Shown piece after piece: positions 1 to 64,000 of a stretch of DNA of 64,000 nucleotides (within the stretch, counting starts at the first letter, position 1; each line of letters opens with the position of its first letter). Below the pieces are notes generated by a model. The model worked only from the letters and a program-made list of their open reading frames with translations, did no database searches and was not told the origin of the DNA. The DNA is from an uncultured Planctomycetales bacterium (GTDB lineage Bacteria > Planctomycetota > Phycisphaerae > UBA1845 > JAFGLZ01). A program made the translations under genes and the position numbers. The stretch is from positions 71,997-135,996 of the forward strand of contig CAZUQM010000015.1 of assembly GCA_964622545.1 (NCBI GenBank), given 5' to 3'.

Positions 1-958
1 GCTCGAAGCCTGGCTGCCAGAACGCCCAGAACTTCCCTCCAAGCTGCCACATGGCCTGGGCGTTATAGTACACCGCGTAATGGAAGTGACCGCCGCCGTA
101 CTGCCGTGTCGGGTGCTTCATGAGCCACTCGCCCGTGGCCAGGGCCTTCGCATGGTACCGCTTGCCGCTGTCGGCCAGCAGGTGGTACCCCGCAATCTGA
201 AGGCACAGCACGCCGGTCGAGGCCATCGCCACCGATGGGCCTCTCCCCGGTTGATAGCCGAACCCCCCGCCCTTGACGTAGCTTCGCTTCACGTACGCGA
301 TCGCGTCGTTGATGGCGTCAACCGGCACGACGGCTCCCGCGTTCTTGGCCGCCTTGAGGGCCATGAGGCACCACCCCGTCACCGACAGATCGCTATCCTT
401 GCTGGTGTGCTGGTACCGCCACCCGCCTCGAAATCGGGAGTTGGCTTGCTTGATCCGTTGGGCGTCGAGGATCAGCTTGACGGCGCTGGCGAGCGCTCTG
501 CGGACCCGCTGCTCGCGTTTACCCGTGGTCATGCCGACCACCTCCGACAGCATCAACGTGCTGATGCCGTGCGAGTACATCGGCCCGCCTCCCGAGCCCG
601 GAGCGAAGATCAGCCCGTTCGCCCGCTGTTGAACCGTTACGTAGTCGACCCCCCGGTTGACCACCTCGCCGAAGGGCCCCTCATCGGGGACGTGGCCCTT
701 GGCCAGAAAGGCCATCACCGCCAGGCTCACCACGGCCGTGTTGCCGCCGAACCCTTTGCCCCACGAGCCGTCCTGTTGCTGCTTGGCGGCCAGGTAGGCC
801 AGCGCGCGTTCGATGGCCAGGTCGCACTGCTTGTCGAGGTCGCGCGCGACGTCCTGTTCCGCGCCTTTCCGACCCAGTGCACCGGCGGCGCGTGTAGGTG
901 CAGCCGTTGCTAGGCAGATGAGAACGGCCGCCATGAGCAGTGTAGCGCGAGAGTACAT
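1..958 (-). CDS. Secreted prenyltransferase/squalene-oxidase-repeat (alpha/alpha-toroid) protein; C-terminus lies beyond the window edge
   Basis: Absent from the ORF track because it has no stop inside the window. Hand translation of the minus strand from ATG at 958 gives MYSRATLLMAAVLICLATAAPTRAAG (signal peptide). This is followed by AKQQQDGSWGKGFGGNTAVVSLAVMAFLAKGH, GPMYSHGISTLMLSE and RGGWRYQ..DSDLSVTGWCLMALKAAKNAG, which are QW-type repeats typical of this fold. The listed + ORF 80..913 is its antisense shadow. Confidence 0.6.
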   Translation of the reverse strand, partial: MYSRATLLMAAVLICLATAAPTRAAGALGRKGAEQDVARDLDKQCDLAIERALAYLAAKQQQDGSWGKGFGGNTAVVSLAVMAFLAKGHVPDEGPFGEVVNRGVDYVTVQQRANGLIFAPGSGGGPMYSHGISTLMLSEVVGMTTGKREQRVRRALASAVKLILDAQRIKQANSRFRGGWRYQHTSKDSDLSVTGWCLMALKAAKNAGAVVPVDAINDAIAYVKRSYVKGGGFGYQPGRGPSVAMASTGVLCLQIAGYHLLADSGKRYHAKALATGEWLMKHPTRQYGGGHFHYAVYYNAQAMWQLGGKFWAFWQPGFE

Positions 959-1340
959 ACCGACGCTCCTTTTGATGGTTGAAGCTCGGGACTCGGCCCA
1001 GGACGGCTTTCCGTGGCTCGATGGGAAGTCTCATGGCTCGTGCCACATGGGGTCCGCTCTCAACAGTCGACTCCTGAGCTGACCAGATGCTCTCGACTCC
1101 CACCTTAACGCTTCGCGCCGTGCCTGGGGAGCCCCGTCGTGACCGACGGCTCAGCCAGCACGTGAACCGGGGGGCCACGGTGCCGGCATTGATGCGCGGC
1201 CGAGACATGTCACGCCGAGCAACGTGAGATCGAGCAGCGGCTCAAGAACCTCGGCTACATGGAGTAACAGGTACGCCGCTGGCTTGGACCTCGATGTCGG
1301 GGAACTCGTGCCGACCACTCGAACAAGCCCTAGCACCCAT

Positions 1341-1368
1341 TTGACAGCCCCACGCCGACCGCTATAAT
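1341..1368 (+). promoter_or_regulatory. Sigma70-type promoter of the TolC-like gene
   Basis: TTGACA (1341-1346), 16-nt spacer, TATAAT (1363-1368). Both hexamers are perfect consensus. It sits about 85 nt upstream of ATG 1454, which is preceded by a taaggag RBS. Confidence 0.55.
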
Positions 1369-1453
1369 CCGAGCTTCGGCATCGGACGCCTACCGTTACG
1401 CCGCACCGAGGCGGCACAACCAGAACACACGGGCTGCGCTGCGAGTAAGGAGT

Positions 1454-3283
1454 ATGGCCATCCATCGCCGCACGGTTGGCAGTGAGGTGTACGTACGTGG
1501 CGGGTTTAGCCTTTGCCTCGGCTTGCTCGGGGCGCTGGTCTCGCTCGGTTGCCAATCGACCAATTTCTCCTGGGACGAGACCACCCTGGCCAACTATGAA
1601 GAGCGGGCCCAGACCCAAGAGATCGAATCCGAAACGATCGCCGACCTGCCTAAGATCATCAACCGCAGGCCCGCCATGCCGGTCGGTAGCCTGACCACCA
1701 CCCAGCCCAGCGTCGCCCAGACCCTGGAGTGGCAGATGCCCGACCCGTCGGTGGCCCCCCAACTCTTTAAGGCGCGGCTCAAGACGATCACCGACAAGCG
1801 GCAGCGCGACGATTACGAGAGGACCAGCAGGGCGGCCGTTCAACACCTTCAAGGCCTCAAGCGCCCGGAGTCGATCAAGCTGACCCTGGCCGAAGCCGTC
1901 CATCGGGCGCTCATGAACAATTACGCGATCAAGATCGCCGGCTACGAGCCCGCGGTCAGCCGCGCCCAGATCGTCGAGGCCGAGGCCCAGTTCGACGCCA
2001 CCTTCTTCGCCAACTGGACCGAGCTCGTGCGGGACCAGGCCACCGCCTCGAGCCTCCAGGGCAACTTCAGTCGAAATCGGACGCTGGCCGCCGGTATCCG
2101 CAAGCTCCTCTCGACGGGCACACAGTTGGAGATGAGCTTCAACTGGCTCCGCACGGAGACCGACCTGGCCTTCCAGGAGCTCAACCCCGCCTACAACAAC
2201 GACGTCGGCTTGCAGCTCGTCCAGCCCCTGCTGCGAGGGTTCGGCCTCGATTTCAACCGATCGCAGATCATCCTCCGCCGCAATGAGGAGCGCCAGAACC
2301 TCGAGACGTTCCGTCAGAACGTCCGCGATACGCTGCTGCAGACCGAGCAGGCCTACTGGCAGCTCGTCCGGGCGCGACGCAACGTCACCGTTACCGCCGA
2401 GCTGCTGGCCGAAACCGAAGAGACCTATCGCTACATCGAGGCCCGACGCGACTTCGACGCGTTCCAGGTCCTCATCGCGAATTCCCAGTCGCGGGTCGAG
2501 ACGCGCCGCGTCGCGCTCATTCGGGCGATGGCGGACGCCAAAGAGGCCGAAGACACGCTCAAAGCCTTGCTCAACGATCCGGTCTGGACGCTCTCGGACG
2601 ACATCGAGATCATCCCGGTCGACATCCCTGAGGCCGTGCCCATCGTGGTCGACCGCCTGGCCGAGATCCAGACAGCCCTCGACCATCGCAGCGAGCTCCG
2701 GCTGCGCGACCTCCAGATCGAGGCGGCCCGCATCGTCGTCTCGACGGCCAAGAACCAGGTCCTGCCCAAGCTCGACGTGATCTTCAGCTACAAGTGGCTC
2801 GGGCTGGGCGGCAACCCGCATGCGGCCTTCAGCCAGCTCAGCGAGAACGACTTCGAGGAGTACACCGTCGGTCTGCAATTCGAGTGGCCGATCGGCAGCC
2901 GAGCGGCCCGATCGCAACTGCGGCAGGCCAAGCTCCGCTACCAGCAATCGGTCATGTCTCGCAAGGCGCAGATCGAGCAGATCATCCTCGACGTCAACAA
3001 CGCCGTTCGTGAGCTCAACACGGCCTGGGACGCGATCAACCCGTCCATCGGCGCCACCGTGTCCGCCGAGCAGAACGTCCAGGCCACCAAGGCCCGGGCC
3101 GAGCGCAAGAGCCCGTCCGAACTCGAAACCGAGCTGTCCGGCCAGAGCACCCTGGCCACGGCACGGCAGACGTTCCTGGACGCCCTCATCGCCTACAACA
3201 TCGCCATCGCCGACCTCGAACGCGCCAAGGGCACGCTGCTCAAGTACAACAACGTCGTTCTCGAAGAAGAAGAGCTGCCCTGA
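1454..3283 (+). CDS. TolC-family outer-membrane efflux/secretion channel, lipoprotein-type signal
   Basis: 609 aa. The N-terminus LGALVSLGCQS is lipobox-like. Two internally repeated helical halves are typical of outer membrane factors (AVHRALMNNYAIKIAGYE..., LLQTEQAYWQLVRARRNVTV..., LDALIAYNIAIADLERAKG). The antisense ORF 1151..2947 is low-complexity junk. Confidence 0.7.
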   Translation: MAIHRRTVGSEVYVRGGFSLCLGLLGALVSLGCQSTNFSWDETTLANYEERAQTQEIESETIADLPKIINRRPAMPVGSLTTTQPSVAQTLEWQMPDPSVAPQLFKARLKTITDKRQRDDYERTSRAAVQHLQGLKRPESIKLTLAEAVHRALMNNYAIKIAGYEPAVSRAQIVEAEAQFDATFFANWTELVRDQATASSLQGNFSRNRTLAAGIRKLLSTGTQLEMSFNWLRTETDLAFQELNPAYNNDVGLQLVQPLLRGFGLDFNRSQIILRRNEERQNLETFRQNVRDTLLQTEQAYWQLVRARRNVTVTAELLAETEETYRYIEARRDFDAFQVLIANSQSRVETRRVALIRAMADAKEAEDTLKALLNDPVWTLSDDIEIIPVDIPEAVPIVVDRLAEIQTALDHRSELRLRDLQIEAARIVVSTAKNQVLPKLDVIFSYKWLGLGGNPHAAFSQLSENDFEEYTVGLQFEWPIGSRAARSQLRQAKLRYQQSVMSRKAQIEQIILDVNNAVRELNTAWDAINPSIGATVSAEQNVQATKARAERKSPSELETELSGQSTLATARQTFLDALIAYNIAIADLERAKGTLLKYNNVVLEEEELP

Positions 3284-3358
3284 TCTTCAAACCCGGTCCT
3301 TCGTCGCCCCGACCCCTGGCAGCAGTAGGACCGTTCGTGGTATCCTCACGCCTCCGCA

Positions 3359-5197
3359 TTGCGACGAGACCTTCCTAAGAGGACGTCGAAGCGGAGTTCA
3401 ATCGTTCGTCCGATGTCAGCGATGGCCCAGGGCCGCCGGGCCACTCGCCCGCACGCACGGCCTGAAGGAACGAGGTTCGATCTGATCGAGACCCTCACAA
3501 TCAGTCTGTCCGTCATCGGCGCCGTGGCGTTGCTGGCATCTCCCCGGCTCGGCCTGAGGCGGGGCATCGCCTTGGCGGCTCTGTGCTGGCCCGTTGCCGC
3601 CGGCGTGTGGGCGGGGCATCAGCACGCGCCGATGCCGCTGGGCACGGTTTGGATCGGCCACGTCGCCTCGGTTATGGCGCTGCTCTGGACCGCCGCGGCC
3701 GTCGTCTTGCGTCGGGCCTGCGCTGATACGGCGGCACGCTCCACGACGAACGAACTCCGACGCGGCTTCGAGTATGCGGCCCTGGGTATGGTGTCCTTGG
3801 CCGTGGTCCTGCTGCTGTTCGAAGCGGTGGTCGTGGGCCTGCTCCGCACCGGTGTGGTCACGATCCCGGGCCGGCTGTTCGAGGTGCATCGATCGGGTCT
3901 GCTCAATTGGGCGCTGCTGCTGCTGGCCGGCGTGCTCCATCCCGTCCCTCGGCGGCAGGCGACACCGCTGTTCTGGGTTCTGATCGCGGGCGTGATCTGG
4001 TCGGCGCTGATGATCCCCGTCGGGGACGACCGCCCGCCGACGGCGCTCAGCCAGTGGCGTGCGTGGACACTCTGGCTCTACGTCGGCTCCTCGCTTGTGC
4101 TGTTCGGGTTCGTCGTCGCCCAGGGCGTGATCCTGCGGCGCAGACGACAGCGGGCCTGGCCCGACCGCCTCGAATGGCTCACCGAGGACTACCCGGCGTG
4201 GCCCGGATTGCGCCCCAGTGCGGCCGCCGTCGGCATGGGCCTTCTGCCCCTGGGGGCGTTTCACGCCGACGCCTTCCTGGTGTTCGCCTGCTCGTTGCTC
4301 GTGGGCATCAGCGCCCTGCTGCTGGCCCACCGGCTGTGGAACAGCAACTTCGGCGACATCGGCATGGCCCACATCACGCTGGCCGTCGTCGCGCTGCTCG
4401 TGGCGATGGTGCCCGAGTGGGCGGGCGGGCCGGACCTCGAGAGCCGAATGCCGCTCCTCTTGGCCGCGTCCATGATCGGCCTGGCCATCATGACCTTCAT
4501 CTGGCAGTGGCTGCCGACCGTCTGGCATCAACAGCTGCGCGGCGGGATGGCCTGGACCACGACGGGACGACTGCTGCCCCACGCCACGCGGATGGGCGTG
4601 ATCGTCGCCGCCTTCGCGGCGCTCGGGGCGCTGCAGCTCGCGTTCTGGCCGACGATGGCCGCCACCCGCGACGACTCGCTGGCCAGGTGGATCCTCGGCC
4701 TGACGGCCAACGTCTTCGTGGTCGGCTTGCTGACGCTCGGGACCCGGCTCAGCGGGCGACGCAGCATGGCGGGCATCACGCTCGTCGCGCTGGCGGTCTT
4801 CGGGGCCTACGTGGTCATCCGCTTTCCCGACAACGCGATCAAGTTCTGGGTGCTCGATCGTTGGCCCATCCTGCTGGCCCTGCTGGCGCCGATCACTCTT
4901 GCCGCGTCGGTCCTGGCCGAGCGAGAACGCTGGCGCCCCTTTGCCCCGGTGCTGCAATTCTCGGCCCTGGTGATCGTTCCCGCCGCGGCCGTCGGGGGCA
5001 CCGTCGCCGTCTCAGCCGAACCCGTGGCCAAGCTGCTGGGCAAGTTGATCTACTACGACGTGACGCTCATTCGGACCGTGTCCTGGCTCATCCTCGCCGT
5101 CCACTTCGCGGTGGCCGCGCTGCTGCCCGACCGGCGCCCGCTCCTGGTGGCCTCGACGATCTTCGTCCTGGGCGTGGCCGTGGGGTTTATCATGTAG
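3359..5197 (+). CDS. Polytopic integral membrane protein, unknown function
   Basis: 612-aa ORF starting at TTG 3359; the first ATG is at 3413, so the start is uncertain. It has at least 12 long A/L/V/G/W-rich hydrophobic segments. I recognise no motif. The antisense ORF 3416..4957 is Arg/Gly/Pro junk. Confidence 0.5.
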   Translation: MRRDLPKRTSKRSSIVRPMSAMAQGRRATRPHARPEGTRFDLIETLTISLSVIGAVALLASPRLGLRRGIALAALCWPVAAGVWAGHQHAPMPLGTVWIGHVASVMALLWTAAAVVLRRACADTAARSTTNELRRGFEYAALGMVSLAVVLLLFEAVVVGLLRTGVVTIPGRLFEVHRSGLLNWALLLLAGVLHPVPRRQATPLFWVLIAGVIWSALMIPVGDDRPPTALSQWRAWTLWLYVGSSLVLFGFVVAQGVILRRRRQRAWPDRLEWLTEDYPAWPGLRPSAAAVGMGLLPLGAFHADAFLVFACSLLVGISALLLAHRLWNSNFGDIGMAHITLAVVALLVAMVPEWAGGPDLESRMPLLLAASMIGLAIMTFIWQWLPTVWHQQLRGGMAWTTTGRLLPHATRMGVIVAAFAALGALQLAFWPTMAATRDDSLARWILGLTANVFVVGLLTLGTRLSGRRSMAGITLVALAVFGAYVVIRFPDNAIKFWVLDRWPILLALLAPITLAASVLAERERWRPFAPVLQFSALVIVPAAAVGGTVAVSAEPVAKLLGKLIYYDVTLIRTVSWLILAVHFAVAALLPDRRPLLVASTIFVLGVAVGFIM

Positions 5198-5398
5198 CCG
5201 GTCACATGCGTCGCCTTGCAGGCGGGCGCCCGTGCCGTAGAAGGGGGGCTATGCAGCACCTCGTTCTCGTGATACACTGAACCCGCAGTTAAGAAACCAC
5301 TTATTCGAAGTCCCCGCGACATTCGGGACTGCCGACATACCGGCGTGCCGGCTGGCGGGGTGGTCACCTCTTGCCCGAACAACGTGAGGGTTCTGTCC

Positions 5399-6388
5399 AT
5401 GAGCACTAGTCGCGTTCACCGATTGCTTCGCTTGATTTCCCTACTCCAGAGCGGGCGAACCTTTACCGCCGACCAACTGGCCGAGGAACTGGACGTCTCC
5501 AGGCGGACGCTCTTCCGCGACCTGAACATGCTCGACCTGGCCGGCGTGCCCTACCACTACGACGCTAAGCTCAGGACGTATCGGATCGATCAATCCTTCT
5601 TCTTGCCGTCGCTCAACCTGACCTTGGAGGAGGCCCTGGCACTCCTCGTGGTCATCCGCCGCTTCGTTTCGCACCAATCCTTGCCGACGTACGAGCCGGC
5701 GACGCGAGCGGCCGCCAAGATCGAGAGCGGCTTGCCCGAGGCCGTGCAGGACTACTGCGGCCGCATGCTCGACGGTGTGGAGGTCCAGATGTTGCCGGCA
5801 GCCGACGCCTCGTCCGTCGAGCGGACGTTTAGCCAGATTCACTCGGCCCTGGGCGAGCGGCGCAAGCTCGATATCGAGTACGAATCGGACAGTGACTCGA
5901 CTCGCGCACGGACCACGGTCAGGCCTTACCGTTTGCTGTCCGTCGGCCAGGCGTGGTACCTGGTCGGCTTCAGCGAGTCGCACGATCAGGTGCGGACCTT
6001 CAGGCTCGACCGGATCGTCAGGATCAGCCCACGCCAACAGCTCTTTGAGCCGGATCCGGACTTCGACCTGGACAAGCACTTCGGGTTGGCCTGGATCATG
6101 ACTCCCGAAGGACAGGTCCACCACGTTAAGCTTCGCTTCACGCCGAAGGCGGCGGGCAGCGTCGACGGGATCTCGTGGCACAAAACGCAACGGATCACGC
6201 CGCAGTCGGACGGATCGTGTGTGTTCGAGGCCGACGTCGACGGCCTGAATGAGATCACCTGGTGGGTCCTCGGCCACGGCGACCAAGTGATCGTGGAGGA
6301 GCCTCCTGAGCTCCGGGAACGCGTCCGCCGGATCGCCGAGCACATGGTCCAAATGGCCGAGGGTGGGCAACCTGCCGTGGGGGTGTAG
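5399..6388 (+). CDS. HTH + WYL-domain transcriptional regulator (YafY/PafBC-like)
   Basis: The N-terminus RVHRLLRLISLLQSGRTFTADQLAEELDVSRRTLFRDLNMLDLAGVP is a DeoR/YafY-type wHTH. The central VRPYRLLSVGQAWYLVGFSESHDQVRTFRLDRI is a WYL-domain signature. The track start at 5345 is a GTG; I prefer ATG 5399. Confidence 0.8.
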   Translation: MSTSRVHRLLRLISLLQSGRTFTADQLAEELDVSRRTLFRDLNMLDLAGVPYHYDAKLRTYRIDQSFFLPSLNLTLEEALALLVVIRRFVSHQSLPTYEPATRAAAKIESGLPEAVQDYCGRMLDGVEVQMLPAADASSVERTFSQIHSALGERRKLDIEYESDSDSTRARTTVRPYRLLSVGQAWYLVGFSESHDQVRTFRLDRIVRISPRQQLFEPDPDFDLDKHFGLAWIMTPEGQVHHVKLRFTPKAAGSVDGISWHKTQRITPQSDGSCVFEADVDGLNEITWWVLGHGDQVIVEEPPELRERVRRIAEHMVQMAEGGQPAVGV

Positions 6389-6489
6389 CCGGCCCGCGCC
6401 ATCGCCCTCGATCGCCGGCGGTCTGATCAGGACGAAGCGTGCTGTCCAAGGCTGCCGGCATCGGATGATCCAAGTGGGGGAGTCCCTTC

Positions 6490-6939
6490 ATGCGAGCCGT
6501 CGTTCAACGCGTCGCCGGCGCGGCCGTCCACATCGACGGCGATGAGCACGTCCGCATCGGACCCGGCTTGCTCGTTTATCTGGGCGTGGGAAGGGCCGAC
6601 GGCAAGGCCGACGTCGACGTCCTCGTGGACAAGGTGCGGCACCTCCGTGTCTTCGAGGATGCCGACGGGAAGATGAACCTCGACGTCGGGCAGGCCGGCG
6701 GACAGGTCCTGGTTGTCAGCGCATTCACCGTACAGGCCGATGCCCGTCGCGGCCGGCGACCGTCGTTCGATGCCGCCGCGCCTCCCGATCGCGCCCGGCC
6801 TCTGGTCGAGGCCTTCTGTGAGCGGCTTGCCGCCGCCGGCATCAACGTCGCCCAAGGCGTGTTTCGCACGACCATGGACGTCGAGAGCCACAACGACGGG
6901 CCCGTCTGTATCCTGCTCGACAGCACACGTGCCTTCTGA
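6490..6939 (+). CDS. dtd: D-aminoacyl-tRNA deacylase
   Basis: 149 aa. MRAVVQRV...GPGLLVYLGVGRADG...KVRHLRVFED..GKMNLDV...VLVVSAFTV...GRRPSF...PVCILLDS matches the full-length Dtd pattern. This includes the (S)QFTL-like box and the C-terminal GPVT(I)-like box. Confidence 0.9.
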   Translation: MRAVVQRVAGAAVHIDGDEHVRIGPGLLVYLGVGRADGKADVDVLVDKVRHLRVFEDADGKMNLDVGQAGGQVLVVSAFTVQADARRGRRPSFDAAAPPDRARPLVEAFCERLAAAGINVAQGVFRTTMDVESHNDGPVCILLDSTRAF

Positions 6940-7080
6940 GCCCGTTCGATCGTATCAACATGCTATCTGGGCGATAGCCCGCCCATCCGTCGTTCGACGC
7001 CCACGATCCGCTGCCGGTACCCATCGCGGCGACGGCGCGGTACATTCTTGGTTTGCCGATCGTCACGGAGAGACATCACC

Positions 7081-8175
7081 ATGAACCGACGCCTGCCGAT
7101 TCTTGTCACCGCCGCCGTGCTGTTATGGAGTCCGCATACCATGGCTGGAGCCAAACACGCTGCCAGAGACAAGGCGCCGAAGTATCCGGATCGCTCCAAG
7201 CTCATGGAGTGGCGCGACGCCGAAGGCACTGTCCACCCCGTCAAGACGCCCGCCGACTGGGCCAAGCGCCGGGCGCACATCCTGCTCGGCATGCAAGAGG
7301 TGATGGGCCCGCTGCCGCCGGCGTCCAAGAAGGTGCCCCTCGACATGCAGGTGCTCAAGGTCGAGGACCTACCCAAGCTCACACGCAAGAAGATCTCCTT
7401 CGCCACCGAGAAGGACTGCCGCGTGCCGGCCTACCTGCTGATCCCCAAGGGCCTCCGCGGCAAGGCGCCCGCGGCCATCTGCCTGCACCCGACGTCCGAC
7501 ATCGGCAAGTGCAAGCCGGCCGGTGTCGGCGGCGAGGTCTCGCGACAATACGCTTTGCACCTGGCCGAGCGCGGCTACGTCACGCTCGCACCCGACTACG
7601 TCCGTTTCCACGAATACAGGTGGGACCCGTACGCCCACGGCTACGTCAGTGCCACCATGAAGGGCATCTGGGACCACATGCGGGGCATGGATCTGCTGTG
7701 CGGTCTGCCGCAGGTCGACCCCGAGCGGATCGCCGCCATCGGTCACTCGCTCGGCGGCCACAACGCCATGTTCCTGGCCGTCTTCGATCCGCGCGTCAAG
7801 GTCATTGTCAGCAGTTGCGGCTTCAACGCCTTCCGCTGGTACAAGGGCGGCGACCTGACGGGCTGGTCCCACAAGGGATACATGCCCAAGATCCCCAGCT
7901 ACGGCGGGTGGCGGAACATGCCCTTCGATTTCCATGAGGTGGTGGCCGCCCTGGCGCCCCGGCCCTTCATCGTCAACGCCCCCATGGGTGATGCGAACTT
8001 CGACGTCCGCGGCGTCCGCGAGGCCGTCGATGCCGCGCGACAGGTCTACGAGCTCCACGGGGCCGCCGACAAGCTCAAGGTGCTGCACCCCCAGTGCGAT
8101 CACGATTTCCCCAAGAAGATTCGCGAGCAGGTCTACGCTTGGATGGATCGCGAGCTGGGCCGCGCGAAACGATAG
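7081..8175 (+). CDS. Secreted alpha/beta hydrolase (dienelactone-hydrolase/esterase-like)
   Basis: Signal peptide MNRRLPILVTAAVLLWSPHTMAG. Nucleophile elbow GHSLGGHNA. YALHLAERGYVTLAPDY is typical of the DLH-like fold. ATG 7081 is preferred over the track start 7048. Confidence 0.6.
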   Translation: MNRRLPILVTAAVLLWSPHTMAGAKHAARDKAPKYPDRSKLMEWRDAEGTVHPVKTPADWAKRRAHILLGMQEVMGPLPPASKKVPLDMQVLKVEDLPKLTRKKISFATEKDCRVPAYLLIPKGLRGKAPAAICLHPTSDIGKCKPAGVGGEVSRQYALHLAERGYVTLAPDYVRFHEYRWDPYAHGYVSATMKGIWDHMRGMDLLCGLPQVDPERIAAIGHSLGGHNAMFLAVFDPRVKVIVSSCGFNAFRWYKGGDLTGWSHKGYMPKIPSYGGWRNMPFDFHEVVAALAPRPFIVNAPMGDANFDVRGVREAVDAARQVYELHGAADKLKVLHPQCDHDFPKKIREQVYAWMDRELGRAKR

Positions 8176-8281
8176 GGCCCGATGGGGCCAGCCGTGTTTC
8201 GATCGCATCGAACGTAAACGACAGGCCGAGCCTGGGCTCCAACCCGAAAGCACCCGGCGAACGACAAGAAGGAGACGCACC

Positions 8282-9025
8282 GTGGCTGACGCACCCGTGA
8301 TCCCACCGACGAGAGACGACACGAAACCCGGCAAGCGCATCCTGGTCACCGGCTCGGCCGGTCGGCTCGGCATGCGACTGGTCAAGGCCCTGCAAGACGA
8401 CGGCCACATGGTCCGCGGCTACGACAAGGTCAGCGAAGACGCCGCCACCATCGGCGGCGACCTGAACAGCTTCGGCCTGATCAAGCGGGCCACCGAGGGC
8501 GCCGACGCGGTGTGTCACGTGGCCGCCATTCCGTCCTACAACGGACGCGACGTTGACCTGTTCGGGGCGAACGTGCGCGGCACCTTCAACGCCTACCTGG
8601 CCGCGGCGCAATGCAAGGTCCGCCAGTTCATCTTCGCCAGTAGCCTGTCCGTCCTCATGGACGCCGGGATCGGCGAGGTGCCCCCGCAGGAGTACGTCCC
8701 CATGGACGAGAGGCACCCGCCCCGCTGTCAGGACATCTACGGCGTGAGCAAGCTCTTCGGCGAGGAATTGGGCCGGGCCTACTCCATGCAGCACGACATG
8801 TCGGTCGTGTGCCTCCGCCCCCACGCGATCGACTACCGGCCGATCGAGGCGCTCGAGGGCCCGCTGCCGGAAGGGCACGTCTCGGTCTGGGACGTCATCG
8901 AGGCCTTCAGGCTGGCCCTGGCCAGCGACGTGCGCTATGGCGTGTACCACATCACCGGCCTGGATCAATCGCGCGTCACCAGCGCCCGGGCCGAAGAGGA
9001 ACTCGGCTACAAGCCCAGGTGGTAA
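8282..9025 (+). CDS. NAD-dependent epimerase/dehydratase family protein (short form)
   Basis: The in-frame GTG at 8282 precedes the Rossmann motif ILVTGSAGRLGMRLV. The catalytic YGVSKLFGE (YxxxK) is present. The upstream part of ORF 7934..9025 overlaps the hydrolase gene and is Arg/Pro junk. Confidence 0.65.
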   Translation: MADAPVIPPTRDDTKPGKRILVTGSAGRLGMRLVKALQDDGHMVRGYDKVSEDAATIGGDLNSFGLIKRATEGADAVCHVAAIPSYNGRDVDLFGANVRGTFNAYLAAAQCKVRQFIFASSLSVLMDAGIGEVPPQEYVPMDERHPPRCQDIYGVSKLFGEELGRAYSMQHDMSVVCLRPHAIDYRPIEALEGPLPEGHVSVWDVIEAFRLALASDVRYGVYHITGLDQSRVTSARAEEELGYKPRW

Positions 9026-9055
9026 GACGCCGGTTCGCCTCCGCAAAACACGAAC

Positions 9056-9080
9056 GACCCGGGGAACGTCTCCCCGGGTC
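9056..9080. terminator. Strong hairpin between convergent genes (candidate bidirectional terminator)
   Basis: gacccgggga-acgtc-tccccgggtc forms a perfect 10-bp GC-rich stem with a 5-nt loop, 31 nt after the stop at 9025. On the minus strand it is followed by gtgttttg. Confidence 0.5.
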
Positions 9081-9267
9081 GCTTGCAGAACCCCTGCCCC
9101 GACACGGCTCTCGCCCGCCGTCCGGCTGTCAACCGCTTCGGCACGTCTCGTCAGGATCGATGCGCCGCGGCCAGGTGAACGACGCAAGACATCCCTGAGC
9201 CGCGGGATCCATTCTGCGAGGCCTATCTGATCCGTGGGCGTGAATCGAACGTTACCGCCCGCGCGTG

Positions 9268-10323
9268 CTACAGTCCCAGCGGCTCGAACACGAAATCCTC
9301 GGGCGCCAGCCCTCGCTGCGCGAAGACCGGCCCGAGGATGTAGTCGATGAACGCCGGGATGAGCCCGATCGTCTCGCCCGTCAGCTTGCGGCCCGGCAGC
9401 GGGTCGGCATCGACCTCCACATGCCCGTCATAGCAGGCGATCGAGCCGCCCTTGACCTTATCGATCCGAGTCAGGACGTCCGGCGGCACGACGGCCAGCG
9501 ATTTTGAATGCCGCTCCGGCGGGTGGTACTGACCGACCTCATTGGCCGTCGCCCCACAGATCGGCTCGACCCCCATCCACACCTCGGTGATTTGGCCCTC
9601 CAAGATCCCCTCGCCCACCTCGCCGATGTTCTCCAGGGGGGCGGCCACGTGCTTGTCCCATCGTTCGTCGAACAGCATCCACATCTGGCTCGGCGAATGG
9701 ATCTGGCTGAACTTCAAGACCGGGCCGACCTGGCCGCACCAGTTCCTCGATTCCCCCGTCGTGACCCAGCGTGAGCCAACCTCACACTCGGTATCGCCCA
9801 GGTGGAACCACTTTCGGGCCAGGAAGGTCCGCGTGTAGTTGAACGCCTGTTGCGTCATGGCCCCTTCCATGATCCGCTCAAACTCGGGGCAGCGATAGAG
9901 CGTCTCGAAGCGGGTGTACGAAAAGAGCGAGCCGTCGCGGACGCGGTGGATCTCCGGATCGAAGCTCGCGCCGTCCCAATACTCCGGCGGGTTCGGGATG
10001 CACCAGTCCTCCTGCATCGCCCACCACATCAGCGTGTGACCGTCGTAGATCTCCGAGTTGAGCCGGGCCGTGTCGTCGATGTCCTCCCAGCCTCGGCCGA
10101 GAAAGGGCGGCGTCTCGTCGTAGTCCTCGGCGTACAACTGTATCGCCTTGGCGAGCTGTCCGATCCGCGACATGCACAAGGTGGCACGCGCCTGCGACCG
10201 GGCCTTGCTCAACGACGGCAGCAGAATCGAGATCAGCAGGGCGATGATGGCCACCACCACCAGCAGCTCGATCAGTGTGAATCCGCTCGCGCGCCGTCCG
10301 ACGCGCACCTTCGTGGTAGGCAT
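9268..10323 (-). CDS. DUF1559-type protein with prepilin-type N-terminal cleavage/methylation domain (type II secretion pseudopilin-like)
   Basis: The N-terminus RRASGFTLIELLVVVAIIALLISILLPSLSKARSQAR is a class III signal with the methylation motif. LCMSRIGQLAKAIQLYAEDY and the C-terminal DGHV are typical of the planctomycetal DUF1559 family. Confidence 0.85.
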   Translation of the reverse strand: MPTTKVRVGRRASGFTLIELLVVVAIIALLISILLPSLSKARSQARATLCMSRIGQLAKAIQLYAEDYDETPPFLGRGWEDIDDTARLNSEIYDGHTLMWWAMQEDWCIPNPPEYWDGASFDPEIHRVRDGSLFSYTRFETLYRCPEFERIMEGAMTQQAFNYTRTFLARKWFHLGDTECEVGSRWVTTGESRNWCGQVGPVLKFSQIHSPSQMWMLFDERWDKHVAAPLENIGEVGEGILEGQITEVWMGVEPICGATANEVGQYHPPERHSKSLAVVPPDVLTRIDKVKGGSIACYDGHVEVDADPLPGRKLTGETIGLIPAFIDYILGPVFAQRGLAPEDFVFEPLGL

Positions 10324-10538
10324 GCTCGCTCCCCTTCGAGACTCCGTGCGGGCTCGTCCGCCTCAGCAGCAGGGCGTGCCTCGATCCCGCGGTCCGCCTG
10401 GAGTCGGGTCATTGGACTGACATCGGTTCCATCCTTGAGCAGCGGCCAGGGTGTGACGGCCGTACCCTCCAGCAAACCGGGCAGTGTAGGCCGCTAGGCG
10501 GCCGAGGGCAAGACGGCAAGGCGAGCCTCAGGCCTCGC

Positions 10539-11408
10539 TCAATCCACCTTTGCCCACAACCGCCGCCACGCCGCCATCGACCGCGCAAGGTTCTCCCGCT
10601 TGTCGCCCTTGACGGCGTAGCACTGCAAACCCACCGGACCCGCATAACCGATCGCCTTGAGACCGCTCAGCACCTTACCGACGTCGTACGAGCCGTGGTC
10701 CAGCGGCTGGATCAGCCGGTCCCAGCCGCCGGATGTGTCGGCCCCGTTGATGGTTACCTGAAACAGGCAGTCCTTGGCCAGCCTCAGCCGCTCATCGAGC
10801 GTCTCGGGCTTGTCGACCTTCAGCCAGTGGCACAGGTTGAACGTTGCGCCGACGTCCTTGCGACCGGTCTTCTGGGCGATGCGGACCGCGTCCTCGACCC
10901 GCTCCAGCCAGAACCATGTGTGCGGGTAAAGGGCGATTTTGAGCCCCGACTTCTCGCACGCCGCGGCCAGCTCGTTCACGATCTCGACCGCGCGGGCGTC
11001 CCCGGCCGGTGTCGACGGCTTGTGCTTCTTGCTGCGGATCGTCAGCCAGATCATCGTCTCGCGGCCCTTGAGCCGGCGGATCGCCTCGAGCAGCCGCGGG
11101 TCGTACTTGGGCTGGTCGCCGTCGAGCCACGCGCCCACGTACAGCGTGAACAGCTTCAGGCCGTGCTTGTCGAGCGCGGCCAGCAGGGCGGGGATGTCCT
11201 CCACGCCCGAGTGACTCGTTCCGTCATAGCCCAGCTCCTTGAGCATGCGGGCCTGGGCCTCGAACGTGGGGTGCTTGTCGTCCTTGATACCGTTGTGCAG
11301 GGCATAGAAGGGGGTGGGCGGTCGCTTGCCCTCACCTGCCTCCGCCACCGCGCACGGCCTCACCACCACCGCGACGACCAACGCTGCAACGACAAGCTGC
11401 CATGTCAT
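10539..11408 (-). CDS. Secreted sugar-phosphate isomerase/epimerase (xylose-isomerase-like TIM barrel)
   Basis: 289 aa. Sec signal MTWQLVVAALVVAVVVRPCAVAEA. The alternating beta/alpha pattern with KELGYDG, GLKLFTLY, IALYPH and FNLCHW matches AP-endonuclease-2/XylA-like TIM barrels. Confidence 0.55.
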   Translation of the reverse strand: MTWQLVVAALVVAVVVRPCAVAEAGEGKRPPTPFYALHNGIKDDKHPTFEAQARMLKELGYDGTSHSGVEDIPALLAALDKHGLKLFTLYVGAWLDGDQPKYDPRLLEAIRRLKGRETMIWLTIRSKKHKPSTPAGDARAVEIVNELAAACEKSGLKIALYPHTWFWLERVEDAVRIAQKTGRKDVGATFNLCHWLKVDKPETLDERLRLAKDCLFQVTINGADTSGGWDRLIQPLDHGSYDVGKVLSGLKAIGYAGPVGLQCYAVKGDKRENLARSMAAWRRLWAKVD

Positions 11409-11464
11409 GATGAGTTCCTTCGTTCAAGCCGTATTGCCGCCGCCGCGGCGCCCGCACCGGTCCA

Positions 11465-11509
11465 GTGTGGCACAGCCGCTGCCAGGCAGAGATTGTGTGG
11501 CACAGCCGC
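11465..11509 (+). promoter_or_regulatory. Two copies of a 15-mer (gtgtggcacagccgc) 30 nt apart; the first copy resembles a sigma54 -24/-12 element
   Basis: Identical 15-mers at 11465-11479 and 11495-11509 lie in the divergent intergenic region. The first reads TGGCAC-agccg-CTGC, which satisfies GG-N10-GC. The second lacks the -12 GC. Confidence 0.3.
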
Positions 11510-11705
11510 CCTCGGCTGCGAGCCTCGCAACAACCCCGTCGAGGGCGACCAGGCCCCATACGCCCGATCCCAGACGCCACCAGTGTCCTCGCCGATCGCA
11601 CCGGCGTCCAGCCCAGATCGCTGAGCGATTCTCCCCATAGCCAGACGCCTCGGACGACGTTATCCTTCGATCAGCACAACCACACGTGACCACAGGAGGA
11701 CAGCC

Positions 11706-13619
11706 ATGAGGGCATCGCAACGAAGGAGTCGCGCGACGAGCAACCGCGCGCGGCATCGCCACGCGACGAGCGGCCGCTGCACACTCGTCGCCTTGGCCGT
11801 GAGCTTGGGGGTCGGACTACTGCGACCGGGAGCAACCATGGGCGACGACGCAATGCAGCGCGTGGACCTGCGGGCCGTCAAGGTCGGCGGCGAGATCGGC
11901 CGGCGGATCGACGTGACCACGCACAACAACATCATGGTCCTCGACGCCGACAAGGACTTCCTCAAGCCCTTCCAGAAGCCGCAGAAGAAGGGCGGCTACG
12001 TCGGACTGGGCAAGCTCATCGACAGCCTCGTTCGGTTGGCCGCCTACTCGGGCGACGACAAGGTCATCGCCCGGAAGAAGCACGTCGTCGACACCCTCAT
12101 CGCCACCCAGAACGACGACGGCTACATCGGCATCATGGCCCCGCCCAGCCGCATGTGGCCGCTCTGGGACGTGCACGAGATGGCCTACCTCATCTACGGT
12201 CTGACGATGGACCACCGGTTCTTCAAGGAGCAGGGCTCGCTCGAGGCCGCCCGCAAGCTGGCCGACTACATCGTCAAGCGATGGCGGGCCAAACCCGACG
12301 GCGTGCCCGGCGGAGGCGAGATCACGCTCCACATGGCCATCACCGGGCTCGATACCGCGCTGCTGGCCCTGTCGGACGAGACGGGCGACGTGGCGTACCG
12401 CGACTTTCTCGTCAAGGACCGCCGCATCCACGAATGGAACTACCCGATCGTCGTCGGCCGGTGGGGCGACATCGGCGGACACGTCTACACCTACCTCTGT
12501 CGCTGCCTCTCGCAGCTCCGGCTGACGCGCCATCGTCCCGGTGACGCCAGGCTCGGCCGCGCGACCGACAAGGCCTGGGACTTCATGACCCGCCGCAACG
12601 GCCTGGTCATCACGGGTACCGCCGGTGATCACGAATGCTGGCACGATTCGCAGGCAGGCACGATGAACCTGGGCGAGACCTGCGCCACGGCCTACCTCAT
12701 CCGCTGGCTAGACGAGCGGCTGCGGATCGAGGGCGACCCGACCTACGGCGATGTCATGGAACGCGCGATCTTCAACGCGCTCTTCGCCGCCCAGTCGCCC
12801 GACGGCCGGTGGATCCGCTACTACTCGCCCTTCGAGGGCCAGCGCAAGTACTTTAAGGGCGACACTTATTGCTGCCCATGCAATTACCGCCGCATCGTGG
12901 CCGAGCTGCCGCAGATGATCGTCTACGCCTCGAAGGCCGGCCCGGTCGTGAACCTCTACACCCCGTCGACCGTCCCGCTGAGGCTCGCCGACGGCACCGA
13001 CGTCGTCGTCCGGCAAGAGACCAACTACCCCAGCTCGGGCAAGGTGACCCTCCACGTCGAACCGGCCACAAAAAAGGCGTTCACGCTGCGGTTGCGCATC
13101 CCGTCATGGTGCCTCGAGGCCAAGGTGGCGATCAACGGCAAGGCGATGAAGGGCCTGGCCAAGCCCGGCGCGCTGCATGCCATCGATCGGAGCTGGGCCA
13201 AGGGCGACAAGGTCACCCTCGACATGCCGATGCCGATCCGGCTGATCAGGGGCCGACAGGCACAGGCCGGCCGTGTCGCGATCATGCGCGGTCCGGTGGT
13301 CTATTGTTTGAGCCCCGATCAGAACGAGAAGCTCAAGCAGATGGTCCTGCGGACGATCACCATCGCCCCGGACACCGTCACCGGACCGAGCGAGGACGAC
13401 TCGGTGCGACCGGGCGGCACCGCGCTCACGGTCGAGGCCTGGCCGCCTGGCAGTTGGTATCCCATGGCCAAGCGAACGCTGAAGCTCAAGCTCACCGAGT
13501 TCCCCGATCCGGGCGGCCGGGCGACCTTCTTCCACGTGCCCAACCCCCGGGCGGAGAACTTCGTCGACGACGAGTTGATCCTACCGCCGGGCAGGTCGCA
13601 GAAGGACCTGAACCAGTAG
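11706..13619 (+). CDS. GH127-like (DUF1680) beta-L-arabinofuranosidase family glycoside hydrolase
   Basis: 637 aa. The family's Zn/catalytic cysteine pattern is present: NLGETCATAYLIRW (E-x-C) and GDTYCCPCNYRR (CC). The size and the N-terminal signal-like region fit. Confidence 0.65.
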   Translation: MRASQRRSRATSNRARHRHATSGRCTLVALAVSLGVGLLRPGATMGDDAMQRVDLRAVKVGGEIGRRIDVTTHNNIMVLDADKDFLKPFQKPQKKGGYVGLGKLIDSLVRLAAYSGDDKVIARKKHVVDTLIATQNDDGYIGIMAPPSRMWPLWDVHEMAYLIYGLTMDHRFFKEQGSLEAARKLADYIVKRWRAKPDGVPGGGEITLHMAITGLDTALLALSDETGDVAYRDFLVKDRRIHEWNYPIVVGRWGDIGGHVYTYLCRCLSQLRLTRHRPGDARLGRATDKAWDFMTRRNGLVITGTAGDHECWHDSQAGTMNLGETCATAYLIRWLDERLRIEGDPTYGDVMERAIFNALFAAQSPDGRWIRYYSPFEGQRKYFKGDTYCCPCNYRRIVAELPQMIVYASKAGPVVNLYTPSTVPLRLADGTDVVVRQETNYPSSGKVTLHVEPATKKAFTLRLRIPSWCLEAKVAINGKAMKGLAKPGALHAIDRSWAKGDKVTLDMPMPIRLIRGRQAQAGRVAIMRGPVVYCLSPDQNEKLKQMVLRTITIAPDTVTGPSEDDSVRPGGTALTVEAWPPGSWYPMAKRTLKLKLTEFPDPGGRATFFHVPNPRAENFVDDELILPPGRSQKDLNQ

Positions 13620-13627
13620 GATCGGCG

Positions 13628-13843
13628 CTATTCTTCGAGCTTGGTCGGATTGCACAGGTACTTGCCGCTCTCGGCCGAGCGCCCGCAGACGAAGCAGATC
13701 GCCTTGGCGTCGCGAGCCAACTCGATCACGCGGTCCATCTTGCGGTTCTGCACGAGAAAGCACATGTGGTTCTTGTGGTCCTCGCACTCCTTGAACAGGT
13801 AGTGCTGCGGGGGATACTTCTTCTGAGGTCGTGTTGTGGCCAT
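13628..13843 (-). CDS. Small Cys/His-rich protein (71 aa), unknown function
   Basis: MATTRPQKKYPPQHYLFKECEDHKNHMCFLVQNRKMDRVIELARDAKAICFVCGRSAESGKYLCNPTKLEE. It has five Cys and three His, arranged C-x2-H-x2-H-x-C ... C-x2-C ... C. There is a 240-nt upstream intergenic region. No convincing RBS was identified, so the gene status is tentative. Confidence 0.45.
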   Translation of the reverse strand: MATTRPQKKYPPQHYLFKECEDHKNHMCFLVQNRKMDRVIELARDAKAICFVCGRSAESGKYLCNPTKLEE

Positions 13844-14082
13844 CGGTCATCTCCCATGCATCTATGGCCTCAAATCGGTCGCCCGGAAGCTGTCGGCGTC
13901 TTGGATTTTCGGCCTGCCTTTGAGGTGCTAGGACCGGCTAACCTATTACGCCAGCCCTGTTTGGAGGCCTCATGGTTCGGCCTCGTAAGAATAGATGATC
14001 GATGTCGGGGGAATGATCCTGGTGCGATCGGAATCGTGATCGCGACATGGTCCATGCCGGAGGGCGGGGCGGTCTGGAGGCC

Positions 14083-15066
14083 TCAGGCCTCTTTCGCCAC
14101 GCGGCGCAGGAAGGCCGCGTCCTTGGCCAGGATGCCGCGACGCTGCTGCTCGGGGTACTTCCGCAGCGATTCGTCGTCGATGCATAGCGTATTGGCGTAG
14201 CCCACCTTGCGGAGTATCCGGACGACCCGCTTGTAGTCGATGTCGCCCTGGTAGACCGGGCAGCGACACTCACGATACCGCCAGCCCATCTCGCGCTGCC
14301 GCTCGCGGTCGGCCTCCGGATAGCTGATGCTCTTGCAGTGGGCGTGGTGGGTCCACGGGGCGAACTCGGTGTAGATCTCGTACAGCTTCGACAGCGGATG
14401 CCCGTACCAGTAGAAGTTGCCCATGTCCATCGTCAGGCCGAACCGCTTCGAGCCGATGCCCTTGAACACCTTCCGCAGGAAGTCGGGCCGGTTGCTGGCC
14501 ACACCGTGGTTCTCCACGGCAAAGCTCACGGGCATGGCCTTCGTGGCCTCGACGAGCCGCTTGCCCACCTGGATCGACAGGTCGGCGAACGCCTCGAGGT
14601 TTTTGATCTTGCGCGGCACCAGATCGATGCGGACCACGGGCACGCCGAGCTCGACCGCCGCCCGGGCCGCCAGGAGCGTCAGCGAGATCTCCTCCTCGGT
14701 GCGATCGTCGTAGTAGCTCAGGTGACAGAAGGCCGCGATCTGCTTGCCATGCTTGGTGGCGGCGATCGCCAGCTTGCGGACGTCGGCGGGCGTGGCGATC
14801 GAGTGCGAATCCTTCTTCGGACCGATCCGAGGCAGACCGCCTCCCGGGGCGAGTGTGACCTCGGCCGCGTCGATGTCGGTGGCGTGCATGGCCGCCCAGA
14901 TGTCGGGCTCGCCCGACTCCAGCAGCAGCGAGTCGCGGCACGAGATCGGCCACGTACCGTCGTCGAGCTTGCGTTTCGCCTTGGCGGCCAGGGCGTCGCG
15001 TTGCAGGGTGCCGGCCGTTGCCGCGGCCAGGGATACTTGAAGGAAACGGCGTCGCGTTGTCGTCAT
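14083..15066 (-). CDS. Tat-exported sugar-phosphate isomerase/epimerase (xylose-isomerase-like TIM barrel)
   Basis: Twin-arginine signal MTTTRRRFLQVSLAAATAG. TIM-barrel hallmarks include FAVENHG and LTMDMGNFYWYGHP. Confidence 0.6.
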   Translation of the reverse strand: MTTTRRRFLQVSLAAATAGTLQRDALAAKAKRKLDDGTWPISCRDSLLLESGEPDIWAAMHATDIDAAEVTLAPGGGLPRIGPKKDSHSIATPADVRKLAIAATKHGKQIAAFCHLSYYDDRTEEEISLTLLAARAAVELGVPVVRIDLVPRKIKNLEAFADLSIQVGKRLVEATKAMPVSFAVENHGVASNRPDFLRKVFKGIGSKRFGLTMDMGNFYWYGHPLSKLYEIYTEFAPWTHHAHCKSISYPEADRERQREMGWRYRECRCPVYQGDIDYKRVVRILRKVGYANTLCIDDESLRKYPEQQRRGILAKDAAFLRRVAKEA

Positions 15067-15090
15067 GGTGGGGGGCTCCTTGGAGTTCCC

Positions 15091-16218
15091 CTACATCTTA
15101 CCCCCCACACCGGCCTTGGCGTCAACAGCGGGCGTCGGGTTGTTCCCGATCACGTGCTTGATACCGAGCGCGTCGTCGATGCGACGGACCAGCGACCAAT
15201 CGTCCTTGTACGAGACGGGCACGAACTTCGTCGCACCGTCGGGAGCGAACTCGGCCTGGAGCGGCGTGTTCTCCCAATTGTACGCCAAGAGGAAGTCCTT
15301 GATCTTGCCCGCCAGCTCCGGCCTCAGGTTGTTCACGTAGCCGAGGCACGCCTTGGGGAACGGCTCGGACTCGTAGATCACCCGGATCTTGTCGAGCTTG
15401 ATGCGGCCCTTCTGGATCGCCGCGGCCAGCAGGTCGCTCGCGATGGCGGCCGCCTCGAATCGGCCCGCCACCACGCCCTCCATCGAGTTGGCATAGCTTC
15501 GCGAGCAGGTGAAGTCGTAGTCGTGCCCGGGCTTCAAGCCGAAGTCGCTCTGGAGCAGCACCAGCGGGGCCTTGTAGCCCGCGTTCGACTTGTGGTGCGT
15601 CAGGGCGATGGTGTGGTCCTTCAGGTCGGCCGGCTCGGTGATGTCGCTCGATGACGGCACGATGATCTGCATCTTGTACGAGCTACGGCCCTGATCGTCC
15701 CCCGGGCTGCATACCGGAACGAAGCCGGCGGCGTTGACGCCCACCGGGACCGCGCCCGTGTTCAACCCCGTGACGTGCAGCTGGCGGTCCTTGAGCGCCT
15801 CGAGCTGCTTCTCCGACGACGTCAGCACCAGGTACTCGGCCTTCTTGCCGACGGCCTTGCCCAAAGCCTCAACGAACGCCTGCCACCGCTTGGCCTCGGC
15901 CTCGGCTCGCGGGTGAGCGACGTAGCTGAAGCGGATAACCTCGGGATCGATCAGCTTGGCCTTGTCGGCCGGCGGATCGGCCACCAGATCCTTGTCCGCG
16001 TCGGCGAAACGCTCGTGCAGGCGGTTCTGGACCGGACTGTCCATACCCGACGCCTGATAGATCTCATCGCGAGGCGACTGCGGCAGCGTGGCCTGGTTGA
16101 TGTAGTAGGCCCCACCGGCGACCACAAGCAACACCACCACCACGGCGCCCAAGCGCGTGCCCGACGCCAGCGACGACTTTTCTCCGGTTGGCTGATGAGA
16201 TGGATTCTGATCGGACAT
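15091..16218 (-). CDS. PhnD-like phosphonate/phosphate ABC-type substrate-binding protein, membrane-anchored
   Basis: N-terminal anchor LGAVVVVLLVVAGGAYYI. The body matches the PhnD/PBP-like family: IRFSYVAHP...LVLTSSEKQLEALKDRQLHVTGLNTGA...HHKSNAGYKAPLVLL...EAAAIASD. No permease or ATPase gene is adjacent. Confidence 0.5.
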   Translation of the reverse strand: MSDQNPSHQPTGEKSSLASGTRLGAVVVVLLVVAGGAYYINQATLPQSPRDEIYQASGMDSPVQNRLHERFADADKDLVADPPADKAKLIDPEVIRFSYVAHPRAEAEAKRWQAFVEALGKAVGKKAEYLVLTSSEKQLEALKDRQLHVTGLNTGAVPVGVNAAGFVPVCSPGDDQGRSSYKMQIIVPSSSDITEPADLKDHTIALTHHKSNAGYKAPLVLLQSDFGLKPGHDYDFTCSRSYANSMEGVVAGRFEAAAIASDLLAAAIQKGRIKLDKIRVIYESEPFPKACLGYVNNLRPELAGKIKDFLLAYNWENTPLQAEFAPDGATKFVPVSYKDDWSLVRRIDDALGIKHVIGNNPTPAVDAKAGVGGKM

Positions 16219-16382
16219 ACCATGCCCCTTTCCAGTGAATATAAGTCAGAAGGATTCCGACAATCCACCGCTCCTTCCAGCGGGGCCCGTATCCTAGCCC
16301 GCCGGGCCGGTCGGCTCAAGCCAAACATCGAGGACTCGAGGATCTTCCGGCCGGACGTCGACCACGGCCGCGGAACACGATC

Positions 16383-17237
16383 TCACTTCCGGGCTACGAG
16401 AACGTAGCTGTACGCGTCCGTCCGTTCGGATGCCCCGGTCAAGGACGGATGGCAGGTCACCTCCCCGAACCCCGCCGTCGACAGCATCGCCACCCACTCC
16501 TCCTCGGTATAGGCCACCGTGCTCAGGGCGTACCGCTGGACGGCCCCGGTTGCTGCGTCGATGACGTGGAACCGTTCGGTGCAGGTCTGCGTGGCGTCGT
16601 CCCAGAAGCTTTCGCGGAGCAGCAGATGGGGCTGCTTCGAGAATAGCCCTGACGAGAAGCTGTCCCACGATCGGCCCTGCTGGCCCGATTGATGAAGGAA
16701 GTCGTGGAGCTGCGGCTCCAGCACGAGCACGCCGTCATCGGTCAACGCGGCATGAGCGCTGGCGAGGAGGCCCTCGGTCTCCGATCGCCGGAAGACGTTG
16801 ATCTGGCCGTGCACCATCATGACGAGCCCGTACCCCTCGCCGATATCGGCCGATCGGACGTCGGCCTGGCGGTAGGTGCAGGCGAGTCCACCCCGCTCGG
16901 CTTGTGCTTGGGCGTAGGCGACGGACGCGGGTGAGAAGTCGATGCCGACGCAGGTGTGGCCCAGTCGTGCGAAGCGCGCCGTGTAGAGGCCCGGCCCGCA
17001 GGCCAGGTCGAGGATCTTTGTGGGCGTGCTTTCGAGGATGGTCTCGTGGATCCAGCGGACGTGTTGGTCGATCGTCTCGGCCCGGCGGCTGGCCAGGTCA
17101 TGCTCCTGGCTCAGGTGCTCGGCCAGCATCCGCTCGCTGAAGGCCGGATCGTCCCAGGGTAGGTTCTCGCCCTCGGCCCAAGGCAGGGCGGGCACGGTGC
17201 GGTGGATGATGTCGAGCAGCGTCATCGTGTCGGTCAT
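16383..17237 (-). CDS. Class I SAM-dependent methyltransferase
   Basis: Motif I ILDLACGPGLYTARFARLGHTCVGIDFSPASV. Start taken at ATG 17237 (MTDTMTLLDI); the upstream extension to 17402 is Arg-rich junk. Confidence 0.7.
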   Translation of the reverse strand: MTDTMTLLDIIHRTVPALPWAEGENLPWDDPAFSERMLAEHLSQEHDLASRRAETIDQHVRWIHETILESTPTKILDLACGPGLYTARFARLGHTCVGIDFSPASVAYAQAQAERGGLACTYRQADVRSADIGEGYGLVMMVHGQINVFRRSETEGLLASAHAALTDDGVLVLEPQLHDFLHQSGQQGRSWDSFSSGLFSKQPHLLLRESFWDDATQTCTERFHVIDAATGAVQRYALSTVAYTEEEWVAMLSTAGFGEVTCHPSLTGASERTDAYSYVLVARK

Positions 17238-17284
17238 GGGTCGCCTTGTCAGCTCAGCGCGAAGCCGCGGCCAAGGGCGTCGCC

Positions 17285-19573
17285 TTAAGGCCGGATGACC
17301 CCGCAGTAGCGCCCCATCCAGTAGGGCAGGAGCCAGTAGACCCCGTCGCTCTCGGTGCCTCCGCCGTCGCCCTGAACGGCCAGCCATGGGTTCTTGTCCC
17401 ACCGCATCACGCCGCGCTCGTCGGCCGGCGGGAGCCGGTGCGTCTGAAGCGCCTCCAGCTCGGGCCGCCGGACCACCCGGATGTCCTCCCGCATGCCGTT
17501 GTCGATCCGCCAGCGGATCAGGTCGAGCGGCGCAGTGCGCAAGAACCTTACGGCCGGGGTCAGGTCGATCCCCTCACCGCCGAGCCAGACGTACGTGAAG
17601 TCGAAGTACGGGCAGCCGTCGGCCCGGCACTGCGGATGCCACGTCTCGAGGCTCGTCTTGAACAACCGCTTCAGCTCCGGGTCCGTTTCGTGCAGCAGCA
17701 GGGCGGGGTAGGCCAACGCCAGCAGCTCGTCGTCGATGTGCGTCCGCCAGGCCGGATCCGTCGAGCGCGGCTCGAGGACGTTCCGCCCGTAATGGTGCTT
17801 GCCGAGCAGGTCGAGGAAGCACTGCTGGTACCGCTCATCGCCCGTCATGTGGTAGGTGGCCTTGAGGAACGAGAGGATCTCGACCGAGTTGATGCCGCGC
17901 TCGAACTGCCAATCGGGGTCGTGGTTGAGCTTGGCCGGGCTCCATACCGCCCACCGCGTGTGCTTGCCGTCGACCCCCTTGAGGACGTAGCCCGCCTCGA
18001 TGATGCCGTCCATGATCCGCCGGACGTGATCGGCCACGCGCCGCCGTTCGGCGTCATCGGCGGCCAGATCGTAATAGACCAGGTAGCCGAAAAAGTGTCC
18101 CGTGATCTCATCGCTGCTGGTGTCGCCCTTCCAGAGCCACGTGCCGTCGGCCGATGGGTGCCACCGCACCGGCACGTCCTTGTGGCGCGGATCACGCACG
18201 CGCTGCTCGGCCAGCTCGCGGTCGCTCAGCTTGCGGTTCGGGTCGAACATCCGCTTCCAGGTCGCCGGGATGACCGTCCGGGCCACGAAGCCCTTCGTGC
18301 CCGTGACCGTCTGGAGCAAGCGTAGGGCCTCGAACGCTCGTCGGGCGTTGGCTCGGGCGTCGGCGGACGTCGTGACGGCATAACGAAACGACTCCATCGC
18401 CAGGTACATCGCCGTGTACTGCCCGTCGTTGTCGTCGTCGAGCGGCCGCCATGTCGTTAGATCGCCGGGCGTCTCGAGCCGACACTTGCCCACCAGGCCA
18501 GGCCTGCGGACGTGCCGGAGCTGACACGCCTGCATGTAGTGCTTCTCTTTCTCGGCCAGTGTGGTCTTCCGTCGATGGATTGCACTGACACCGCCGCCGG
18601 TGGCGATCCAGGCCGTCCCCAAGCGGTCGAAGGCGATGTCGCGAACTTCGTCATGCGGCAGCCAGCGCTTGCTGTGACGGACGGACCAACGCTTGCCGTT
18701 GAACCGCGCCGCACCGATCGCCGTTCCCGCCCACACCTCGCCGCCGGGACCGACCCGCACGCATCGCACGACGGCGCTGGGCAGCCCTTCGGCCGGCGTA
18801 TAGCGCGCGACAACCTTCCCGTCCCGCATCGTCTCGACGCGTCCGAGCCCACCGAGCCAGAGCGCGCGATCGCTCGCCACGCAGACCGATGTGGTGTTGG
18901 CCGACAGCAGCCCGGCATCACGCGCGAGACGCCGGCATGACGAGCCGTCCCACGCATACAGGCCTGCATCGGTGGCGATCCAGATCGTGCCGTCGGCATC
19001 GACCGTCGCGTCGCGGAGGGTGCCCGAGCAGGGCAGGGCCTCGCGCCTCGCCTGGCCGTCGCCGATGCGCCATACCCCCTCGGGGCTCAGCGCGACCACG
19101 CCGGACGTCGTCGCGCACAGCACGGCGATCGGGGCGTCGATCCCTTCGACCTTGACGACCCGCGTGCCGTCGGATCGATAGAGGCCGTTCCAGGCCGCGA
19201 CCCAGACCGTGCCGCCTGGATCGGTCATGACGTCGAACGCCGGACCGGCCTGGTCGGCTGGCACGACGGGCCTCCACGTCCGGCCCGCGACGCGACAGGA
19301 GGATGCGTCCTCTTCGGCGAGCCGGAACACGCCCGTGGCAGAAGCCGCCCAGATGGATGCGTCCCCGGCCACGGCGACGGCCCGGACGTCGTGATCGCCG
19401 GCTCGCTCCCCGATCGACCAGCGCACGCACGTCTCTTGGACGAAGGGTTCGTCGGCGATCCCCTCGCCTAGGGCGGGACGGACCGCCCCGAGCAGCAGGC
19501 ACACTGCCGGCAGGAGGCCCCGGACACTCGATCGCACGATTCGCAGCCGGACGAGACGTCGATGGCGTTTCAT
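17285..19573 (-). CDS. Secreted protein with an N-terminal beta-propeller (two-component-regulator-propeller-like repeats) and a C-terminal helical domain
   Basis: Signal MKRHRRLVRL...LLLGAVRPALG. Repeats of the type GTVWVAAWNGLYRSDG, GTIWIATDAGLYAWDG, LWLGGLGRVETMRDG, EVWAGTAIGAARFNG and TAWIATGGGVSAI. The C-terminal roughly 400 aa carries no motif I can name. Confidence 0.5.
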   Translation of the reverse strand: MKRHRRLVRLRIVRSSVRGLLPAVCLLLGAVRPALGEGIADEPFVQETCVRWSIGERAGDHDVRAVAVAGDASIWAASATGVFRLAEEDASSCRVAGRTWRPVVPADQAGPAFDVMTDPGGTVWVAAWNGLYRSDGTRVVKVEGIDAPIAVLCATTSGVVALSPEGVWRIGDGQARREALPCSGTLRDATVDADGTIWIATDAGLYAWDGSSCRRLARDAGLLSANTTSVCVASDRALWLGGLGRVETMRDGKVVARYTPAEGLPSAVVRCVRVGPGGEVWAGTAIGAARFNGKRWSVRHSKRWLPHDEVRDIAFDRLGTAWIATGGGVSAIHRRKTTLAEKEKHYMQACQLRHVRRPGLVGKCRLETPGDLTTWRPLDDDNDGQYTAMYLAMESFRYAVTTSADARANARRAFEALRLLQTVTGTKGFVARTVIPATWKRMFDPNRKLSDRELAEQRVRDPRHKDVPVRWHPSADGTWLWKGDTSSDEITGHFFGYLVYYDLAADDAERRRVADHVRRIMDGIIEAGYVLKGVDGKHTRWAVWSPAKLNHDPDWQFERGINSVEILSFLKATYHMTGDERYQQCFLDLLGKHHYGRNVLEPRSTDPAWRTHIDDELLALAYPALLLHETDPELKRLFKTSLETWHPQCRADGCPYFDFTYVWLGGEGIDLTPAVRFLRTAPLDLIRWRIDNGMREDIRVVRRPELEALQTHRLPPADERGVMRWDKNPWLAVQGDGGGTESDGVYWLLPYWMGRYCGVIRP

Positions 19574-19838
19574 AATGGGTTCCCTTGCTGGCGCTTTGGC
19601 TTCGGATGATACCAGCGTCCGAGTGGGCAAGCCATGGAGGTGCCTCGCGTCCGCTGTCGTCTCCGCTTGCGCGTGGGCTGGGCCGTCGGCCCGCTGAGAC
19701 GTGGCTTATCGCCGGCCGGCTCGATCATGGACGCCCGCCCGGGTAACCCTTACCATGAAGGTCGCTTCCGGGTGGGCGGGCATTGCGATGCCGGTCCGCA
19801 TCGACGCGACCACAACCTCCAACTCAAGGAGTTTCTCC

Positions 19839-22800
19839 ATGCTGCGACGTCTCCAGGCCCGCCGCTGCGTTCGCTCAGATGTTCGGAGTGCTCCTGTGCG
19901 TGCCTCCTTCGTCCTGACCCTTGCGATCGCCGTCTCCGCGGTCGCGGCCCCGTCCGCCGATGAGGTCCTCCGCAAGACCGGCGCGACCCGCGGCCTGATC
20001 GTTCACCTGGGCTGCGGCGACGGCTCATTGTGTGCAGAGCTGGCCGCCAGGCCGGGGGTGCTGGTCCACGGGCTCGGCGCCGATGCCGCCAAGATCGCCA
20101 CGGCGCGGAAACGGCTTCACGACGCAGGCCTCTACGGAAAGGCCTCGGTAGAAGAGCTCAACGGCGAACGCCTGCCCTATGCCGACAACCTGGTGAACCT
20201 GATCGTGGTCGACGATCCCGGCAAGGTCGCAACGGCCGAGATCCTGCGCGTGCTCGCCCCGAACGGCGTCGCCTTCGTCAATCGTGGCGGCTCGTGGACC
20301 AAGACCGTTAAGCCCTGGCCCGACGAGATCGACGACTGGACGCATTACCTCCACGACGCCGGCGGCAACGCCGTGGCCGACGACTCCCGCGTCGGTCCGC
20401 CCAACCGCATGCAGTGGGTCTGCAAACCGCTGTACGCCAGGAGCCATGAGATCGACGCGACCGTCGATGCGATGGTCTCGGCCGAGGGCCGCGTCGTCTA
20501 TATCGTCGACGAGGGCCTGCCCGGCATCACCGACCCGAGGCTGCCCCAAACCTGGTCGCTGATCGGCCGCGACGCCTTCAGCGGCGTCGAGCTGTGGAAA
20601 CGACCCCTACCCGATTGGGGCTGGCCAGAGTGGAAGAAGAGCATGCTGGCCGGCAAGGACTGGACCGGCCTGCGCGGCCAACGCACCCGCTCGCCCCTGA
20701 CGCTGCCGCGTCGTCTGGTGGCCGTCGGCGATCGCGTGTTCGTCACGCTCGGCTATCAGGCGCCCGTCAGCGTGCTGGACGCCAAGACCGGCAAGACGCT
20801 CCGCACGATTCCCGAGTCGGCCGGGGCGGACGAGATCGTCGTTTGCGAGGGCGTGCTCGTCGTCCGCAAGCGGCTCGGCTTGCTCGAGATCGAAGGCGAC
20901 GATAGGGACCCGCCCAAGGGCGAGGTCGTCATGGTCGTTGATCCGAGTAGCGGTGAGACCGTGTGGAAGCAGCCGTGCAAGCGCGTCGTGCCGCTATCGC
21001 TGGCCGCGTGCGGCGGACGCATCGTCTACCACGATTATGCCGACGTCGTCTGCCGCGATTTGAGAACGGGCAAGGAGCTCTGGAAGACGCCACGCAAACC
21101 TGCCAGGGCCGGTCTGTGGGGTTCCGGACACACCATGGTCGCCCTCGACGACGTCGTGCTCTTCCTCGGCCCGAAACGACTGACGGCCCTGTCGGCCGAG
21201 ACGGGTAAGAAGCTGTGGGAGGGCCGTGGCGGACGCGGGCCGGGCGTGTCGAACCCGCCCGACCTCTTCGTCGCCGACGGCCTCGTCTGGTACGGCGGCA
21301 GCGAGGCCAAGGAGGGCCGAAGAAGCATCCGGGCCCTCAAGTCCGGCCATGACCCGATGACGGGCCAGGTCGAGCGCAAGGTCGACGTGGCCAAGCTCAT
21401 CACACCGGGACACCACTACCGCTGCTACCGAAGCAAGGCCACCAAGAACTACCTGCTCTGGCCCAAACGCGGCATCGAGTTCCTCGACATCCAGGGCGAC
21501 GACCACATGCGTCACGACTGGCTGCGAGCCTCGTGCAAGCTCGGCGTCATGCCCGCCAACGGCCTGCTCTACGTCACGCCCCATCAGTGCTTCTGCTACG
21601 CGGGCGTGAAGCTGGCCGGCCTGAACGCCCTGGCCTCGAGCCAGAAGAAGGTGACCGTCGACGACGGCCCCGATCGCCTGGTCCGCGGCCCGGCCTTCGA
21701 TGCCGTGCAAGAGCTGTCGGGGGCGTGCGCCGCCGGCGATTGGCCCACGTTCCGAAACGATCCGAAACGCAGCGGCTCAACCGAGGTCGAGGTGGCCGCC
21801 TCGCCCAAGCGCCTCTGGCAGACCGAGCTCGGCGGCAAGCTCACCCAGCCCGTCGTCGTCGGCGACAAGGTCTTCGTCGCGTCGGTCGATGCGCACGCGG
21901 TCCTCTGCCTGAGCGCTCAAGACGGCAAACAGCTCTGGCTCCACACGGCCGGCGGACGCGTCGACTCGCCGCCGACCTTCCACCAGGGGTTGGTGCTCTT
22001 CGGTTCGGCCGACGGCACCGTGACGTGTCTGCGAGCATCGGACGGCCAGCTCGCATGGCGTTTCCGAGCCGCTCCGCGTGAGCGGCGGGTCGTCGCCTTC
22101 GGCCGGCTCGAGTCGGCGTGGCCCGTTCACGGCACCGTGCTCCTCAAGGACGGCGTGGCCTATTGCGCGGCGGGCCGGTCGAGCTACCTCGACGGCGGTA
22201 TCTTCGTCTGCGCCTTGGATCCCAAGAGCGGCAAGCTACTCCATCAGGCTCGCGTTGAAGGGCCCTATCCCGACGTTACCAAGGACATCGGCCGACCGTT
22301 CGATATGGACGGCACCAAGAGCGACGTCCTCGTGACCGACGGCGAGACCATCTACATGCAGCAAGCGGTCTTCGACGCGACGCTCAAGCAGCGGGAGGCC
22401 CCGCGGATCACCAACATGGGCGACCGCAAGATGGGCCGGCACCTGTTCTCCACGGCGGGCCTGCTCGACGACACCTGGTGGAACCGCACCTACTGGAGCT
22501 ACAGCGAGCGATGGCCCGGCTACTACATCGGCCACCAGGCGCCCAAGGCCGGCCAGCTCCTCGTCTTCGACGATAAGCACACCTACGGCGTGAAATGCTA
22601 CACCGAGCGGAACCGCCACAGCCCGATGTTCTTCCCCGGCACCAAGGGCTACCTCCTCTTCGCCGACCGCAACGACGTCGAACCGACGCTCGTCGATAAG
22701 GACGGCAAGCCGCGGCCCGTCCGCTGGCTGCCCAAGATCAATCCCAAGACCGGCTGGTCGATCTCGACCCCCGCCGTCGACCGCGACAAGGGGCCTGGCT

Positions 22801-23105
22801 TCACACGCAGCCACGAGGCCAAGTGGTCGACCTGGGTGCCCGTGAGGATCCGCGCGATGGTGCTGGCCGGCGAGACGCTCTTTGCGGCCGGGCCGCCCGA
22901 CGTCCTCGACGAGGACGACCCCCTCGCGGCCTTCGAAGGGCGCAAGGGCGCGAAGCTGTGTGCCTTCTCGGCCGAGACGGGCAAGGCGATCTGGGAGCAA
23001 TCGTTGGAGTCGCCTCCCGTCTTCGACGGTATGATCGCCGCGGACGGCCGACTCTATCTGGCCACACGAAACGGTCACCTCATCTGCATGGGCAAGGCGT
23101 CGTAA
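19839..23105 (+). CDS. Giant secreted protein, paralogue 1: N-terminal class-I methyltransferase-like domain + PQQ-like beta-propeller repeats
   Basis: ATG 19839 has an aagga RBS. Signal VRASFVLTLAIAVSAVAAPSA. MTase-like motifs GLIVHLGCGDGSL, LPYADNLVNLIVVDD and EILRVLAPNGVAFV. PQQ/BamB-type repeats include GKELWK, GKKLWE, DGKQLWLHTAGG..DSPP and DGQLAWRF. Confidence 0.7.
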   Translation: MLRRLQARRCVRSDVRSAPVRASFVLTLAIAVSAVAAPSADEVLRKTGATRGLIVHLGCGDGSLCAELAARPGVLVHGLGADAAKIATARKRLHDAGLYGKASVEELNGERLPYADNLVNLIVVDDPGKVATAEILRVLAPNGVAFVNRGGSWTKTVKPWPDEIDDWTHYLHDAGGNAVADDSRVGPPNRMQWVCKPLYARSHEIDATVDAMVSAEGRVVYIVDEGLPGITDPRLPQTWSLIGRDAFSGVELWKRPLPDWGWPEWKKSMLAGKDWTGLRGQRTRSPLTLPRRLVAVGDRVFVTLGYQAPVSVLDAKTGKTLRTIPESAGADEIVVCEGVLVVRKRLGLLEIEGDDRDPPKGEVVMVVDPSSGETVWKQPCKRVVPLSLAACGGRIVYHDYADVVCRDLRTGKELWKTPRKPARAGLWGSGHTMVALDDVVLFLGPKRLTALSAETGKKLWEGRGGRGPGVSNPPDLFVADGLVWYGGSEAKEGRRSIRALKSGHDPMTGQVERKVDVAKLITPGHHYRCYRSKATKNYLLWPKRGIEFLDIQGDDHMRHDWLRASCKLGVMPANGLLYVTPHQCFCYAGVKLAGLNALASSQKKVTVDDGPDRLVRGPAFDAVQELSGACAAGDWPTFRNDPKRSGSTEVEVAASPKRLWQTELGGKLTQPVVVGDKVFVASVDAHAVLCLSAQDGKQLWLHTAGGRVDSPPTFHQGLVLFGSADGTVTCLRASDGQLAWRFRAAPRERRVVAFGRLESAWPVHGTVLLKDGVAYCAAGRSSYLDGGIFVCALDPKSGKLLHQARVEGPYPDVTKDIGRPFDMDGTKSDVLVTDGETIYMQQAVFDATLKQREAPRITNMGDRKMGRHLFSTAGLLDDTWWNRTYWSYSERWPGYYIGHQAPKAGQLLVFDDKHTYGVKCYTERNRHSPMFFPGTKGYLLFADRNDVEPTLVDKDGKPRPVRWLPKINPKTGWSISTPAVDRDKGPGFTRSHEAKWSTWVPVRIRAMVLAGETLFAAGPPDVLDEDDPLAAFEGRKGAKLCAFSAETGKAIWEQSLESPPVFDGMIAADGRLYLATRNGHLICMGKAS

Positions 23106-23128
23106 CCTCGGAAGGAGGCTCGCGAACC

Positions 23129-26100
23129 ATGATGTCACAATCGAAAGGTGTTGCGCCGATCCTCGCCGCGTTCTTGATCGGCGTTCTGGGAGTATCGACG
23201 GCGCCGGCGGCCCAAACGCCAGAAGCCACGGCCGATGCGATCATCCAGGCCACGGGCTTCAAGGGTGGCCTGGTCGTGCATGTCGGCTGCGGTGACGGCA
23301 AACTGCTCGCGGCACTGGGCACGCACCAGGGCACGAAGGTGCACGGCCTCGAGCATGCTGCCGACAAGGTCGCCCGCGTCCGCGCCGACCTGCTCGCCAA
23401 GGGCCTTCACGGCAAGGTCACCGTGCAGACGTGGTCGGGCAAACAGCTACCCTTCGTCGACAACCTGGTGAACCTGCTCATCGTCGAGAAGGGCGTCGCG
23501 CCGGCTCGCGACGAGATGCTACGCGTGCTCGTGCCCAACGGCGTGGCCTATCTCGAACAGGGGGGGCACTGGGCCAAGATCACCAAGCCCCGTCCCGACA
23601 CGATCGACGAATGGACGCACTACATGCACGACGCCACCGGCAACGCGGTGGCCCACGACGAAGAGATCGCCCCGCTCCGTCACCTCCAGTGGGTGGGCAG
23701 CCCCCGCTGGAGCCGTCATCACGACCACATGGCCAGCATGAGCGCCATGGTCTCCTCGGGCGGCCGCGTCTTTTACATCATGGACGAGGGCTCGCGGGCA
23801 TCGATCGTCCTGCCGTCGCGATGGGCCCTCTACGCCCGCGACGCGTTCAACGGCACGATCCTGTGGCGCCGTGAGATGGGGAAATGGCACACGCAGCTCT
23901 GGCCGCTCAAGAGCGGGCCCGCTCAGTTGCCGCGTCGCCTGGTGGCCATCGGCGATACGCTCTATGTCACGCTCGACATCAACGCGCCGCTGACCGCGCT
24001 CGACGCCGCCACCGGCAAGAGGCTCCGCACGTACGAGGGCACCAAGAGCACAGAGGAGATCATCTGCTCCGACGGCGTGCTGTTCGTCCAGGTCAACACC
24101 AGCGGCGAGCCGTGGGGGGCGGATTGGGCCGACGCCGAGAGGGTCCGCGACATCCGCAAGGGCGTGACGGATCCCCGCTGGTCCGGCGCGCCACGGACGA
24201 TCATGGCCATCCGGGCCGAGACCGGCGAGCGCCTCTGGAAGGCCGACCACAAGGTCGTGCCGCTGACGCTGGCGGCCGACGGCAAGCACGTCTACCTGCA
24301 CGACACCCAGAAGATCGTCTGCCTCGATCGCGCGACCGGCAAGCAGGTCTGGGCCTCTGAGCCCATGCCGGTCTGGAAGAAGATCCACTCGTGGTTCGCG
24401 CCCACCCTGGTCGCCTACGGCGACATGGTGCTCTTCGCGGGCGGGTCGAAGATGGTGCCCCATCGCGGCGGCCAGGACCAGGTCGTCGGCCTGTGCGCCA
24501 AGACCGGCAAGAAGCTCTGGTCCGCCGACCATCCCCCGTGCGGCTATCAGTCGCCCGAGGACCTGCTCGTCGCGGGCGGACTGGCCTGGAGCGGCTCGAC
24601 CACCAGCGGCGGCTACGACGGTATCCACCGCGGGCTCGACCCGCGGACCGGCGAGGTCAAGAGCCAGTTCGGCCCCGACGTTGAGACGTACTGGTTCCAC
24701 CACCGCTGCTACCGTGCCAAGGCCACCGACAACTACGTCCTGACCTCGCGCACGGGCATCGAGTTCCTCGACCTCGACAAGAAGACGTGGATCATCCACC
24801 ACTGGGTCCGGGGAGGCTGCCTGTACGGCATCATGCCCTGCAACGGCATGGTCTACGCGCCGCCGCACAATTGCGCGTGCTACCCCGAGGCCAAGCTCTA
24901 CGGCCTGAACGCCCTCGCCCCGTCGTCGCCCACGCGCAAACAGCCCATGGACGTGCCCGAGGCGGGCCGGCTCGAGAAGGGCCCAGCCTACGGCAAGAGC
25001 GACGCCGCACCGGCCGCGGACGCCGACTGGCCCACCTATCGTGGATGCAAGGGCCGTAGCGGGCGTCTCGACAAGGCCGTCCCCGAGCGCCTGACGAAGG
25101 CCTGGAGCAAGAAGCTCGGCGACAGGCTGACCAGCCCCGTCATCGCGGCCGGCAAGATCTTCCTCGCCTGTAAGGACACGCACACCCTGTTCGCCCTGGA
25201 CGCGGACACCGGTGAGAAGGTCTGGCAGGTCACCGCCGGCGGCTGCATCGACTCGCCTCCGACCTACAGCGACGGCATGCTCCTGTTCGGATCGGCCGAC
25301 GGCTACGTCACGTGCCTCCGCGCATCCGACGGCGCGATGGCGTGGCGCTACCGCGCGGCCCCCGCCGATCGCCGGCTCATGGCCTTCGAGCAGCTCGAGT
25401 CGGTCTGGCCCGTTCACGGCAGCGTCCTGGTCCACGACGGCATCGTCTACTGCGTCGCGGGCCGGTCGATGTTCCTCGACGGCGGGCTGATCCTATACCG
25501 CCTCGACGCCAAGACAGGCCGCAAGCTCTCGCAGACCATGATGGATGAGCAGGATCCCACGGCCGAGAAGAAGACGCTGCAAGACCGCATCCAGATCCTC
25601 AACATGCCCGTGGGCCTGCCGGACATCCTCTCGACCGACGGCCAGCACGTGTACATGCGGAGCCAGCTCTTCGACTTCGCCGGCAAGCGGGTCGAGCTTG
25701 GACCGCACTCGGGCGACCCACGCGGCCAGGGCTCGGTCCAGCACGGGGCGTCGGCCCACCTCTTCGCGCCGACCGGCTACCTGGACGACAGCTGGTTCCA
25801 CCGCGCCTACTGGGTCTACGGCCGCAGCTTCGCCGGCGGTCACGCCGGCTACTATCAGGCCGGCAAGTACGCCCCGTCCGGCCGCATCCTCGCCTACGAC
25901 AACGATCGCGTGTACGGCTACTGCCGCAAAGAGCAGTACTACCGCTGGACCACGCCGCTCGAGTACCACCTGTTCGCTTCGAACAGGCAGCCGCCCAAGG
26001 TCGACGTCCCCAGGGGCGGAAAGGGCTCGGTCGTCCGCGTGGGCAAGACGCCCAGTCTCAACCCCAAGGGCAAGCCGGTCGCGGTGGAAGCCTGGGTCCG

Positions 26101-27031
26101 TCCGAGCAAGACCAACGGCGTGATCCTCGCCCGCGGTGGTCCCGCGCACGGCTATGCGCTGATCCTGCGTGGCGGCAAGCCACGCTTCGTCACCCGCATC
26201 GACAGCAGTGTGCACGCCGTGGACGCCAAGCAGAACATCGGCAAGCAGTGGACCCACCTCGTCGGCGCCCTGACCAAGGACAAGCAGCTCGAGATCTACG
26301 TCAACGGCAAGCTGTCCGCCAGGGCCAAGGCCCCGGGCTTCATCACCGCCGATCCGCATCAGGCCATGGAGATCGGCTGCGACGACGGCGGCGCCGTGGG
26401 CGACTACAAGTCGCCGTTCGGGTTCACCGGCATCATCGACGAGGTCCGCGTCTACCACGGTACGCTGACGGCCGACGAGGTCCGCCGGCACTACGCCAAG
26501 CCCGGCGTCGTCGAGGCCAAGGACGCCGAGCTCGTCCTGAGCTACTCGTTCAACAAGGGCAAGGCGACCGACGAGTCCGGTCACAAGAACCACGGTAAGA
26601 TCCAAGAGACCCAGCAGGCCAAGGGCAAGGTCGCCTACGCGCTCATGTTCACCGGAAGAATGAAACGCTTCGGCCACCACGCGGTGAAGTATCACTGGAC
26701 GCAGGAGATCCCGCTGCTGGTTCGCGCCATGGTCATCACGGGGCAGACCTTGTTCGTCGCCGGCCCGCCCGACGTGCTCGACGAGGAGGCCTACGTCCAC
26801 AGCATCAACGACCCGAAGCTCGAGGCCAAGGCCGCCGAGCAGGACGCCGCCCTTCAGGGCCGCCATGGCTGCAAGCTGTGGGCGGTCTCGACCCGCGACG
26901 GCAAGAAGCTGACCGGATACGATCTGAAGCAGATGCCGATCTTCGACGGCCTGGCCGCCGCCGAGGGCAAGCTCTTCATGGTCACCACCGGCGGCGAGGT
27001 GCTCTGTCTGCAAGAGGCGGGTACGGAGTAG
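23129..27031 (+). CDS. Giant secreted protein, paralogue 2: methyltransferase-like N-domain + PQQ-like beta-propeller + LamG-like insertion
   Basis: ATG 23129 lies 23 nt after the paralogue 1 stop, with a ggaaggagg RBS. It is collinear with paralogue 1 (GLVVHVGCGDGKL, LPFVDNLVNLLIVE, DEWTHYMHDATGNAV, HHRCYRAKAT, DWPTYRG). An extra segment of about 180 aa (25990-26690) carries the concanavalin/LamG signature ...LTKDKQLEIYVNGKL...FTGIIDEVRVYHGTLTADEVRRHY. Confidence 0.7.
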   Translation: MMSQSKGVAPILAAFLIGVLGVSTAPAAQTPEATADAIIQATGFKGGLVVHVGCGDGKLLAALGTHQGTKVHGLEHAADKVARVRADLLAKGLHGKVTVQTWSGKQLPFVDNLVNLLIVEKGVAPARDEMLRVLVPNGVAYLEQGGHWAKITKPRPDTIDEWTHYMHDATGNAVAHDEEIAPLRHLQWVGSPRWSRHHDHMASMSAMVSSGGRVFYIMDEGSRASIVLPSRWALYARDAFNGTILWRREMGKWHTQLWPLKSGPAQLPRRLVAIGDTLYVTLDINAPLTALDAATGKRLRTYEGTKSTEEIICSDGVLFVQVNTSGEPWGADWADAERVRDIRKGVTDPRWSGAPRTIMAIRAETGERLWKADHKVVPLTLAADGKHVYLHDTQKIVCLDRATGKQVWASEPMPVWKKIHSWFAPTLVAYGDMVLFAGGSKMVPHRGGQDQVVGLCAKTGKKLWSADHPPCGYQSPEDLLVAGGLAWSGSTTSGGYDGIHRGLDPRTGEVKSQFGPDVETYWFHHRCYRAKATDNYVLTSRTGIEFLDLDKKTWIIHHWVRGGCLYGIMPCNGMVYAPPHNCACYPEAKLYGLNALAPSSPTRKQPMDVPEAGRLEKGPAYGKSDAAPAADADWPTYRGCKGRSGRLDKAVPERLTKAWSKKLGDRLTSPVIAAGKIFLACKDTHTLFALDADTGEKVWQVTAGGCIDSPPTYSDGMLLFGSADGYVTCLRASDGAMAWRYRAAPADRRLMAFEQLESVWPVHGSVLVHDGIVYCVAGRSMFLDGGLILYRLDAKTGRKLSQTMMDEQDPTAEKKTLQDRIQILNMPVGLPDILSTDGQHVYMRSQLFDFAGKRVELGPHSGDPRGQGSVQHGASAHLFAPTGYLDDSWFHRAYWVYGRSFAGGHAGYYQAGKYAPSGRILAYDNDRVYGYCRKEQYYRWTTPLEYHLFASNRQPPKVDVPRGGKGSVVRVGKTPSLNPKGKPVAVEAWVRPSKTNGVILARGGPAHGYALILRGGKPRFVTRIDSSVHAVDAKQNIGKQWTHLVGALTKDKQLEIYVNGKLSARAKAPGFITADPHQAMEIGCDDGGAVGDYKSPFGFTGIIDEVRVYHGTLTADEVRRHYAKPGVVEAKDAELVLSYSFNKGKATDESGHKNHGKIQETQQAKGKVAYALMFTGRMKRFGHHAVKYHWTQEIPLLVRAMVITGQTLFVAGPPDVLDEEAYVHSINDPKLEAKAAEQDAALQGRHGCKLWAVSTRDGKKLTGYDLKQMPIFDGLAAAEGKLFMVTTGGEVLCLQEAGTE

Positions 27032-27316
27032 TGGACGTCGGTCCGGCGGTCACGGCACGACCCCCCGGATCGATGATTCCCGCGAACCCATGACGCGATG
27101 GGCCATCGTGGTATCATAGGGGGCTCGTGGGGCGCTCGCGCGCGTGCCGGGCACGGTCCCGCTCGGCACCGGTGGCTCCACGAGCTGAGGCAACGGACGA
27201 CCAGACCTCCGGGTCGTCCGAGAAAAGCACAAGTGAACCTACGCAAGACGTCGAGACCGAGCCGTGCTCACGGTGCGGGTCGCGGCGTGGCCGGAACCAA
27301 GACGGAGTCAGCAGCC

Positions 27317-28314
<998 letters not shown>

Positions 28315-28315
<1 letters not shown>

Positions 28316-28354
28316 AAACGTCGAAACGTCGAAATGGACACGTCGACAAGTCAA
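28315..28354. repeat. Run of five phased 8-mers (gaaacgtc gaaacgtc gaaatgga cacgtcga caagtcaa), left flank of the four-helix-bundle cassette
   Basis: Read directly, starting at the moxR stop codon. The last two units are the reverse complements of the units repeated at 28826-28857. Confidence 0.7.
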
Positions 28355-28398
28355 CATCAGAAGGGTTTATACGGTTCGGGGGAGCGTGGACATGGACC

Positions 28399-28767
28399 AT
28401 GGGACGCTTGCGAGGCGACCTTCAAGGCAGAGCCTTGGACCTGGGTGTCGCCATCATGAACCTGACGGATGCTTTTCCCAACAACGCAAAGGGGTGGGAG
28501 ATCGCGCGTCAGCCCATTCGTGCCGGAACATCCATCGGAGCGAATCTATGCGAAGCAGACCACGCCCTCACAGACGTAGACTTCGCGCACAAGGCGTCGC
28601 TCGCCAGGAAGGAAGCAGCGGAAACAGGCTATCGGCTCAAGATTGCTGTTAGAGCGGGGATGTGCAATCAAGAGGCCGTTGCAGGTATGTCAGACGAGGT
28701 TGAGGAGTACGTGCGGATGGTGCGCAAGACCCAAGAGCACATCGGTCGATCTCGACCGAAGAGGTAG
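28399..28767 (+). CDS. Four-helix-bundle protein (23S rRNA intervening-sequence-protein family)
   Basis: 122 aa. ...LDLGVAIMNLTDAFPNNAKGWEIARQPIRAGTSIGANLCEADHALTDVDFAHKASLARKEAAETGYRLKIA matches the family pattern (QL.RA..SI.aNIaEg......df..kl.ia.kE..Et.yWL). It is the tail of track ORF 27127..28767, whose front is out-of-frame moxR shadow. Codons are visibly more AT-rich than in neighbouring genes. Confidence 0.7.
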   Translation: MGRLRGDLQGRALDLGVAIMNLTDAFPNNAKGWEIARQPIRAGTSIGANLCEADHALTDVDFAHKASLARKEAAETGYRLKIAVRAGMCNQEAVAGMSDEVEEYVRMVRKTQEHIGRSRPKR

Positions 28768-28825
28768 GTTCGATGGCTACAGGCGAGTATGTCCATCATC
28801 AGCAGACGAGGCGTTCCTTCTTATG

Positions 28826-28857
28826 TCGACGTGTCGACGTGTTGACTTGTTGACTTG
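28826..28857. repeat. Phased 8-mers (tcgacgtg x2, ttgacttg x2), right flank of the four-helix-bundle cassette
   Basis: tcgacgtg is the reverse complement of cacgtcga, and ttgacttg is the reverse complement of caagtcaa; both of those units are in the left flank. The block contains two GTCGAC palindromes. Confidence 0.7.
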
Positions 28858-28953
28858 TGACCATGGGAGTCTTGATGCCGTGCTATTTCGCCGTTTGGCG
28901 CCTGAAGGGGCCCGTCCCGACGCCGGGCCGCCGAGCATGTTGAGGCCGATGCC

Positions 28954-29829
28954 GTGATCCCCAAAGAGCTCCTGAGAAAGATACGCCAGATCCAGATCCG
29001 CACGTCGCACATGGTCAACGACGTGCTGGCCGGGCAGTATCACTCCGCCTTCAAGGGACGCGGTATGGAGTTCGAGGAGGTCAGGCCCTACCAGATCGGC
29101 GACGACGTGCGGACCATCGACTGGAACGTCACCGCCCGATCGGGCGAACCCTTCGTCAAGCTCTTCCGCGAGGAGCGCGAGCTGACCGTCATGCTACTGG
29201 TCGACATGAGCCGATCGCACCTGTTCGGAACCGCCGGACAGCTCAAGCGCGAGCTCGCCGCCGAGGTCTGCGCCACGCTCGCCTTCAGCGCGATCCGTAA
29301 CAACGACAAGGTCGGCCTGATCCTCTTCACCGATCGGATCGAGCGCTTCGTGCCGCCCAAGAAGGGCACCCGCCACGTCCTGCGGGTCATCCGCGAGGTG
29401 CTCTACCACGAGCCGACCGGCAGGGGCACCGACATCGCCGCCGCGATCGAGCACCTCAACCGCGTCACGACGCGACGGTCGGTGGTGTTCCTCGTCAGCG
29501 ACTTCCAGGCCGAAAGCTACGAGCGACCGCTCCGCGTCGCGCGGCGGCGCCACGACGTGATCCCGATCACGATCGCCGACCGGCGCGAGATGGCTCTGCC
29601 CAACGTCCGGTTCGTCGAGCTGGTCGATGCCGAAACCGGCGAGACCGTCCTCGTCGACACCAGCAGCGGCAAGCTGCGGACGCGCTACGCCGCCGACGCC
29701 ACCCGAACCGCCGACGAGCGCCGCCGGTTCTTCCGACAGATGGACGTCGACAGCGTCGAGGTCATGACGGGCGAGTCGTTCGTCGAGCCGCTGACGCGCT
29801 TCTTCAGGGCAAGGGAGGCGAGATTGTGA
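28954..29829 (+). CDS. DUF58 domain protein (vWA-like, MoxR partner)
   Basis: GTG start. QYHSAFKGRGMEFEEVRPYQIGDDVRTIDWNVTARSGEPFVKLFREERELTVMLLVDMS is the canonical DUF58 core. Confidence 0.85.
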   Translation: MIPKELLRKIRQIQIRTSHMVNDVLAGQYHSAFKGRGMEFEEVRPYQIGDDVRTIDWNVTARSGEPFVKLFREERELTVMLLVDMSRSHLFGTAGQLKRELAAEVCATLAFSAIRNNDKVGLILFTDRIERFVPPKKGTRHVLRVIREVLYHEPTGRGTDIAAAIEHLNRVTTRRSVVFLVSDFQAESYERPLRVARRRHDVIPITIADRREMALPNVRFVELVDAETGETVLVDTSSGKLRTRYAADATRTADERRRFFRQMDVDSVEVMTGESFVEPLTRFFRAREARL

Positions 29830-29860
29830 TCCCCCCGGCGTCCCAACGGGCGCCGAGCGG

Positions 29861-30979
29861 GTGCGTAGCAATAGGAGCATCCGGTTGAACCGCATCACGC
29901 CGACGGTCCTCGCGACGCTATGCCTGGCCGTGTGCTGCTGCGCGCCGGGGTGCCGATCGAGGAACGGCGGCGACCCGGGCACCGACGAGGGCACCGCCAT
30001 CACCCGCACGGCCCTCCGCGGCCCGGTGACGCTGACGGTTCAGAGCGATCGTAGCCAGGCGACCATCGCCGAGCGCTTCACGCTGACGGTCACCGTCGAG
30101 GCCGACGACGAGATCGACGTGACCCTGCCCGAGTTCGGCGATGCCCTGGGCGAGCTGACCATCCGCGACTTCCGCTCGTCGGGCCCCAAACCGATCGAGG
30201 GCGGGCGGCGACGATGGCAACACCACTACGAGGTCGACGCGGAGGTCTCGGGCACGTATGAGGTCCGGCCGATCACGGTGACCTTCGTCGATCGTCGCGA
30301 AGGCTCGCCAGGGCCGCCTCGGCCGACCACGACCGCCTCGACAAGCCAGCCCGTACGCCGCGTCAGCACGGAGCCGTTCGAGCTCGAGGTGTCCTCGCTG
30401 CTCGAGGGCGAGTTCGACCCGACGAGCTTCCGCGACGTCAAGGCCCCGGCCGAGCTGCCCAAGCCGCCGCCGCGCTGGCCCTATTGGGTCGTCGGCATAG
30501 CCGGCGGGCTGCTCGCGGTCGCCCTGGCGATCTACCTGCTGATGCGACGGCGTCGGCGCCGCGGCGAGGAGGTCGTCCAGATCCCGCCGCATGAATGGGC
30601 CCTGGAGCAGTTGCAGGCGCTGCTCGACGAGGACCTCGTCGGCCAGGATCGCATCCAGGAGTTCTACTACCGACTGAACGCCATCGTCCGACAGTACATC
30701 GAGCTGCGGTTCGAGCTGATGGCCCCGGAGATGACGACCGAGGAATTCCTCGAAGCGCTTCGCAACAGCTACCTTCTCACGCCGGGCCGGAAGGAGCTGC
30801 TCGAGCGCTTCATGACCGCCTGCGATATGGTCAAGTACGCCCGCTATCAGCCCGGTTCGGCCGAGGTGGACGAGGTCGTCACCGCCGCACGCAACTTCAT
30901 CCGCCAGACCATACCTGGGCGTGCGAATGTGGACCTCGAGCCCGGAGACGAGACGACGACGGAGGAATCGGCCGCATGA
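29861..30979 (+). CDS. Lipoprotein with a BatD-like N-domain, one TM segment and a DUF4381-like C-terminal domain
   Basis: Lipobox-like LCLAVCCCAPGC. TM segment WPYWVVGIAGGLLAVALAIYLLMRRRRRR followed by PPHEWALEQLQAL...FYYRLNAIVRQYIELRF...EMTTEEFLEAL (DUF4381 pattern). GTG start at 29861 is uncertain (alternative TTG at 29885). Confidence 0.6.
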   Translation: MRSNRSIRLNRITPTVLATLCLAVCCCAPGCRSRNGGDPGTDEGTAITRTALRGPVTLTVQSDRSQATIAERFTLTVTVEADDEIDVTLPEFGDALGELTIRDFRSSGPKPIEGGRRRWQHHYEVDAEVSGTYEVRPITVTFVDRREGSPGPPRPTTTASTSQPVRRVSTEPFELEVSSLLEGEFDPTSFRDVKAPAELPKPPPRWPYWVVGIAGGLLAVALAIYLLMRRRRRRGEEVVQIPPHEWALEQLQALLDEDLVGQDRIQEFYYRLNAIVRQYIELRFELMAPEMTTEEFLEALRNSYLLTPGRKELLERFMTACDMVKYARYQPGSAEVDEVVTAARNFIRQTIPGRANVDLEPGDETTTEESAA

Positions 30980-32127
30980 GGCTGGAATGGTCCAGCGCGT
31001 TATGGATCGGTCTGATCGCCCTGGCGATCGTGCTGATCCTGCGCCGCCGCTGGAGGCCCCAGCGCTCCGGCATCCGCTTCTCAACGGTCGATCGGGTGCG
31101 AGCGCAGGGCGCCACGTGGGCCGGCGGCCTGCGCCGCCTGATTCCGTACCTGCGCTGGTCGGCCATCCTCGTCTTGCTGGTTGCCGTGGCGCGACCCCAA
31201 AAGGGCCACGAAGACCAGAGGATCGCGGCCGAGGGCATCGCCATCCAGATGGTGCTCGACGTGTCGTCCTCGATGCGGGCCCTCGATTTCCAGCTCAACG
31301 GCCGGCGGGCCTCCCGCATCGCCGCGGCTAAGGAGGTCATGGAGGATTTCGTCGCCGGCAAGGGCGGCCTCGAGGGCCGACCCAACGACCTCGTCGGGCT
31401 GATCACGTTCGCTCGTTACGCCGACAGCAAGGTGCCGCTCACGCTCGATCACGCCAACCTGCTCGGCGTGCTCGGCGAGACCGAGGCCGTTCACCCGCGC
31501 TACCGCCGGGGCCGACGTGGACGCCTCGAGCCCGTCGGCGCCACCGCCGAAGAGGACGGCACCGCCATCGGCGATGCCCTGGGCGTGGCCGTCGAGCGCC
31601 TCCGCCGCTATGCCGAATCCCGCGGGCAGGCCGACGCCGAGGGCGAGGATACCCAAGCGAGCAGCAAGATCATCGTCCTGCTCACCGACGGCAACCAGAC
31701 CGTGCCCGACAGCATGGACCCGGTCCAGGCCGCCGAGATCGCCGCGTCGTTCGGGTACAAGATCTACGTCATCGGCGCCGGCTCCCGAAAGGCGTGCCCC
31801 TACCCGGTTGAGATCGAAGGCGAGGGCACGCAGTACGTTCGCGGGCGCGACGTCATCAACGAAGAGCCGCTCAAGGAGATCGCCCGCATCACCGGCGGAG
31901 AGTACTTCCGGGCCCTCGACACCAACGGCCTGGAGAGCATCTACGCACAGATCGACCGACTCGAAAAGGTCGAGACCGTCGAGAAGCGCTACCTCGACTG
32001 GACCGAGCTGGCCATCGCGCCGATGGCGTGGAGCGTGCCGGGCCTCTTGCCCCGCGTGTGGTGGGCGCTGGTCTTGTTGCTGATCGAGGTCATGCTGCTC
32101 AGCACGCGATTCAGGAAGATCCCGTAA
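30976..32127 (+). CDS. batA: vWA-domain membrane protein BatA
   Basis: The start ATG overlaps the upstream stop (ATGA). N-terminal TM, then QMVLDVSSSM (MIDAS DxSxS) and IVLLTDGNQT; C-terminal TM. Its position after DUF58/DUF4381 fits BatA. Confidence 0.75.
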   Translation: MRLEWSSALWIGLIALAIVLILRRRWRPQRSGIRFSTVDRVRAQGATWAGGLRRLIPYLRWSAILVLLVAVARPQKGHEDQRIAAEGIAIQMVLDVSSSMRALDFQLNGRRASRIAAAKEVMEDFVAGKGGLEGRPNDLVGLITFARYADSKVPLTLDHANLLGVLGETEAVHPRYRRGRRGRLEPVGATAEEDGTAIGDALGVAVERLRRYAESRGQADAEGEDTQASSKIIVLLTDGNQTVPDSMDPVQAAEIAASFGYKIYVIGAGSRKACPYPVEIEGEGTQYVRGRDVINEEPLKEIARITGGEYFRALDTNGLESIYAQIDRLEKVETVEKRYLDWTELAIAPMAWSVPGLLPRVWWALVLLLIEVMLLSTRFRKIP

Positions 32128-33275
32128 TGGACACGCTGCCGAAAGCGAGACATCTCTGGCACCTCGTCTGGATCTTCGCGCTGCCCGCGCTCGTCTGGGT
32201 CTATGCGGCCACGCGCGAGGACCTCCACTTCGAGCGTCCCGGCTGGCTCTGGCCCGGCCTGATCGGCGTGTTGCTCGCTGCGGCATTCTACGTCTATCGC
32301 TTCGCGCAGAAGCGGCGGGCCCTCACACGGTTCGCGACCGCCAACCTGTTTGCCCAGCTCATGCCCACCGTCAGCCCGTCGCGACAGGTCATCAAGGCCG
32401 GCCTGACCGTCGCGGCGATGCTGTGCATCGGCAGTGCCGCGATGGGGCCGCGCTGGGGCATGGCCGAGAAGACCGTGCGGCTGTCGGGCATCGACGTCAT
32501 GATCGCCCTGGACGTGTCCCGATCGATGCTGGCCGAGGACGCGGGCGAGTCGCGCCTCGAACGCGCCAAGCAGGACATCCGCGACCTGCTGGCGGTCCTC
32601 GAAGGCGACCAGGTCGGCCTGGTCACGTTCGCCGGGAAGGCCGTGCTGAAGTGCGCCCTCACGCCCGACTACGGCTTCTATCGCCTGGTGCTCGACGAGG
32701 TCGGCACGCACAGCGCCCCGGTCGGCGGCACGCTCATCGGCGACGCCGTGCGCCTGGCCGCCGATCACTTCGACGACCGCATCAAGAAGCACAAGGTCAT
32801 CCTCGTCATCACCGACGGCGAGGACCACGAGAGCTACCCCATCGACGCCGCGCGCGACGCCTACGAGCAGCGCGGCATCCGTGTGTGTACGATAGGTATC
32901 GGGGACCCGGCGCAGGGCCGTCCCATCCCGATCAAGAAGGACGGCCGCTTCGTCAACCTTACGCACGACGGCCAGGTCGTCCGCAGCAAGATGAACCCGA
33001 AGGTCCTCCGCGAGATGGCGGCCGTCGGCGGCGGGATCTACGTCGACGCCGGGCTCCGGGCCATCGAGCTCGACACGATCTACCAGGACATCATCGCCAA
33101 GATGGACAAGGAGCGACGCGAATACGAGGCGACCCGGATCGAGCGCGGCCAGGCGTGGCAATGGCTCTTCGCCCTGACGGCGCTGGTCCTGCTGTTCGCC
33201 GAGGCGCTGTTGCCGGAACGGCTCGCACGTCCGGTCGCGCGGCCCGGCGAGTCAACGACACGGAGGGTGGCCTGA
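32127..33275 (+). CDS. batB: vWA-domain membrane protein BatB
   Basis: The start overlaps the batA stop (TAATG). Two N-terminal TM segments, IALDVSRSM (MIDAS), ILVITDGEDH and a C-terminal TM. Confidence 0.7.
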   Translation: MDTLPKARHLWHLVWIFALPALVWVYAATREDLHFERPGWLWPGLIGVLLAAAFYVYRFAQKRRALTRFATANLFAQLMPTVSPSRQVIKAGLTVAAMLCIGSAAMGPRWGMAEKTVRLSGIDVMIALDVSRSMLAEDAGESRLERAKQDIRDLLAVLEGDQVGLVTFAGKAVLKCALTPDYGFYRLVLDEVGTHSAPVGGTLIGDAVRLAADHFDDRIKKHKVILVITDGEDHESYPIDAARDAYEQRGIRVCTIGIGDPAQGRPIPIKKDGRFVNLTHDGQVVRSKMNPKVLREMAAVGGGIYVDAGLRAIELDTIYQDIIAKMDKERREYEATRIERGQAWQWLFALTALVLLFAEALLPERLARPVARPGESTTRRVA

Positions 33276-34177
33276 TGCGATACGCAACGGCGTTCGTGAT
33301 GCTGGCGGCGCTCGCACGGACGGGGCGGGCCGACGAGCCCGCCGCGTGGAAGCTGGTTCAGCAGGGCAATGCGGCCCTCGCATCGGGCAAGGTTGACGAA
33401 GCGATCCAGGCTTACGAGCAGGCCGACGCCCTCCGGCCGGACTCGCCCCGCATCCACTACAACCAGGGCCTGGCCCACTATCGCAAGGGCGACTTCGCCA
33501 AGGCCCGCGATTGGTTCAGCCAGGCCCTGTCCACCCGCGACCTGGAGCTCGAGGCCGACGCCCACTTCAACCTGGGCAACTGCGCCTACAGCCAGGCCCT
33601 GGCCAAACGCCGGAACGTCGACGAGGCCATCGAGCTGGCCACCGAGGCCATCGGCTCTTACCGTCGCACCCTCGAGCTGATGCCCGACGACCGCGACGCC
33701 AAGGCCAACATCGAGACGGCCCGACTGCTCATCAAACAGCTCAAGGACGAGAAGAAGAAGCAGCAGGAGCAGCAGAAGAACCAGCCCCAGAGCCAACCGT
33801 CGTCGCAGCCGTCGAGCCGGCCGAAGCAACAAGACCAAGAGAAGGACCCGTCCAAGCAAGACCCCTCCAAAAAGCAGGACAGCGACCAGAAGGAACAGCA
33901 GCAAGACGAGCAGAAGCCACCGCAAGACCAGAAGAAGCAGGACGAACAGCAGAAGCAGCAAGGCCAAGACCAGCAGGACAAGCAGGACCAGGCCGGCAGG
34001 GACGAGCAGAAGAAGCAGGGACAACAGGCCCAACAGGATCCCGCCAAGCAGGGCCAGCTCAGTCGCGACGAGGCCGAGCGATTGCTCCAGGCCATCCGCG
34101 ACAAGGAGCGTCAGCGGAGGCGCGCCAAGGTCAAGCGTCAGGCGGTCATCCGTGTGCCCGTGGAGCGAGATTGGTAG
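33275..34177 (+). CDS. batC: TPR protein BatC with a long Q/K/D/E-rich tail
   Basis: The start overlaps the batB stop (TGATG). Signal peptide, then TPR units (GKVDEAIQAYEQADALRPDSPRIHYNQGLAHYRKGDFAKARDWFSQAL), then about 100 aa of KKQQEQQKNQPQ... low complexity. Confidence 0.7.
   Translation: MRYATAFVMLAALARTGRADEPAAWKLVQQGNAALASGKVDEAIQAYEQADALRPDSPRIHYNQGLAHYRKGDFAKARDWFSQALSTRDLELEADAHFNLGNCAYSQALAKRRNVDEAIELATEAIGSYRRTLELMPDDRDAKANIETARLLIKQLKDEKKKQQEQQKNQPQSQPSSQPSSRPKQQDQEKDPSKQDPSKKQDSDQKEQQQDEQKPPQDQKKQDEQQKQQGQDQQDKQDQAGRDEQKKQGQQAQQDPAKQGQLSRDEAERLLQAIRDKERQRRRAKVKRQAVIRVPVERDW
33745..34055 (+). repeat. Purine-rich low-complexity coding tract (CAG/AAG/GAC/GAG codons) inside batC
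   Basis: Seen directly. Long runs such as cagcagcaagacgagcagaagccaccgcaagaccagaagaagcaggacgaacagcagaagcag. The opposite-strand ORF 33080..34300 reads as poly-Leu as a consequence. Confidence 0.8.
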
Positions 34178-34188
34178 CGTGAGGTGAG

Positions 34189-36000
34189 ATGATCCGTGCA
34201 GGCGACAATCCGGTGGAGCGGGCGCGGAGGCGGCACGCGAGGTCCATCGCCACGCTCGCCCTGGTCGTGACGGCAGCGTCGACCGAGCTAGCCCACGCAC
34301 AGCGGGTCTACGTCAAAGCGTCCCGCGCGCGTGTGCAGCCCGGCGAGCAGTTCCAATTGTGGGTCGTCGTTGAGGGCTCCCGCAACGTCGAGCCGCCTAC
34401 GCTGCCGGCCGTTTCCGGCCTGACCGGTGAGCGGAAGCCGAGCGATCGTCGCATCCAGATGATCAACTTTCGATCCAGCTCGCGGTTCGGCTACAACGTG
34501 ATGGCCACACAGCCGGGGCCGCTCACCATCCCCAAAATCCCCGTCCAGGTCGACGGAAAGACCGTCCACACTCAACCCATTCAGATCACGGTCTCCAAGC
34601 AGCAAGATCAGGACGTGCTCGCCGGAGAAATCACGTCGAGCCACGACCAGGTCTTCGTCGAGCAGCCGTTCGAGCTGACGCTCCGCGTCTGGGTCCGCAT
34701 CTTCGAGCAAGAGAGCGTCACGCTCAGCGCAGAGGACATGGCTCGCCTGTTCAGTGAGGGCAGCGACTTCGGCCCCTTCCAGCAGGACCTGGCCGACGAG
34801 AAGATCCGCGTTCGCAAGGGTGTGCGCCGACCCGGCGTGGACGATCCAGACGCGACGTACTACGTCTACGAGATCACCCACCAGGCCAGCACCGAGAAGC
34901 CCGGGCCGTATAGGCTCGATCCCGTGATCCTCCGCATGACCTATCCGATCGAGCTGGGCCGCGATCGGTTCGGCCGCCTCGGGCTGGCCCGAAAGCGAAC
35001 GGTCATCGAGATCCCGGAACGGCCCTCGGTCCTGGTCAAACCCATCCCCGAGCAGGGCCGGCCCGAGACCTACAACGGCGCCATCGGCCGGTATACCTGG
35101 CGTGTGTGGCCCGACCGCACCGAGGTCCGCCGAGGCCAGCTCATCACACTCCACATGGAGATCACCGGCAGGGGGCGGCTCGACCGCCTGCCCGCGCCGC
35201 CGCTCGAGAGGGTCGACGCCCTCCAGAAGCACTTCAAGGTGCTCGAGGAGGACCTGGCCGGTGAGGTCAAGGACGGCAAGAAACTCTTCCGCAAGAAGAT
35301 CCGGGCCACCGACGCCTTCGCGACCCAGATTCCCCCGCTGCCCCTGACGTACTTCGACCCCGAGGCCGACGGCGGCAAGGGCAAGTTCGCCACCGTCATG
35401 AGCGAGCCGGTGCCGATCAAGGTCACGGCCGCCGAGACGCTCGGCAGCGACGACATCATCGTGCCCGCCGACCCCGACTCGGGTCAGAGCCGCCTGCTCA
35501 CCGAGGCCGCCGACAGCATCCGCGCCAACTTCACCGAGCCGGAGCAGGTCCTCGGCAGCCAGGTCTTCTCGCCCGGGCCGGGCTGGATCGCTACCCTCGT
35601 GCTGCCTCCGGTGATCTGGCTCATCGGATGGATCGTCCGCCAGCGGTCGGAGCGACTCCAGAGCGACGTGGCCCTGGCCCGTCGCCGCAGCGCCTATCGA
35701 TCGGCCGACCGCCGTCTGAACAGCGCCGGTCAGTCCGACGACCCCGCCGGGTTGGTCGCCGAGGCCCTGCTGACCTACGTGGCCGATCGCACGAACCTGC
35801 CGGCCGGCGGCATGACGCGCCCCGAGGCCGTCCGACGGCTGCGGGACGACGGCGTGGCCGGCGACCTGGTCCAGGACATGGACGCCATCCTGGCCGACTG
35901 TGAGGTCGCCCGCTACGGCGGCGCGGCCGCCAGCAGCGATGCCTTGCTCCAACGCGCGCGAGGGTGTCTGAGGCAGCTGGAAAGGCAATGGAAGGCGTAG
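34189..36000 (+). CDS. batD: BatD-like (oxygen-tolerance) protein
   Basis: 603 aa. Signal peptide, tandem Ig-like segments, a single late TM (WIATLVLPPVIWLIGWIV) and a cytoplasmic tail. Both the operon position and the architecture match BatD. Confidence 0.6.
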   Translation: MIRAGDNPVERARRRHARSIATLALVVTAASTELAHAQRVYVKASRARVQPGEQFQLWVVVEGSRNVEPPTLPAVSGLTGERKPSDRRIQMINFRSSSRFGYNVMATQPGPLTIPKIPVQVDGKTVHTQPIQITVSKQQDQDVLAGEITSSHDQVFVEQPFELTLRVWVRIFEQESVTLSAEDMARLFSEGSDFGPFQQDLADEKIRVRKGVRRPGVDDPDATYYVYEITHQASTEKPGPYRLDPVILRMTYPIELGRDRFGRLGLARKRTVIEIPERPSVLVKPIPEQGRPETYNGAIGRYTWRVWPDRTEVRRGQLITLHMEITGRGRLDRLPAPPLERVDALQKHFKVLEEDLAGEVKDGKKLFRKKIRATDAFATQIPPLPLTYFDPEADGGKGKFATVMSEPVPIKVTAAETLGSDDIIVPADPDSGQSRLLTEAADSIRANFTEPEQVLGSQVFSPGPGWIATLVLPPVIWLIGWIVRQRSERLQSDVALARRRSAYRSADRRLNSAGQSDDPAGLVAEALLTYVADRTNLPAGGMTRPEAVRRLRDDGVAGDLVQDMDAILADCEVARYGGAAASSDALLQRARGCLRQLERQWKA

Positions 36001-36876
36001 ATGATTCGGGATGATGTGACAGCTTGCGTCACGCTCCATCCGTCGAGCCGACGAGCTACGATGGGGTCGCGGTGTGTAGCACTGGGTCTGGCGATCGTGA
36101 CAACCGGTCTGCTGGCCGCGCCCGTTCGCGCCGAGATGTCCCGTGCCCGGCGCGTCGAGGTCTTCTACCAGGCCCAGCGGGCCTACGAGAAGGGCGTCGA
36201 GCTGGCTCGAAGCGCCCCCGACCAGGCGGGAGAGCACCTTCGCGAGGCCGCCAACGACTTCCAGGCCCTCGTCGACGACGGCGTCCGCAACGGCCGACTG
36301 CATTACAACCTCGCCAACACGTACCTCCGCCTGAACGAGCCGGGCCGTGCCATCCTGCACTACCGCAAGGCCCAGCGGTACATGCCCGACAACCCACGGC
36401 TTATCGAGGGCCTTCGCGTCGCACGCGGCCTGAGACGCAACGATCTGCCCGTCACCGGCGGCACCGCGCTGGTCCGCGCGCTGCTCTTCTGGCATTACGG
36501 CAGCTCGCTGAGGACCCGCGCCTGGCTCGGCTTGACGCTCTACGCCGCGTTCTGGATCGGTGCCCTGGCCGCCACGTTCTTCCGCCACGTCGCCTGGCGC
36601 TACGTGCTGCCGGTCGTCGTCGTGCTCTGGGTCGCGCTGGGCCTCAGCGTGGCCGGCACGCTCTACGCCGAAGCCCACCACCCGGAGGGCGTGATCGTCG
36701 CCGACGACGTCACCGTCACCAAGGATCCCGGCATCGGCTCCAGCCCCGCCTTCAAGGAGAAGCTTCACGAGGGCGTCGAGTTCCGCCTCATCGATCGACA
36801 GGGCGATTGGCTCCACATCGAGCTGCCCAACGCCAAGTCCGGCTGGGTCTCGCGCGAGGCCGTCGAGTTGATCTGA
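36001..36876 (+). CDS. batE: BatE-like TPR + TM + SH3b protein
   Basis: The ATG directly follows the batD stop (alternative start at 36061, MGSRCVALGL). TPR units (RLHYNLANTYLRLNEPGRAILHYRKAQRYMPDNP), four TM segments, and a C-terminal SH3b-like GVEFRLIDRQGDWLHIELPNAKSGWVSREAVELI. Confidence 0.6.
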   Translation: MIRDDVTACVTLHPSSRRATMGSRCVALGLAIVTTGLLAAPVRAEMSRARRVEVFYQAQRAYEKGVELARSAPDQAGEHLREAANDFQALVDDGVRNGRLHYNLANTYLRLNEPGRAILHYRKAQRYMPDNPRLIEGLRVARGLRRNDLPVTGGTALVRALLFWHYGSSLRTRAWLGLTLYAAFWIGALAATFFRHVAWRYVLPVVVVLWVALGLSVAGTLYAEAHHPEGVIVADDVTVTKDPGIGSSPAFKEKLHEGVEFRLIDRQGDWLHIELPNAKSGWVSREAVELI

Positions 36877-37007
36877 TGTCCGGCGGGTTTGCAGGGACCC
36901 CGCATCCGGCCCTGCGTACCCAAGCACGAGTCTCGACAGGCGTCATCAAGCACGGACGATGGTCGTTGCGCCAACCTCTGAGGTGCAGGCTGCCTCGCTC
37001 ACTCGAT

Positions 37008-37175
37008 CTACTCGGCTTCGGTGTCTTCGGCCTCGCTCTCGGCGGTGTCGCGTTCCTCAATCGTGTACATGCCGTTCAGCTCTCCATTATCATTCTGGTC
37101 AGATCCGGGCGTGCAACAGCCGGGCATGAGAACGGCCAGCATAATGACGGCCACGAGCAGCATTCTGGCAGTCAT
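37008..37175 (-). CDS. Small acidic lipoprotein (55 aa)
   Basis: MTARMLLVAVIMLAVLMPGC with lipobox LMPGC, then an acidic tail ...ERDTAESEAEDTEAE. The upstream extension to 37277 is unlikely to be translated. Confidence 0.45.
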   Translation of the reverse strand: MTARMLLVAVIMLAVLMPGCCTPGSDQNDNGELNGMYTIEERDTAESEAEDTEAE

Positions 37176-37396
37176 AATCGGTCTCCTGCGGCCCACCGAT
37201 AGGGTCGTTCCTTGGGTGGCCCGCATGAGGTGGTCCGAGCGCGAGACACCTCCAATAGGCCGTGAGATGCTCGCCAACCCATCCGGCTTTCAAGAAATCG
37301 AAACGAACGCGCATGCGACGACGCGTTGCGCCTGGCACGCAGTCGCATTCCTCCCACTGCCGGCTTGACCCCGTGTGGGGGCCTCCACTGGGTGCA

Positions 37397-38278
37397 TCAG
37401 CACGACGAGGTGTTCTCAGGCAGGGCCGTGGCCGCTACTGTGTCCGATCGAGATCCTCGGCGACGGGTCAGCACCGTCATGTCGATGGGCTTGTCGAGCT
37501 CCACATGGAAACCGCGTGCGAGGGCAAGCGTCAGGGGCATCAAGACCGCAGCGAGAACGCTGTCATAGAGCAGGGCCGCAACCCCCTCATCCCAGGGCCA
37601 CTGCATGCTCCGGTAGATATGGAGATAGTTTGCGAGCCTCAATTGCTCAGCCAGGCACCCCAGGACGAAGGCCGTTGCGGCCGCCATGACGACGAGGAAC
37701 GCCACGAACGCCAGATCCTGCCGCCAGACCCGGCCATAGCTCGCCCGATGCACAAGGATGGCGCGACATTTCGCGACCAGGAGACCCATGAGCAGGGCCA
37801 GCCACACGTGGCAAGACCAGAGCAACAGGCGGCTTACGGCGAATGAGGTGGGCGAGCCGGATTGGCTCCACACACCCCACCCCAAGCCGAGCGTGCTCAG
37901 CAGGTAGACCCATCCAGCAATGCGCCGGTCCAGGCGCCTGGCGAAGAGAACGCAGCACAAGGCCAGTGGCAAGACGAAAGGAAGCGTCAGCACGGCCAGT
38001 GAGACGATCGTGTGGGGGTAGACCGTGCCCTGATGTGGGATCACCGACCAATGGACATTGGCGCATCCCGTGGTGACCAGCCAAACAGCGGCCAGTGCCC
38101 CCTGAAGCCTTGCCAGGAAGACATCCCACCGGGAGGGAGGTGGGCGTAGACGCAGCTCTTCCAGATCGAACGCCTCGCCGCACTCGGGGCAGCGGTGCAG
38201 CGTCAGCCCGTAGAGGTCGTAATCGCAATGGGGGCAGCGAAGGTGCTCTCGGACAGCGGCGAACAGCGTCTGGGTCAC
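37397..38278 (-). CDS. Zinc-ribbon + multi-TM membrane protein, unknown function
   Basis: GTG start. The N-terminus CPHCDYDLYGLTLHRCPECGEAFD is a CxxC...CxxC ribbon. It is followed by about 7 hydrophobic segments. Confidence 0.5.
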   Translation of the reverse strand: MTQTLFAAVREHLRCPHCDYDLYGLTLHRCPECGEAFDLEELRLRPPPSRWDVFLARLQGALAAVWLVTTGCANVHWSVIPHQGTVYPHTIVSLAVLTLPFVLPLALCCVLFARRLDRRIAGWVYLLSTLGLGWGVWSQSGSPTSFAVSRLLLWSCHVWLALLMGLLVAKCRAILVHRASYGRVWRQDLAFVAFLVVMAAATAFVLGCLAEQLRLANYLHIYRSMQWPWDEGVAALLYDSVLAAVLMPLTLALARGFHVELDKPIDMTVLTRRRGSRSDTVAATALPENTSSC

Positions 38279-38439
38279 GGCCGGGTCTCCAGCGGGACAC
38301 CGGCAAACCGATGGCGTTACTACGCTGATTCATCCTACGGATGGGATACGGACCGGACAACCGGTGCTCGCCGGGCACCAGCGGCCGGTCGCGGGCTGGC
38401 GGGGTGGGGGGTACGGCGGTGAGCAGCGTTCGCTGCGTA

Positions 38440-39006
38440 TCAGATCTCCTCCAGCTCCTTGGTCTTGGCGTCGACCAGCTCGTCGATCTGCTTCTCGTAC
38501 TTGTCGGTGAGCTCCTGCACGTTGGCCCGGCAGCGCTCGGCATCGTCCTCGGTCAGTGTGCTGTCCTTCTTCTCGGCGTCGATCTGCTTGTTGGCGTCGC
38601 GCCGGGCGTTGCGGACCGCAACACGTTGGCTCTCGGCCAGCTTTTTGATCTGCCCGACGAGCTGTTGCCGGCGCTCGCCGGACAGGGCGGGCACGGGCAG
38701 CCGGATGATCCGCCCGTCGCTCATCGGCGTGATGCCGATGTTGGCCGCCTCGATGCTGCGCTCGATGTCCTTCAGCGTGCTCGGGTCGAACGGCTTGACG
38801 ACGATCAGCGCCGGCTCCGGCGCGCTGATGGTGGCCAGCTCGCGGAGGTCCATCGTCGAGCCGTAGGCCGGCACGTCGATCTTCACATGCTCGACCAGGC
38901 TCGGGCTGGCCCGTCCGGTTCGAATGGTCCGAAGCTCCGTGCGGAAGTAATCGACCGCACGCTCCATCTTCTCTTCACACTCGAATTCGATGTCTTCCAT
39001 GGGCAT
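38440..39006 (-). CDS. frr: Ribosome recycling factor
   Basis: 188 aa. ...KMERAVDYFRTELRTIRTGRASPSLVEHVKIDVPAYGSTMDLRELATISAPEPALIVVKPFD...IRLPVPALSGERRQQLVGQIKKLAESQRVAVRNARRDANK... is a full-length RRF pattern. Confidence 0.93.
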   Translation of the reverse strand: MPMEDIEFECEEKMERAVDYFRTELRTIRTGRASPSLVEHVKIDVPAYGSTMDLRELATISAPEPALIVVKPFDPSTLKDIERSIEAANIGITPMSDGRIIRLPVPALSGERRQQLVGQIKKLAESQRVAVRNARRDANKQIDAEKKDSTLTEDDAERCRANVQELTDKYEKQIDELVDAKTKELEEI

Positions 39007-39104
39007 GATCGGGCACCCTTCTCGTTACCGCCAGGATCGGCGTATTCTAGAAGGCCCTCGCGGGATCAACAAGCCTTCACGCCCGAGCCGATCGACGTGC
39101 TTCG

Positions 39105-39132
39105 TTGACTTGCCCGACCTCGCCGTTATACT
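39105..39132 (+). promoter_or_regulatory. Sigma70-type promoter of tRNA-Arg
   Basis: TTGACT (39105-39110), 16-nt spacer, TATACT (39127-39132). It lies about 55 nt upstream of the mature tRNA 5' end. Confidence 0.45.
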
Positions 39133-39188
39133 GCATGGTTGGTCGGTGGGCGGGCGGATCGCCCCGTCAGGCCCATCCCGGCATCCGT

Positions 39189-39262
39189 GTCCCAGTAGCT
39201 CAATTGGATAGAGCGTTGGCCTCCGGAGCCAGAGGTTGCAGGTTCGAGTCCTGCCTGGGACG
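39189..39262 (+). tRNA. tRNA-Arg (anticodon CCG)
   Basis: 74 nt folded by hand. Acceptor gtcccag/ctgggac; D arm gctc-aattggata-gagc; anticodon arm ttggc-CTCCGGA-gccag (anticodon CCG); variable aggtt; T arm gcagg-ttcgagt-cctgc; discriminator g. No encoded CCA. Confidence 0.9.
39227..39262 (+). repeat. attL: 36-nt core (3' half of tRNA-Arg)
   Basis: agccagaggttgcaggttcgagtcctgcctgggacg is identical to 47467-47502. Confidence 0.85.
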
Positions 39263-39275
39263 GTTTTCCAAAGCC

Positions 39276-39655
39276 TTAGTCCTCAACATCTTTCGAATCC
39301 GGCTGCAAGGCCTGGCGACCCGGAAAAGCCCGGATTTGCCCCGAGTGGGTCACTTTTGGGTCAGTCAGGTCGCCGTATGGCACGTCTCCAAGCATCTCGC
39401 CCTGCGTCTTCCGCGCCTTCCGGAGGTCCGCGTCCCGGACGCTCAGGTAGTACCGCTGCGTGGTCTTGATGTCGCTGTGACCCGCCAACTGCTGAACGAC
39501 GTGGATGGGCAAGTGAAGGGCCCAGTTGGTGATGCACGCCCGCCTGAGATCGTGAAGGGTATAGGGGCCGACGCCGGCCCTTCGACACATCGTCTTGAAC
39601 CGACGAAGATGGTTGTTGGCCAGATCCTGATCCGACGCTCGGCTCACGGACTTGC
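39276..39655 (-). pseudogene. Tyrosine recombinase/phage integrase, C-terminal catalytic fragment only (5'-truncated)
   Basis: ...LRRFKTMCRRAGVGPYTLHDLRRACITNWALHLPIHVVQQLAGHSDIKTTQRYYLSVRD contains box II HxLRH-like, GHSD and the nucleophile Tyr region. The core-binding domain and box I Arg are missing. The upstream part of ORF 39276..39908 is Arg/Ser junk overlapping the A2M frame. Confidence 0.75.
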
Positions 39656-40672
39656 GAGTATCTGCTGCGACATGAGCCGCAGCGTATCGACGACGACTAC
39701 GTGCTGGCGTTGGTGTGCAATGCGCTGTTGGCGATCGATCCCGCCGGCCAGAGCGCACGACCCTACCTGGCCCGATTGACGGCGACCAAGAAGACCTCGC
39801 CGAACGGCAAGCTCGTTTGGTGGGAGCAGCCCTCGAACCGACGGACGACCTTCCACGGCTCGGGCCGAAGCGGCAACATCGAGACCACCGCGCTGGCCGC
39901 GCTGGCAATGATCAAGGCCGGTGGGAATCCCGGCACCACTCGCGGCGCCCTGTCGTGGCTCGTCACCCAGAAGGACCGCATGGGGGCATTCCATTCAACC
40001 CAAGCGACGGTGTTGGCCCTCAAGGCGCTCGTCGCCGGGACCGGCAACGTCATGGGCGAGCCCCGTGAGCGGCGGATCGAGATCGCCATGCCCGACGGGA
40101 CCAAACGCGATGTGACCATCCCCGCTGATCAAGCGGAGGTCATGAAGCAGATCGACCTCGGCGAGTATCTCAGTGCGGGCGAGAATCGCATCGTGATCAC
40201 GGAGCGGAGCGACACCGCCCCGGGCTACCAGCTCTCCTACGCCTATCACGTCCCGGAGGTTCCCGACGAAGGCCAATCCGAACCGCTGTCGATCTCGTTG
40301 GACTATGATCGAACCGAGCTGGATGTCGGCCAAACGGTTCGTGCGACTGCAACCATCGTCAGCCGAGCGTCCGCGGTCGCACCGATGGTGATTTTGGACC
40401 TTCCGATCCCGGCCGGGTTCCGCCCGACGGGTGCCGATTGGGCGAAGAAGGTGGCGTCGGGCCAGATCGCGAAATACCAGCTCACGCCCAGAAGCGTCAT
40501 CGTGTACCTGCGGCAGGTCGAACCGGGTCGGCCCCTGACCCTGCACTACCACCTGACGGCCACGATGCCCGTCAAGACACGAGTCGCACCGGCCCGGGCC
40601 TACGAGTACTACGATCCGGACACGCGAGGTGAGAGCACGCCCGCGCGGCTCGTCGTCCGACGTCGGATCTAG
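39656..40672 (+). pseudogene. Alpha-2-macroglobulin family protein, C-terminal fragment only (5'-truncated)
   Basis: GNIETTALAALAMIKAG...ALSWLVTQKDRMGAFHSTQATVLALKALV matches the GGF.STQDTVVAL.AL motif of the thioester domain. The following beta-sandwich (LSISLDYDRTELDVGQTVRATATI...MVILDLPIPAGFRP) resembles the A2M C-terminal domain. The MG domains and the thioester CxEQ are absent. Homology begins abruptly at about 39656. Confidence 0.7.
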
Positions 40673-40929
40673 GAAGTTGTTGGTCCCCCTGTTGCATAAG
40701 GCCGGAACCGGTAGGCTCCACGTCGCAAGGGGCCGAATCTCATGCGACGCTGGAGGGACAAGTATGCCGGAGCGGCCGCCGTGCAAGCACCGTGCGAATC
40801 CACTCACACAACCCCGCCGCGAGCAAACGCAGTGCCGACCGGAATTGGGGTGGTCCGGGGTTCTAGCCGCCTCGTACAATACACGAAATGGCTTAGCAAT
40901 CTCCGGTCGGCCTCGGTTCAGGGGAACTC

Positions 40930-41763
40930 ATGATCGGCAGCACCGCTCCCGAGATCGATTTCTTTATGGCTCGGCAGGCGCTGCGGCACTGCGAGCTTTG
41001 TGAGTTTCGGTGTGGCGTGGACCGGCAAGCGGGCGAGGGCGGCCGGTGCGGGTTAGGCCATCGGCCTCGTGTGATTCGGTCGTATATCAGCTATGCCGAG
41101 GAGGTCGAGCTTTCGCCCGCGCTGATGGTCTACCTGGGCGGCTGCAACCTTCGCTGCCGCTTCTGCACGCAGGCCCCGGATTGCCACGAGCCCGACCGCG
41201 GCGTGGATCTGAACGACCCGGATACGTTGTCGAGTATCGATGCGCTCTCGGCCGAAGCGGCGTGGATCAATTGGGTTGGTGGCGAGCCCAGCCTCCATCC
41301 GCACGGGTTGCTTGAGGCTCGTCGTGCCCTGTCCAGCTCGACACCGTGGCTCCTCAACACCAACGGCTATTTCACGCCGACATGCTTCGATCTGGTCGAC
41401 GGCCTGTTCGACCTGTACGTGGTGGACTTGAAGTTCGGCCGGAACCAGTGCGCCCGCGATCTGGCTGGCGCCGAGCGTTACGTGGAGGTTCTTCATCGCA
41501 ACCTTCGAGGGATCTACGAGACCGGCGAGCAGCGGTTGCTCGTCAGACACTTGTTGCTACCCGGCCACGAGCGATGCTGCTTCGAGCCCATCGTTGCGTG
41601 GGTGGCGGCGAACCTTCCCGGTGTTCGGTTTCACCTGATGGGAAGCTACGTACCGGGCCCGACGGCGCTTCGAGATGCTTCGCTCGGTTGTACGGTGCCA
41701 CGTGATGTCCTTGCACAGGCCGAGTCTCGTTGCCGCTCGTTCGGGTTGAATCTGGTGGAGTGA
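40930..41763 (+). CDS. PflX-like radical SAM protein (island operon gene 1)
   Basis: N-terminal Cys cluster CELCEFRCGVDRQAGEGGRCG. Radical SAM CX3CX2C in LGGCNLRCRFCTQ. INWVGGEPS, LNTNGY, VVDLKF and LVRHLLLPGH match the PflX / PFL-activase-like family. Confidence 0.7.
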   Translation: MIGSTAPEIDFFMARQALRHCELCEFRCGVDRQAGEGGRCGLGHRPRVIRSYISYAEEVELSPALMVYLGGCNLRCRFCTQAPDCHEPDRGVDLNDPDTLSSIDALSAEAAWINWVGGEPSLHPHGLLEARRALSSSTPWLLNTNGYFTPTCFDLVDGLFDLYVVDLKFGRNQCARDLAGAERYVEVLHRNLRGIYETGEQRLLVRHLLLPGHERCCFEPIVAWVAANLPGVRFHLMGSYVPGPTALRDASLGCTVPRDVLAQAESRCRSFGLNLVE

Positions 41764-41767
41764 CATC

Positions 41768-41977
41768 ATGCCGCGTTCGAAAGACTACGCACGGGCCAAG
41801 ATAGCTGCCGACGACGATGTAATCATCAGTATCGGGCCGGACGGACGGGTCTTCTTCCACGATCTGGATCCTGACCTGCTGGCGGTCGCTCTGGCGCTGG
41901 ATCCCTCAGATCGGCTGATGACCGAGCGGATGGACCGGGCCAAGCTGCATCACGAAGATCAGAAGGAGGTGCTTTGA
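41768..41977 (+). CDS. Small protein, 69 aa (island operon gene 2)
   Basis: [69 protein letters not shown]. It starts 4 nt after the radical SAM stop, and its stop overlaps the next start (TGATG). The [12 protein letters not shown] hairpin resembles IEIRPNGEVKV of gene 5. Confidence 0.55.
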
Positions 41978-43551
41978 TGGCACAGCGTGATGCGCTGAAG
42001 GAACTGGAGATTCTGATCCGGGCCAGGTACCCGATTCTTTACGTGATCACTTGGGAAGAGGATCGCATCGAGAAAGGTATTCGGACCATCGCCGAGAGGC
42101 GAAACAAGAACGTGCTCACCTGGTCGGTGACGACCGGGTTGCGGAAGAGCGGTGAGGGTGACGGCGAACAACCGGCCAAGTCAGGTAAGCCCGCCGATCC
42201 GCTTCAGGCGCTGGACACGGTGATTCAGCACAACGATCCGGCGATCTATGTTTTCAAGGATTTCCACTTCTTCATGAACACCCAGTTGACCTGCAACATC
42301 CCCTACGTGCGGAGACTTCGTGAGCTCGCCATCGCACTGAACAACAGCTATAAGACGCTCGTGATCACCGCGCCGGTGCTTCAGATGCCGCCGGAATTGG
42401 AAAAAGACATCACGGTGTTGGACTTCAGCTTGCCGGATGCGACCGAAATCGATCGGCTGCTGGATCGGATCACGAACCAGTTCAAGGACGACCCCCGTGT
42501 CACGATCGCCTTGGACGATAATGGGCGCGAGCAACTGGTCAAGGCGGCTCTCGGGCTGACCTACAAAGAGGCGGAAAACGTCTTCGCCAAGACGTTGGTC
42601 AACGACGGCCGGCTCGACGGGGACGGTGTCAGCGCGGTCTTCGCGGAAAAGCAGCAGATCATCCGCAAGAGCGGGCTGTTGGAATACTACGACGCGGTCG
42701 AGGATTTCAGCCACGTCGGCGGACTGGAGAACCTGCGCGAGTGGCTCGATAAACGCTCGAGGGCGTTCACGGATCGGGCGCGAGACTTCGGCCTGCCCGC
42801 GCCGAAGGGTGTTCTACTGGTTGGCGTGCAAGGCTGCGGCAAGAGCCTCTGTGCCAAGGCCGTCAGCCGCCTATGGAAGCTGCCTCTGCTGCGCTTCGAC
42901 ATGGGCCGGATGTTCGGCAGCCTGGTCGGCTCGAGCGAGCAGAACGTCCGTCGCGCGATTCAGGTGGCCGAGAGCGTGGCGCCGACCGTGCTCTGGGCCG
43001 ACGAGATCGACAAGGCCTTCTCGGGGTCGGAGGCCTCGGGAAGCACGGACGGCGGAACCACGGCCAGGGTGATGAGCACGTTTCTGACGTGGCTCAGCGA
43101 GAAGACTTCGCCCGTGTTCGTGGTGGCCACTGCCAACAACATTGCCAACCTGCCGCCGGAACTGCTCCGCAAGGGACGGCTGGACGAGATCTTCTTCGTG
43201 GACCTGCCGACCGAGGCGGAGCGCCGCGACATCTTTCGGATTCATATCGAGAGACGGCATCGCGATCCGACCCAGTTCGACTTGGAGGTGCTGGCCGATG
43301 CCTCGGCGGGCTTCAGCGGAGCCGAGATCGAGCAGGCCGTCACCAGCGCCCTCTATGATGTCTTCTATGCCGACGAGGAGTTGAGCACGGAGGCACTGGT
43401 GAAAGCGCTGAAAGAGACCGTGCCCCTGTCGCGAACGATGAGTGATCAGGTGGAAGCCATCCGGGCCTGGGCAGAAGGCCGCGCGCGAAACGCGTCGGTC
43501 AAGGCGTCGCTGGCTCCGGAGTACGACCGACGGAAGCTTGAGCTGGAATGA
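41977..43551 (+). CDS. Ycf46-like AAA+ ATPase (island operon gene 3)
   Basis: aggagg RBS 7 nt upstream of ATG 41977. The N-domain [24 protein letters not shown] recalls Ycf46. The C-terminal AAA module has [13 protein letters not shown] (Walker A), [11 protein letters not shown] (Walker B), VVATANN (sensor 1) and [14 protein letters not shown] (Arg finger region). Confidence 0.8.
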
Positions 43552-43573
43552 TCCAGCGCGAAAGGAGACCGTC

Positions 43574-44029
43574 ATGAGTGCCGTCTGCATCCTGACCCCC
43601 GTGGTGATTGGGTCCTGGCCCGTGATTCAAGCCGCCGTGGCCGGCGCGATGGTGGCCATGGGCTTCAGCATGGCCGGCACCACCGAAGACATCGAATCGA
43701 CACCGGGCACCACCAGCGTGGAAGAGGAGATCTCCAATAGCGAGGTCCTCGAAGAGCAGATGGCCGCGGGCGAACGGATCGTGGCGGAGAAGGACGGCGT
43801 TCGCGTCGAGTTCGGGCGCGATCACCGCGGTACGTGCACGATCTGCATGAGCGGCGAGGGTTACTCCAAAGAGGAGCTTCGCGAAATGGGGCGTCAGATC
43901 AGTGCCAAGGTCGTTCAGCAGTATGCTTACAACAAGGTGATCACCGAGCTGAAGGAGCGGGACTACACCGTGGCCGACGAGCAAGTCGCGGTTGACGGCA
44001 CGATCAAGCTGCACGTTCGACGGAGCTAG
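43574..44029 (+). CDS. DUF1257 (Ycf35-like) protein with an N-terminal hydrophobic extension (island operon gene 4)
   Basis: aaaggag RBS. The N-terminus MSAVCILTPVVIGSWPVIQAAVAGAMVAMGFSMAG is hydrophobic. The C-terminus ...VVQQYAYNKVITELKERDYTVADEQVAVDGTIKLHVRR resembles the Ycf35/DUF1257 end (QKYA.NK...E.K....V.E.....G.I.L.VRR). Confidence 0.6.
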   Translation: MSAVCILTPVVIGSWPVIQAAVAGAMVAMGFSMAGTTEDIESTPGTTSVEEEISNSEVLEEQMAAGERIVAEKDGVRVEFGRDHRGTCTICMSGEGYSKEELREMGRQISAKVVQQYAYNKVITELKERDYTVADEQVAVDGTIKLHVRRS

Positions 44030-44033
44030 CGTC

Positions 44034-44240
44034 ATGAAACAGCCCGAGTTCGAGATTGAGATCCGACCCAACGGCGAGGTCAAGGTGACCGTCAAGGGCG
44101 TCAGTGGTCAGGAGTGCCTCAACTACGCCGACATGCTCGCGGAGATCGTCGGCAAGGAGGAGTCGCGCGAGTTGACGAATGAATACTACGAGCAACAGGA
44201 CCAGGCCGTCCGGATCGATGCGAAGCAGCGTCGCAGGTGA
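44034..44240 (+). CDS. DUF2997-like small protein (island operon gene 5)
   Basis: MKQPEFEIEIRPNGEVKVTVKGVSGQECLNYADMLAEIVGKEESRELTNEYYEQ... matches my recollection of DUF2997 (I.I.I.PDG.V...V.G..G..C......LE..LG......T.EYY). It starts 4 nt after the upstream stop. Confidence 0.6.
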   Translation: MKQPEFEIEIRPNGEVKVTVKGVSGQECLNYADMLAEIVGKEESRELTNEYYEQQDQAVRIDAKQRRR

Positions 44241-44303
44241 TCAGACACGGATCTAGCCTTCGGTGCCCGTATCCCCTCGCGGACCTATGAGGCGGGCTGA
44301 GCG

Positions 44304-45356
44304 ATGCAGTGTCCGAGCTGCGGATTCCAGAACCTGCCCAACCTGGAGACTTGTGCGCGCTGTAACAGTCGACTGGCGCTGGACGACGTCAGCGTGCAAC
44401 CCTACCGGGCGCAAGACCGGGGTCGTCTGTGGCGGCGGTGGCGGCACGTGTACGAGCGCGACGTCCAAGTGGGCCGTCGCTTGCGGAGTCTGTGGACCAG
44501 GCTGAAGGCGGGTATCAACTATGAGCCTATCCGTCAGCTTGGCGGGGGCGTGCCCTGGTGGGTCCGCGCGGGTTGGGTGCTCGCCTCGGTGTTGCCTGGC
44601 CTGGGCCAGAGGCTCTCCGGCCGAGCGCAACTGGGCTGGTATCTTCTCGGCGGATACGCCCTCGCCCTCCTGGGGCTGATTCTCTTCCTGTCCCCGGTAT
44701 GGTGGTTGTTCCTGGCGATCCTCGTGGGGATACACGCCTTCGCGATTGTCGATTGCCTCTTCTACAAGGTCACGTATGTCTCTCGGTTGCTGGTAGGCGT
44801 GACGGGCGTCGTGGCATTCATCGCGCTGCTGTACGGTCCCTATGCCGGCGTCGGATGGCTCATCAACGGTGTCGTCCGATTGGAGTACATTGGCGGCAAT
44901 GTTGGCAACCTGAAGGGTGGGGACGTGTTGGCCTTCAAGGGGCGCTGGTTCTCCACGTCCGACGAGTATGGTCCCGGAGACGTCGTTTTGTATCATATTG
45001 ACCGGCAGGCGGGCCAGGGCTGGTATATCGCCGAAGGCATGCTGCTTGACCGGATCCTGGCGGGCCCGGGTGATCGTGTGAGCCAGGAAGAGGGGCAGTT
45101 GCTCGTTAACGGTCATCCACTACCGGACGATTACGGCCTGCCGTCCCGATTGCAGCTTCCCGAGCGTCTCAATCTGCTGCTGTCACCGAATACGTATTTT
45201 ATCTACCCAACCGTTCCGATTGATGAGCCACCGGGGCAACGAGGTTGGCTGAGGAACGCGAAGATCCGGTCCCGTTTGAGCTGCGTGCATCGCCAGGACA
45301 TCCGCGGGAATCCGTCGATCGTTGTCAGCCCTTTCTGGAGAATCGGCCGACTCTGA
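44304..45356 (+). CDS. Zinc-ribbon + multi-TM + signal-peptidase-I (S26)-fold protein lacking the Ser/Lys dyad (island operon gene 6)
   Basis: N-terminus MQCPSCGFQNLPNLETCARCNSRL, followed by four or five TM segments. The C-terminus GGDVLAFKG...GDVVLYH...LLDRILAGPGDRVSQEEGQLLVNGHPL has the S26 GDxV and R(V/I)xGxPGD...xNG boxes. There is no SMxPT nucleophile box, and D-R replaces K-R before the GPGD box. Confidence 0.55.
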   Translation: MQCPSCGFQNLPNLETCARCNSRLALDDVSVQPYRAQDRGRLWRRWRHVYERDVQVGRRLRSLWTRLKAGINYEPIRQLGGGVPWWVRAGWVLASVLPGLGQRLSGRAQLGWYLLGGYALALLGLILFLSPVWWLFLAILVGIHAFAIVDCLFYKVTYVSRLLVGVTGVVAFIALLYGPYAGVGWLINGVVRLEYIGGNVGNLKGGDVLAFKGRWFSTSDEYGPGDVVLYHIDRQAGQGWYIAEGMLLDRILAGPGDRVSQEEGQLLVNGHPLPDDYGLPSRLQLPERLNLLLSPNTYFIYPTVPIDEPPGQRGWLRNAKIRSRLSCVHRQDIRGNPSIVVSPFWRIGRL

Positions 45357-45365
45357 GGTCCGTCC

Positions 45366-46157
45366 ATGGGAAACCGCTTTGAGCATCTCGAGTTCGAGGA
45401 TCACACGCCGCGGTCGGGTCGGGTGGCCTCCCAGTTCGACCAGGAGGGCGAGCTGTCGGCTGCTCCGATGGATCAGCATGCCTACCATGGGCGTGCGCTG
45501 GAGGCCTTTCATCGCGGCGAGTTCGACAAGGCTCTGCGCTATTTCACACGGGTGCTCGAGCTGGATCGTGCGTACGTGCCTGCTTGGGTCGGACAGGTTC
45601 AGATGCTGATCGAGCTGGACGAGCTGCGCGAAGCGGACATGTGGGCGGACAAGGCGCTCGAGCTGTTCCGCAATCATGGCGATTTGCTTTCGGCCAAGGC
45701 TGTTGCGAATGCCCGACGTAGCGAGAAGCGCACTGCGGTGGGACTGAGCGATCTCGCGATGAAGGCTCAAGGTTCTGGCTCCTATCGCTGGCTCGCGCGC
45801 GGAGAGGTGCTGCTCGCGTGCGGCGCGTCTCACGCGGGCACGTGTTTCGAGCGCGCCAAGAATGAGCCCGATGCCGACTGGTTCACGGCTGTCTGGGCCG
45901 GACGCATCTTCCGGACATATGACGTCCACGCCCAAGCACTGATCTGGGCCCGTCAAGGCACCGAGCAAGCTCCGGACCAACCCTATGCGTGGTATACGCG
46001 GGGCCTGTGTGAACGGGATCTGGCCCTGGCGAGCTACCGTCAATCCATGGAGCGGGCGTTGCAGCTTGACGAGCATTTCGCCCCCGCCCGGTTCGCGCTA
46101 CAGGCGCGGCCGAAAGTGTCGTGGCTGAGGCGTTGGCTTCGGCGGATCCGTGGTTGA
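45366..46157 (+). CDS. TPR-repeat protein (island operon gene 7)
   Basis: AYHGRALEAFHRGEFDKALRYFTRVLELDRAYVPAWVGQVQMLIELDELREADMWADKALELF is a TPR-like helical hairpin region. Basic C-terminal tail WLRRWLRRIRG. Confidence 0.55.
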   Translation: MGNRFEHLEFEDHTPRSGRVASQFDQEGELSAAPMDQHAYHGRALEAFHRGEFDKALRYFTRVLELDRAYVPAWVGQVQMLIELDELREADMWADKALELFRNHGDLLSAKAVANARRSEKRTAVGLSDLAMKAQGSGSYRWLARGEVLLACGASHAGTCFERAKNEPDADWFTAVWAGRIFRTYDVHAQALIWARQGTEQAPDQPYAWYTRGLCERDLALASYRQSMERALQLDEHFAPARFALQARPKVSWLRRWLRRIRG

Positions 46158-46183
46158 AGCCCCCCGCGACGGACGGAGACGTT

Positions 46184-47257
46184 ATGGATTTCTACAAGCT
46201 TGTCGACGCCGCTCGCCAGCTTGGGGCGAGCGATATCCACATCCTGGCGGAGATGCCGCCCTATTTCCGGGTGCACGGCGACATCAAGCCGGCCAAGGCA
46301 CCGGCCCTCGCGGCCGAAGAAATCCGCGCCATGGTCGCCGCGATCACGAACGAGCCACAGCGCAGTAAGCTTGAGCAAGACTGGGAGTTGTGCATCTCGC
46401 AATCCACCTCGGACGGCGGCCGCATCCGCATCACGTTTTACATGCGTGCGGGTACGCCAGAAATCTCCGTTCGACTTTGCGAAAAGGACATCGGCGGCCG
46501 CGAGTTCCTTCGCTTGCCTCCCACCGTCGATGAGGTCTGTCGGCGCAGGACGGGGCTGGTCCTCATCTGTGGTCCCACCGGATCCGGCAAGACCACCACG
46601 ATGAACTACATGATCAACATGATCAACAGCGAGCGCCGCGCGAAGATCATCACGATCGAGGACCCGATCGAATTCGTCCATCGCCATAAGCGATCCATCG
46701 TGGTCCAGCAGGAACTACTCACGGACGTCCGAACGTTCGCGGCCGGGCTGCGCCACGCTCTCCGCCAGAACCCCGACGTCATCGGGATCGGCGAGCTGCG
46801 CGACCTGGATACCATGTACACGGCCATCCAAGCCGCCGAGACTGGTCACATGGTCATCGCTACGCTTCACACCCCGGGCGCGGCCGCGACGACGCTTCGC
46901 ATCGTGAACGTGTTTCCAGCCGGTCAACGGCAGGAAGTGCGCTATTCCTTGGGCTCGTCGATTGAGGCCATCTTCTCACAGCAGCTGCTCCCGGTTGTTG
47001 GAGAGGACCGACGAATCCTCGCGTGCGAGGTCATGCTTGGCACGCCTGGCGTGAAGAACATCATCCGCGAAGGGCACACCCAGAAGCTTCAGACAGAGAT
47101 GCAAACGGGGCGCAAGGTTGGCATGCAGACCCTGGATGCCGAGTTAGTCAGGTTGTATCAGGAGGGATTAATCAGCTACGACTGCTGCCTCACCCATGCA
47201 CGCGACCTGGCCAGCGTGAAGGATCGACTTGACGGCCGCCGTGACATGACAGGCTGA
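46184..47257 (+). CDS. PilT-family hexameric secretion/retraction ATPase (island operon gene 8)
   Basis: ASDIHI..., LVLICGPTGSGKTTT (Walker A), IITIEDPIEF (Asp box), PDVIGIGELRD (Walker B), TGHMVIATLHT (His box) and GVKNIIREG. Size (357 aa) and motifs fit PilT/PilU rather than PilB. Start taken at ATG 46184. Confidence 0.8.
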   Translation: MDFYKLVDAARQLGASDIHILAEMPPYFRVHGDIKPAKAPALAAEEIRAMVAAITNEPQRSKLEQDWELCISQSTSDGGRIRITFYMRAGTPEISVRLCEKDIGGREFLRLPPTVDEVCRRRTGLVLICGPTGSGKTTTMNYMINMINSERRAKIITIEDPIEFVHRHKRSIVVQQELLTDVRTFAAGLRHALRQNPDVIGIGELRDLDTMYTAIQAAETGHMVIATLHTPGAAATTLRIVNVFPAGQRQEVRYSLGSSIEAIFSQQLLPVVGEDRRILACEVMLGTPGVKNIIREGHTQKLQTEMQTGRKVGMQTLDAELVRLYQEGLISYDCCLTHARDLASVKDRLDGRRDMTG

Positions 47258-47373
47258 TTCCGAGGGCTGCGTTTGCCATCCGGACAGCCTTGTCCCTCTC
47301 CCGAAAACCTCGTCCTCAGCGATGACAAATGTGCTCTATCTCCCCCTTGATTCGACGCAACATCATGGGCTTC

Positions 47374-47407
47374 GGCGAAATCGTCAAGCCAGTGAGCCGA
47401 TTTCGCC
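47374..47407 (+). other. 10-bp perfect hairpin near the right end of the island
   Basis: ggcgaaatcg - 14-nt loop - cgatttcgcc, 117 nt after the pilT-like stop and 60 nt before attR. There is no T tract, so it is not a classical terminator. Confidence 0.3.
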
Positions 47408-47466
47408 TTGGTGAGCGAAGTCGGAGTGGTGAAGAAGATGGTTGTCGAAGCGGTGGAGGAAACGTC

Positions 47467-47502
47467 AGCCAGAGGTTGCAGGTTCGAGTCCTGCCTGGGA
47501 CG
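47467..47502 (+). repeat. attR: 36-nt direct repeat of the tRNA-Arg 3' half
   Basis: agccagaggttgcaggttcgagtcctgcctgggacg. The upstream context (ggaggaaacgtc) is unrelated to the tRNA 5' half, so this is a partial copy and not a second tRNA. Confidence 0.85.
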
Positions 47503-47685
47503 ATTCGAGGTTTCCAGGAAACCCCCGCAATCCCCCGTGTTTGCAAGGCTTTCAGCACCTGCCGCATTTCGGAGCGTTTCGCCCGATGTGTCAGGAATGG
47601 TCCCCGATGTGCATGAATCGCCTGAAGTGTGGCAAGCATTGGGGCAAGCCGAGGAACCCGCCGTCACCGAAGCAGAAACCGTCCC

Positions 47686-50600
47686 TCAGTCCCTCATGGC
47701 CGACGCTTTCTCGGCTTCCAGACACATCAGGCGCCCGTCCTGCGTGACCAGGTAGAGTCGCCCGGCGGCGGCCGCGAGCCCGTCGAAGACCGGGCCGCCG
47801 TCAAGACGGCAGCGGCTGAGTGTCTTGCCCGTTCCGGCATCGACAGCCAGCACCATCGCGCCGCGCCGGCCCGTTAGCGCGGCCGTCGGGTCGTCGCTCG
47901 TGGCCGGGTCCGGTGGGCCCGCGACGAACAGCGTCTGGCCCGCCAGGACCATGGCCCGCACGCGAATCGGCAGCCACGCGAACCAGGCCGGCGGCTTGCT
48001 TCGCGTGAAGCCCCATCCCTTCGTCGTGCCCTGCGTCTTCGCGTCGAGCGACGGCTCGGTCTCGTGGTCGTCGGCGAATAGGAGGTAGCCCTTGTCGGCA
48101 CGGAACAGCGGGCTCTGGAGGTTCCGTGACGTGAAGACCTGAACGGCGTACGTCTTGTCCGGACCGACGGTCACGAGCTGGCCCGTCTTGGCCCCGCGAT
48201 GGGCGATGTAGTAGCCCGGCCACGTTGTCGCGTACGTCCAATACGTGCGGTTGAACCAGCTCGAATCCAGGAATCCCCACGGCGTGATGAGGTGCAGGCC
48301 CATTTCGCGCCGGCCGAGGCTCCACCCGCCGTGCTCGGCCTCGAGCGAGCGGATGAGGTCTTTCTGAGTCCGCACCAGCCAATCGCGTTGATGCTTCTCG
48401 TAGTCGTCCTTCGGCTCGGCGTCGGGAGCGGTATAGGCCTTGCCTCGGACCTGCATGGCCTCGCCGGTCTGCCCCGGGCGCACGTACGGAACCTCCTGCC
48501 GGCGCAGCGATCGGTCGAACTTGTATTGACCCAGATAGATGGCCCCGCCCTGAGCGACCAGGATATCCGAGAGCGCCCCCTCCATGTGATAGGCCGGGAC
48601 GAACGGTTTGCGTTCCGCGTCCTGGCGGGTCCTGGAGTAGGTGTCCACGTACGTTTCATGCAAGAGCTTTCCCGTCGCCGGGTCGAGGCCGACCAGCCGG
48701 ATCCCGCCGTCGAGGAAGCTCGACCGCCCGGCCGTACAGTACGCCACATCCTCGTCAATCAGCACGCTTCCGTGTACCCGCCACGGGGACTCCAACTGAT
48801 CGAACGCGATGATCTGGCGGCGCGACGGCGCGGCCCGGAACTGCCAGGCGAGCCGCCCGTCCGAGGCCCGAAGGCAGGTGACACACCCGTCCGCGCAGCC
48901 GAAGAGCACGCGGCCCTCCCAGACCGTCGGGGGCGAGTCGATGCGCCCGCCGGCCGTATAGTGCCACACGACCTTCCCCCGCTCGGCGTCAACGGCATAC
49001 AGCGTGTGGCTGTCCTTGGCCGCGACATAGGCCCGACCCCCACTCACCACGGGAGGCGTCAACCGTCCGCCGAACCGCGCCTCCCATCGCAGCGACACGT
49101 CGGCCCCGACCTTGCAGCTCGCACTCCCGCTGCGGCGCGCGTCGTGTCGGTACATCGGCCAGTCGTCGGAGTCCGAGACGTCATCACCAGAACGCGCTGC
49201 GGCATCGTAAGCCTCGCCACGGTAGAGCCGTGCGCCGTCCTTGCCCGTGCCGCGAGCCTTCTCGCCTCCGTCGGTTCCAGCGGCCAGGGCATTGAAGCCG
49301 CTGAGCTTCACACCGGGATAACAGAAGCACGGGTGCGGCGGCACGTAGAGGAGGCCGTTACAGGGCATGACGCCGAAGCGGCATGCACCGCGGATCCAAT
49401 CGTTCTGCACGTGCGGCTCGCCCGCGATGCTGACGAACTCGGCGCCGCGATTCTGCGTGATCAGGTATCGCTCGGTGGCCTTGGCGCGGTAGCAGCGGAG
49501 ATGATGGCCTGGCGTGTGCACCTCGGTCGGATCCACGCGCTGGGTCGGCTTGCCCGTGGCCAGGTCGTAGCCGGCGATCACATGCCCGTCCGCGTGCCAG
49601 ACATGCCCCCGCGCCACGAACACGTCGTGCCCGAGCATCGCCCGACCGCCGGTCGCCTGCGTCCAGAGCTTTCGGCCGTCCTCCGCGGCCAGAACGAGGA
49701 TCCTCTTGCCCGTGCCGTGGATGACCTTGCCGCCATGGAGGATCAGCGTCATCCTCCTCTTGCCGTCGGCAACCCGCCAGAGCTCGTCGCCGTCGGTCAG
49801 ACGCCGGCAAACGATGTGGTCCCTCGTGCAGTACACGATGCGTTGCGCATTCGCCGCCAGCGTGCCCGGAGCATAGAGCCCCTCGTCGACGCGCCAGCGA
49901 ACGCGGCCGGTCCCGAGATCGACAGCCGCGAATGCCCCCGGCTCGCCCTGGCCCCGCCTCGACGCCGTGCCCGCGAGCCTCACGACGAGGGCGCCGTCGA
50001 CGTGGACGATCTCCTCGGCGCGCTCGGTTCCGGCGAGCAGTGTGAGCTGCCGACCGGTCGCGGCCTCGAGAGCCAGAACAGGATCGGCCACGCTCGGTGT
50101 CACGTAGAGCCGACCGCCACCGGCGACGAGACGCCGGGGTACGCTCTCCGGCCGCGCGCGGAGCGCCCGGTTCTTCCATCGTGCGCCCCGCCAATCGGGC
50201 AGGGGGCGCTTCCAGAGCAGCACACCGTTGAAGGCGTCGCGGGCCACGAGCACCCACCGCTCGGAGAACGGCGGCTGCGTGATGCCCGTCAGTCCTTCGT
50301 CGATGACGTAGAAGATCCTTCCCTCGGCCGAGACCATCGCGCACAGGCTCGAGGTGTGCTCATGGCTGCGCGACCAGAGCGGGCCGGCCTTCCATTGCAG
50401 ACGGCGCGGAGGCCCGACCCGCGCGTCCCTGGCGACCGGATTGTTGCCCGCGTCGTGGAGGTGATGGTCCCACTGGTCGATATCGGCCGGCCACGGCTTG
50501 ACCGTCTTGACCCACTGCTCGCCTTGCCTGCGGCAGAACACACCGCCGGGGCGCAACACCCGCATGATCTCATCGATCGGCACATCGTGGGGCTTATCCG

Positions 50601-50958
50601 CCACGACCAGGTTGACCAGGTCGTCGCCGTACGGGAGCCTCGCCCCGCCAAGGAGCCGCACCGAGACGGGACCGTAGGTGCCCTGGGCATGGATCGCCGC
50701 TCGGGCCCGGGCCAGCTCTTCTCGGCTGGTGGCCAGGCCCTGCACCAGATATCCCTTACCCGCTCGCAGCGCGGCGGTCAGCGTTCCATCGCCGCAGGTG
50801 AGGTGGACGACGAGACCGCCTCGGACGCCGCTGGCGTCCAGGATCTCGGCCGCCTTCTCCGCGACCGATGCTTGCACCCATGCCGGCATGCCCGCCGACA
50901 ACAACACCAGTGCGCCGACGATCATGCGCCGGACCGGTTGCACCGAGAGAGTCGTCAT
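47686..50958 (-). CDS. Giant secreted protein, paralogue 3: methyltransferase-like N-domain + PQQ-like beta-propeller
   Basis: 1090 aa, collinear with 19839..23105: GLVVHLTCGDGTL, LPYGDDLVNLVVADKP, DQWDHHLHDAGNNPV, GHHLRCYRAKAT, CFCYPGVKLSGFNAL, DWPMYRHDARRSG, and the C-terminus RAMVLAGQTLFVAGPPD...GRLYLVTQDGRLMCL. The 962-aa + ORF 48199..51087 is its shadow. Confidence 0.75.
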   Translation of the reverse strand: MTTLSVQPVRRMIVGALVLLSAGMPAWVQASVAEKAAEILDASGVRGGLVVHLTCGDGTLTAALRAGKGYLVQGLATSREELARARAAIHAQGTYGPVSVRLLGGARLPYGDDLVNLVVADKPHDVPIDEIMRVLRPGGVFCRRQGEQWVKTVKPWPADIDQWDHHLHDAGNNPVARDARVGPPRRLQWKAGPLWSRSHEHTSSLCAMVSAEGRIFYVIDEGLTGITQPPFSERWVLVARDAFNGVLLWKRPLPDWRGARWKNRALRARPESVPRRLVAGGGRLYVTPSVADPVLALEAATGRQLTLLAGTERAEEIVHVDGALVVRLAGTASRRGQGEPGAFAAVDLGTGRVRWRVDEGLYAPGTLAANAQRIVYCTRDHIVCRRLTDGDELWRVADGKRRMTLILHGGKVIHGTGKRILVLAAEDGRKLWTQATGGRAMLGHDVFVARGHVWHADGHVIAGYDLATGKPTQRVDPTEVHTPGHHLRCYRAKATERYLITQNRGAEFVSIAGEPHVQNDWIRGACRFGVMPCNGLLYVPPHPCFCYPGVKLSGFNALAAGTDGGEKARGTGKDGARLYRGEAYDAAARSGDDVSDSDDWPMYRHDARRSGSASCKVGADVSLRWEARFGGRLTPPVVSGGRAYVAAKDSHTLYAVDAERGKVVWHYTAGGRIDSPPTVWEGRVLFGCADGCVTCLRASDGRLAWQFRAAPSRRQIIAFDQLESPWRVHGSVLIDEDVAYCTAGRSSFLDGGIRLVGLDPATGKLLHETYVDTYSRTRQDAERKPFVPAYHMEGALSDILVAQGGAIYLGQYKFDRSLRRQEVPYVRPGQTGEAMQVRGKAYTAPDAEPKDDYEKHQRDWLVRTQKDLIRSLEAEHGGWSLGRREMGLHLITPWGFLDSSWFNRTYWTYATTWPGYYIAHRGAKTGQLVTVGPDKTYAVQVFTSRNLQSPLFRADKGYLLFADDHETEPSLDAKTQGTTKGWGFTRSKPPAWFAWLPIRVRAMVLAGQTLFVAGPPDPATSDDPTAALTGRRGAMVLAVDAGTGKTLSRCRLDGGPVFDGLAAAAGRLYLVTQDGRLMCLEAEKASAMRD

Positions 50959-51123
50959 GGTTCATCTCCGAGTCGGCGCGCCGAACGCGCCGGGATGGTT
51001 CGGTGTTCACACAAGACAAGCCTAGCCCATGAACATCGGATTTCAAACGGTCGCGAAGCGCTGTGGTCAGGCCCACCCGGCTCGTGAAGGCCGAACCGGC
51101 CGTGGCCCGGCTGCATCCTGCCG

Positions 51124-51151
51124 TTGAACCGCTTTCGATCGGTGCTACACT
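51124..51151 (+). promoter_or_regulatory. Sigma70-type promoter candidate
   Basis: TTGAAC (51124-51129), 16-nt spacer, TACACT (51146-51151). About 43 nt upstream of ATG 51194. Confidence 0.35.
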
Positions 51152-51193
51152 GCCTGAACGTCAAACCCCTGTCCGCTTGATCCCCTAGGAGCC

Positions 51194-52453
51194 ATGATCA
51201 TGCCCACACGTAGAGACTTCGTCCGAACCGGCACGGCGGGCCTACTCACTGGCGGCTTCGCCGGGCGAGCTACCGCCGCCGAACCACAAGGCAAGGCGCC
51301 ACCTCATCCGCCCGCCTCGAGCGGCAGCGAGTTCGGCGTCGTGGTCTCGACGCAGCCCGGCCGCGGCGACTTCAACGTCAAGGATTTCGACTCCGACGCC
51401 CAAGCGATCCAACGTGCCTACGACGCGATGGTCACGACCGCCGGCATGCCCAAGACGCTGGTGCTCGACTCCAGCGCGCGTCCGTTCAAGATGGATCGTC
51501 CGTTGGACGTGTGGCAGTCGCGGTGCCGCGTCACGGGCACGGGCGGGCTCACCCTCGAGCCGGCCGAGGGCTACACGGGCCCACTGATCCAGACGACGCA
51601 GCGCACAGAGACCAAGACCGGCGAGGACGGCGTGATCACCAATCTGATCATGGACAACCTCTGGCTCAACGGGCGCAATCGGTCGTTGGGCGTCAAGCTA
51701 CGCAACATCCAGCTCTCGACGATTCACCACATCCACGTCCGCTCGACGGACGGGCCGGGCCTGTGGCTGAGTGACGGGTGCATCGAGAACCTGTTCAGCA
51801 ATCTGATCCTATCCGACCGCTGCGGCAACCGGGAGCGGCCGGCCCTGCTGATCGAGACCGAAAGCGAGAGTCGCCCGAAGCACGTCGGCAACGGTGTGGG
51901 AAACATGACGGTCAACAGCACGCACTTCTCCGGAGTGATGATCCACTGGCCCGTGAATCAGGCGCTGCGTATCGCCTGCGGTCCGGCGCCGGTCGAGCAA
52001 TCCCGGCGGCATCGCAAGATCCAGTTCAGCGGCTGCTACTTCCACGGCCACGGCCGAGCGGACAAGCCGGTGGTCACCCTCGCCGATTGCTTCGAGCTGG
52101 CCTTCGTGGGCACGCAGATGCTCGCCTGGCGGAAGGATGGGGCGGTCATGCAGCTTGGCGAGGAGGGCGCGCGGTGGCCCACCGGCATCGTGATGATCAG
52201 CCACTGCCTCTTCGGCTCGCGTCCGGATTCGACGACCTCCGGCATCCGCGTGGTCAACGTCGAGGAGAACGCGCCCTGTCTGGCGGTCTTCGGCAACTCC
52301 TTCGGCAGCACGGACGCCCGGCTGGGACACGCCGTCGACTGGGGTCCTCAGAGGAACAAGCTGGCGAGTTGGGGCGCCAACGCCGTCCACGTCAAGGGCA
52401 AGCCCCACATCGGCGAGCCGCCCGCCGACGCCGATGTGACGCCGTTTGCCTGA
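51194..52453 (+). CDS. Tat-exported right-handed beta-helix (pectate-lyase-fold) protein
   Basis: Twin-arginine signal MPTRRDFVRTGTAGLLTGG. Stacked coil-like repeats NLIMDNLWLNGRN / LRNIQLSTIHHIHVRS / IENLFSNLILSD. Confidence 0.45.
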   Translation: MIMPTRRDFVRTGTAGLLTGGFAGRATAAEPQGKAPPHPPASSGSEFGVVVSTQPGRGDFNVKDFDSDAQAIQRAYDAMVTTAGMPKTLVLDSSARPFKMDRPLDVWQSRCRVTGTGGLTLEPAEGYTGPLIQTTQRTETKTGEDGVITNLIMDNLWLNGRNRSLGVKLRNIQLSTIHHIHVRSTDGPGLWLSDGCIENLFSNLILSDRCGNRERPALLIETESESRPKHVGNGVGNMTVNSTHFSGVMIHWPVNQALRIACGPAPVEQSRRHRKIQFSGCYFHGHGRADKPVVTLADCFELAFVGTQMLAWRKDGAVMQLGEEGARWPTGIVMISHCLFGSRPDSTTSGIRVVNVEENAPCLAVFGNSFGSTDARLGHAVDWGPQRNKLASWGANAVHVKGKPHIGEPPADADVTPFA

Positions 52454-52805
52454 TGGCGACCGGCGGGAACCCCCTCCGAGGCCCGAGCCGCATGGGGGAT
52501 GCAACATCGGAGGGCGAGGCCCCCGCCGAGCCGCATGCGACACGCGACCGTGAGGGGGCGTTGCCGTTCGCGCCATCATGCGGGCGATGCGATTCCACAG
52601 GGCCCCGCTGGTTCCCGCGGCCTAGCCTTGGCGAAGCCGGGGCCTCAGCGGGGGCCCTTGTCCGCAAAGGCAACGTCTTGCTCGACGCCCTGACGGGGGC
52701 GTCACGCATCCCGCAACGATCCGCCGGAAGCCTGCCATCTGACGCATCCTGCTGGGATGTGCTACGATGGTCCCGATCTTGGACTCGAAGAACAGGAGCA
52801 TCCTC

Positions 52806-54011
52806 ATGAGCAAGCGCACCTCACGTCGCGGGTTTCTCCAGCAGGTCCCGGCCGCCGCCGGAATGGCGGGTCTGGCCCACATGGCCATGGCCGCCGAGAA
52901 GCCCATCCAAGGCTTTGACGAGACGGACAGCAACACGCGGAAGGACGCCGTGTGGCGGCCGGTCTCCGACCGCAAGGTGCGTGTCGGTATCGTCGGTTAC
53001 GGCGTCTGCCGGTTCGGCGCGGCCTTCAGCTTTCAGGACCATCCGAACGTCGACGTGGTCGCCGTCAGTGACCTCTTCCCCGACCGGTGCAAGAAGCTGG
53101 CCGAGGTGTGCCGGTGTGAGAGGACCTATCCGTCGCTCGAGGAGATGGTCAAGGACGACACCATCGAGGCCATCTTCCTGGCCACCGACGCGCCCAGCCA
53201 CGCGCGTCACGCCATGCTCGTCCTCGAGCACGGCAAGCACGTGGCCTCGGCCGTGCCCGCGGCGTTCGGCTCGCTTGAGGACGCCGAGAACCTCTACAAC
53301 GCCGTCAAACGCTCCGGCAAGAAGTACATGATGTTCGAGACGTCGGTCTATCGAAATGATTGCTACGCCATGCGGACGGTCTACGAGGCCGGCAAGTTCG
53401 GCAAGCTGGTCTACTCCGAGGGCGAGTACTACCACTACTCGCACACGCCCATCAACTCATACAAGGGCTGGCGCGTCGGGTGTCCCCCGCTCTGGTATCC
53501 GACGCACTCGACGGGCTACCTCGTCGGCGTCTCGGGCGAGAGCTTCACCGAGGTCTCCTGCATGGGCATGCCGAGCCATCTCGACTACCTCCAGCCTGAG
53601 AACAACCCCTACAAGAACCCCTTCGGCACCGAGATCGCCCTCCTCCGCACGAGCGGCGGCGGCATGTCGCGGATGCTGATGAGCAAGGATACACCCGGCT
53701 ACCACGGCGAACGCGGACGCGTCCGTGGACAGCTCGGTTCGATGACGGGCACCAAGTTCGAGGGCAGGGCGGACATCTCGAAGCTGGTCCTGGCCAAGCC
53801 GCCCCTCCCGCCGAAGGTCAAGCCCGGCGGCCACGGCGGATCGCACGGCTACCTGAGCAACGAGTTCATCATGGCCATCATCGAAGACCGTCAGCCCCTC
53901 GTCGACATCTCGTGGTCGCTGAACATGACCGTCTGCGGCATCGTTGCGCACCAGTCGGCCCTGAAGGACGGGGAACTGATGAAGGTTCCGCAGTACGCGC
54001 CGCTGGCCTAG
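52806..54011 (+). CDS. Tat-exported Gfo/Idh/MocA-family oxidoreductase
   Basis: aggag RBS. Tat signal MSKRTSRRGFLQQVPAAAGMAG. Rossmann motif VRVGIVGYGVCRFG. AIFLATDAPSHARHAMLVLEHGKHV is typical of the family. Confidence 0.75.
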   Translation: MSKRTSRRGFLQQVPAAAGMAGLAHMAMAAEKPIQGFDETDSNTRKDAVWRPVSDRKVRVGIVGYGVCRFGAAFSFQDHPNVDVVAVSDLFPDRCKKLAEVCRCERTYPSLEEMVKDDTIEAIFLATDAPSHARHAMLVLEHGKHVASAVPAAFGSLEDAENLYNAVKRSGKKYMMFETSVYRNDCYAMRTVYEAGKFGKLVYSEGEYYHYSHTPINSYKGWRVGCPPLWYPTHSTGYLVGVSGESFTEVSCMGMPSHLDYLQPENNPYKNPFGTEIALLRTSGGGMSRMLMSKDTPGYHGERGRVRGQLGSMTGTKFEGRADISKLVLAKPPLPPKVKPGGHGGSHGYLSNEFIMAIIEDRQPLVDISWSLNMTVCGIVAHQSALKDGELMKVPQYAPLA

Positions 54012-54051
54012 GCCATGGCCGGGACGAGCAACCCGCTTTGAGGAGAATGCC

Positions 54052-55215
54052 ATGCGAGCGAGCAATTGGGCCCACGCACTCATTCCCGTCGTGTTGATGG
54101 GCACCGCGGTCGGCGCGTCGACGCCGTTGGCGAGCAAGTTTGAAGGCCCGCTTAAGCCCTTCCTGGGCGAGCCGGTCTGCCGGAAGCAGACTCTCTTCGA
54201 CGGCGAGCGGATGCCGAACATCGTCGTCGCCGTCGACGGTACGGTCGTTGCCACGTGGGGCAGCAAGGGCATGAAGGTCCGCCGCAGCACCGACGCCGGC
54301 AAGACCTGGGCACCGCCACAAACGGTCGGTAAAGGCATTCACGGCGGCGGCGTCACCGTCGATGAGACCACCGGCCATGTCTTCCTCTTCGTCCATCCGT
54401 CGCACCCCAAGCGCGACCCCTCGACCACGCCCCGCACCGTCTACCGCAGCACAGATAACGGCAAGACGTGGCAGGTCGCCGAGGCGACCTTCACCAAGGA
54501 CGTCCGCGGTCACGTCCCGTCGCTCCACATGGCCGAGCACGGTGTCACGCTGCGGCACGGCAAACACGCCGGACGCCTGATTCGCCCGGCGCGGGTCTAC
54601 AACAACACGCCCACGGCCCGGCTGGGCTACAACACCGCCATCTACAGCGACGACCACGGGAAGACGTGGAAGCCGAGCGAGCCTTTCCCCGAGAAGGGGA
54701 CCGGCGAAGGCACGTTGTGCGAGCTCTCCGACGGCCGGCTCTACTACAACTCGCGCGTCCACTACCCGAAGGCCAAACGCCCCACCCGGCGGCGGTGCGC
54801 CTACAGCGACGACGGCGGCCAGACGTGGAAGGAGTGGGCGGTCGTCGAAATCCTGCCGGACGGCCGTCAGGATCGCGCCTACGGCTGCATGGGCGGGTTG
54901 ACCCGACTACCGGTCGCCGGCAAGGACATCCTCATCTTCAGCAACATCGACACGCCCCGGCCCGCCCGCGAACGAGCGAGCGTCTGGGCCAGCTTCGACG
55001 GCGGCAAGACCTGGCCGGTCAAGCGCCTCGTCGACGCCGAGGCCGGCGGCTACTCCTCGCTGACCGCCGGACGCCCCGGCACGCCGAGCGAGGGCTGGAT
55101 CTTCCTGCTGTACGAGAAGGGCCCCGGCGAGTCCGGCAAGATCGCCCGATTCAACCTGTCGTGGTTGCTCGAAGGAAAGCCCACCGGTGACGGTAAGGTG
55201 CCGACGTTGAGGTAG
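54052..55215 (+). CDS. BNR/Asp-box repeat sialidase-like glycoside hydrolase (GH33-like)
   Basis: Five Asp boxes: RSTDAGKTW, RSTDNGKTW, SDDHGKTW, SDDGGQTW and SFDGGKTW. An N-terminal R-M-P sits at the position of the RIP motif (ERMPNIVVAVDGTVVATW). A signal peptide is present. Confidence 0.75.
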   Translation: MRASNWAHALIPVVLMGTAVGASTPLASKFEGPLKPFLGEPVCRKQTLFDGERMPNIVVAVDGTVVATWGSKGMKVRRSTDAGKTWAPPQTVGKGIHGGGVTVDETTGHVFLFVHPSHPKRDPSTTPRTVYRSTDNGKTWQVAEATFTKDVRGHVPSLHMAEHGVTLRHGKHAGRLIRPARVYNNTPTARLGYNTAIYSDDHGKTWKPSEPFPEKGTGEGTLCELSDGRLYYNSRVHYPKAKRPTRRRCAYSDDGGQTWKEWAVVEILPDGRQDRAYGCMGGLTRLPVAGKDILIFSNIDTPRPARERASVWASFDGGKTWPVKRLVDAEAGGYSSLTAGRPGTPSEGWIFLLYEKGPGESGKIARFNLSWLLEGKPTGDGKVPTLR

Positions 55216-55219
55216 CACG

Positions 55220-56200
55220 ATGACCAGCTTCACACAGATGACGGGACCGGCGGCGGCCAGGACCGCGGCCTTGCTGCTTGCGGCGGTGGTGACGCTGCCG
55301 GGCGAGCCGGTCGTGGGCGAGGCCAACAGCACCTACACCGCCCGTTCCGGCGACCGCCCGAAGGGCGTGATCGACGTGGCCACCTGCCAGTTCCCGGTCA
55401 GCGGCGACGTTGCGAAGAACGCATCCTGGATCCGCCGCCAGATGCGTCAGGCCCATGAGAAGGGCGCGAACGTGGTGCACTTCTCCGAGGTCGCCTTGTC
55501 CGGCTACGCCGGCGTGGACCGGGAGGACATGGAGGACTTCGATTGGGACGGGCAGCGCGCCGAGCTGGAATCGATCCTCGAGCTCGCCAACGAGCTGGAC
55601 GTCTGGGTCATCCTCGGCAGCGCCCACCGCCTGAGCGGCGATCACAAGCCGCACAACTCGCTCTACGTGATCGACCCGCAGGGCCGCGTCGTCGAGCGCT
55701 ATGACAAGCGCTTCTGCACCACCCGCGACCTGCGGCATTACTCGCCGGGCAATCACTTCGCCGTCTTCGACATCAACGGCGTCCGGTGCGGGCTGCTGAT
55801 CTGCTACGACATCCGCTTCCCGGAGCTCTACCGCCAGTACTGCAAGCGGGGCGTCCGCGTGATGTTTCACTCGTTCCACAACGCCCGCCAGAAGAAGGGG
55901 GCCATCCATCCCAAGATCATGCCGCCGACCGCCCAGGCCCGCGCCGCGACCAACAGCATGGTCATCTCGCTGAACAACTCGTCCGCGCCGCACAGTTGGC
56001 AGAGCCGGTTCATCACGCCCGACGGCCTCATCCGTGACGAGCTGACCCTGGATGAGCCCGGCGTGATGGTCAACCGCGTGAACGTCGCGACGAAGTTCTA
56101 CGACGCCAGCCGGCCCTACCGCCTGCAATGCATCGACGGCCTCTGGCACAGCGGCGAGATCGTCGACGACCCACGCTCTAAGGACCGACAGTGCTACTGA
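55220..56200 (+). CDS. Carbon-nitrogen hydrolase (nitrilase-superfamily) protein
   Basis: VATCQFPV..., HFSEVALSGY (Glu), YDKRF (Lys) and GLLICYDIRFPELYR (Cys) form the E-K-C triad context. It has an N-terminal signal-like region and starts 4 nt after the sialidase-like stop. Confidence 0.75.
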   Translation: MTSFTQMTGPAAARTAALLLAAVVTLPGEPVVGEANSTYTARSGDRPKGVIDVATCQFPVSGDVAKNASWIRRQMRQAHEKGANVVHFSEVALSGYAGVDREDMEDFDWDGQRAELESILELANELDVWVILGSAHRLSGDHKPHNSLYVIDPQGRVVERYDKRFCTTRDLRHYSPGNHFAVFDINGVRCGLLICYDIRFPELYRQYCKRGVRVMFHSFHNARQKKGAIHPKIMPPTAQARAATNSMVISLNNSSAPHSWQSRFITPDGLIRDELTLDEPGVMVNRVNVATKFYDASRPYRLQCIDGLWHSGEIVDDPRSKDRQCY

Positions 56201-56634
56201 CCGTTTGTGGTCTGGTCGCTCACGGCTCGGGCGCGATATCTCGGGCATGACAGGCAGCTCCGGCGGTGGTGCGTCAGGACCGCCCCGAGGATCCTCTTTC
56301 GATGGAGTTGCGGAGGATAGGCCCGACGTTGCCCAAGGGCTGCGCCGGCCGTTCCAGTGCGGCCCGGTTGAAACGCCTGACATGCAGGGGTATGGCTCCG
56401 CTCCCTGGCACGTTGCGGATGGATGCGTGCACTCGAGCCCCGCTGTTCCCAGCGGGGTTGACCGCGATGGCGCATCGCGGTCACGGCGATGACCACAGGA
56501 CGAACGCGCCGTATCGCGGGGCGAGTGTGGCAGGGACCGAAGGAGGCGACCGCGTTCCGTGGTGGGACGTCAGGACCGCACTGGGGACCCGGCTTCGCCG
56601 AGGCTACGCCGCGGGAACGACTGCGGCTCGGTTG

Positions 56635-57975
56635 CTACGGCCCGGCCGGGACGACCTTCAACCCGATCTCGGACGACTTGTTGGGCAGGTCCAGCCGCGG
56701 GCTGTGGGGGCTGTGGACGACGATGCGGCCCTGGAGATCGTGCACGCCGAGCCCGCTACCCTCGTCTTCGGCCTTCAACACGGGGCGGTCACGATCGTCG
56801 TAGACGGCGCAATCCACGAAGTCGATGCCACCGTGCTTGCGGGTGAGCTTCGGCCGCAGCAGCGTGGTCAGCAGCGGAAACCCACCCCGTCGTGACGGCT
56901 TGCCGCCGTCGCCCAGGCCGACGTCGCGCCACCTGCAGTCGACGAACCGGACCCGCGCCCCGTCGGCCGACTTGTCGTAGACGAAGATACCGCCCTTGGC
57001 CGTGTTCTCGATGGTGCAATTGACGAATGCGATCTGACCCTTCGGCCCGTCGTCCTTGACGGCCCCCACGCCGATGCCGACGTCCGCGCCGCCGCGGATG
57101 TAGCAGTCCTCCACGCGAAGGGACACGGGGTCGCTCTCGCGGCTCAGGTTCTTCAGGTAGACCAGCACGCCCGCCCCGCGGTTGCCGGCCATGACGCAGC
57201 GGCGCATCACGCAATTGACGAGCTTCTCCCGCGCGTGGTTGGGCTCGAAGTCGATCCCCGCCTGGGGGGGTGTCCCGCCCGTGTTCGACAGCACGCAGTT
57301 CTCGATCAGCAGGTTGACCGCGCTGATGACGCTGATGCCCTGCCGGTGGTGGTCGTCGCAGACGACGTCGCGGATGACGACGTCGGCACAGTAGCCCAGC
57401 TTCGCCGTCGCCCCGAGGTAGATGCCGTCCCCGCCGCTGCTCTCGAGGCGAACGCCCTCGACCCGGACCCGCCGACACCCCATGAAGTCGAGCGTCATCC
57501 GCCATTCGGCCTTGTCGTAGGGCTCCCGCTGGTAGTCCTTCTTGCGCATCCGCAGCGTCGCGCCGTAGCCGCGCACGGTGATGTCGGCCGCATCCACGGC
57601 CGTGAACATCGAGTCGCCCTTGCCCCGAAACGCTCCCTTCTTGGCCAGCACCACGACGCCCGGCTCGAAGACCAGCTCGAGCCCGCTCCGAAGCTTGATG
57701 GGCGTGACGATCCAGTCGGCCCCGACGTAGGGGACGACGACGGTCGCCGCGCCGGAGTCGATGGCCGCCTGGAGGCAGGCCGTGGCGTCCTGCCGATCGA
57801 ACCCCCACCACGCCGCGTTGGCCACGCTCCGCCTGCCGGCCCGGACGTCTCTGACCGCGTCGGGGTTGGCGGCGTCCGGCAGCGGAGCCTCGGCGCGAGC
57901 CGGCCCCGTCGCGGCGGCCAAAGCGAGGATCAACACGAATGCGAACGGACGAACGGCAAGACACGATCGTGCCAT
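56635..57975 (-). CDS. Secreted right-handed beta-helix (pectin-lyase-fold) protein
   Basis: Signal MARSCLAVRPFAFVLILALAAATGPARA. Coil repeats VRVEGVRLESSGGDGIYLG / VVIRDVVCDDHHRQGISV / LLIENCVLSNTGG..AGIDFE / CVMRRCVMAGNRGAGVLV. Confidence 0.6.
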   Translation of the reverse strand: MARSCLAVRPFAFVLILALAAATGPARAEAPLPDAANPDAVRDVRAGRRSVANAAWWGFDRQDATACLQAAIDSGAATVVVPYVGADWIVTPIKLRSGLELVFEPGVVVLAKKGAFRGKGDSMFTAVDAADITVRGYGATLRMRKKDYQREPYDKAEWRMTLDFMGCRRVRVEGVRLESSGGDGIYLGATAKLGYCADVVIRDVVCDDHHRQGISVISAVNLLIENCVLSNTGGTPPQAGIDFEPNHAREKLVNCVMRRCVMAGNRGAGVLVYLKNLSRESDPVSLRVEDCYIRGGADVGIGVGAVKDDGPKGQIAFVNCTIENTAKGGIFVYDKSADGARVRFVDCRWRDVGLGDGGKPSRRGGFPLLTTLLRPKLTRKHGGIDFVDCAVYDDRDRPVLKAEDEGSGLGVHDLQGRIVVHSPHSPRLDLPNKSSEIGLKVVPAGP

Positions 57976-58014
57976 GGCGCGGCTCCCTCGGATGGTGAAC
58001 GGTTCGCTAGGGCC

Positions 58015-59385
58015 TCAGACCTTCTCGGGCTCCGGATGCACCCACGGGGCGCGATAGCTGCGGCGCAGCAGGCGGTTGGCCTCGTCGTCGCCGGGCACCA
58101 CGCCCTTGGACGGGTCGTACGCCAGCGTCCGGCCCAGCTTCAACGACAGGTTCGCCAGGATGCAGCAGATGCTCGAGATGCAGCCCTCCTCGATGTCGGC
58201 CACGCACCGGCCGCGCGAGGCGATGTTGCGGAGGAAGTCCTTCATGTGCCAGCGAATCGCCGAGGCGCAGTGCTGCTCGAGGCCCTTCTCGTTCTTGTCC
58301 TCGGGATACTGGTCGTATTCGTAGAGCGGTGTGCCCGAGGCCGCCGGCGTCTTCTTGCCCAGGGGGTAGTAGTCGTACTTGTGGACGCTGGCCTTCAGCG
58401 TGCCCTGATCACCGCGGAGCGTCGCGCTCCAACGGTAGTCGGGGTCGACCGCGTCCCCCCACGCGCGGTGGTTCCACACGATCTGCAGGTCGTCGTAGTC
58501 GAAGATCGCCGTCTGCGTGTCGGGCCGGTTCGACCTGCTGTCCTTGTGGACGAGGATGCCGCCGTGCGAGCTAATCCGTTTCGGCCAACCGAGCCCCAGC
58601 ATCCAACGGGCCATGTCGAGCATGTGGATGCCCATGTCGCCGATGATCCCGTTGCCGTACTCCATATACGCCCGCCAGCCCTTCGGATGCTTGCCCTTGT
58701 AGAACGGCCGCATCGGGGCCGGGCCCGTCCACATCTCGTAGTCGAGGTAGTCGGGTGGGTCCAGTTGGGGCGGGTTGAATCGGCCGCCCATCCGGTAGTA
58801 GCAGCAGATGTCCACCTGAGAGACGTTGCCCAGCTTGCCCTCGCGGACGATCCGGTCACGGGCCTCGATCAGGTGTGGCGTGCTGCGACGTTGCGTGCCC
58901 ACCTGCACCACCCGGCCGTGCTTACGGGCGGCCGCCAGCATGGCCTGGCTCTCGACCACGTCCACGCTGGTCGGTTTCTGGACGTAGACGTCGGCCCCCG
59001 CCTGGACCGCCTCGATCATGGGCAGCGCATGCCAGTGGTCGGGCGTGGCGATGAGCACGATGTCCAGGTTCTTGGCCTTGAGCATCTCGCGGTAGTCGGA
59101 GTAGGTGCGCGGCCGCTTCTTCGAGACCTGCCGGGAGGCGGCGATGTCGGCCGCTTCGTTGAGCAAGCGCCGGTCGACGTCGCAGATCGAGACGATCTCG
59201 ACCGGCGCGAGTTGCACCAACCGCCAGAGGTCGCACTTGCCGTACCAGCCGCTGCCGATCAGGCCGACGCGTTTCTTCATGCCGGCGAACTCGTCGGCAA
59301 ACGGGGCGGCGTGCGTCGTCGAACGGCCCAACGCGAGTCCGGCGGCGCCCACGGCACTCCTCTGGAGAAAACTACGTCGGTTCAT
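58015..59385 (-). CDS. Tat-exported Gfo/Idh/MocA-family oxidoreductase
   Basis: MNRRSFLQRSAVGAAGLALG (Tat signal). KRVGLIGSGWYGK (Rossmann). DIVLIATPDHWHALPMIEAVQAGADVYVQKP. The start is 59385 or 59397. Confidence 0.75.
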   Translation of the reverse strand: MNRRSFLQRSAVGAAGLALGRSTTHAAPFADEFAGMKKRVGLIGSGWYGKCDLWRLVQLAPVEIVSICDVDRRLLNEAADIAASRQVSKKRPRTYSDYREMLKAKNLDIVLIATPDHWHALPMIEAVQAGADVYVQKPTSVDVVESQAMLAAARKHGRVVQVGTQRRSTPHLIEARDRIVREGKLGNVSQVDICCYYRMGGRFNPPQLDPPDYLDYEMWTGPAPMRPFYKGKHPKGWRAYMEYGNGIIGDMGIHMLDMARWMLGLGWPKRISSHGGILVHKDSRSNRPDTQTAIFDYDDLQIVWNHRAWGDAVDPDYRWSATLRGDQGTLKASVHKYDYYPLGKKTPAASGTPLYEYDQYPEDKNEKGLEQHCASAIRWHMKDFLRNIASRGRCVADIEEGCISSICCILANLSLKLGRTLAYDPSKGVVPGDDEANRLLRRSYRAPWVHPEPEKV

Positions 59386-59454
59386 GGGTCGTATCATCCT
59401 CCTGGCTGAGGCGGGCTGATCAAGATCCACCCTACGGTTGCCCACGGCACCCGC

Positions 59455-60213
59455 TCAGGGCAGCTCGCGAATCCGCAACTGCTTGAACTCGATCGGCGAG
59501 CCCTCCGACTCCAGACACAAGTAACCCGTGCTGGGCTGACAGTCGGTGCCGCCCGAGACCTCCTCGCCGTTGACCCACAGGCGGACCTCGCCATTGATGC
59601 AGCGGACGTAATAGTGGTTCCACTGGCCGGCGGGCTTGCTCAGGTTCTTCGAGGGGAAGCTCCGGCTGCCGTTGGGCGAGAGCGGCGGGAACGGCTTCAT
59701 CTTCGACTTGCCCACGGGGAAGACATCGCCGTGACACGTGAACCAGTCGGCCGGCTTCTTGGTCCGCTTCTTGTAGTTCTCGGCGAAGCCCAGGTCGAGC
59801 ACCTGAACCTCGATACCATGCGGCAGGCCGGGCTTGCCCTCCTTCGTGAGCTTCTCGATCGATTCGTCCGTCGCCCACACGAAGATGCCGGAGTTGCCGC
59901 CCTTCTTGCGGTGCACCCATTGGCACGAGAGCTCGAAGTTCGTGAACGTCTTCTTCGTGCGCATCACACCAATCGGCTGGCCGGTGCAGTGCAACACCTT
60001 GCCCTTCCACGTCCACGTATCCGGCTTGCAGTTGACGTGGGTGAAGTCCTTGGCCTCCAGGTCGCGCCACCCCGGTCCCGTCCCGTCGAGGCACGCCTTC
60101 GGCCGTTCACAGGCGTCGCCCGCGCCGAAGGCGTCACCCGTCATCGCCGCGCCCGTCATCAGGAGGCACGCCACCGTCCACCGCACGCCGTCTCGCAATC
60201 CGCAGCATCTCAT
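59455..60213 (-). CDS. DUF1080 (3-keto-disaccharide-hydrolase-like, concanavalin fold) protein
   Basis: aaggag RBS 8 nt before ATG 60213. ...WTWKGKVLHCTG..GVMRTKKTFTNFELSCQWVH..GGNSGIFVW...HGIEVQVLD...NHYYVRCINGEVRLWVNGEEV...GYLCLESEGSPIEFKQLRIREL is the DUF1080 pattern. Confidence 0.75.
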   Translation of the reverse strand: MRCCGLRDGVRWTVACLLMTGAAMTGDAFGAGDACERPKACLDGTGPGWRDLEAKDFTHVNCKPDTWTWKGKVLHCTGQPIGVMRTKKTFTNFELSCQWVHRKKGGNSGIFVWATDESIEKLTKEGKPGLPHGIEVQVLDLGFAENYKKRTKKPADWFTCHGDVFPVGKSKMKPFPPLSPNGSRSFPSKNLSKPAGQWNHYYVRCINGEVRLWVNGEEVSGGTDCQPSTGYLCLESEGSPIEFKQLRIRELP

Positions 60214-60783
60214 GAGCAAGTCTCCTTTCGTCGTCGTCATGTCCGGCCGGTGTGTCCTCTCGTCCGTGGGCCTATCGCGCCGACCGGCATGGAGGGCAGT
60301 TCGAGGGGCCCCCACCGGCCGGCTGGCGTCCGCCGGACAGGGGGGCTCCGCCGGCGCCGCGATCCATCCTGGCTGATCACCGCGACCGACCGCACCGGTT
60401 GCATCAGGCTTCTCGTCAGGGCGAGACCATCACAAAGCCCCGCGAACCCTTCCCGACCAAGCTGCGGGCATCATACATCCCAGCCCCTACCGTGCAAGCG
60501 TGGATTCGGCCTCCGCACGATGTTGAGCCTAATGGTGGTGCTGAACCATCGCACGGAACCCGGGTGACTACCGCAAACCCAGCAGAGACCGCCGTCGTCC
60601 CACGCGTCTCCCAAGCCAGCCTTACGGGAACCGCTTGCCGCGACGAGGCATCCAAGACTTCGGACCGACAGAACCGCGCTCGGAACCAGGCCCCCCGTCG
60701 GGCCTGACAAAGGGGCGTCGACCAGACACATCAAAGCCGTCGTCCCTCCAGAAGCGCGAGCCGGACCCAGATGGAGACAGACC

Positions 60784-61545
60784 ATGAAACCCGTACCCAT
60801 CCAAGACAAAGCCGCCCTGGTCACCGGGGCCAATCGAGGCATCGGCAAGGCCATCACCGAGGTGCTTCTGGCCAACAAGGCCGCCAGGGTCTACGCGGCC
60901 GTTCGAGACCCCGCCTCCGCCGAGCCGCTCGTCGCCGAGCATGGGAGCCGCGTCGTGCCGATCGAGGTCGACCTCGCCAGCGATGACCTCGTAACCGCCG
61001 CGGCCGAGAAGGCCGACGACACGTTCATCGTGGTCAACAACGCCGGCATCCTTCGCACGAAGACCGCCCTGTCCGACGGGGCCATCGACGACCTGCGGGA
61101 CGAGATCGACGTCAACGTCTACGGCCTGATCCGAATCGCCCGCGCCTTCGCCCCGGTTCTCAAGGCCAACGGAGGCGGCGCGTTCGTCCAGTTGAACTCG
61201 ATCGTGTCGATGAAGTGCTTCTCGGACTTTACCACGTATTGCGCGTCCAAGGCCGCGGCCTACTCGGTCACGCAGGCCCTTCGCGAGCAGCTCGCCGAAC
61301 AGGGCACATCGGTGGTCAGCGTCCATCCGGGGCCCATCGCAACACGGATGGCCGAGAAGGCGGGCATGACCGAGATGGCCGAGCAGCCCTCCCTCGTGGG
61401 CGAGGCCATCGTCGAGGCCCTGCGAACCGGCACCTTCCACGTCTTCCCCGACTCCATGGCCCGGCAGATCGGCCAGGCCTACCGGAGCTTCGCCGAGACC
61501 GTCGTGGAGTCCGACATCGGCGAGGAGGCGCCGGCCACGGCGTGA
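60784..61545 (+). CDS. Short-chain dehydrogenase/reductase (SDR)
   Basis: [13 protein letters not shown] (TGxxxGxG), VNNAGI, and YCASKAA (YxxxK). Confidence 0.85.
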
Positions 61546-62293
61546 TGATCTCGCCGCGACGGGTTCATAAACCGGCATGCCCAAGCGTTGTGGACATGCC
61601 AGGAGGACGAAAGAGGGCGTGCAACCCCTCGACCGTCGGCGACCGCATAATCCCCTTGCGCATCCCTCACCCACACGCAACAGTGGCCCCCACCCTCGGT
61701 GCCATGTCCACCGAGCCACTGCGAACGCCACACCGACAGGGTTAGCCTGGTGGATCTCGTGCCGGAGCGCACTCGCCCTGCCTGCTCTCACGGCCGAGGG
61801 ATCACCATGTGGGATTAACTGCCCCATGACCTTGCGCGAAACTGGCACCCCCCTCGCCCGAAAGGCGGTTGCCCTGGCCCGACGAATCGGCGATAAAGGC
61901 CGGTAGCGACTGGGGATCGCGTATGGACGCCACTCGGCTGAAACCCTCGTGCCTCTTCATGCAGCGTGCCCTATGTTCGATCGGCCCGGGGAGACGTCTC
62001 GTGGGCCATCGGCCGCTCGATGAGCTTCGCACGGCCAGGAAGCTGTCGACGGGCTGGCCGAGCCCCGGATCGAACGGCCTCATCGGCACGGATAGCAACT
62101 CGCCGGTTGTCACATGGGAGCATTGTCGGTCGTCGTCTTCCAGAGCCATCTGCGTATCCGCGAGGCCAAGGGCCGCCGGATCTTGGCGGGCCTCGCCGCG
62201 GAGAGCCTGACTCGACGTTCAGTCCCGGGCTCCCCCAAGCTCGCCGGCCGGGGGGCGGGGCGATGGCGACGCGACTGAGCGGAAGAGCCCATC

Positions 62294-64000
62294 ATGATGG
62301 ATGAAGTCAAGTCACGCTACGGGCAGATCAAGCTCTTCGCGGTGCTGGCCGTGCTGGGCACGGCGGCGGCCCGCCTCTCCGTCCAGATCCCCCACACCGA
62401 GGTCTTCATCGAGGGTCGGTGGATCTTCGGCTTCATCGGGTTCGCCCTGCTGAGCCGGTGGTGGTCGGCGCTGCTCCTGGCCGCCGTGTTGTCGATCCCC
62501 CACCTCTCGGACGTGCCCCTCATCGTGGGATTCCTTGGCAATATGTCCTATGCCGTGCCCTGTCTGGTGGTGATTCGCCCGACGCATGCCCATGTCCTCG
62601 ATCGCTTCCGCGCCCCCATCGCCTACGCCCTCGGCTGGTTTGTGGTCGTCCTGCTCTGTTACCAGGCCTTCAATACGCCGTTGGTGTGGGCCATCTCCGC
62701 TGCGATCAAGGATGCGCCCATCTGGCCCGCCGTCCTGGATGGCTGGCGGACGCAGCCCTTCCTGATCGAGTCCTTGTTGGTCGGGTTGGTCTCGGCGTCC
62801 ATCATGGCCGCCCTCCGCAGCACGATCCAGCTCCGGCAGACCACGCGGCGCCTCGATCACATCAATCGCATCCTCCTGGCCATCCGCAACGTCAACCAAC
62901 TCATCACGGAAGAGAAGGACCACGCGCGCCTGTTGGACAAGGCCTGCCAGATGCTCGTCGAGACCCGCGGTTTCTACAACGCTTGGATCGCCTTGCTCGA
63001 CGAAACCAAGACCGTCGCCACGACGACGGTCTCCGCCGGATTCGATGGCGGCTTCGACGCGATGGCCCGACGATTGAAGGACGGCCAATTCCCCACGTGT
63101 ATGAGGGAAGCCCTTGCGGGGAATACCGTCGTCGTGACGGCCGACCCGCAAACCGATTGCCCGGAATGCCTTCTGAAAAGCGTGTACGACGACCGGGCCA
63201 GCCTGGCCCGCAGCCTGGCCTCAGACGGCCAGCTATACGGTGTCTTCTCGGTCTCGGTCCCACGGGCCTACGCCCTCGACGCCGAGGAGCAGAGCCTTTT
63301 CAACGAGGTCGCCGACGACCTGGCCTTCGCCCTGCACAAGCTCGAGGCCGAGCGGCAGCTTCGCCGCCTGGAGCGCGTCGTCAGCACCATCTCTCAGCCC
63401 ATGTCCTTCGTCTCGAAAAACTACCGTTACCTGGCCGTCAACGACATCTACGCGGAGCTCTACGATGCCGGAGCGGACCAGATCGTCGGAAGCTCCGTGG
63501 CCGATTTCTGCGGCCAGGCCGTCTTCGATGCCGGGATCAAGCCGCAACTCGACCGCTGTCTTGCCGGCGAGACCGTCCGCTACGAAGTTCAGGTCGACTT
63601 CCCCGGCAAAGGCACGCGCTGGATGGAAATGGAATATACGCCGTACCGCGACGAAAACGGCGAGATCACCGGCGTCGTCTCGCACGGCCTGGACATCACC
63701 GAGCGCAAGCGGGCCGAGCGAGAACTCCGTGAGAGCGAGGCGAGGTTTCGCCTGACGTTCGACCGGTCGCCGATCGGGGCGGCTATCGTGTCGACCGATT
63801 TCACGTTCCAGGACGTCAACGCCGAGCTATGCCGGATCTCCGGCTACACCAAGCAGGAGCTGGTCGGATCGCCCATCACCAAGCTCGTCCATCCCGATGA
63901 CGTCGCCGAGGATATGGAGAGAGGCAACCAACTGGTGATGAGCCAGGTCGACCGGTACGACCGCGAGGAGCGATGCATCCGTAAGGACGGCCAAATCATC
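62294..64000 (+). CDS. Membrane-anchored GAF + PAS sensor protein (signal transduction), 3' end beyond the window
   Basis: Absent from the ORF track because it has no stop; in frame from ATG 62294 to 64000. The N-terminus has about 5 TM segments. This is followed by a GAF-like region (LLDKACQMLVETRGFYNAWIALLDE...LYGVFSVSV) and at least two PAS units (...GEITGVVSHGLDITERKRAERELRESEARFRLTFDRSPIGAAIV...). Confidence 0.7.
   Translation, partial: MMDEVKSRYGQIKLFAVLAVLGTAAARLSVQIPHTEVFIEGRWIFGFIGFALLSRWWSALLLAAVLSIPHLSDVPLIVGFLGNMSYAVPCLVVIRPTHAHVLDRFRAPIAYALGWFVVVLLCYQAFNTPLVWAISAAIKDAPIWPAVLDGWRTQPFLIESLLVGLVSASIMAALRSTIQLRQTTRRLDHINRILLAIRNVNQLITEEKDHARLLDKACQMLVETRGFYNAWIALLDETKTVATTTVSAGFDGGFDAMARRLKDGQFPTCMREALAGNTVVVTADPQTDCPECLLKSVYDDRASLARSLASDGQLYGVFSVSVPRAYALDAEEQSLFNEVADDLAFALHKLEAERQLRRLERVVSTISQPMSFVSKNYRYLAVNDIYAELYDAGADQIVGSSVADFCGQAVFDAGIKPQLDRCLAGETVRYEVQVDFPGKGTRWMEMEYTPYRDENGEITGVVSHGLDITERKRAERELRESEARFRLTFDRSPIGAAIVSTDFTFQDVNAELCRISGYTKQELVGSPITKLVHPDDVAEDMERGNQLVMSQVDRYDREERCIRKDGQII

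Follow-up and report, generated by a model that had tools for sequence, protein, structure and literature searches.

A probable relic of a tRNA-Arg(CCG)-integrated genomic island carrying a conserved seven-gene cassette in an uncultured planctomycete

The 3' end of a tRNA-Arg(CCG) gene in an uncultured Phycisphaerae-like planctomycete recurs 8.2 kb downstream, which raises the question of whether the block in between is an integrated genomic island and, if so, whether it can still move and what it carries. The window analysed here, a 64-kb stretch of DNA from a metagenome-assembled contig (a provenance that we counted against the island reading), contains a sole ARAGORN tRNA call, tRNA-Arg(CCG) at 39188-39263 on the plus strand. 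The Rfam model RF00005 is matched completely at 39189-39262 (69 bits), so that position 39262 is the discriminator base, as the first-pass annotation of this DNA had proposed. The tRNA and the two copies of its 3' part are placed as follows:

39189..39262, plus strand: intact tRNA-Arg(CCG), the proposed integration target (ARAGORN; Rfam RF00005)
39227..39262, plus strand: proposed attL, the 3' 36 nt of the tRNA from the last anticodon-loop base to the discriminator (exact identity to 47467-47502)
47467..47502, plus strand: proposed attR, the displaced tRNA 3' part without the 5' half (repeat alignment)

Re-alignment bore out the earlier claim that the last 36 nt of the tRNA recur exactly: 39227-39262 and 47467-47502 are identical at 36/36 nt, zero further bases match on either side, and the identity runs from A38 of the tRNA to the discriminator. 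When up to 3 mismatches were allowed, these were the two copies of the 36-mer found in 64 kb, and 100 dinucleotide-preserving shuffles yielded no match (0 expected by chance). The distal copy indeed lacks the tRNA 5' half and is called as a tRNA by neither ARAGORN nor RF00005. The tRNA is left complete, the block begins right after it, and the flanking direct repeats consist of the tRNA 3' segment. DNA past attR, from ATTCGAGGTTTCCAGGAAACC onward, would then be the original downstream flank of tRNA-Arg(CCG).

Just inside attL lie two truncated genes, the first of which harbours a candidate site for integrase binding:

39276..39632, minus strand: tyrosine-integrase remnant, C-terminal ~118 codons, reading towards the tRNA (PF00589, XerC-like PDB 4a8e, family alignment)
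39343..39370, minus strand: ACCTGACTGACCCAnnnnTGACCCACTC, candidate arm-type integrase-binding site in the integrase 3' end (nucleotide invariance across loci)
39633..39671, no strand: junction between the truncated integrase and the truncated alpha-2-macroglobulin (A2M) gene (ends of homology)
39701..40672, plus strand: 3' fragment of an A2M-family gene (PF07678, PF17973, PF07677; human A2M alignment)

The remnant matches positions 105-166 of the 172-position PF00589 profile (E=8e-9) and the XerC-like structure 4a8e; compared with an intact relative of 427 aa (P0361), it shows 71% identity over residues 310-418. An integrase remnant had been recognised at first pass 14 nt downstream of the tRNA; the remnant stands, and its stop codon (39276-39278) lies 13 nt past the discriminator. 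What is left corresponds to residues 310-427 of the 427-aa relative and makes up 28% of a tyrosine integrase, at the C-terminal end. In the family alignment it retains the HxLR, GHS and Tyr motifs, whereas the entire N-terminal half is gone, together with the box I Arg and the beta-hairpin Lys. The element is therefore without an intact integrase of its own, and across the 64-kb window we saw none that is intact, whatever its kind.

The family of the remnant takes up the same tRNA-proximal position at four further tRNA loci. P0361 ends 16 nt from a tRNA-Arg(ACG), P0242 ends 27 nt from a tRNA-Arg(TCG), P0336 ends 4 nt from a tRNA-Phe and P0263 adjoins a tRNA 3'-half fragment, and the reading frames of P0251 and P0286 run through antisense tRNA sequence. 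Intact as well as decayed members of the family abound in Phycisphaerae/Planctomycetota, and tRNA-adjoining members of either kind were found in other contigs of these groups. The systematic placement of the family beside tRNA-Arg and tRNA-Phe genes is a usable lead. So is ACCTGACTGACCCAnnnnTGACCCACTC, in which two copies of TGACCCA stand 11 bp apart. Its nucleotides do not vary, even at third codon positions, among 5 independent loci that look very different in composition (62-67% GC in the window; L099 and L102 visibly AT-rich). The TGACCCA-repeat motif occurs in 6 integrase-family loci versus 0/98 other loci, and such an invariant block across unlike base compositions is a testable candidate for an arm-type binding site.

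Integrase homology stops near 39632 and A2M-family homology begins by about 39671, so that the two truncated genes face one another over a junction of at most 39 nt. The A2M fragment encodes the end of the TED domain (PF07678, profile positions 201-310 of 312), MG10 (PF17973) and the receptor-binding domain (PF07677), lacks the thioester region, and in an alignment with human A2M (1442 aa) covers residues 1151-1430. With the integrase stump directly against this 3' fragment, a single internal deletion probably immobilised the island.

Composition also sets the block apart. GC content is 62.3% at 39264-47466 compared to 66.6% in the rest of the window. Seven ORFs of the island were scored, namely the A2M fragment and every cassette gene except that of the 82-aa DUF2997 protein, which fell under the size cut-off. 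Their length-weighted GC3 of 0.77 compares with 0.86 over the 34 ORFs outside (Mann-Whitney p=5e-4), and all seven are lowered. The GC and GC3 profile thus confirms a compositional step that is real but moderate, and the contrast first drawn between A/T-ending island codons and almost purely G/C-ending flanks overstated its size.

Taken with the exact tRNA-3' repeat, the tRNA-adjoining remnant and the tRNA placement of its family, this drop upholds the original attL/attR interpretation, and we consider it very probable that the 8.2-kb block is a degraded integrative genomic island in the 3' end of tRNA-Arg(CCG) that is no longer self-mobile. In the course of events that we infer, including the direction and time of transfer, an element encoding a ~430-aa tyrosine integrase would have recombined its attP, which carried a copy of the last 36 nt of tRNA-Arg(CCG), with the 3' part of the tRNA gene. 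Recombination would have restored an intact tRNA at attL (39189-39262) and pushed the original 3' segment 8,240 bp away to attR (47467-47502), with the integrase gene placed lambda-style just inside attL and transcribed towards it. Later, one internal deletion may have taken the 5' ~72% of the integrase gene, the 5' ~80% of the neighbouring A2M gene and anything between them, which would make the original element at least about 4.5 kb larger. This deletion would have fixed the island in place, with the seven-gene cassette surviving.

Several features of this arrangement are those of tRNA-targeting islands and prophages with tyrosine integrases: a tRNA 3' target with an identity block from anticodon loop to discriminator, a tRNA regenerated at one end and a 3' fragment at the other, a lambda-style int adjoining the tRNA and reading towards it, and host-atypical composition. 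Unlike those elements, only the last ~118 codons of the integrase and just 8.2 kb are left here, and no excisionase, replication, phage or conjugation and transfer genes remain in the island to tell the element type. A prophage was rejected (no structural, packaging or lysis family among the PHROGs matches, with those of the AAA, DUF1257, DUF2997, PilT-like and radical SAM proteins falling into unknown-function, "other" or auxiliary-gene categories), as was an integrative conjugative or mobilisable element (no relaxase, coupling protein or type IV secretion matches in Pfam/NCBIfam; the only secretion-type ATPase passes the PilT/PilU cut-off and scores far under those of VirB11, TrbB and TraJ). 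Cryptic or truncated integrases are known from anchored, decayed elements of the pathogenicity-island type, which the present locus resembles in being fixed by lost integrase function with its cargo intact, and from which it differs in its planctomycete host and in a cargo that is not a virulence, resistance or recognised defence module. Integration into a tRNA followed by integrase decay is ordinary and already known, and the island itself adds little to it.

We asked whether the same picture could arise without a fixed island. An empty-tRNA-Arg chromosome and a separate element bearing the 36-mer, circular or from another organism, might have been joined through the repeat during assembly. 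The source contig is of the MAG type, its proteins occur only in NCBI and Logan, the block differs in GC from the rest of the window, and at k=31 two Logan contigs from this organism stop in or right beside the repeat: L011 ends at 47473, 30 nt into attR, and L001 ends at 39224, immediately beside attL. Yet breaks at k=31 are to be expected wherever 36 nt are repeated and favour neither reading, a false insertion requires two independent mis-joins, and the truncated integrase could not have made a free circular form. Moreover, contigs of 163 kb come from assemblers working with k-mers above 36 nt, for which reads spanning the repeat must have existed, and we regard such an artefact as very improbable. 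We give hardly any credence to an origin without integrase, in which local duplication or rearrangement around the tRNA would have left the 36-mer behind, the cassette would be native and the remnant of the integrase would be an unrelated relic. The frr neighbourhood is rearranged relative to relatives and the cassette occurs in other contigs in ordinary chromosomal contexts without integrases, but the repeat starts in the anticodon loop and ends exactly at the discriminator, the remnant's family repeatedly reads into tRNA 3' ends, and the seven scored ORFs between the repeats share a lowered GC3. For the sublocation of att sites in tRNA genes, anticodon loop to discriminator is reportedly the usual extent of the identity block.

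An island that is still mobilisable in trans, excised and reintegrated like an integrative mobilisable element by a paralogous integrase that is intact elsewhere in the genome, is unlikely. The abundance of the integrase family would allow it, and the TGACCCA-repeat block beside attL is still present, whereas the attR side has neither this motif nor another arm-like repeat, and the window lacks an intact integrase. The 36/36 repeats are free of decay; however, the attL copy is conserved anyway as part of a functional tRNA, so the perfect repeat says little about current mobility.

An exact empty site, in which the tRNA is followed directly by ATTCGAGG, was not found in GTDB genomes or JGI metagenomes, from which close relatives are absent. 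The searchable collections hold no close relative sharing the right flank, the closest homologue of which is just 66% identical and lacks synteny. We counted it in favour of the island that none of its genes lies within 10 kb of frr in the closest relatives at hand. In the nearest frr-anchored ones the tRNA beside frr is absent altogether, as is the block. The wider neighbourhood is rearranged and affords no clean before/after comparison.

The cargo is a cassette of seven genes at 40930-47257, all intact:

40930..41763, plus strand: gene 1, radical SAM enzyme with CNLRCRFC cluster motif (Pfam PF04055)
41974..43551, plus strand: gene 2, classical-clade AAA+ ATPase with ~260-aa N-terminal domain (Pfam PF00004, phrog_8638)
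43574..44029, plus strand: gene 3, DUF1257 protein with hydrophobic N-terminal segment (Pfam PF06868, alignment)
43992..44240, plus strand: gene 4, DUF2997 protein, its true start probably downstream of 43992 (Pfam PF11211, phrog_23133)
44304..45356, plus strand: gene 5, Zn-ribbon, membrane segments and signal-peptidase-I-like (S26) domain (sub-cut-off Pfam/NCBIfam; profile versus PDB)
45366..46157, plus strand: gene 6, TPR protein (Pfam TPR families; position conserved in related loci)
46121..47257, plus strand: gene 7, PilT/PilU-family hexameric ATPase (NCBIfam TIGR01420, Pfam T2SSE)

The AAA+ ATPase matches phrog_8638 over its full length (E=6e-161) and has more than 500 relatives at 60-66% identity, most of the related loci keeping the radical SAM gene upstream of it. 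Gene 7 scores 376.8 bits against TIGR01420 (cut-off 319). For gene 5, Pfam and NCBIfam matches stay under cut-off, a profile search against PDB retrieves SPase I (E~1e-4), and the invariant columns of the family alignment include no Ser or Lys. Dozens of metagenome contigs that lack an integrase share this gene order. Homologues of the cargo stand in unrelated chromosomal contexts in other metagenome contigs, which we also counted in favour of the island, and the cassette was presumably retained as useful to its host.

Could the cassette be a defence system? The anti-phage system IetAS pairs an AAA ATPase (IetA) with a serine protease (IetS), and here, too, an AAA protein has a peptidase-like protein nearby. 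The AAA domain matches the IetA models PDLC02196 of PADLOC (83 bits over 267-498) and IteA of NCBIfam (71 bits). These scores lie far under the family cut-off (71 versus 510 bits) and are confined to the generic AAA module, and the neighbour is S26-like rather than subtilisin-like, devoid of an invariant Ser or Lys and without an IetS match. The protein set of no known system in PADLOC-DB v2 is complete: apart from the partial IetA matches there are weak N-terminal matches of the radical SAM protein to pVip, and 5/8 scanned island proteins (4/7 cassette proteins and the A2M fragment) have none.

The cassette AAA protein may be related to Ycf46. Ycf46 is a KaiC-interacting AAA ATPase encoded in a stress-induced three-gene operon (bioRxiv 10.1101/2025.07.21.665879), and cyanobacteria carry a duf2997-ycf35(DUF1257)-fed7 cluster (PMC4284462). 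In Rhizobium phage RHph_I4 the order is AAA ATPase, hypothetical gene, DUF1257, DUF2997. The island carries the same AAA-DUF1257-DUF2997 triad, its AAA protein matching phrog_8638 end to end, but within a larger fixed cassette with radical SAM, Zn-ribbon/membrane/S26-like, TPR and PilT-like ATPase genes. For none of the triad versions has a function been demonstrated. Lying here as cargo between att sites, the cassette is transferable horizontally as a unit. We tentatively suggest, though with some doubt, that it represents an undescribed, horizontally mobile, membrane-associated seven-gene two-ATPase system built on this triad, its transfer by a tRNA-targeting integrase being caught in the act at this locus. 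Such a system might serve in conflict or stress response rather than as housekeeping machinery, and the seven-gene cassette, the phage triads and the cyanobacterial ycf35/DUF2997 cluster may have one common function.

The only tRNA in the window is tRNA-Arg(CCG) (39188-39263, + strand, ARAGORN), with a full-length match to the Rfam tRNA model at 39189-39262 (69 bits); this span and the standard cloverleaf agree in placing the discriminator at 39262. The first-pass annotation had proposed that the 3' segment of this tRNA recurs exactly without the 5' half, and this held: upon re-alignment the stretch that starts at the last anticodon-loop base and ends with the discriminator (39227-39262) was identical to 47467-47502 at 36/36 positions, and at the distal copy the tRNA 5' half is absent and no tRNA is called. 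Identity ends at both sides of the repeat (downstream bases GTT versus ATT). No third copy of the 36-mer was found in the window with up to 3 mismatches allowed, dinucleotide-preserving shuffles of the sequence gave 0 copies, and decayed additional att copies, a sign of tandem elements, were sought in the window and none was found. Directly past the distal copy lies a palindrome, GGTTTCC-A-GGAAACC (47503-47523, no T-run behind), which may be the original tRNA 3' processing or terminator element.

Between the tRNA copy of the repeat (attL) and the displaced copy (attR) the block contains an integrase remnant, a fragment of an alpha-2-macroglobulin-family (A2M) gene and a cassette of seven genes (40930-47257) that share a strand and appear intact, the last of which is separated from attR by a 209-nt spacer:

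Stop at 39276-39278, - strand: integrase remnant; matches the Pfam phage-integrase domain only over profile positions 105-166 of 172 (E=8e-9)
39701-40672, + strand, directly past the integrase stump: A2M fragment, the last ~20% of the gene (TED end, MG10, receptor-binding domain)
Gene 1: radical SAM enzyme with a CxxxCxxC motif
Gene 2: 525-aa classical AAA+ ATPase with Walker A and B motifs
Gene 3: DUF1257 protein with a hydrophobic N-terminal segment
Gene 4: DUF2997 protein (Pfam PF11211)
Gene 5, 44304-45356: protein with Zn-ribbon, membrane segments and S26-like domain
Gene 6: TPR protein (Pfam TPR families)
Gene 7: PilT/PilU-family ATPase, exceeding the NCBIfam cut-off

The remnant covers only the last third of the phage-integrase domain and aligns with the C-terminus of a XerC-like structure. 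It retains the H-x-L-R and G-H-S motifs as well as the tyrosine nucleophile, and in the family alignment its homology begins only at '...DQDLANNHLRRFKT' (about 39632), so that it lacks the box I arginine and the beta-hairpin lysine. It shares 71% identity with residues 310-418 of P0361, an intact homologue, and is the terminal ~28% of a normal-sized integrase. A word-indexed protein search returned 167 homologues, mostly from Phycisphaerae/Planctomycetota MAGs among those listed, and the longest of the 120 listed was at most 226 aa. That the protein is a naturally short recombinase (FimB/FimE-like) was nevertheless ruled out by an exhaustive profile search, which revealed intact members 400-460 aa long. 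Examples are P0361 and P0366, at 427 and 433 aa, whose catalytic domain spans residues ~208-424. Relatives of the family in IMG/VR were distant only (31-36% identity). Most members of the two homologue sets (P0241-P0360 and P0361-P0496) are truncated to about 100-230 aa, including recurrent 133-aa versions beginning at an internal Met and one IS-cut copy, and integrase decay beside tRNA genes seems to be widespread in Phycisphaerae/Planctomycetota.

Members of this family at other loci have the following neighbours on the opposite strand:

P0361, 427 aa, intact: tRNA-Arg(ACG), opposite strand, whose 3' end lies 16 nt from the integrase stop
P0242, 133 aa, remnant: end 27 nt from tRNA-Arg(TCG), opposite strand
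P0336, 224 aa: end 4 nt from tRNA-Phe(GAA), opposite strand, on 3 contigs
P0263, 220 aa: adjoins only a tRNA 3'-half fragment
P0251 and P0286, 223 and 158 aa: ORFs continue into antisense tRNA sequence ('GLEPLTFGSVDRRSIQLSY')
P0254, 215 aa: interrupted by an IS transposase

On the basis of these placements, the geometry in the window, with the integrase just inside attL and pointing toward the tRNA, is normal for the family, and decayed copies are common. Short of an empty site, this tRNA habit is the strongest support for a predicted integrase-mediated insertion.

The A2M fragment aligns with residues 1151-1430 of human A2M (1442 aa), and no second A2M gene was found in the window. The integrase and the A2M gene each lack their 5' part, and it is these two truncated ends that meet at a junction of at most 39 nt (39633-39671). 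A single deletion would account for both truncations, and it would have removed ~0.9 kb of the integrase gene together with at least ~3.5 kb of the A2M gene.

The compositional contrast claimed earlier was borne out only in part. A GC step of moderate size is aligned with the repeat boundaries (62.3% for the block at 39264-47466 versus 66.6% for the remaining window and 67.0% for both 16-20-kb flanks), and mean GC3 was 0.77 for the 7 block ORFs versus 0.86 for 34 ORFs outside (Mann-Whitney p=5e-4). The flanking genes are not "almost purely" G/C-ending.

At an empty site (attB) the tRNA is expected to be followed directly by ATTCGAGGTTTCC. We searched with a pattern combining the anticodon arm, the tRNA 3' half and ATTCGAGG, and obtained 0 exact matches in GTDB species representatives and 0 in JGI metagenomes; the proteins of the source organism are present only in NCBI and Logan. 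Searching genome contigs with the 1090-aa right-flank protein gave pattern matches of which 0 were confirmed; this protein, a member of a paralogous PQQ/methyltransferase family, has its best homologue at 66% identity in a non-syntenic position. Same-organism Logan contigs end at 47473, 30 nt into attR (L011), and at 39224, 3 nt before attL (L001); such ends are expected of a k=31 graph at a 36-nt repeat or a shared tRNA sequence; they fit a repeat and are uninformative on occupancy. Relatives anchored on frr (with RRF at 77-93% identity) match the window on the Bat operon side and on the other side have unrelated genes, with no tRNA and no island or right-flank genes; they were ruled out as empty sites because the tRNA is absent and the genes there are unrelated. 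In all of these relatives frr lies ~50-170 bp from the TPR gene, and a ~1.56-kb segment that sits between the TPR/BatD operon and frr in the window (36877-38440) is absent. It carries a 293-aa ORF (37397-38278, - strand) with an island-like GC3 of 0.77 and no Pfam or PHROG match, and may be a second, separate insertion. The window also has three large paralogues (19698-23105, 22700-27031 and 47686-50958) in which PQQ-like beta-propellers are joined to a methyltransferase domain at the N-terminus; their family is very large, with 3237 matches at E<=1e-50 in Planctomycetota metagenomes.

The block might still be mobilised in trans by an intact integrase paralogue, and we consider this unlikely. 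An assembly artefact in this MAG would take a double mis-join, and the two independent errors that it requires make it very improbable. We give the least credence to a repeat of non-integrase origin, which is hard to square both with the exact extent of the repeat and with the tRNA habit of the integrase family. The block is a real, degraded genomic island integrated at tRNA-Arg, of a well-known kind, and only its cargo and a DNA block conserved in the tail of the integrase go beyond the ordinary.

This DNA block, ACCTGACTGACCCAnnnnTGACCCACTC, encodes the C-terminal integrase tail LTDPK[LV]TH and was found at the following positions:

Window, 39343-39370, - strand
Related locus L092, 4753-4776
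Related locus L093, 10586-10609
Related locus L099, 4193-4216
Related locus L102, 1420-1443

It holds two TGACCCA copies spaced one helical turn and is invariant, third codon positions included, across loci that differ strongly in base composition. From sequence, ACCTGACTGACCCAnnnnTGACCCACTC may serve, inside the integrase gene, as an arm-type binding site; the alternative is constraint on the C-terminal peptide.

As to the cargo, JGI metagenomes contain more than 500 relatives of the AAA protein, which are 60-66% identical to it. Among the best 80 of these loci, cassette gene order was the same wherever the contig was long enough: at least 10 have all seven genes, many have six without a detectable S26-like gene, and a subset has only the AAA, TPR and PilT-like genes. 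Neither the A2M fragment nor the window's integrase family occurs at these 80 loci, no integrases or att repeats were found around the cassette elsewhere, and tRNAs are mostly not adjacent. In two unrelated loci the cassette ends ~250-570 bp from a tRNA (L016, tRNA-Leu-GAG, 15752-15835; L020, tRNA-Phe-GAA, 16202-16277), and L016, the one locus with suitable geometry, has no tRNA-derived (att-like) repeat. The three closest loci are flanked by unrelated ordinary genes (DUF1800/DUF1501, kinase-WD40, PD40, FG-GAP, cyclophilin, PolX); a tblastx comparison of the window with cassette loci was uninformative owing to spurious matches at this GC content. Given varied flanks devoid of integrase and A2M, the cassette behaves as a self-contained unit in diverse contexts, and its position between att sites at the window's locus is unusual.

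PADLOC recognised no defence system among the island proteins, with partial matches of IetA type to the AAA module and weakly of viperin type to the radical SAM cluster region. A DUF1257 profile search against PDB sequences gave nothing significant, and our literature search found no description of the seven-gene cassette. In an alignment of 13 homologues of the S26-like protein (A4) neither a Ser nor a Lys is invariant, and the protein reads 'DR..G.PGD' at the signal-peptidase motif 'KR..G.PGD'; its S26-like domain is peptidase-like but probably lacks catalytic activity. The AAA protein has an end-to-end match to phrog_8638 (E=6e-161), with full-length homologues in 160 phage records, including Mycobacterium phage YungJamal (L104), and the DUF2997 protein matches phrog_23133. 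We presume that the AAA protein is perhaps related to cyanobacterial Ycf46. Ycf46 itself is treated elsewhere (bioRxiv 10.1101/2025.07.21.665879), and cyanobacteria have a duf2997-ycf35(DUF1257)-fed7 cluster (PMC4284462). In Rhizobium phage RHph_I4 (L103, MN988552.1, 60899-64221), the AAA gene is followed by a hypothetical gene and then, in order, by genes annotated as DUF1257 and DUF2997.
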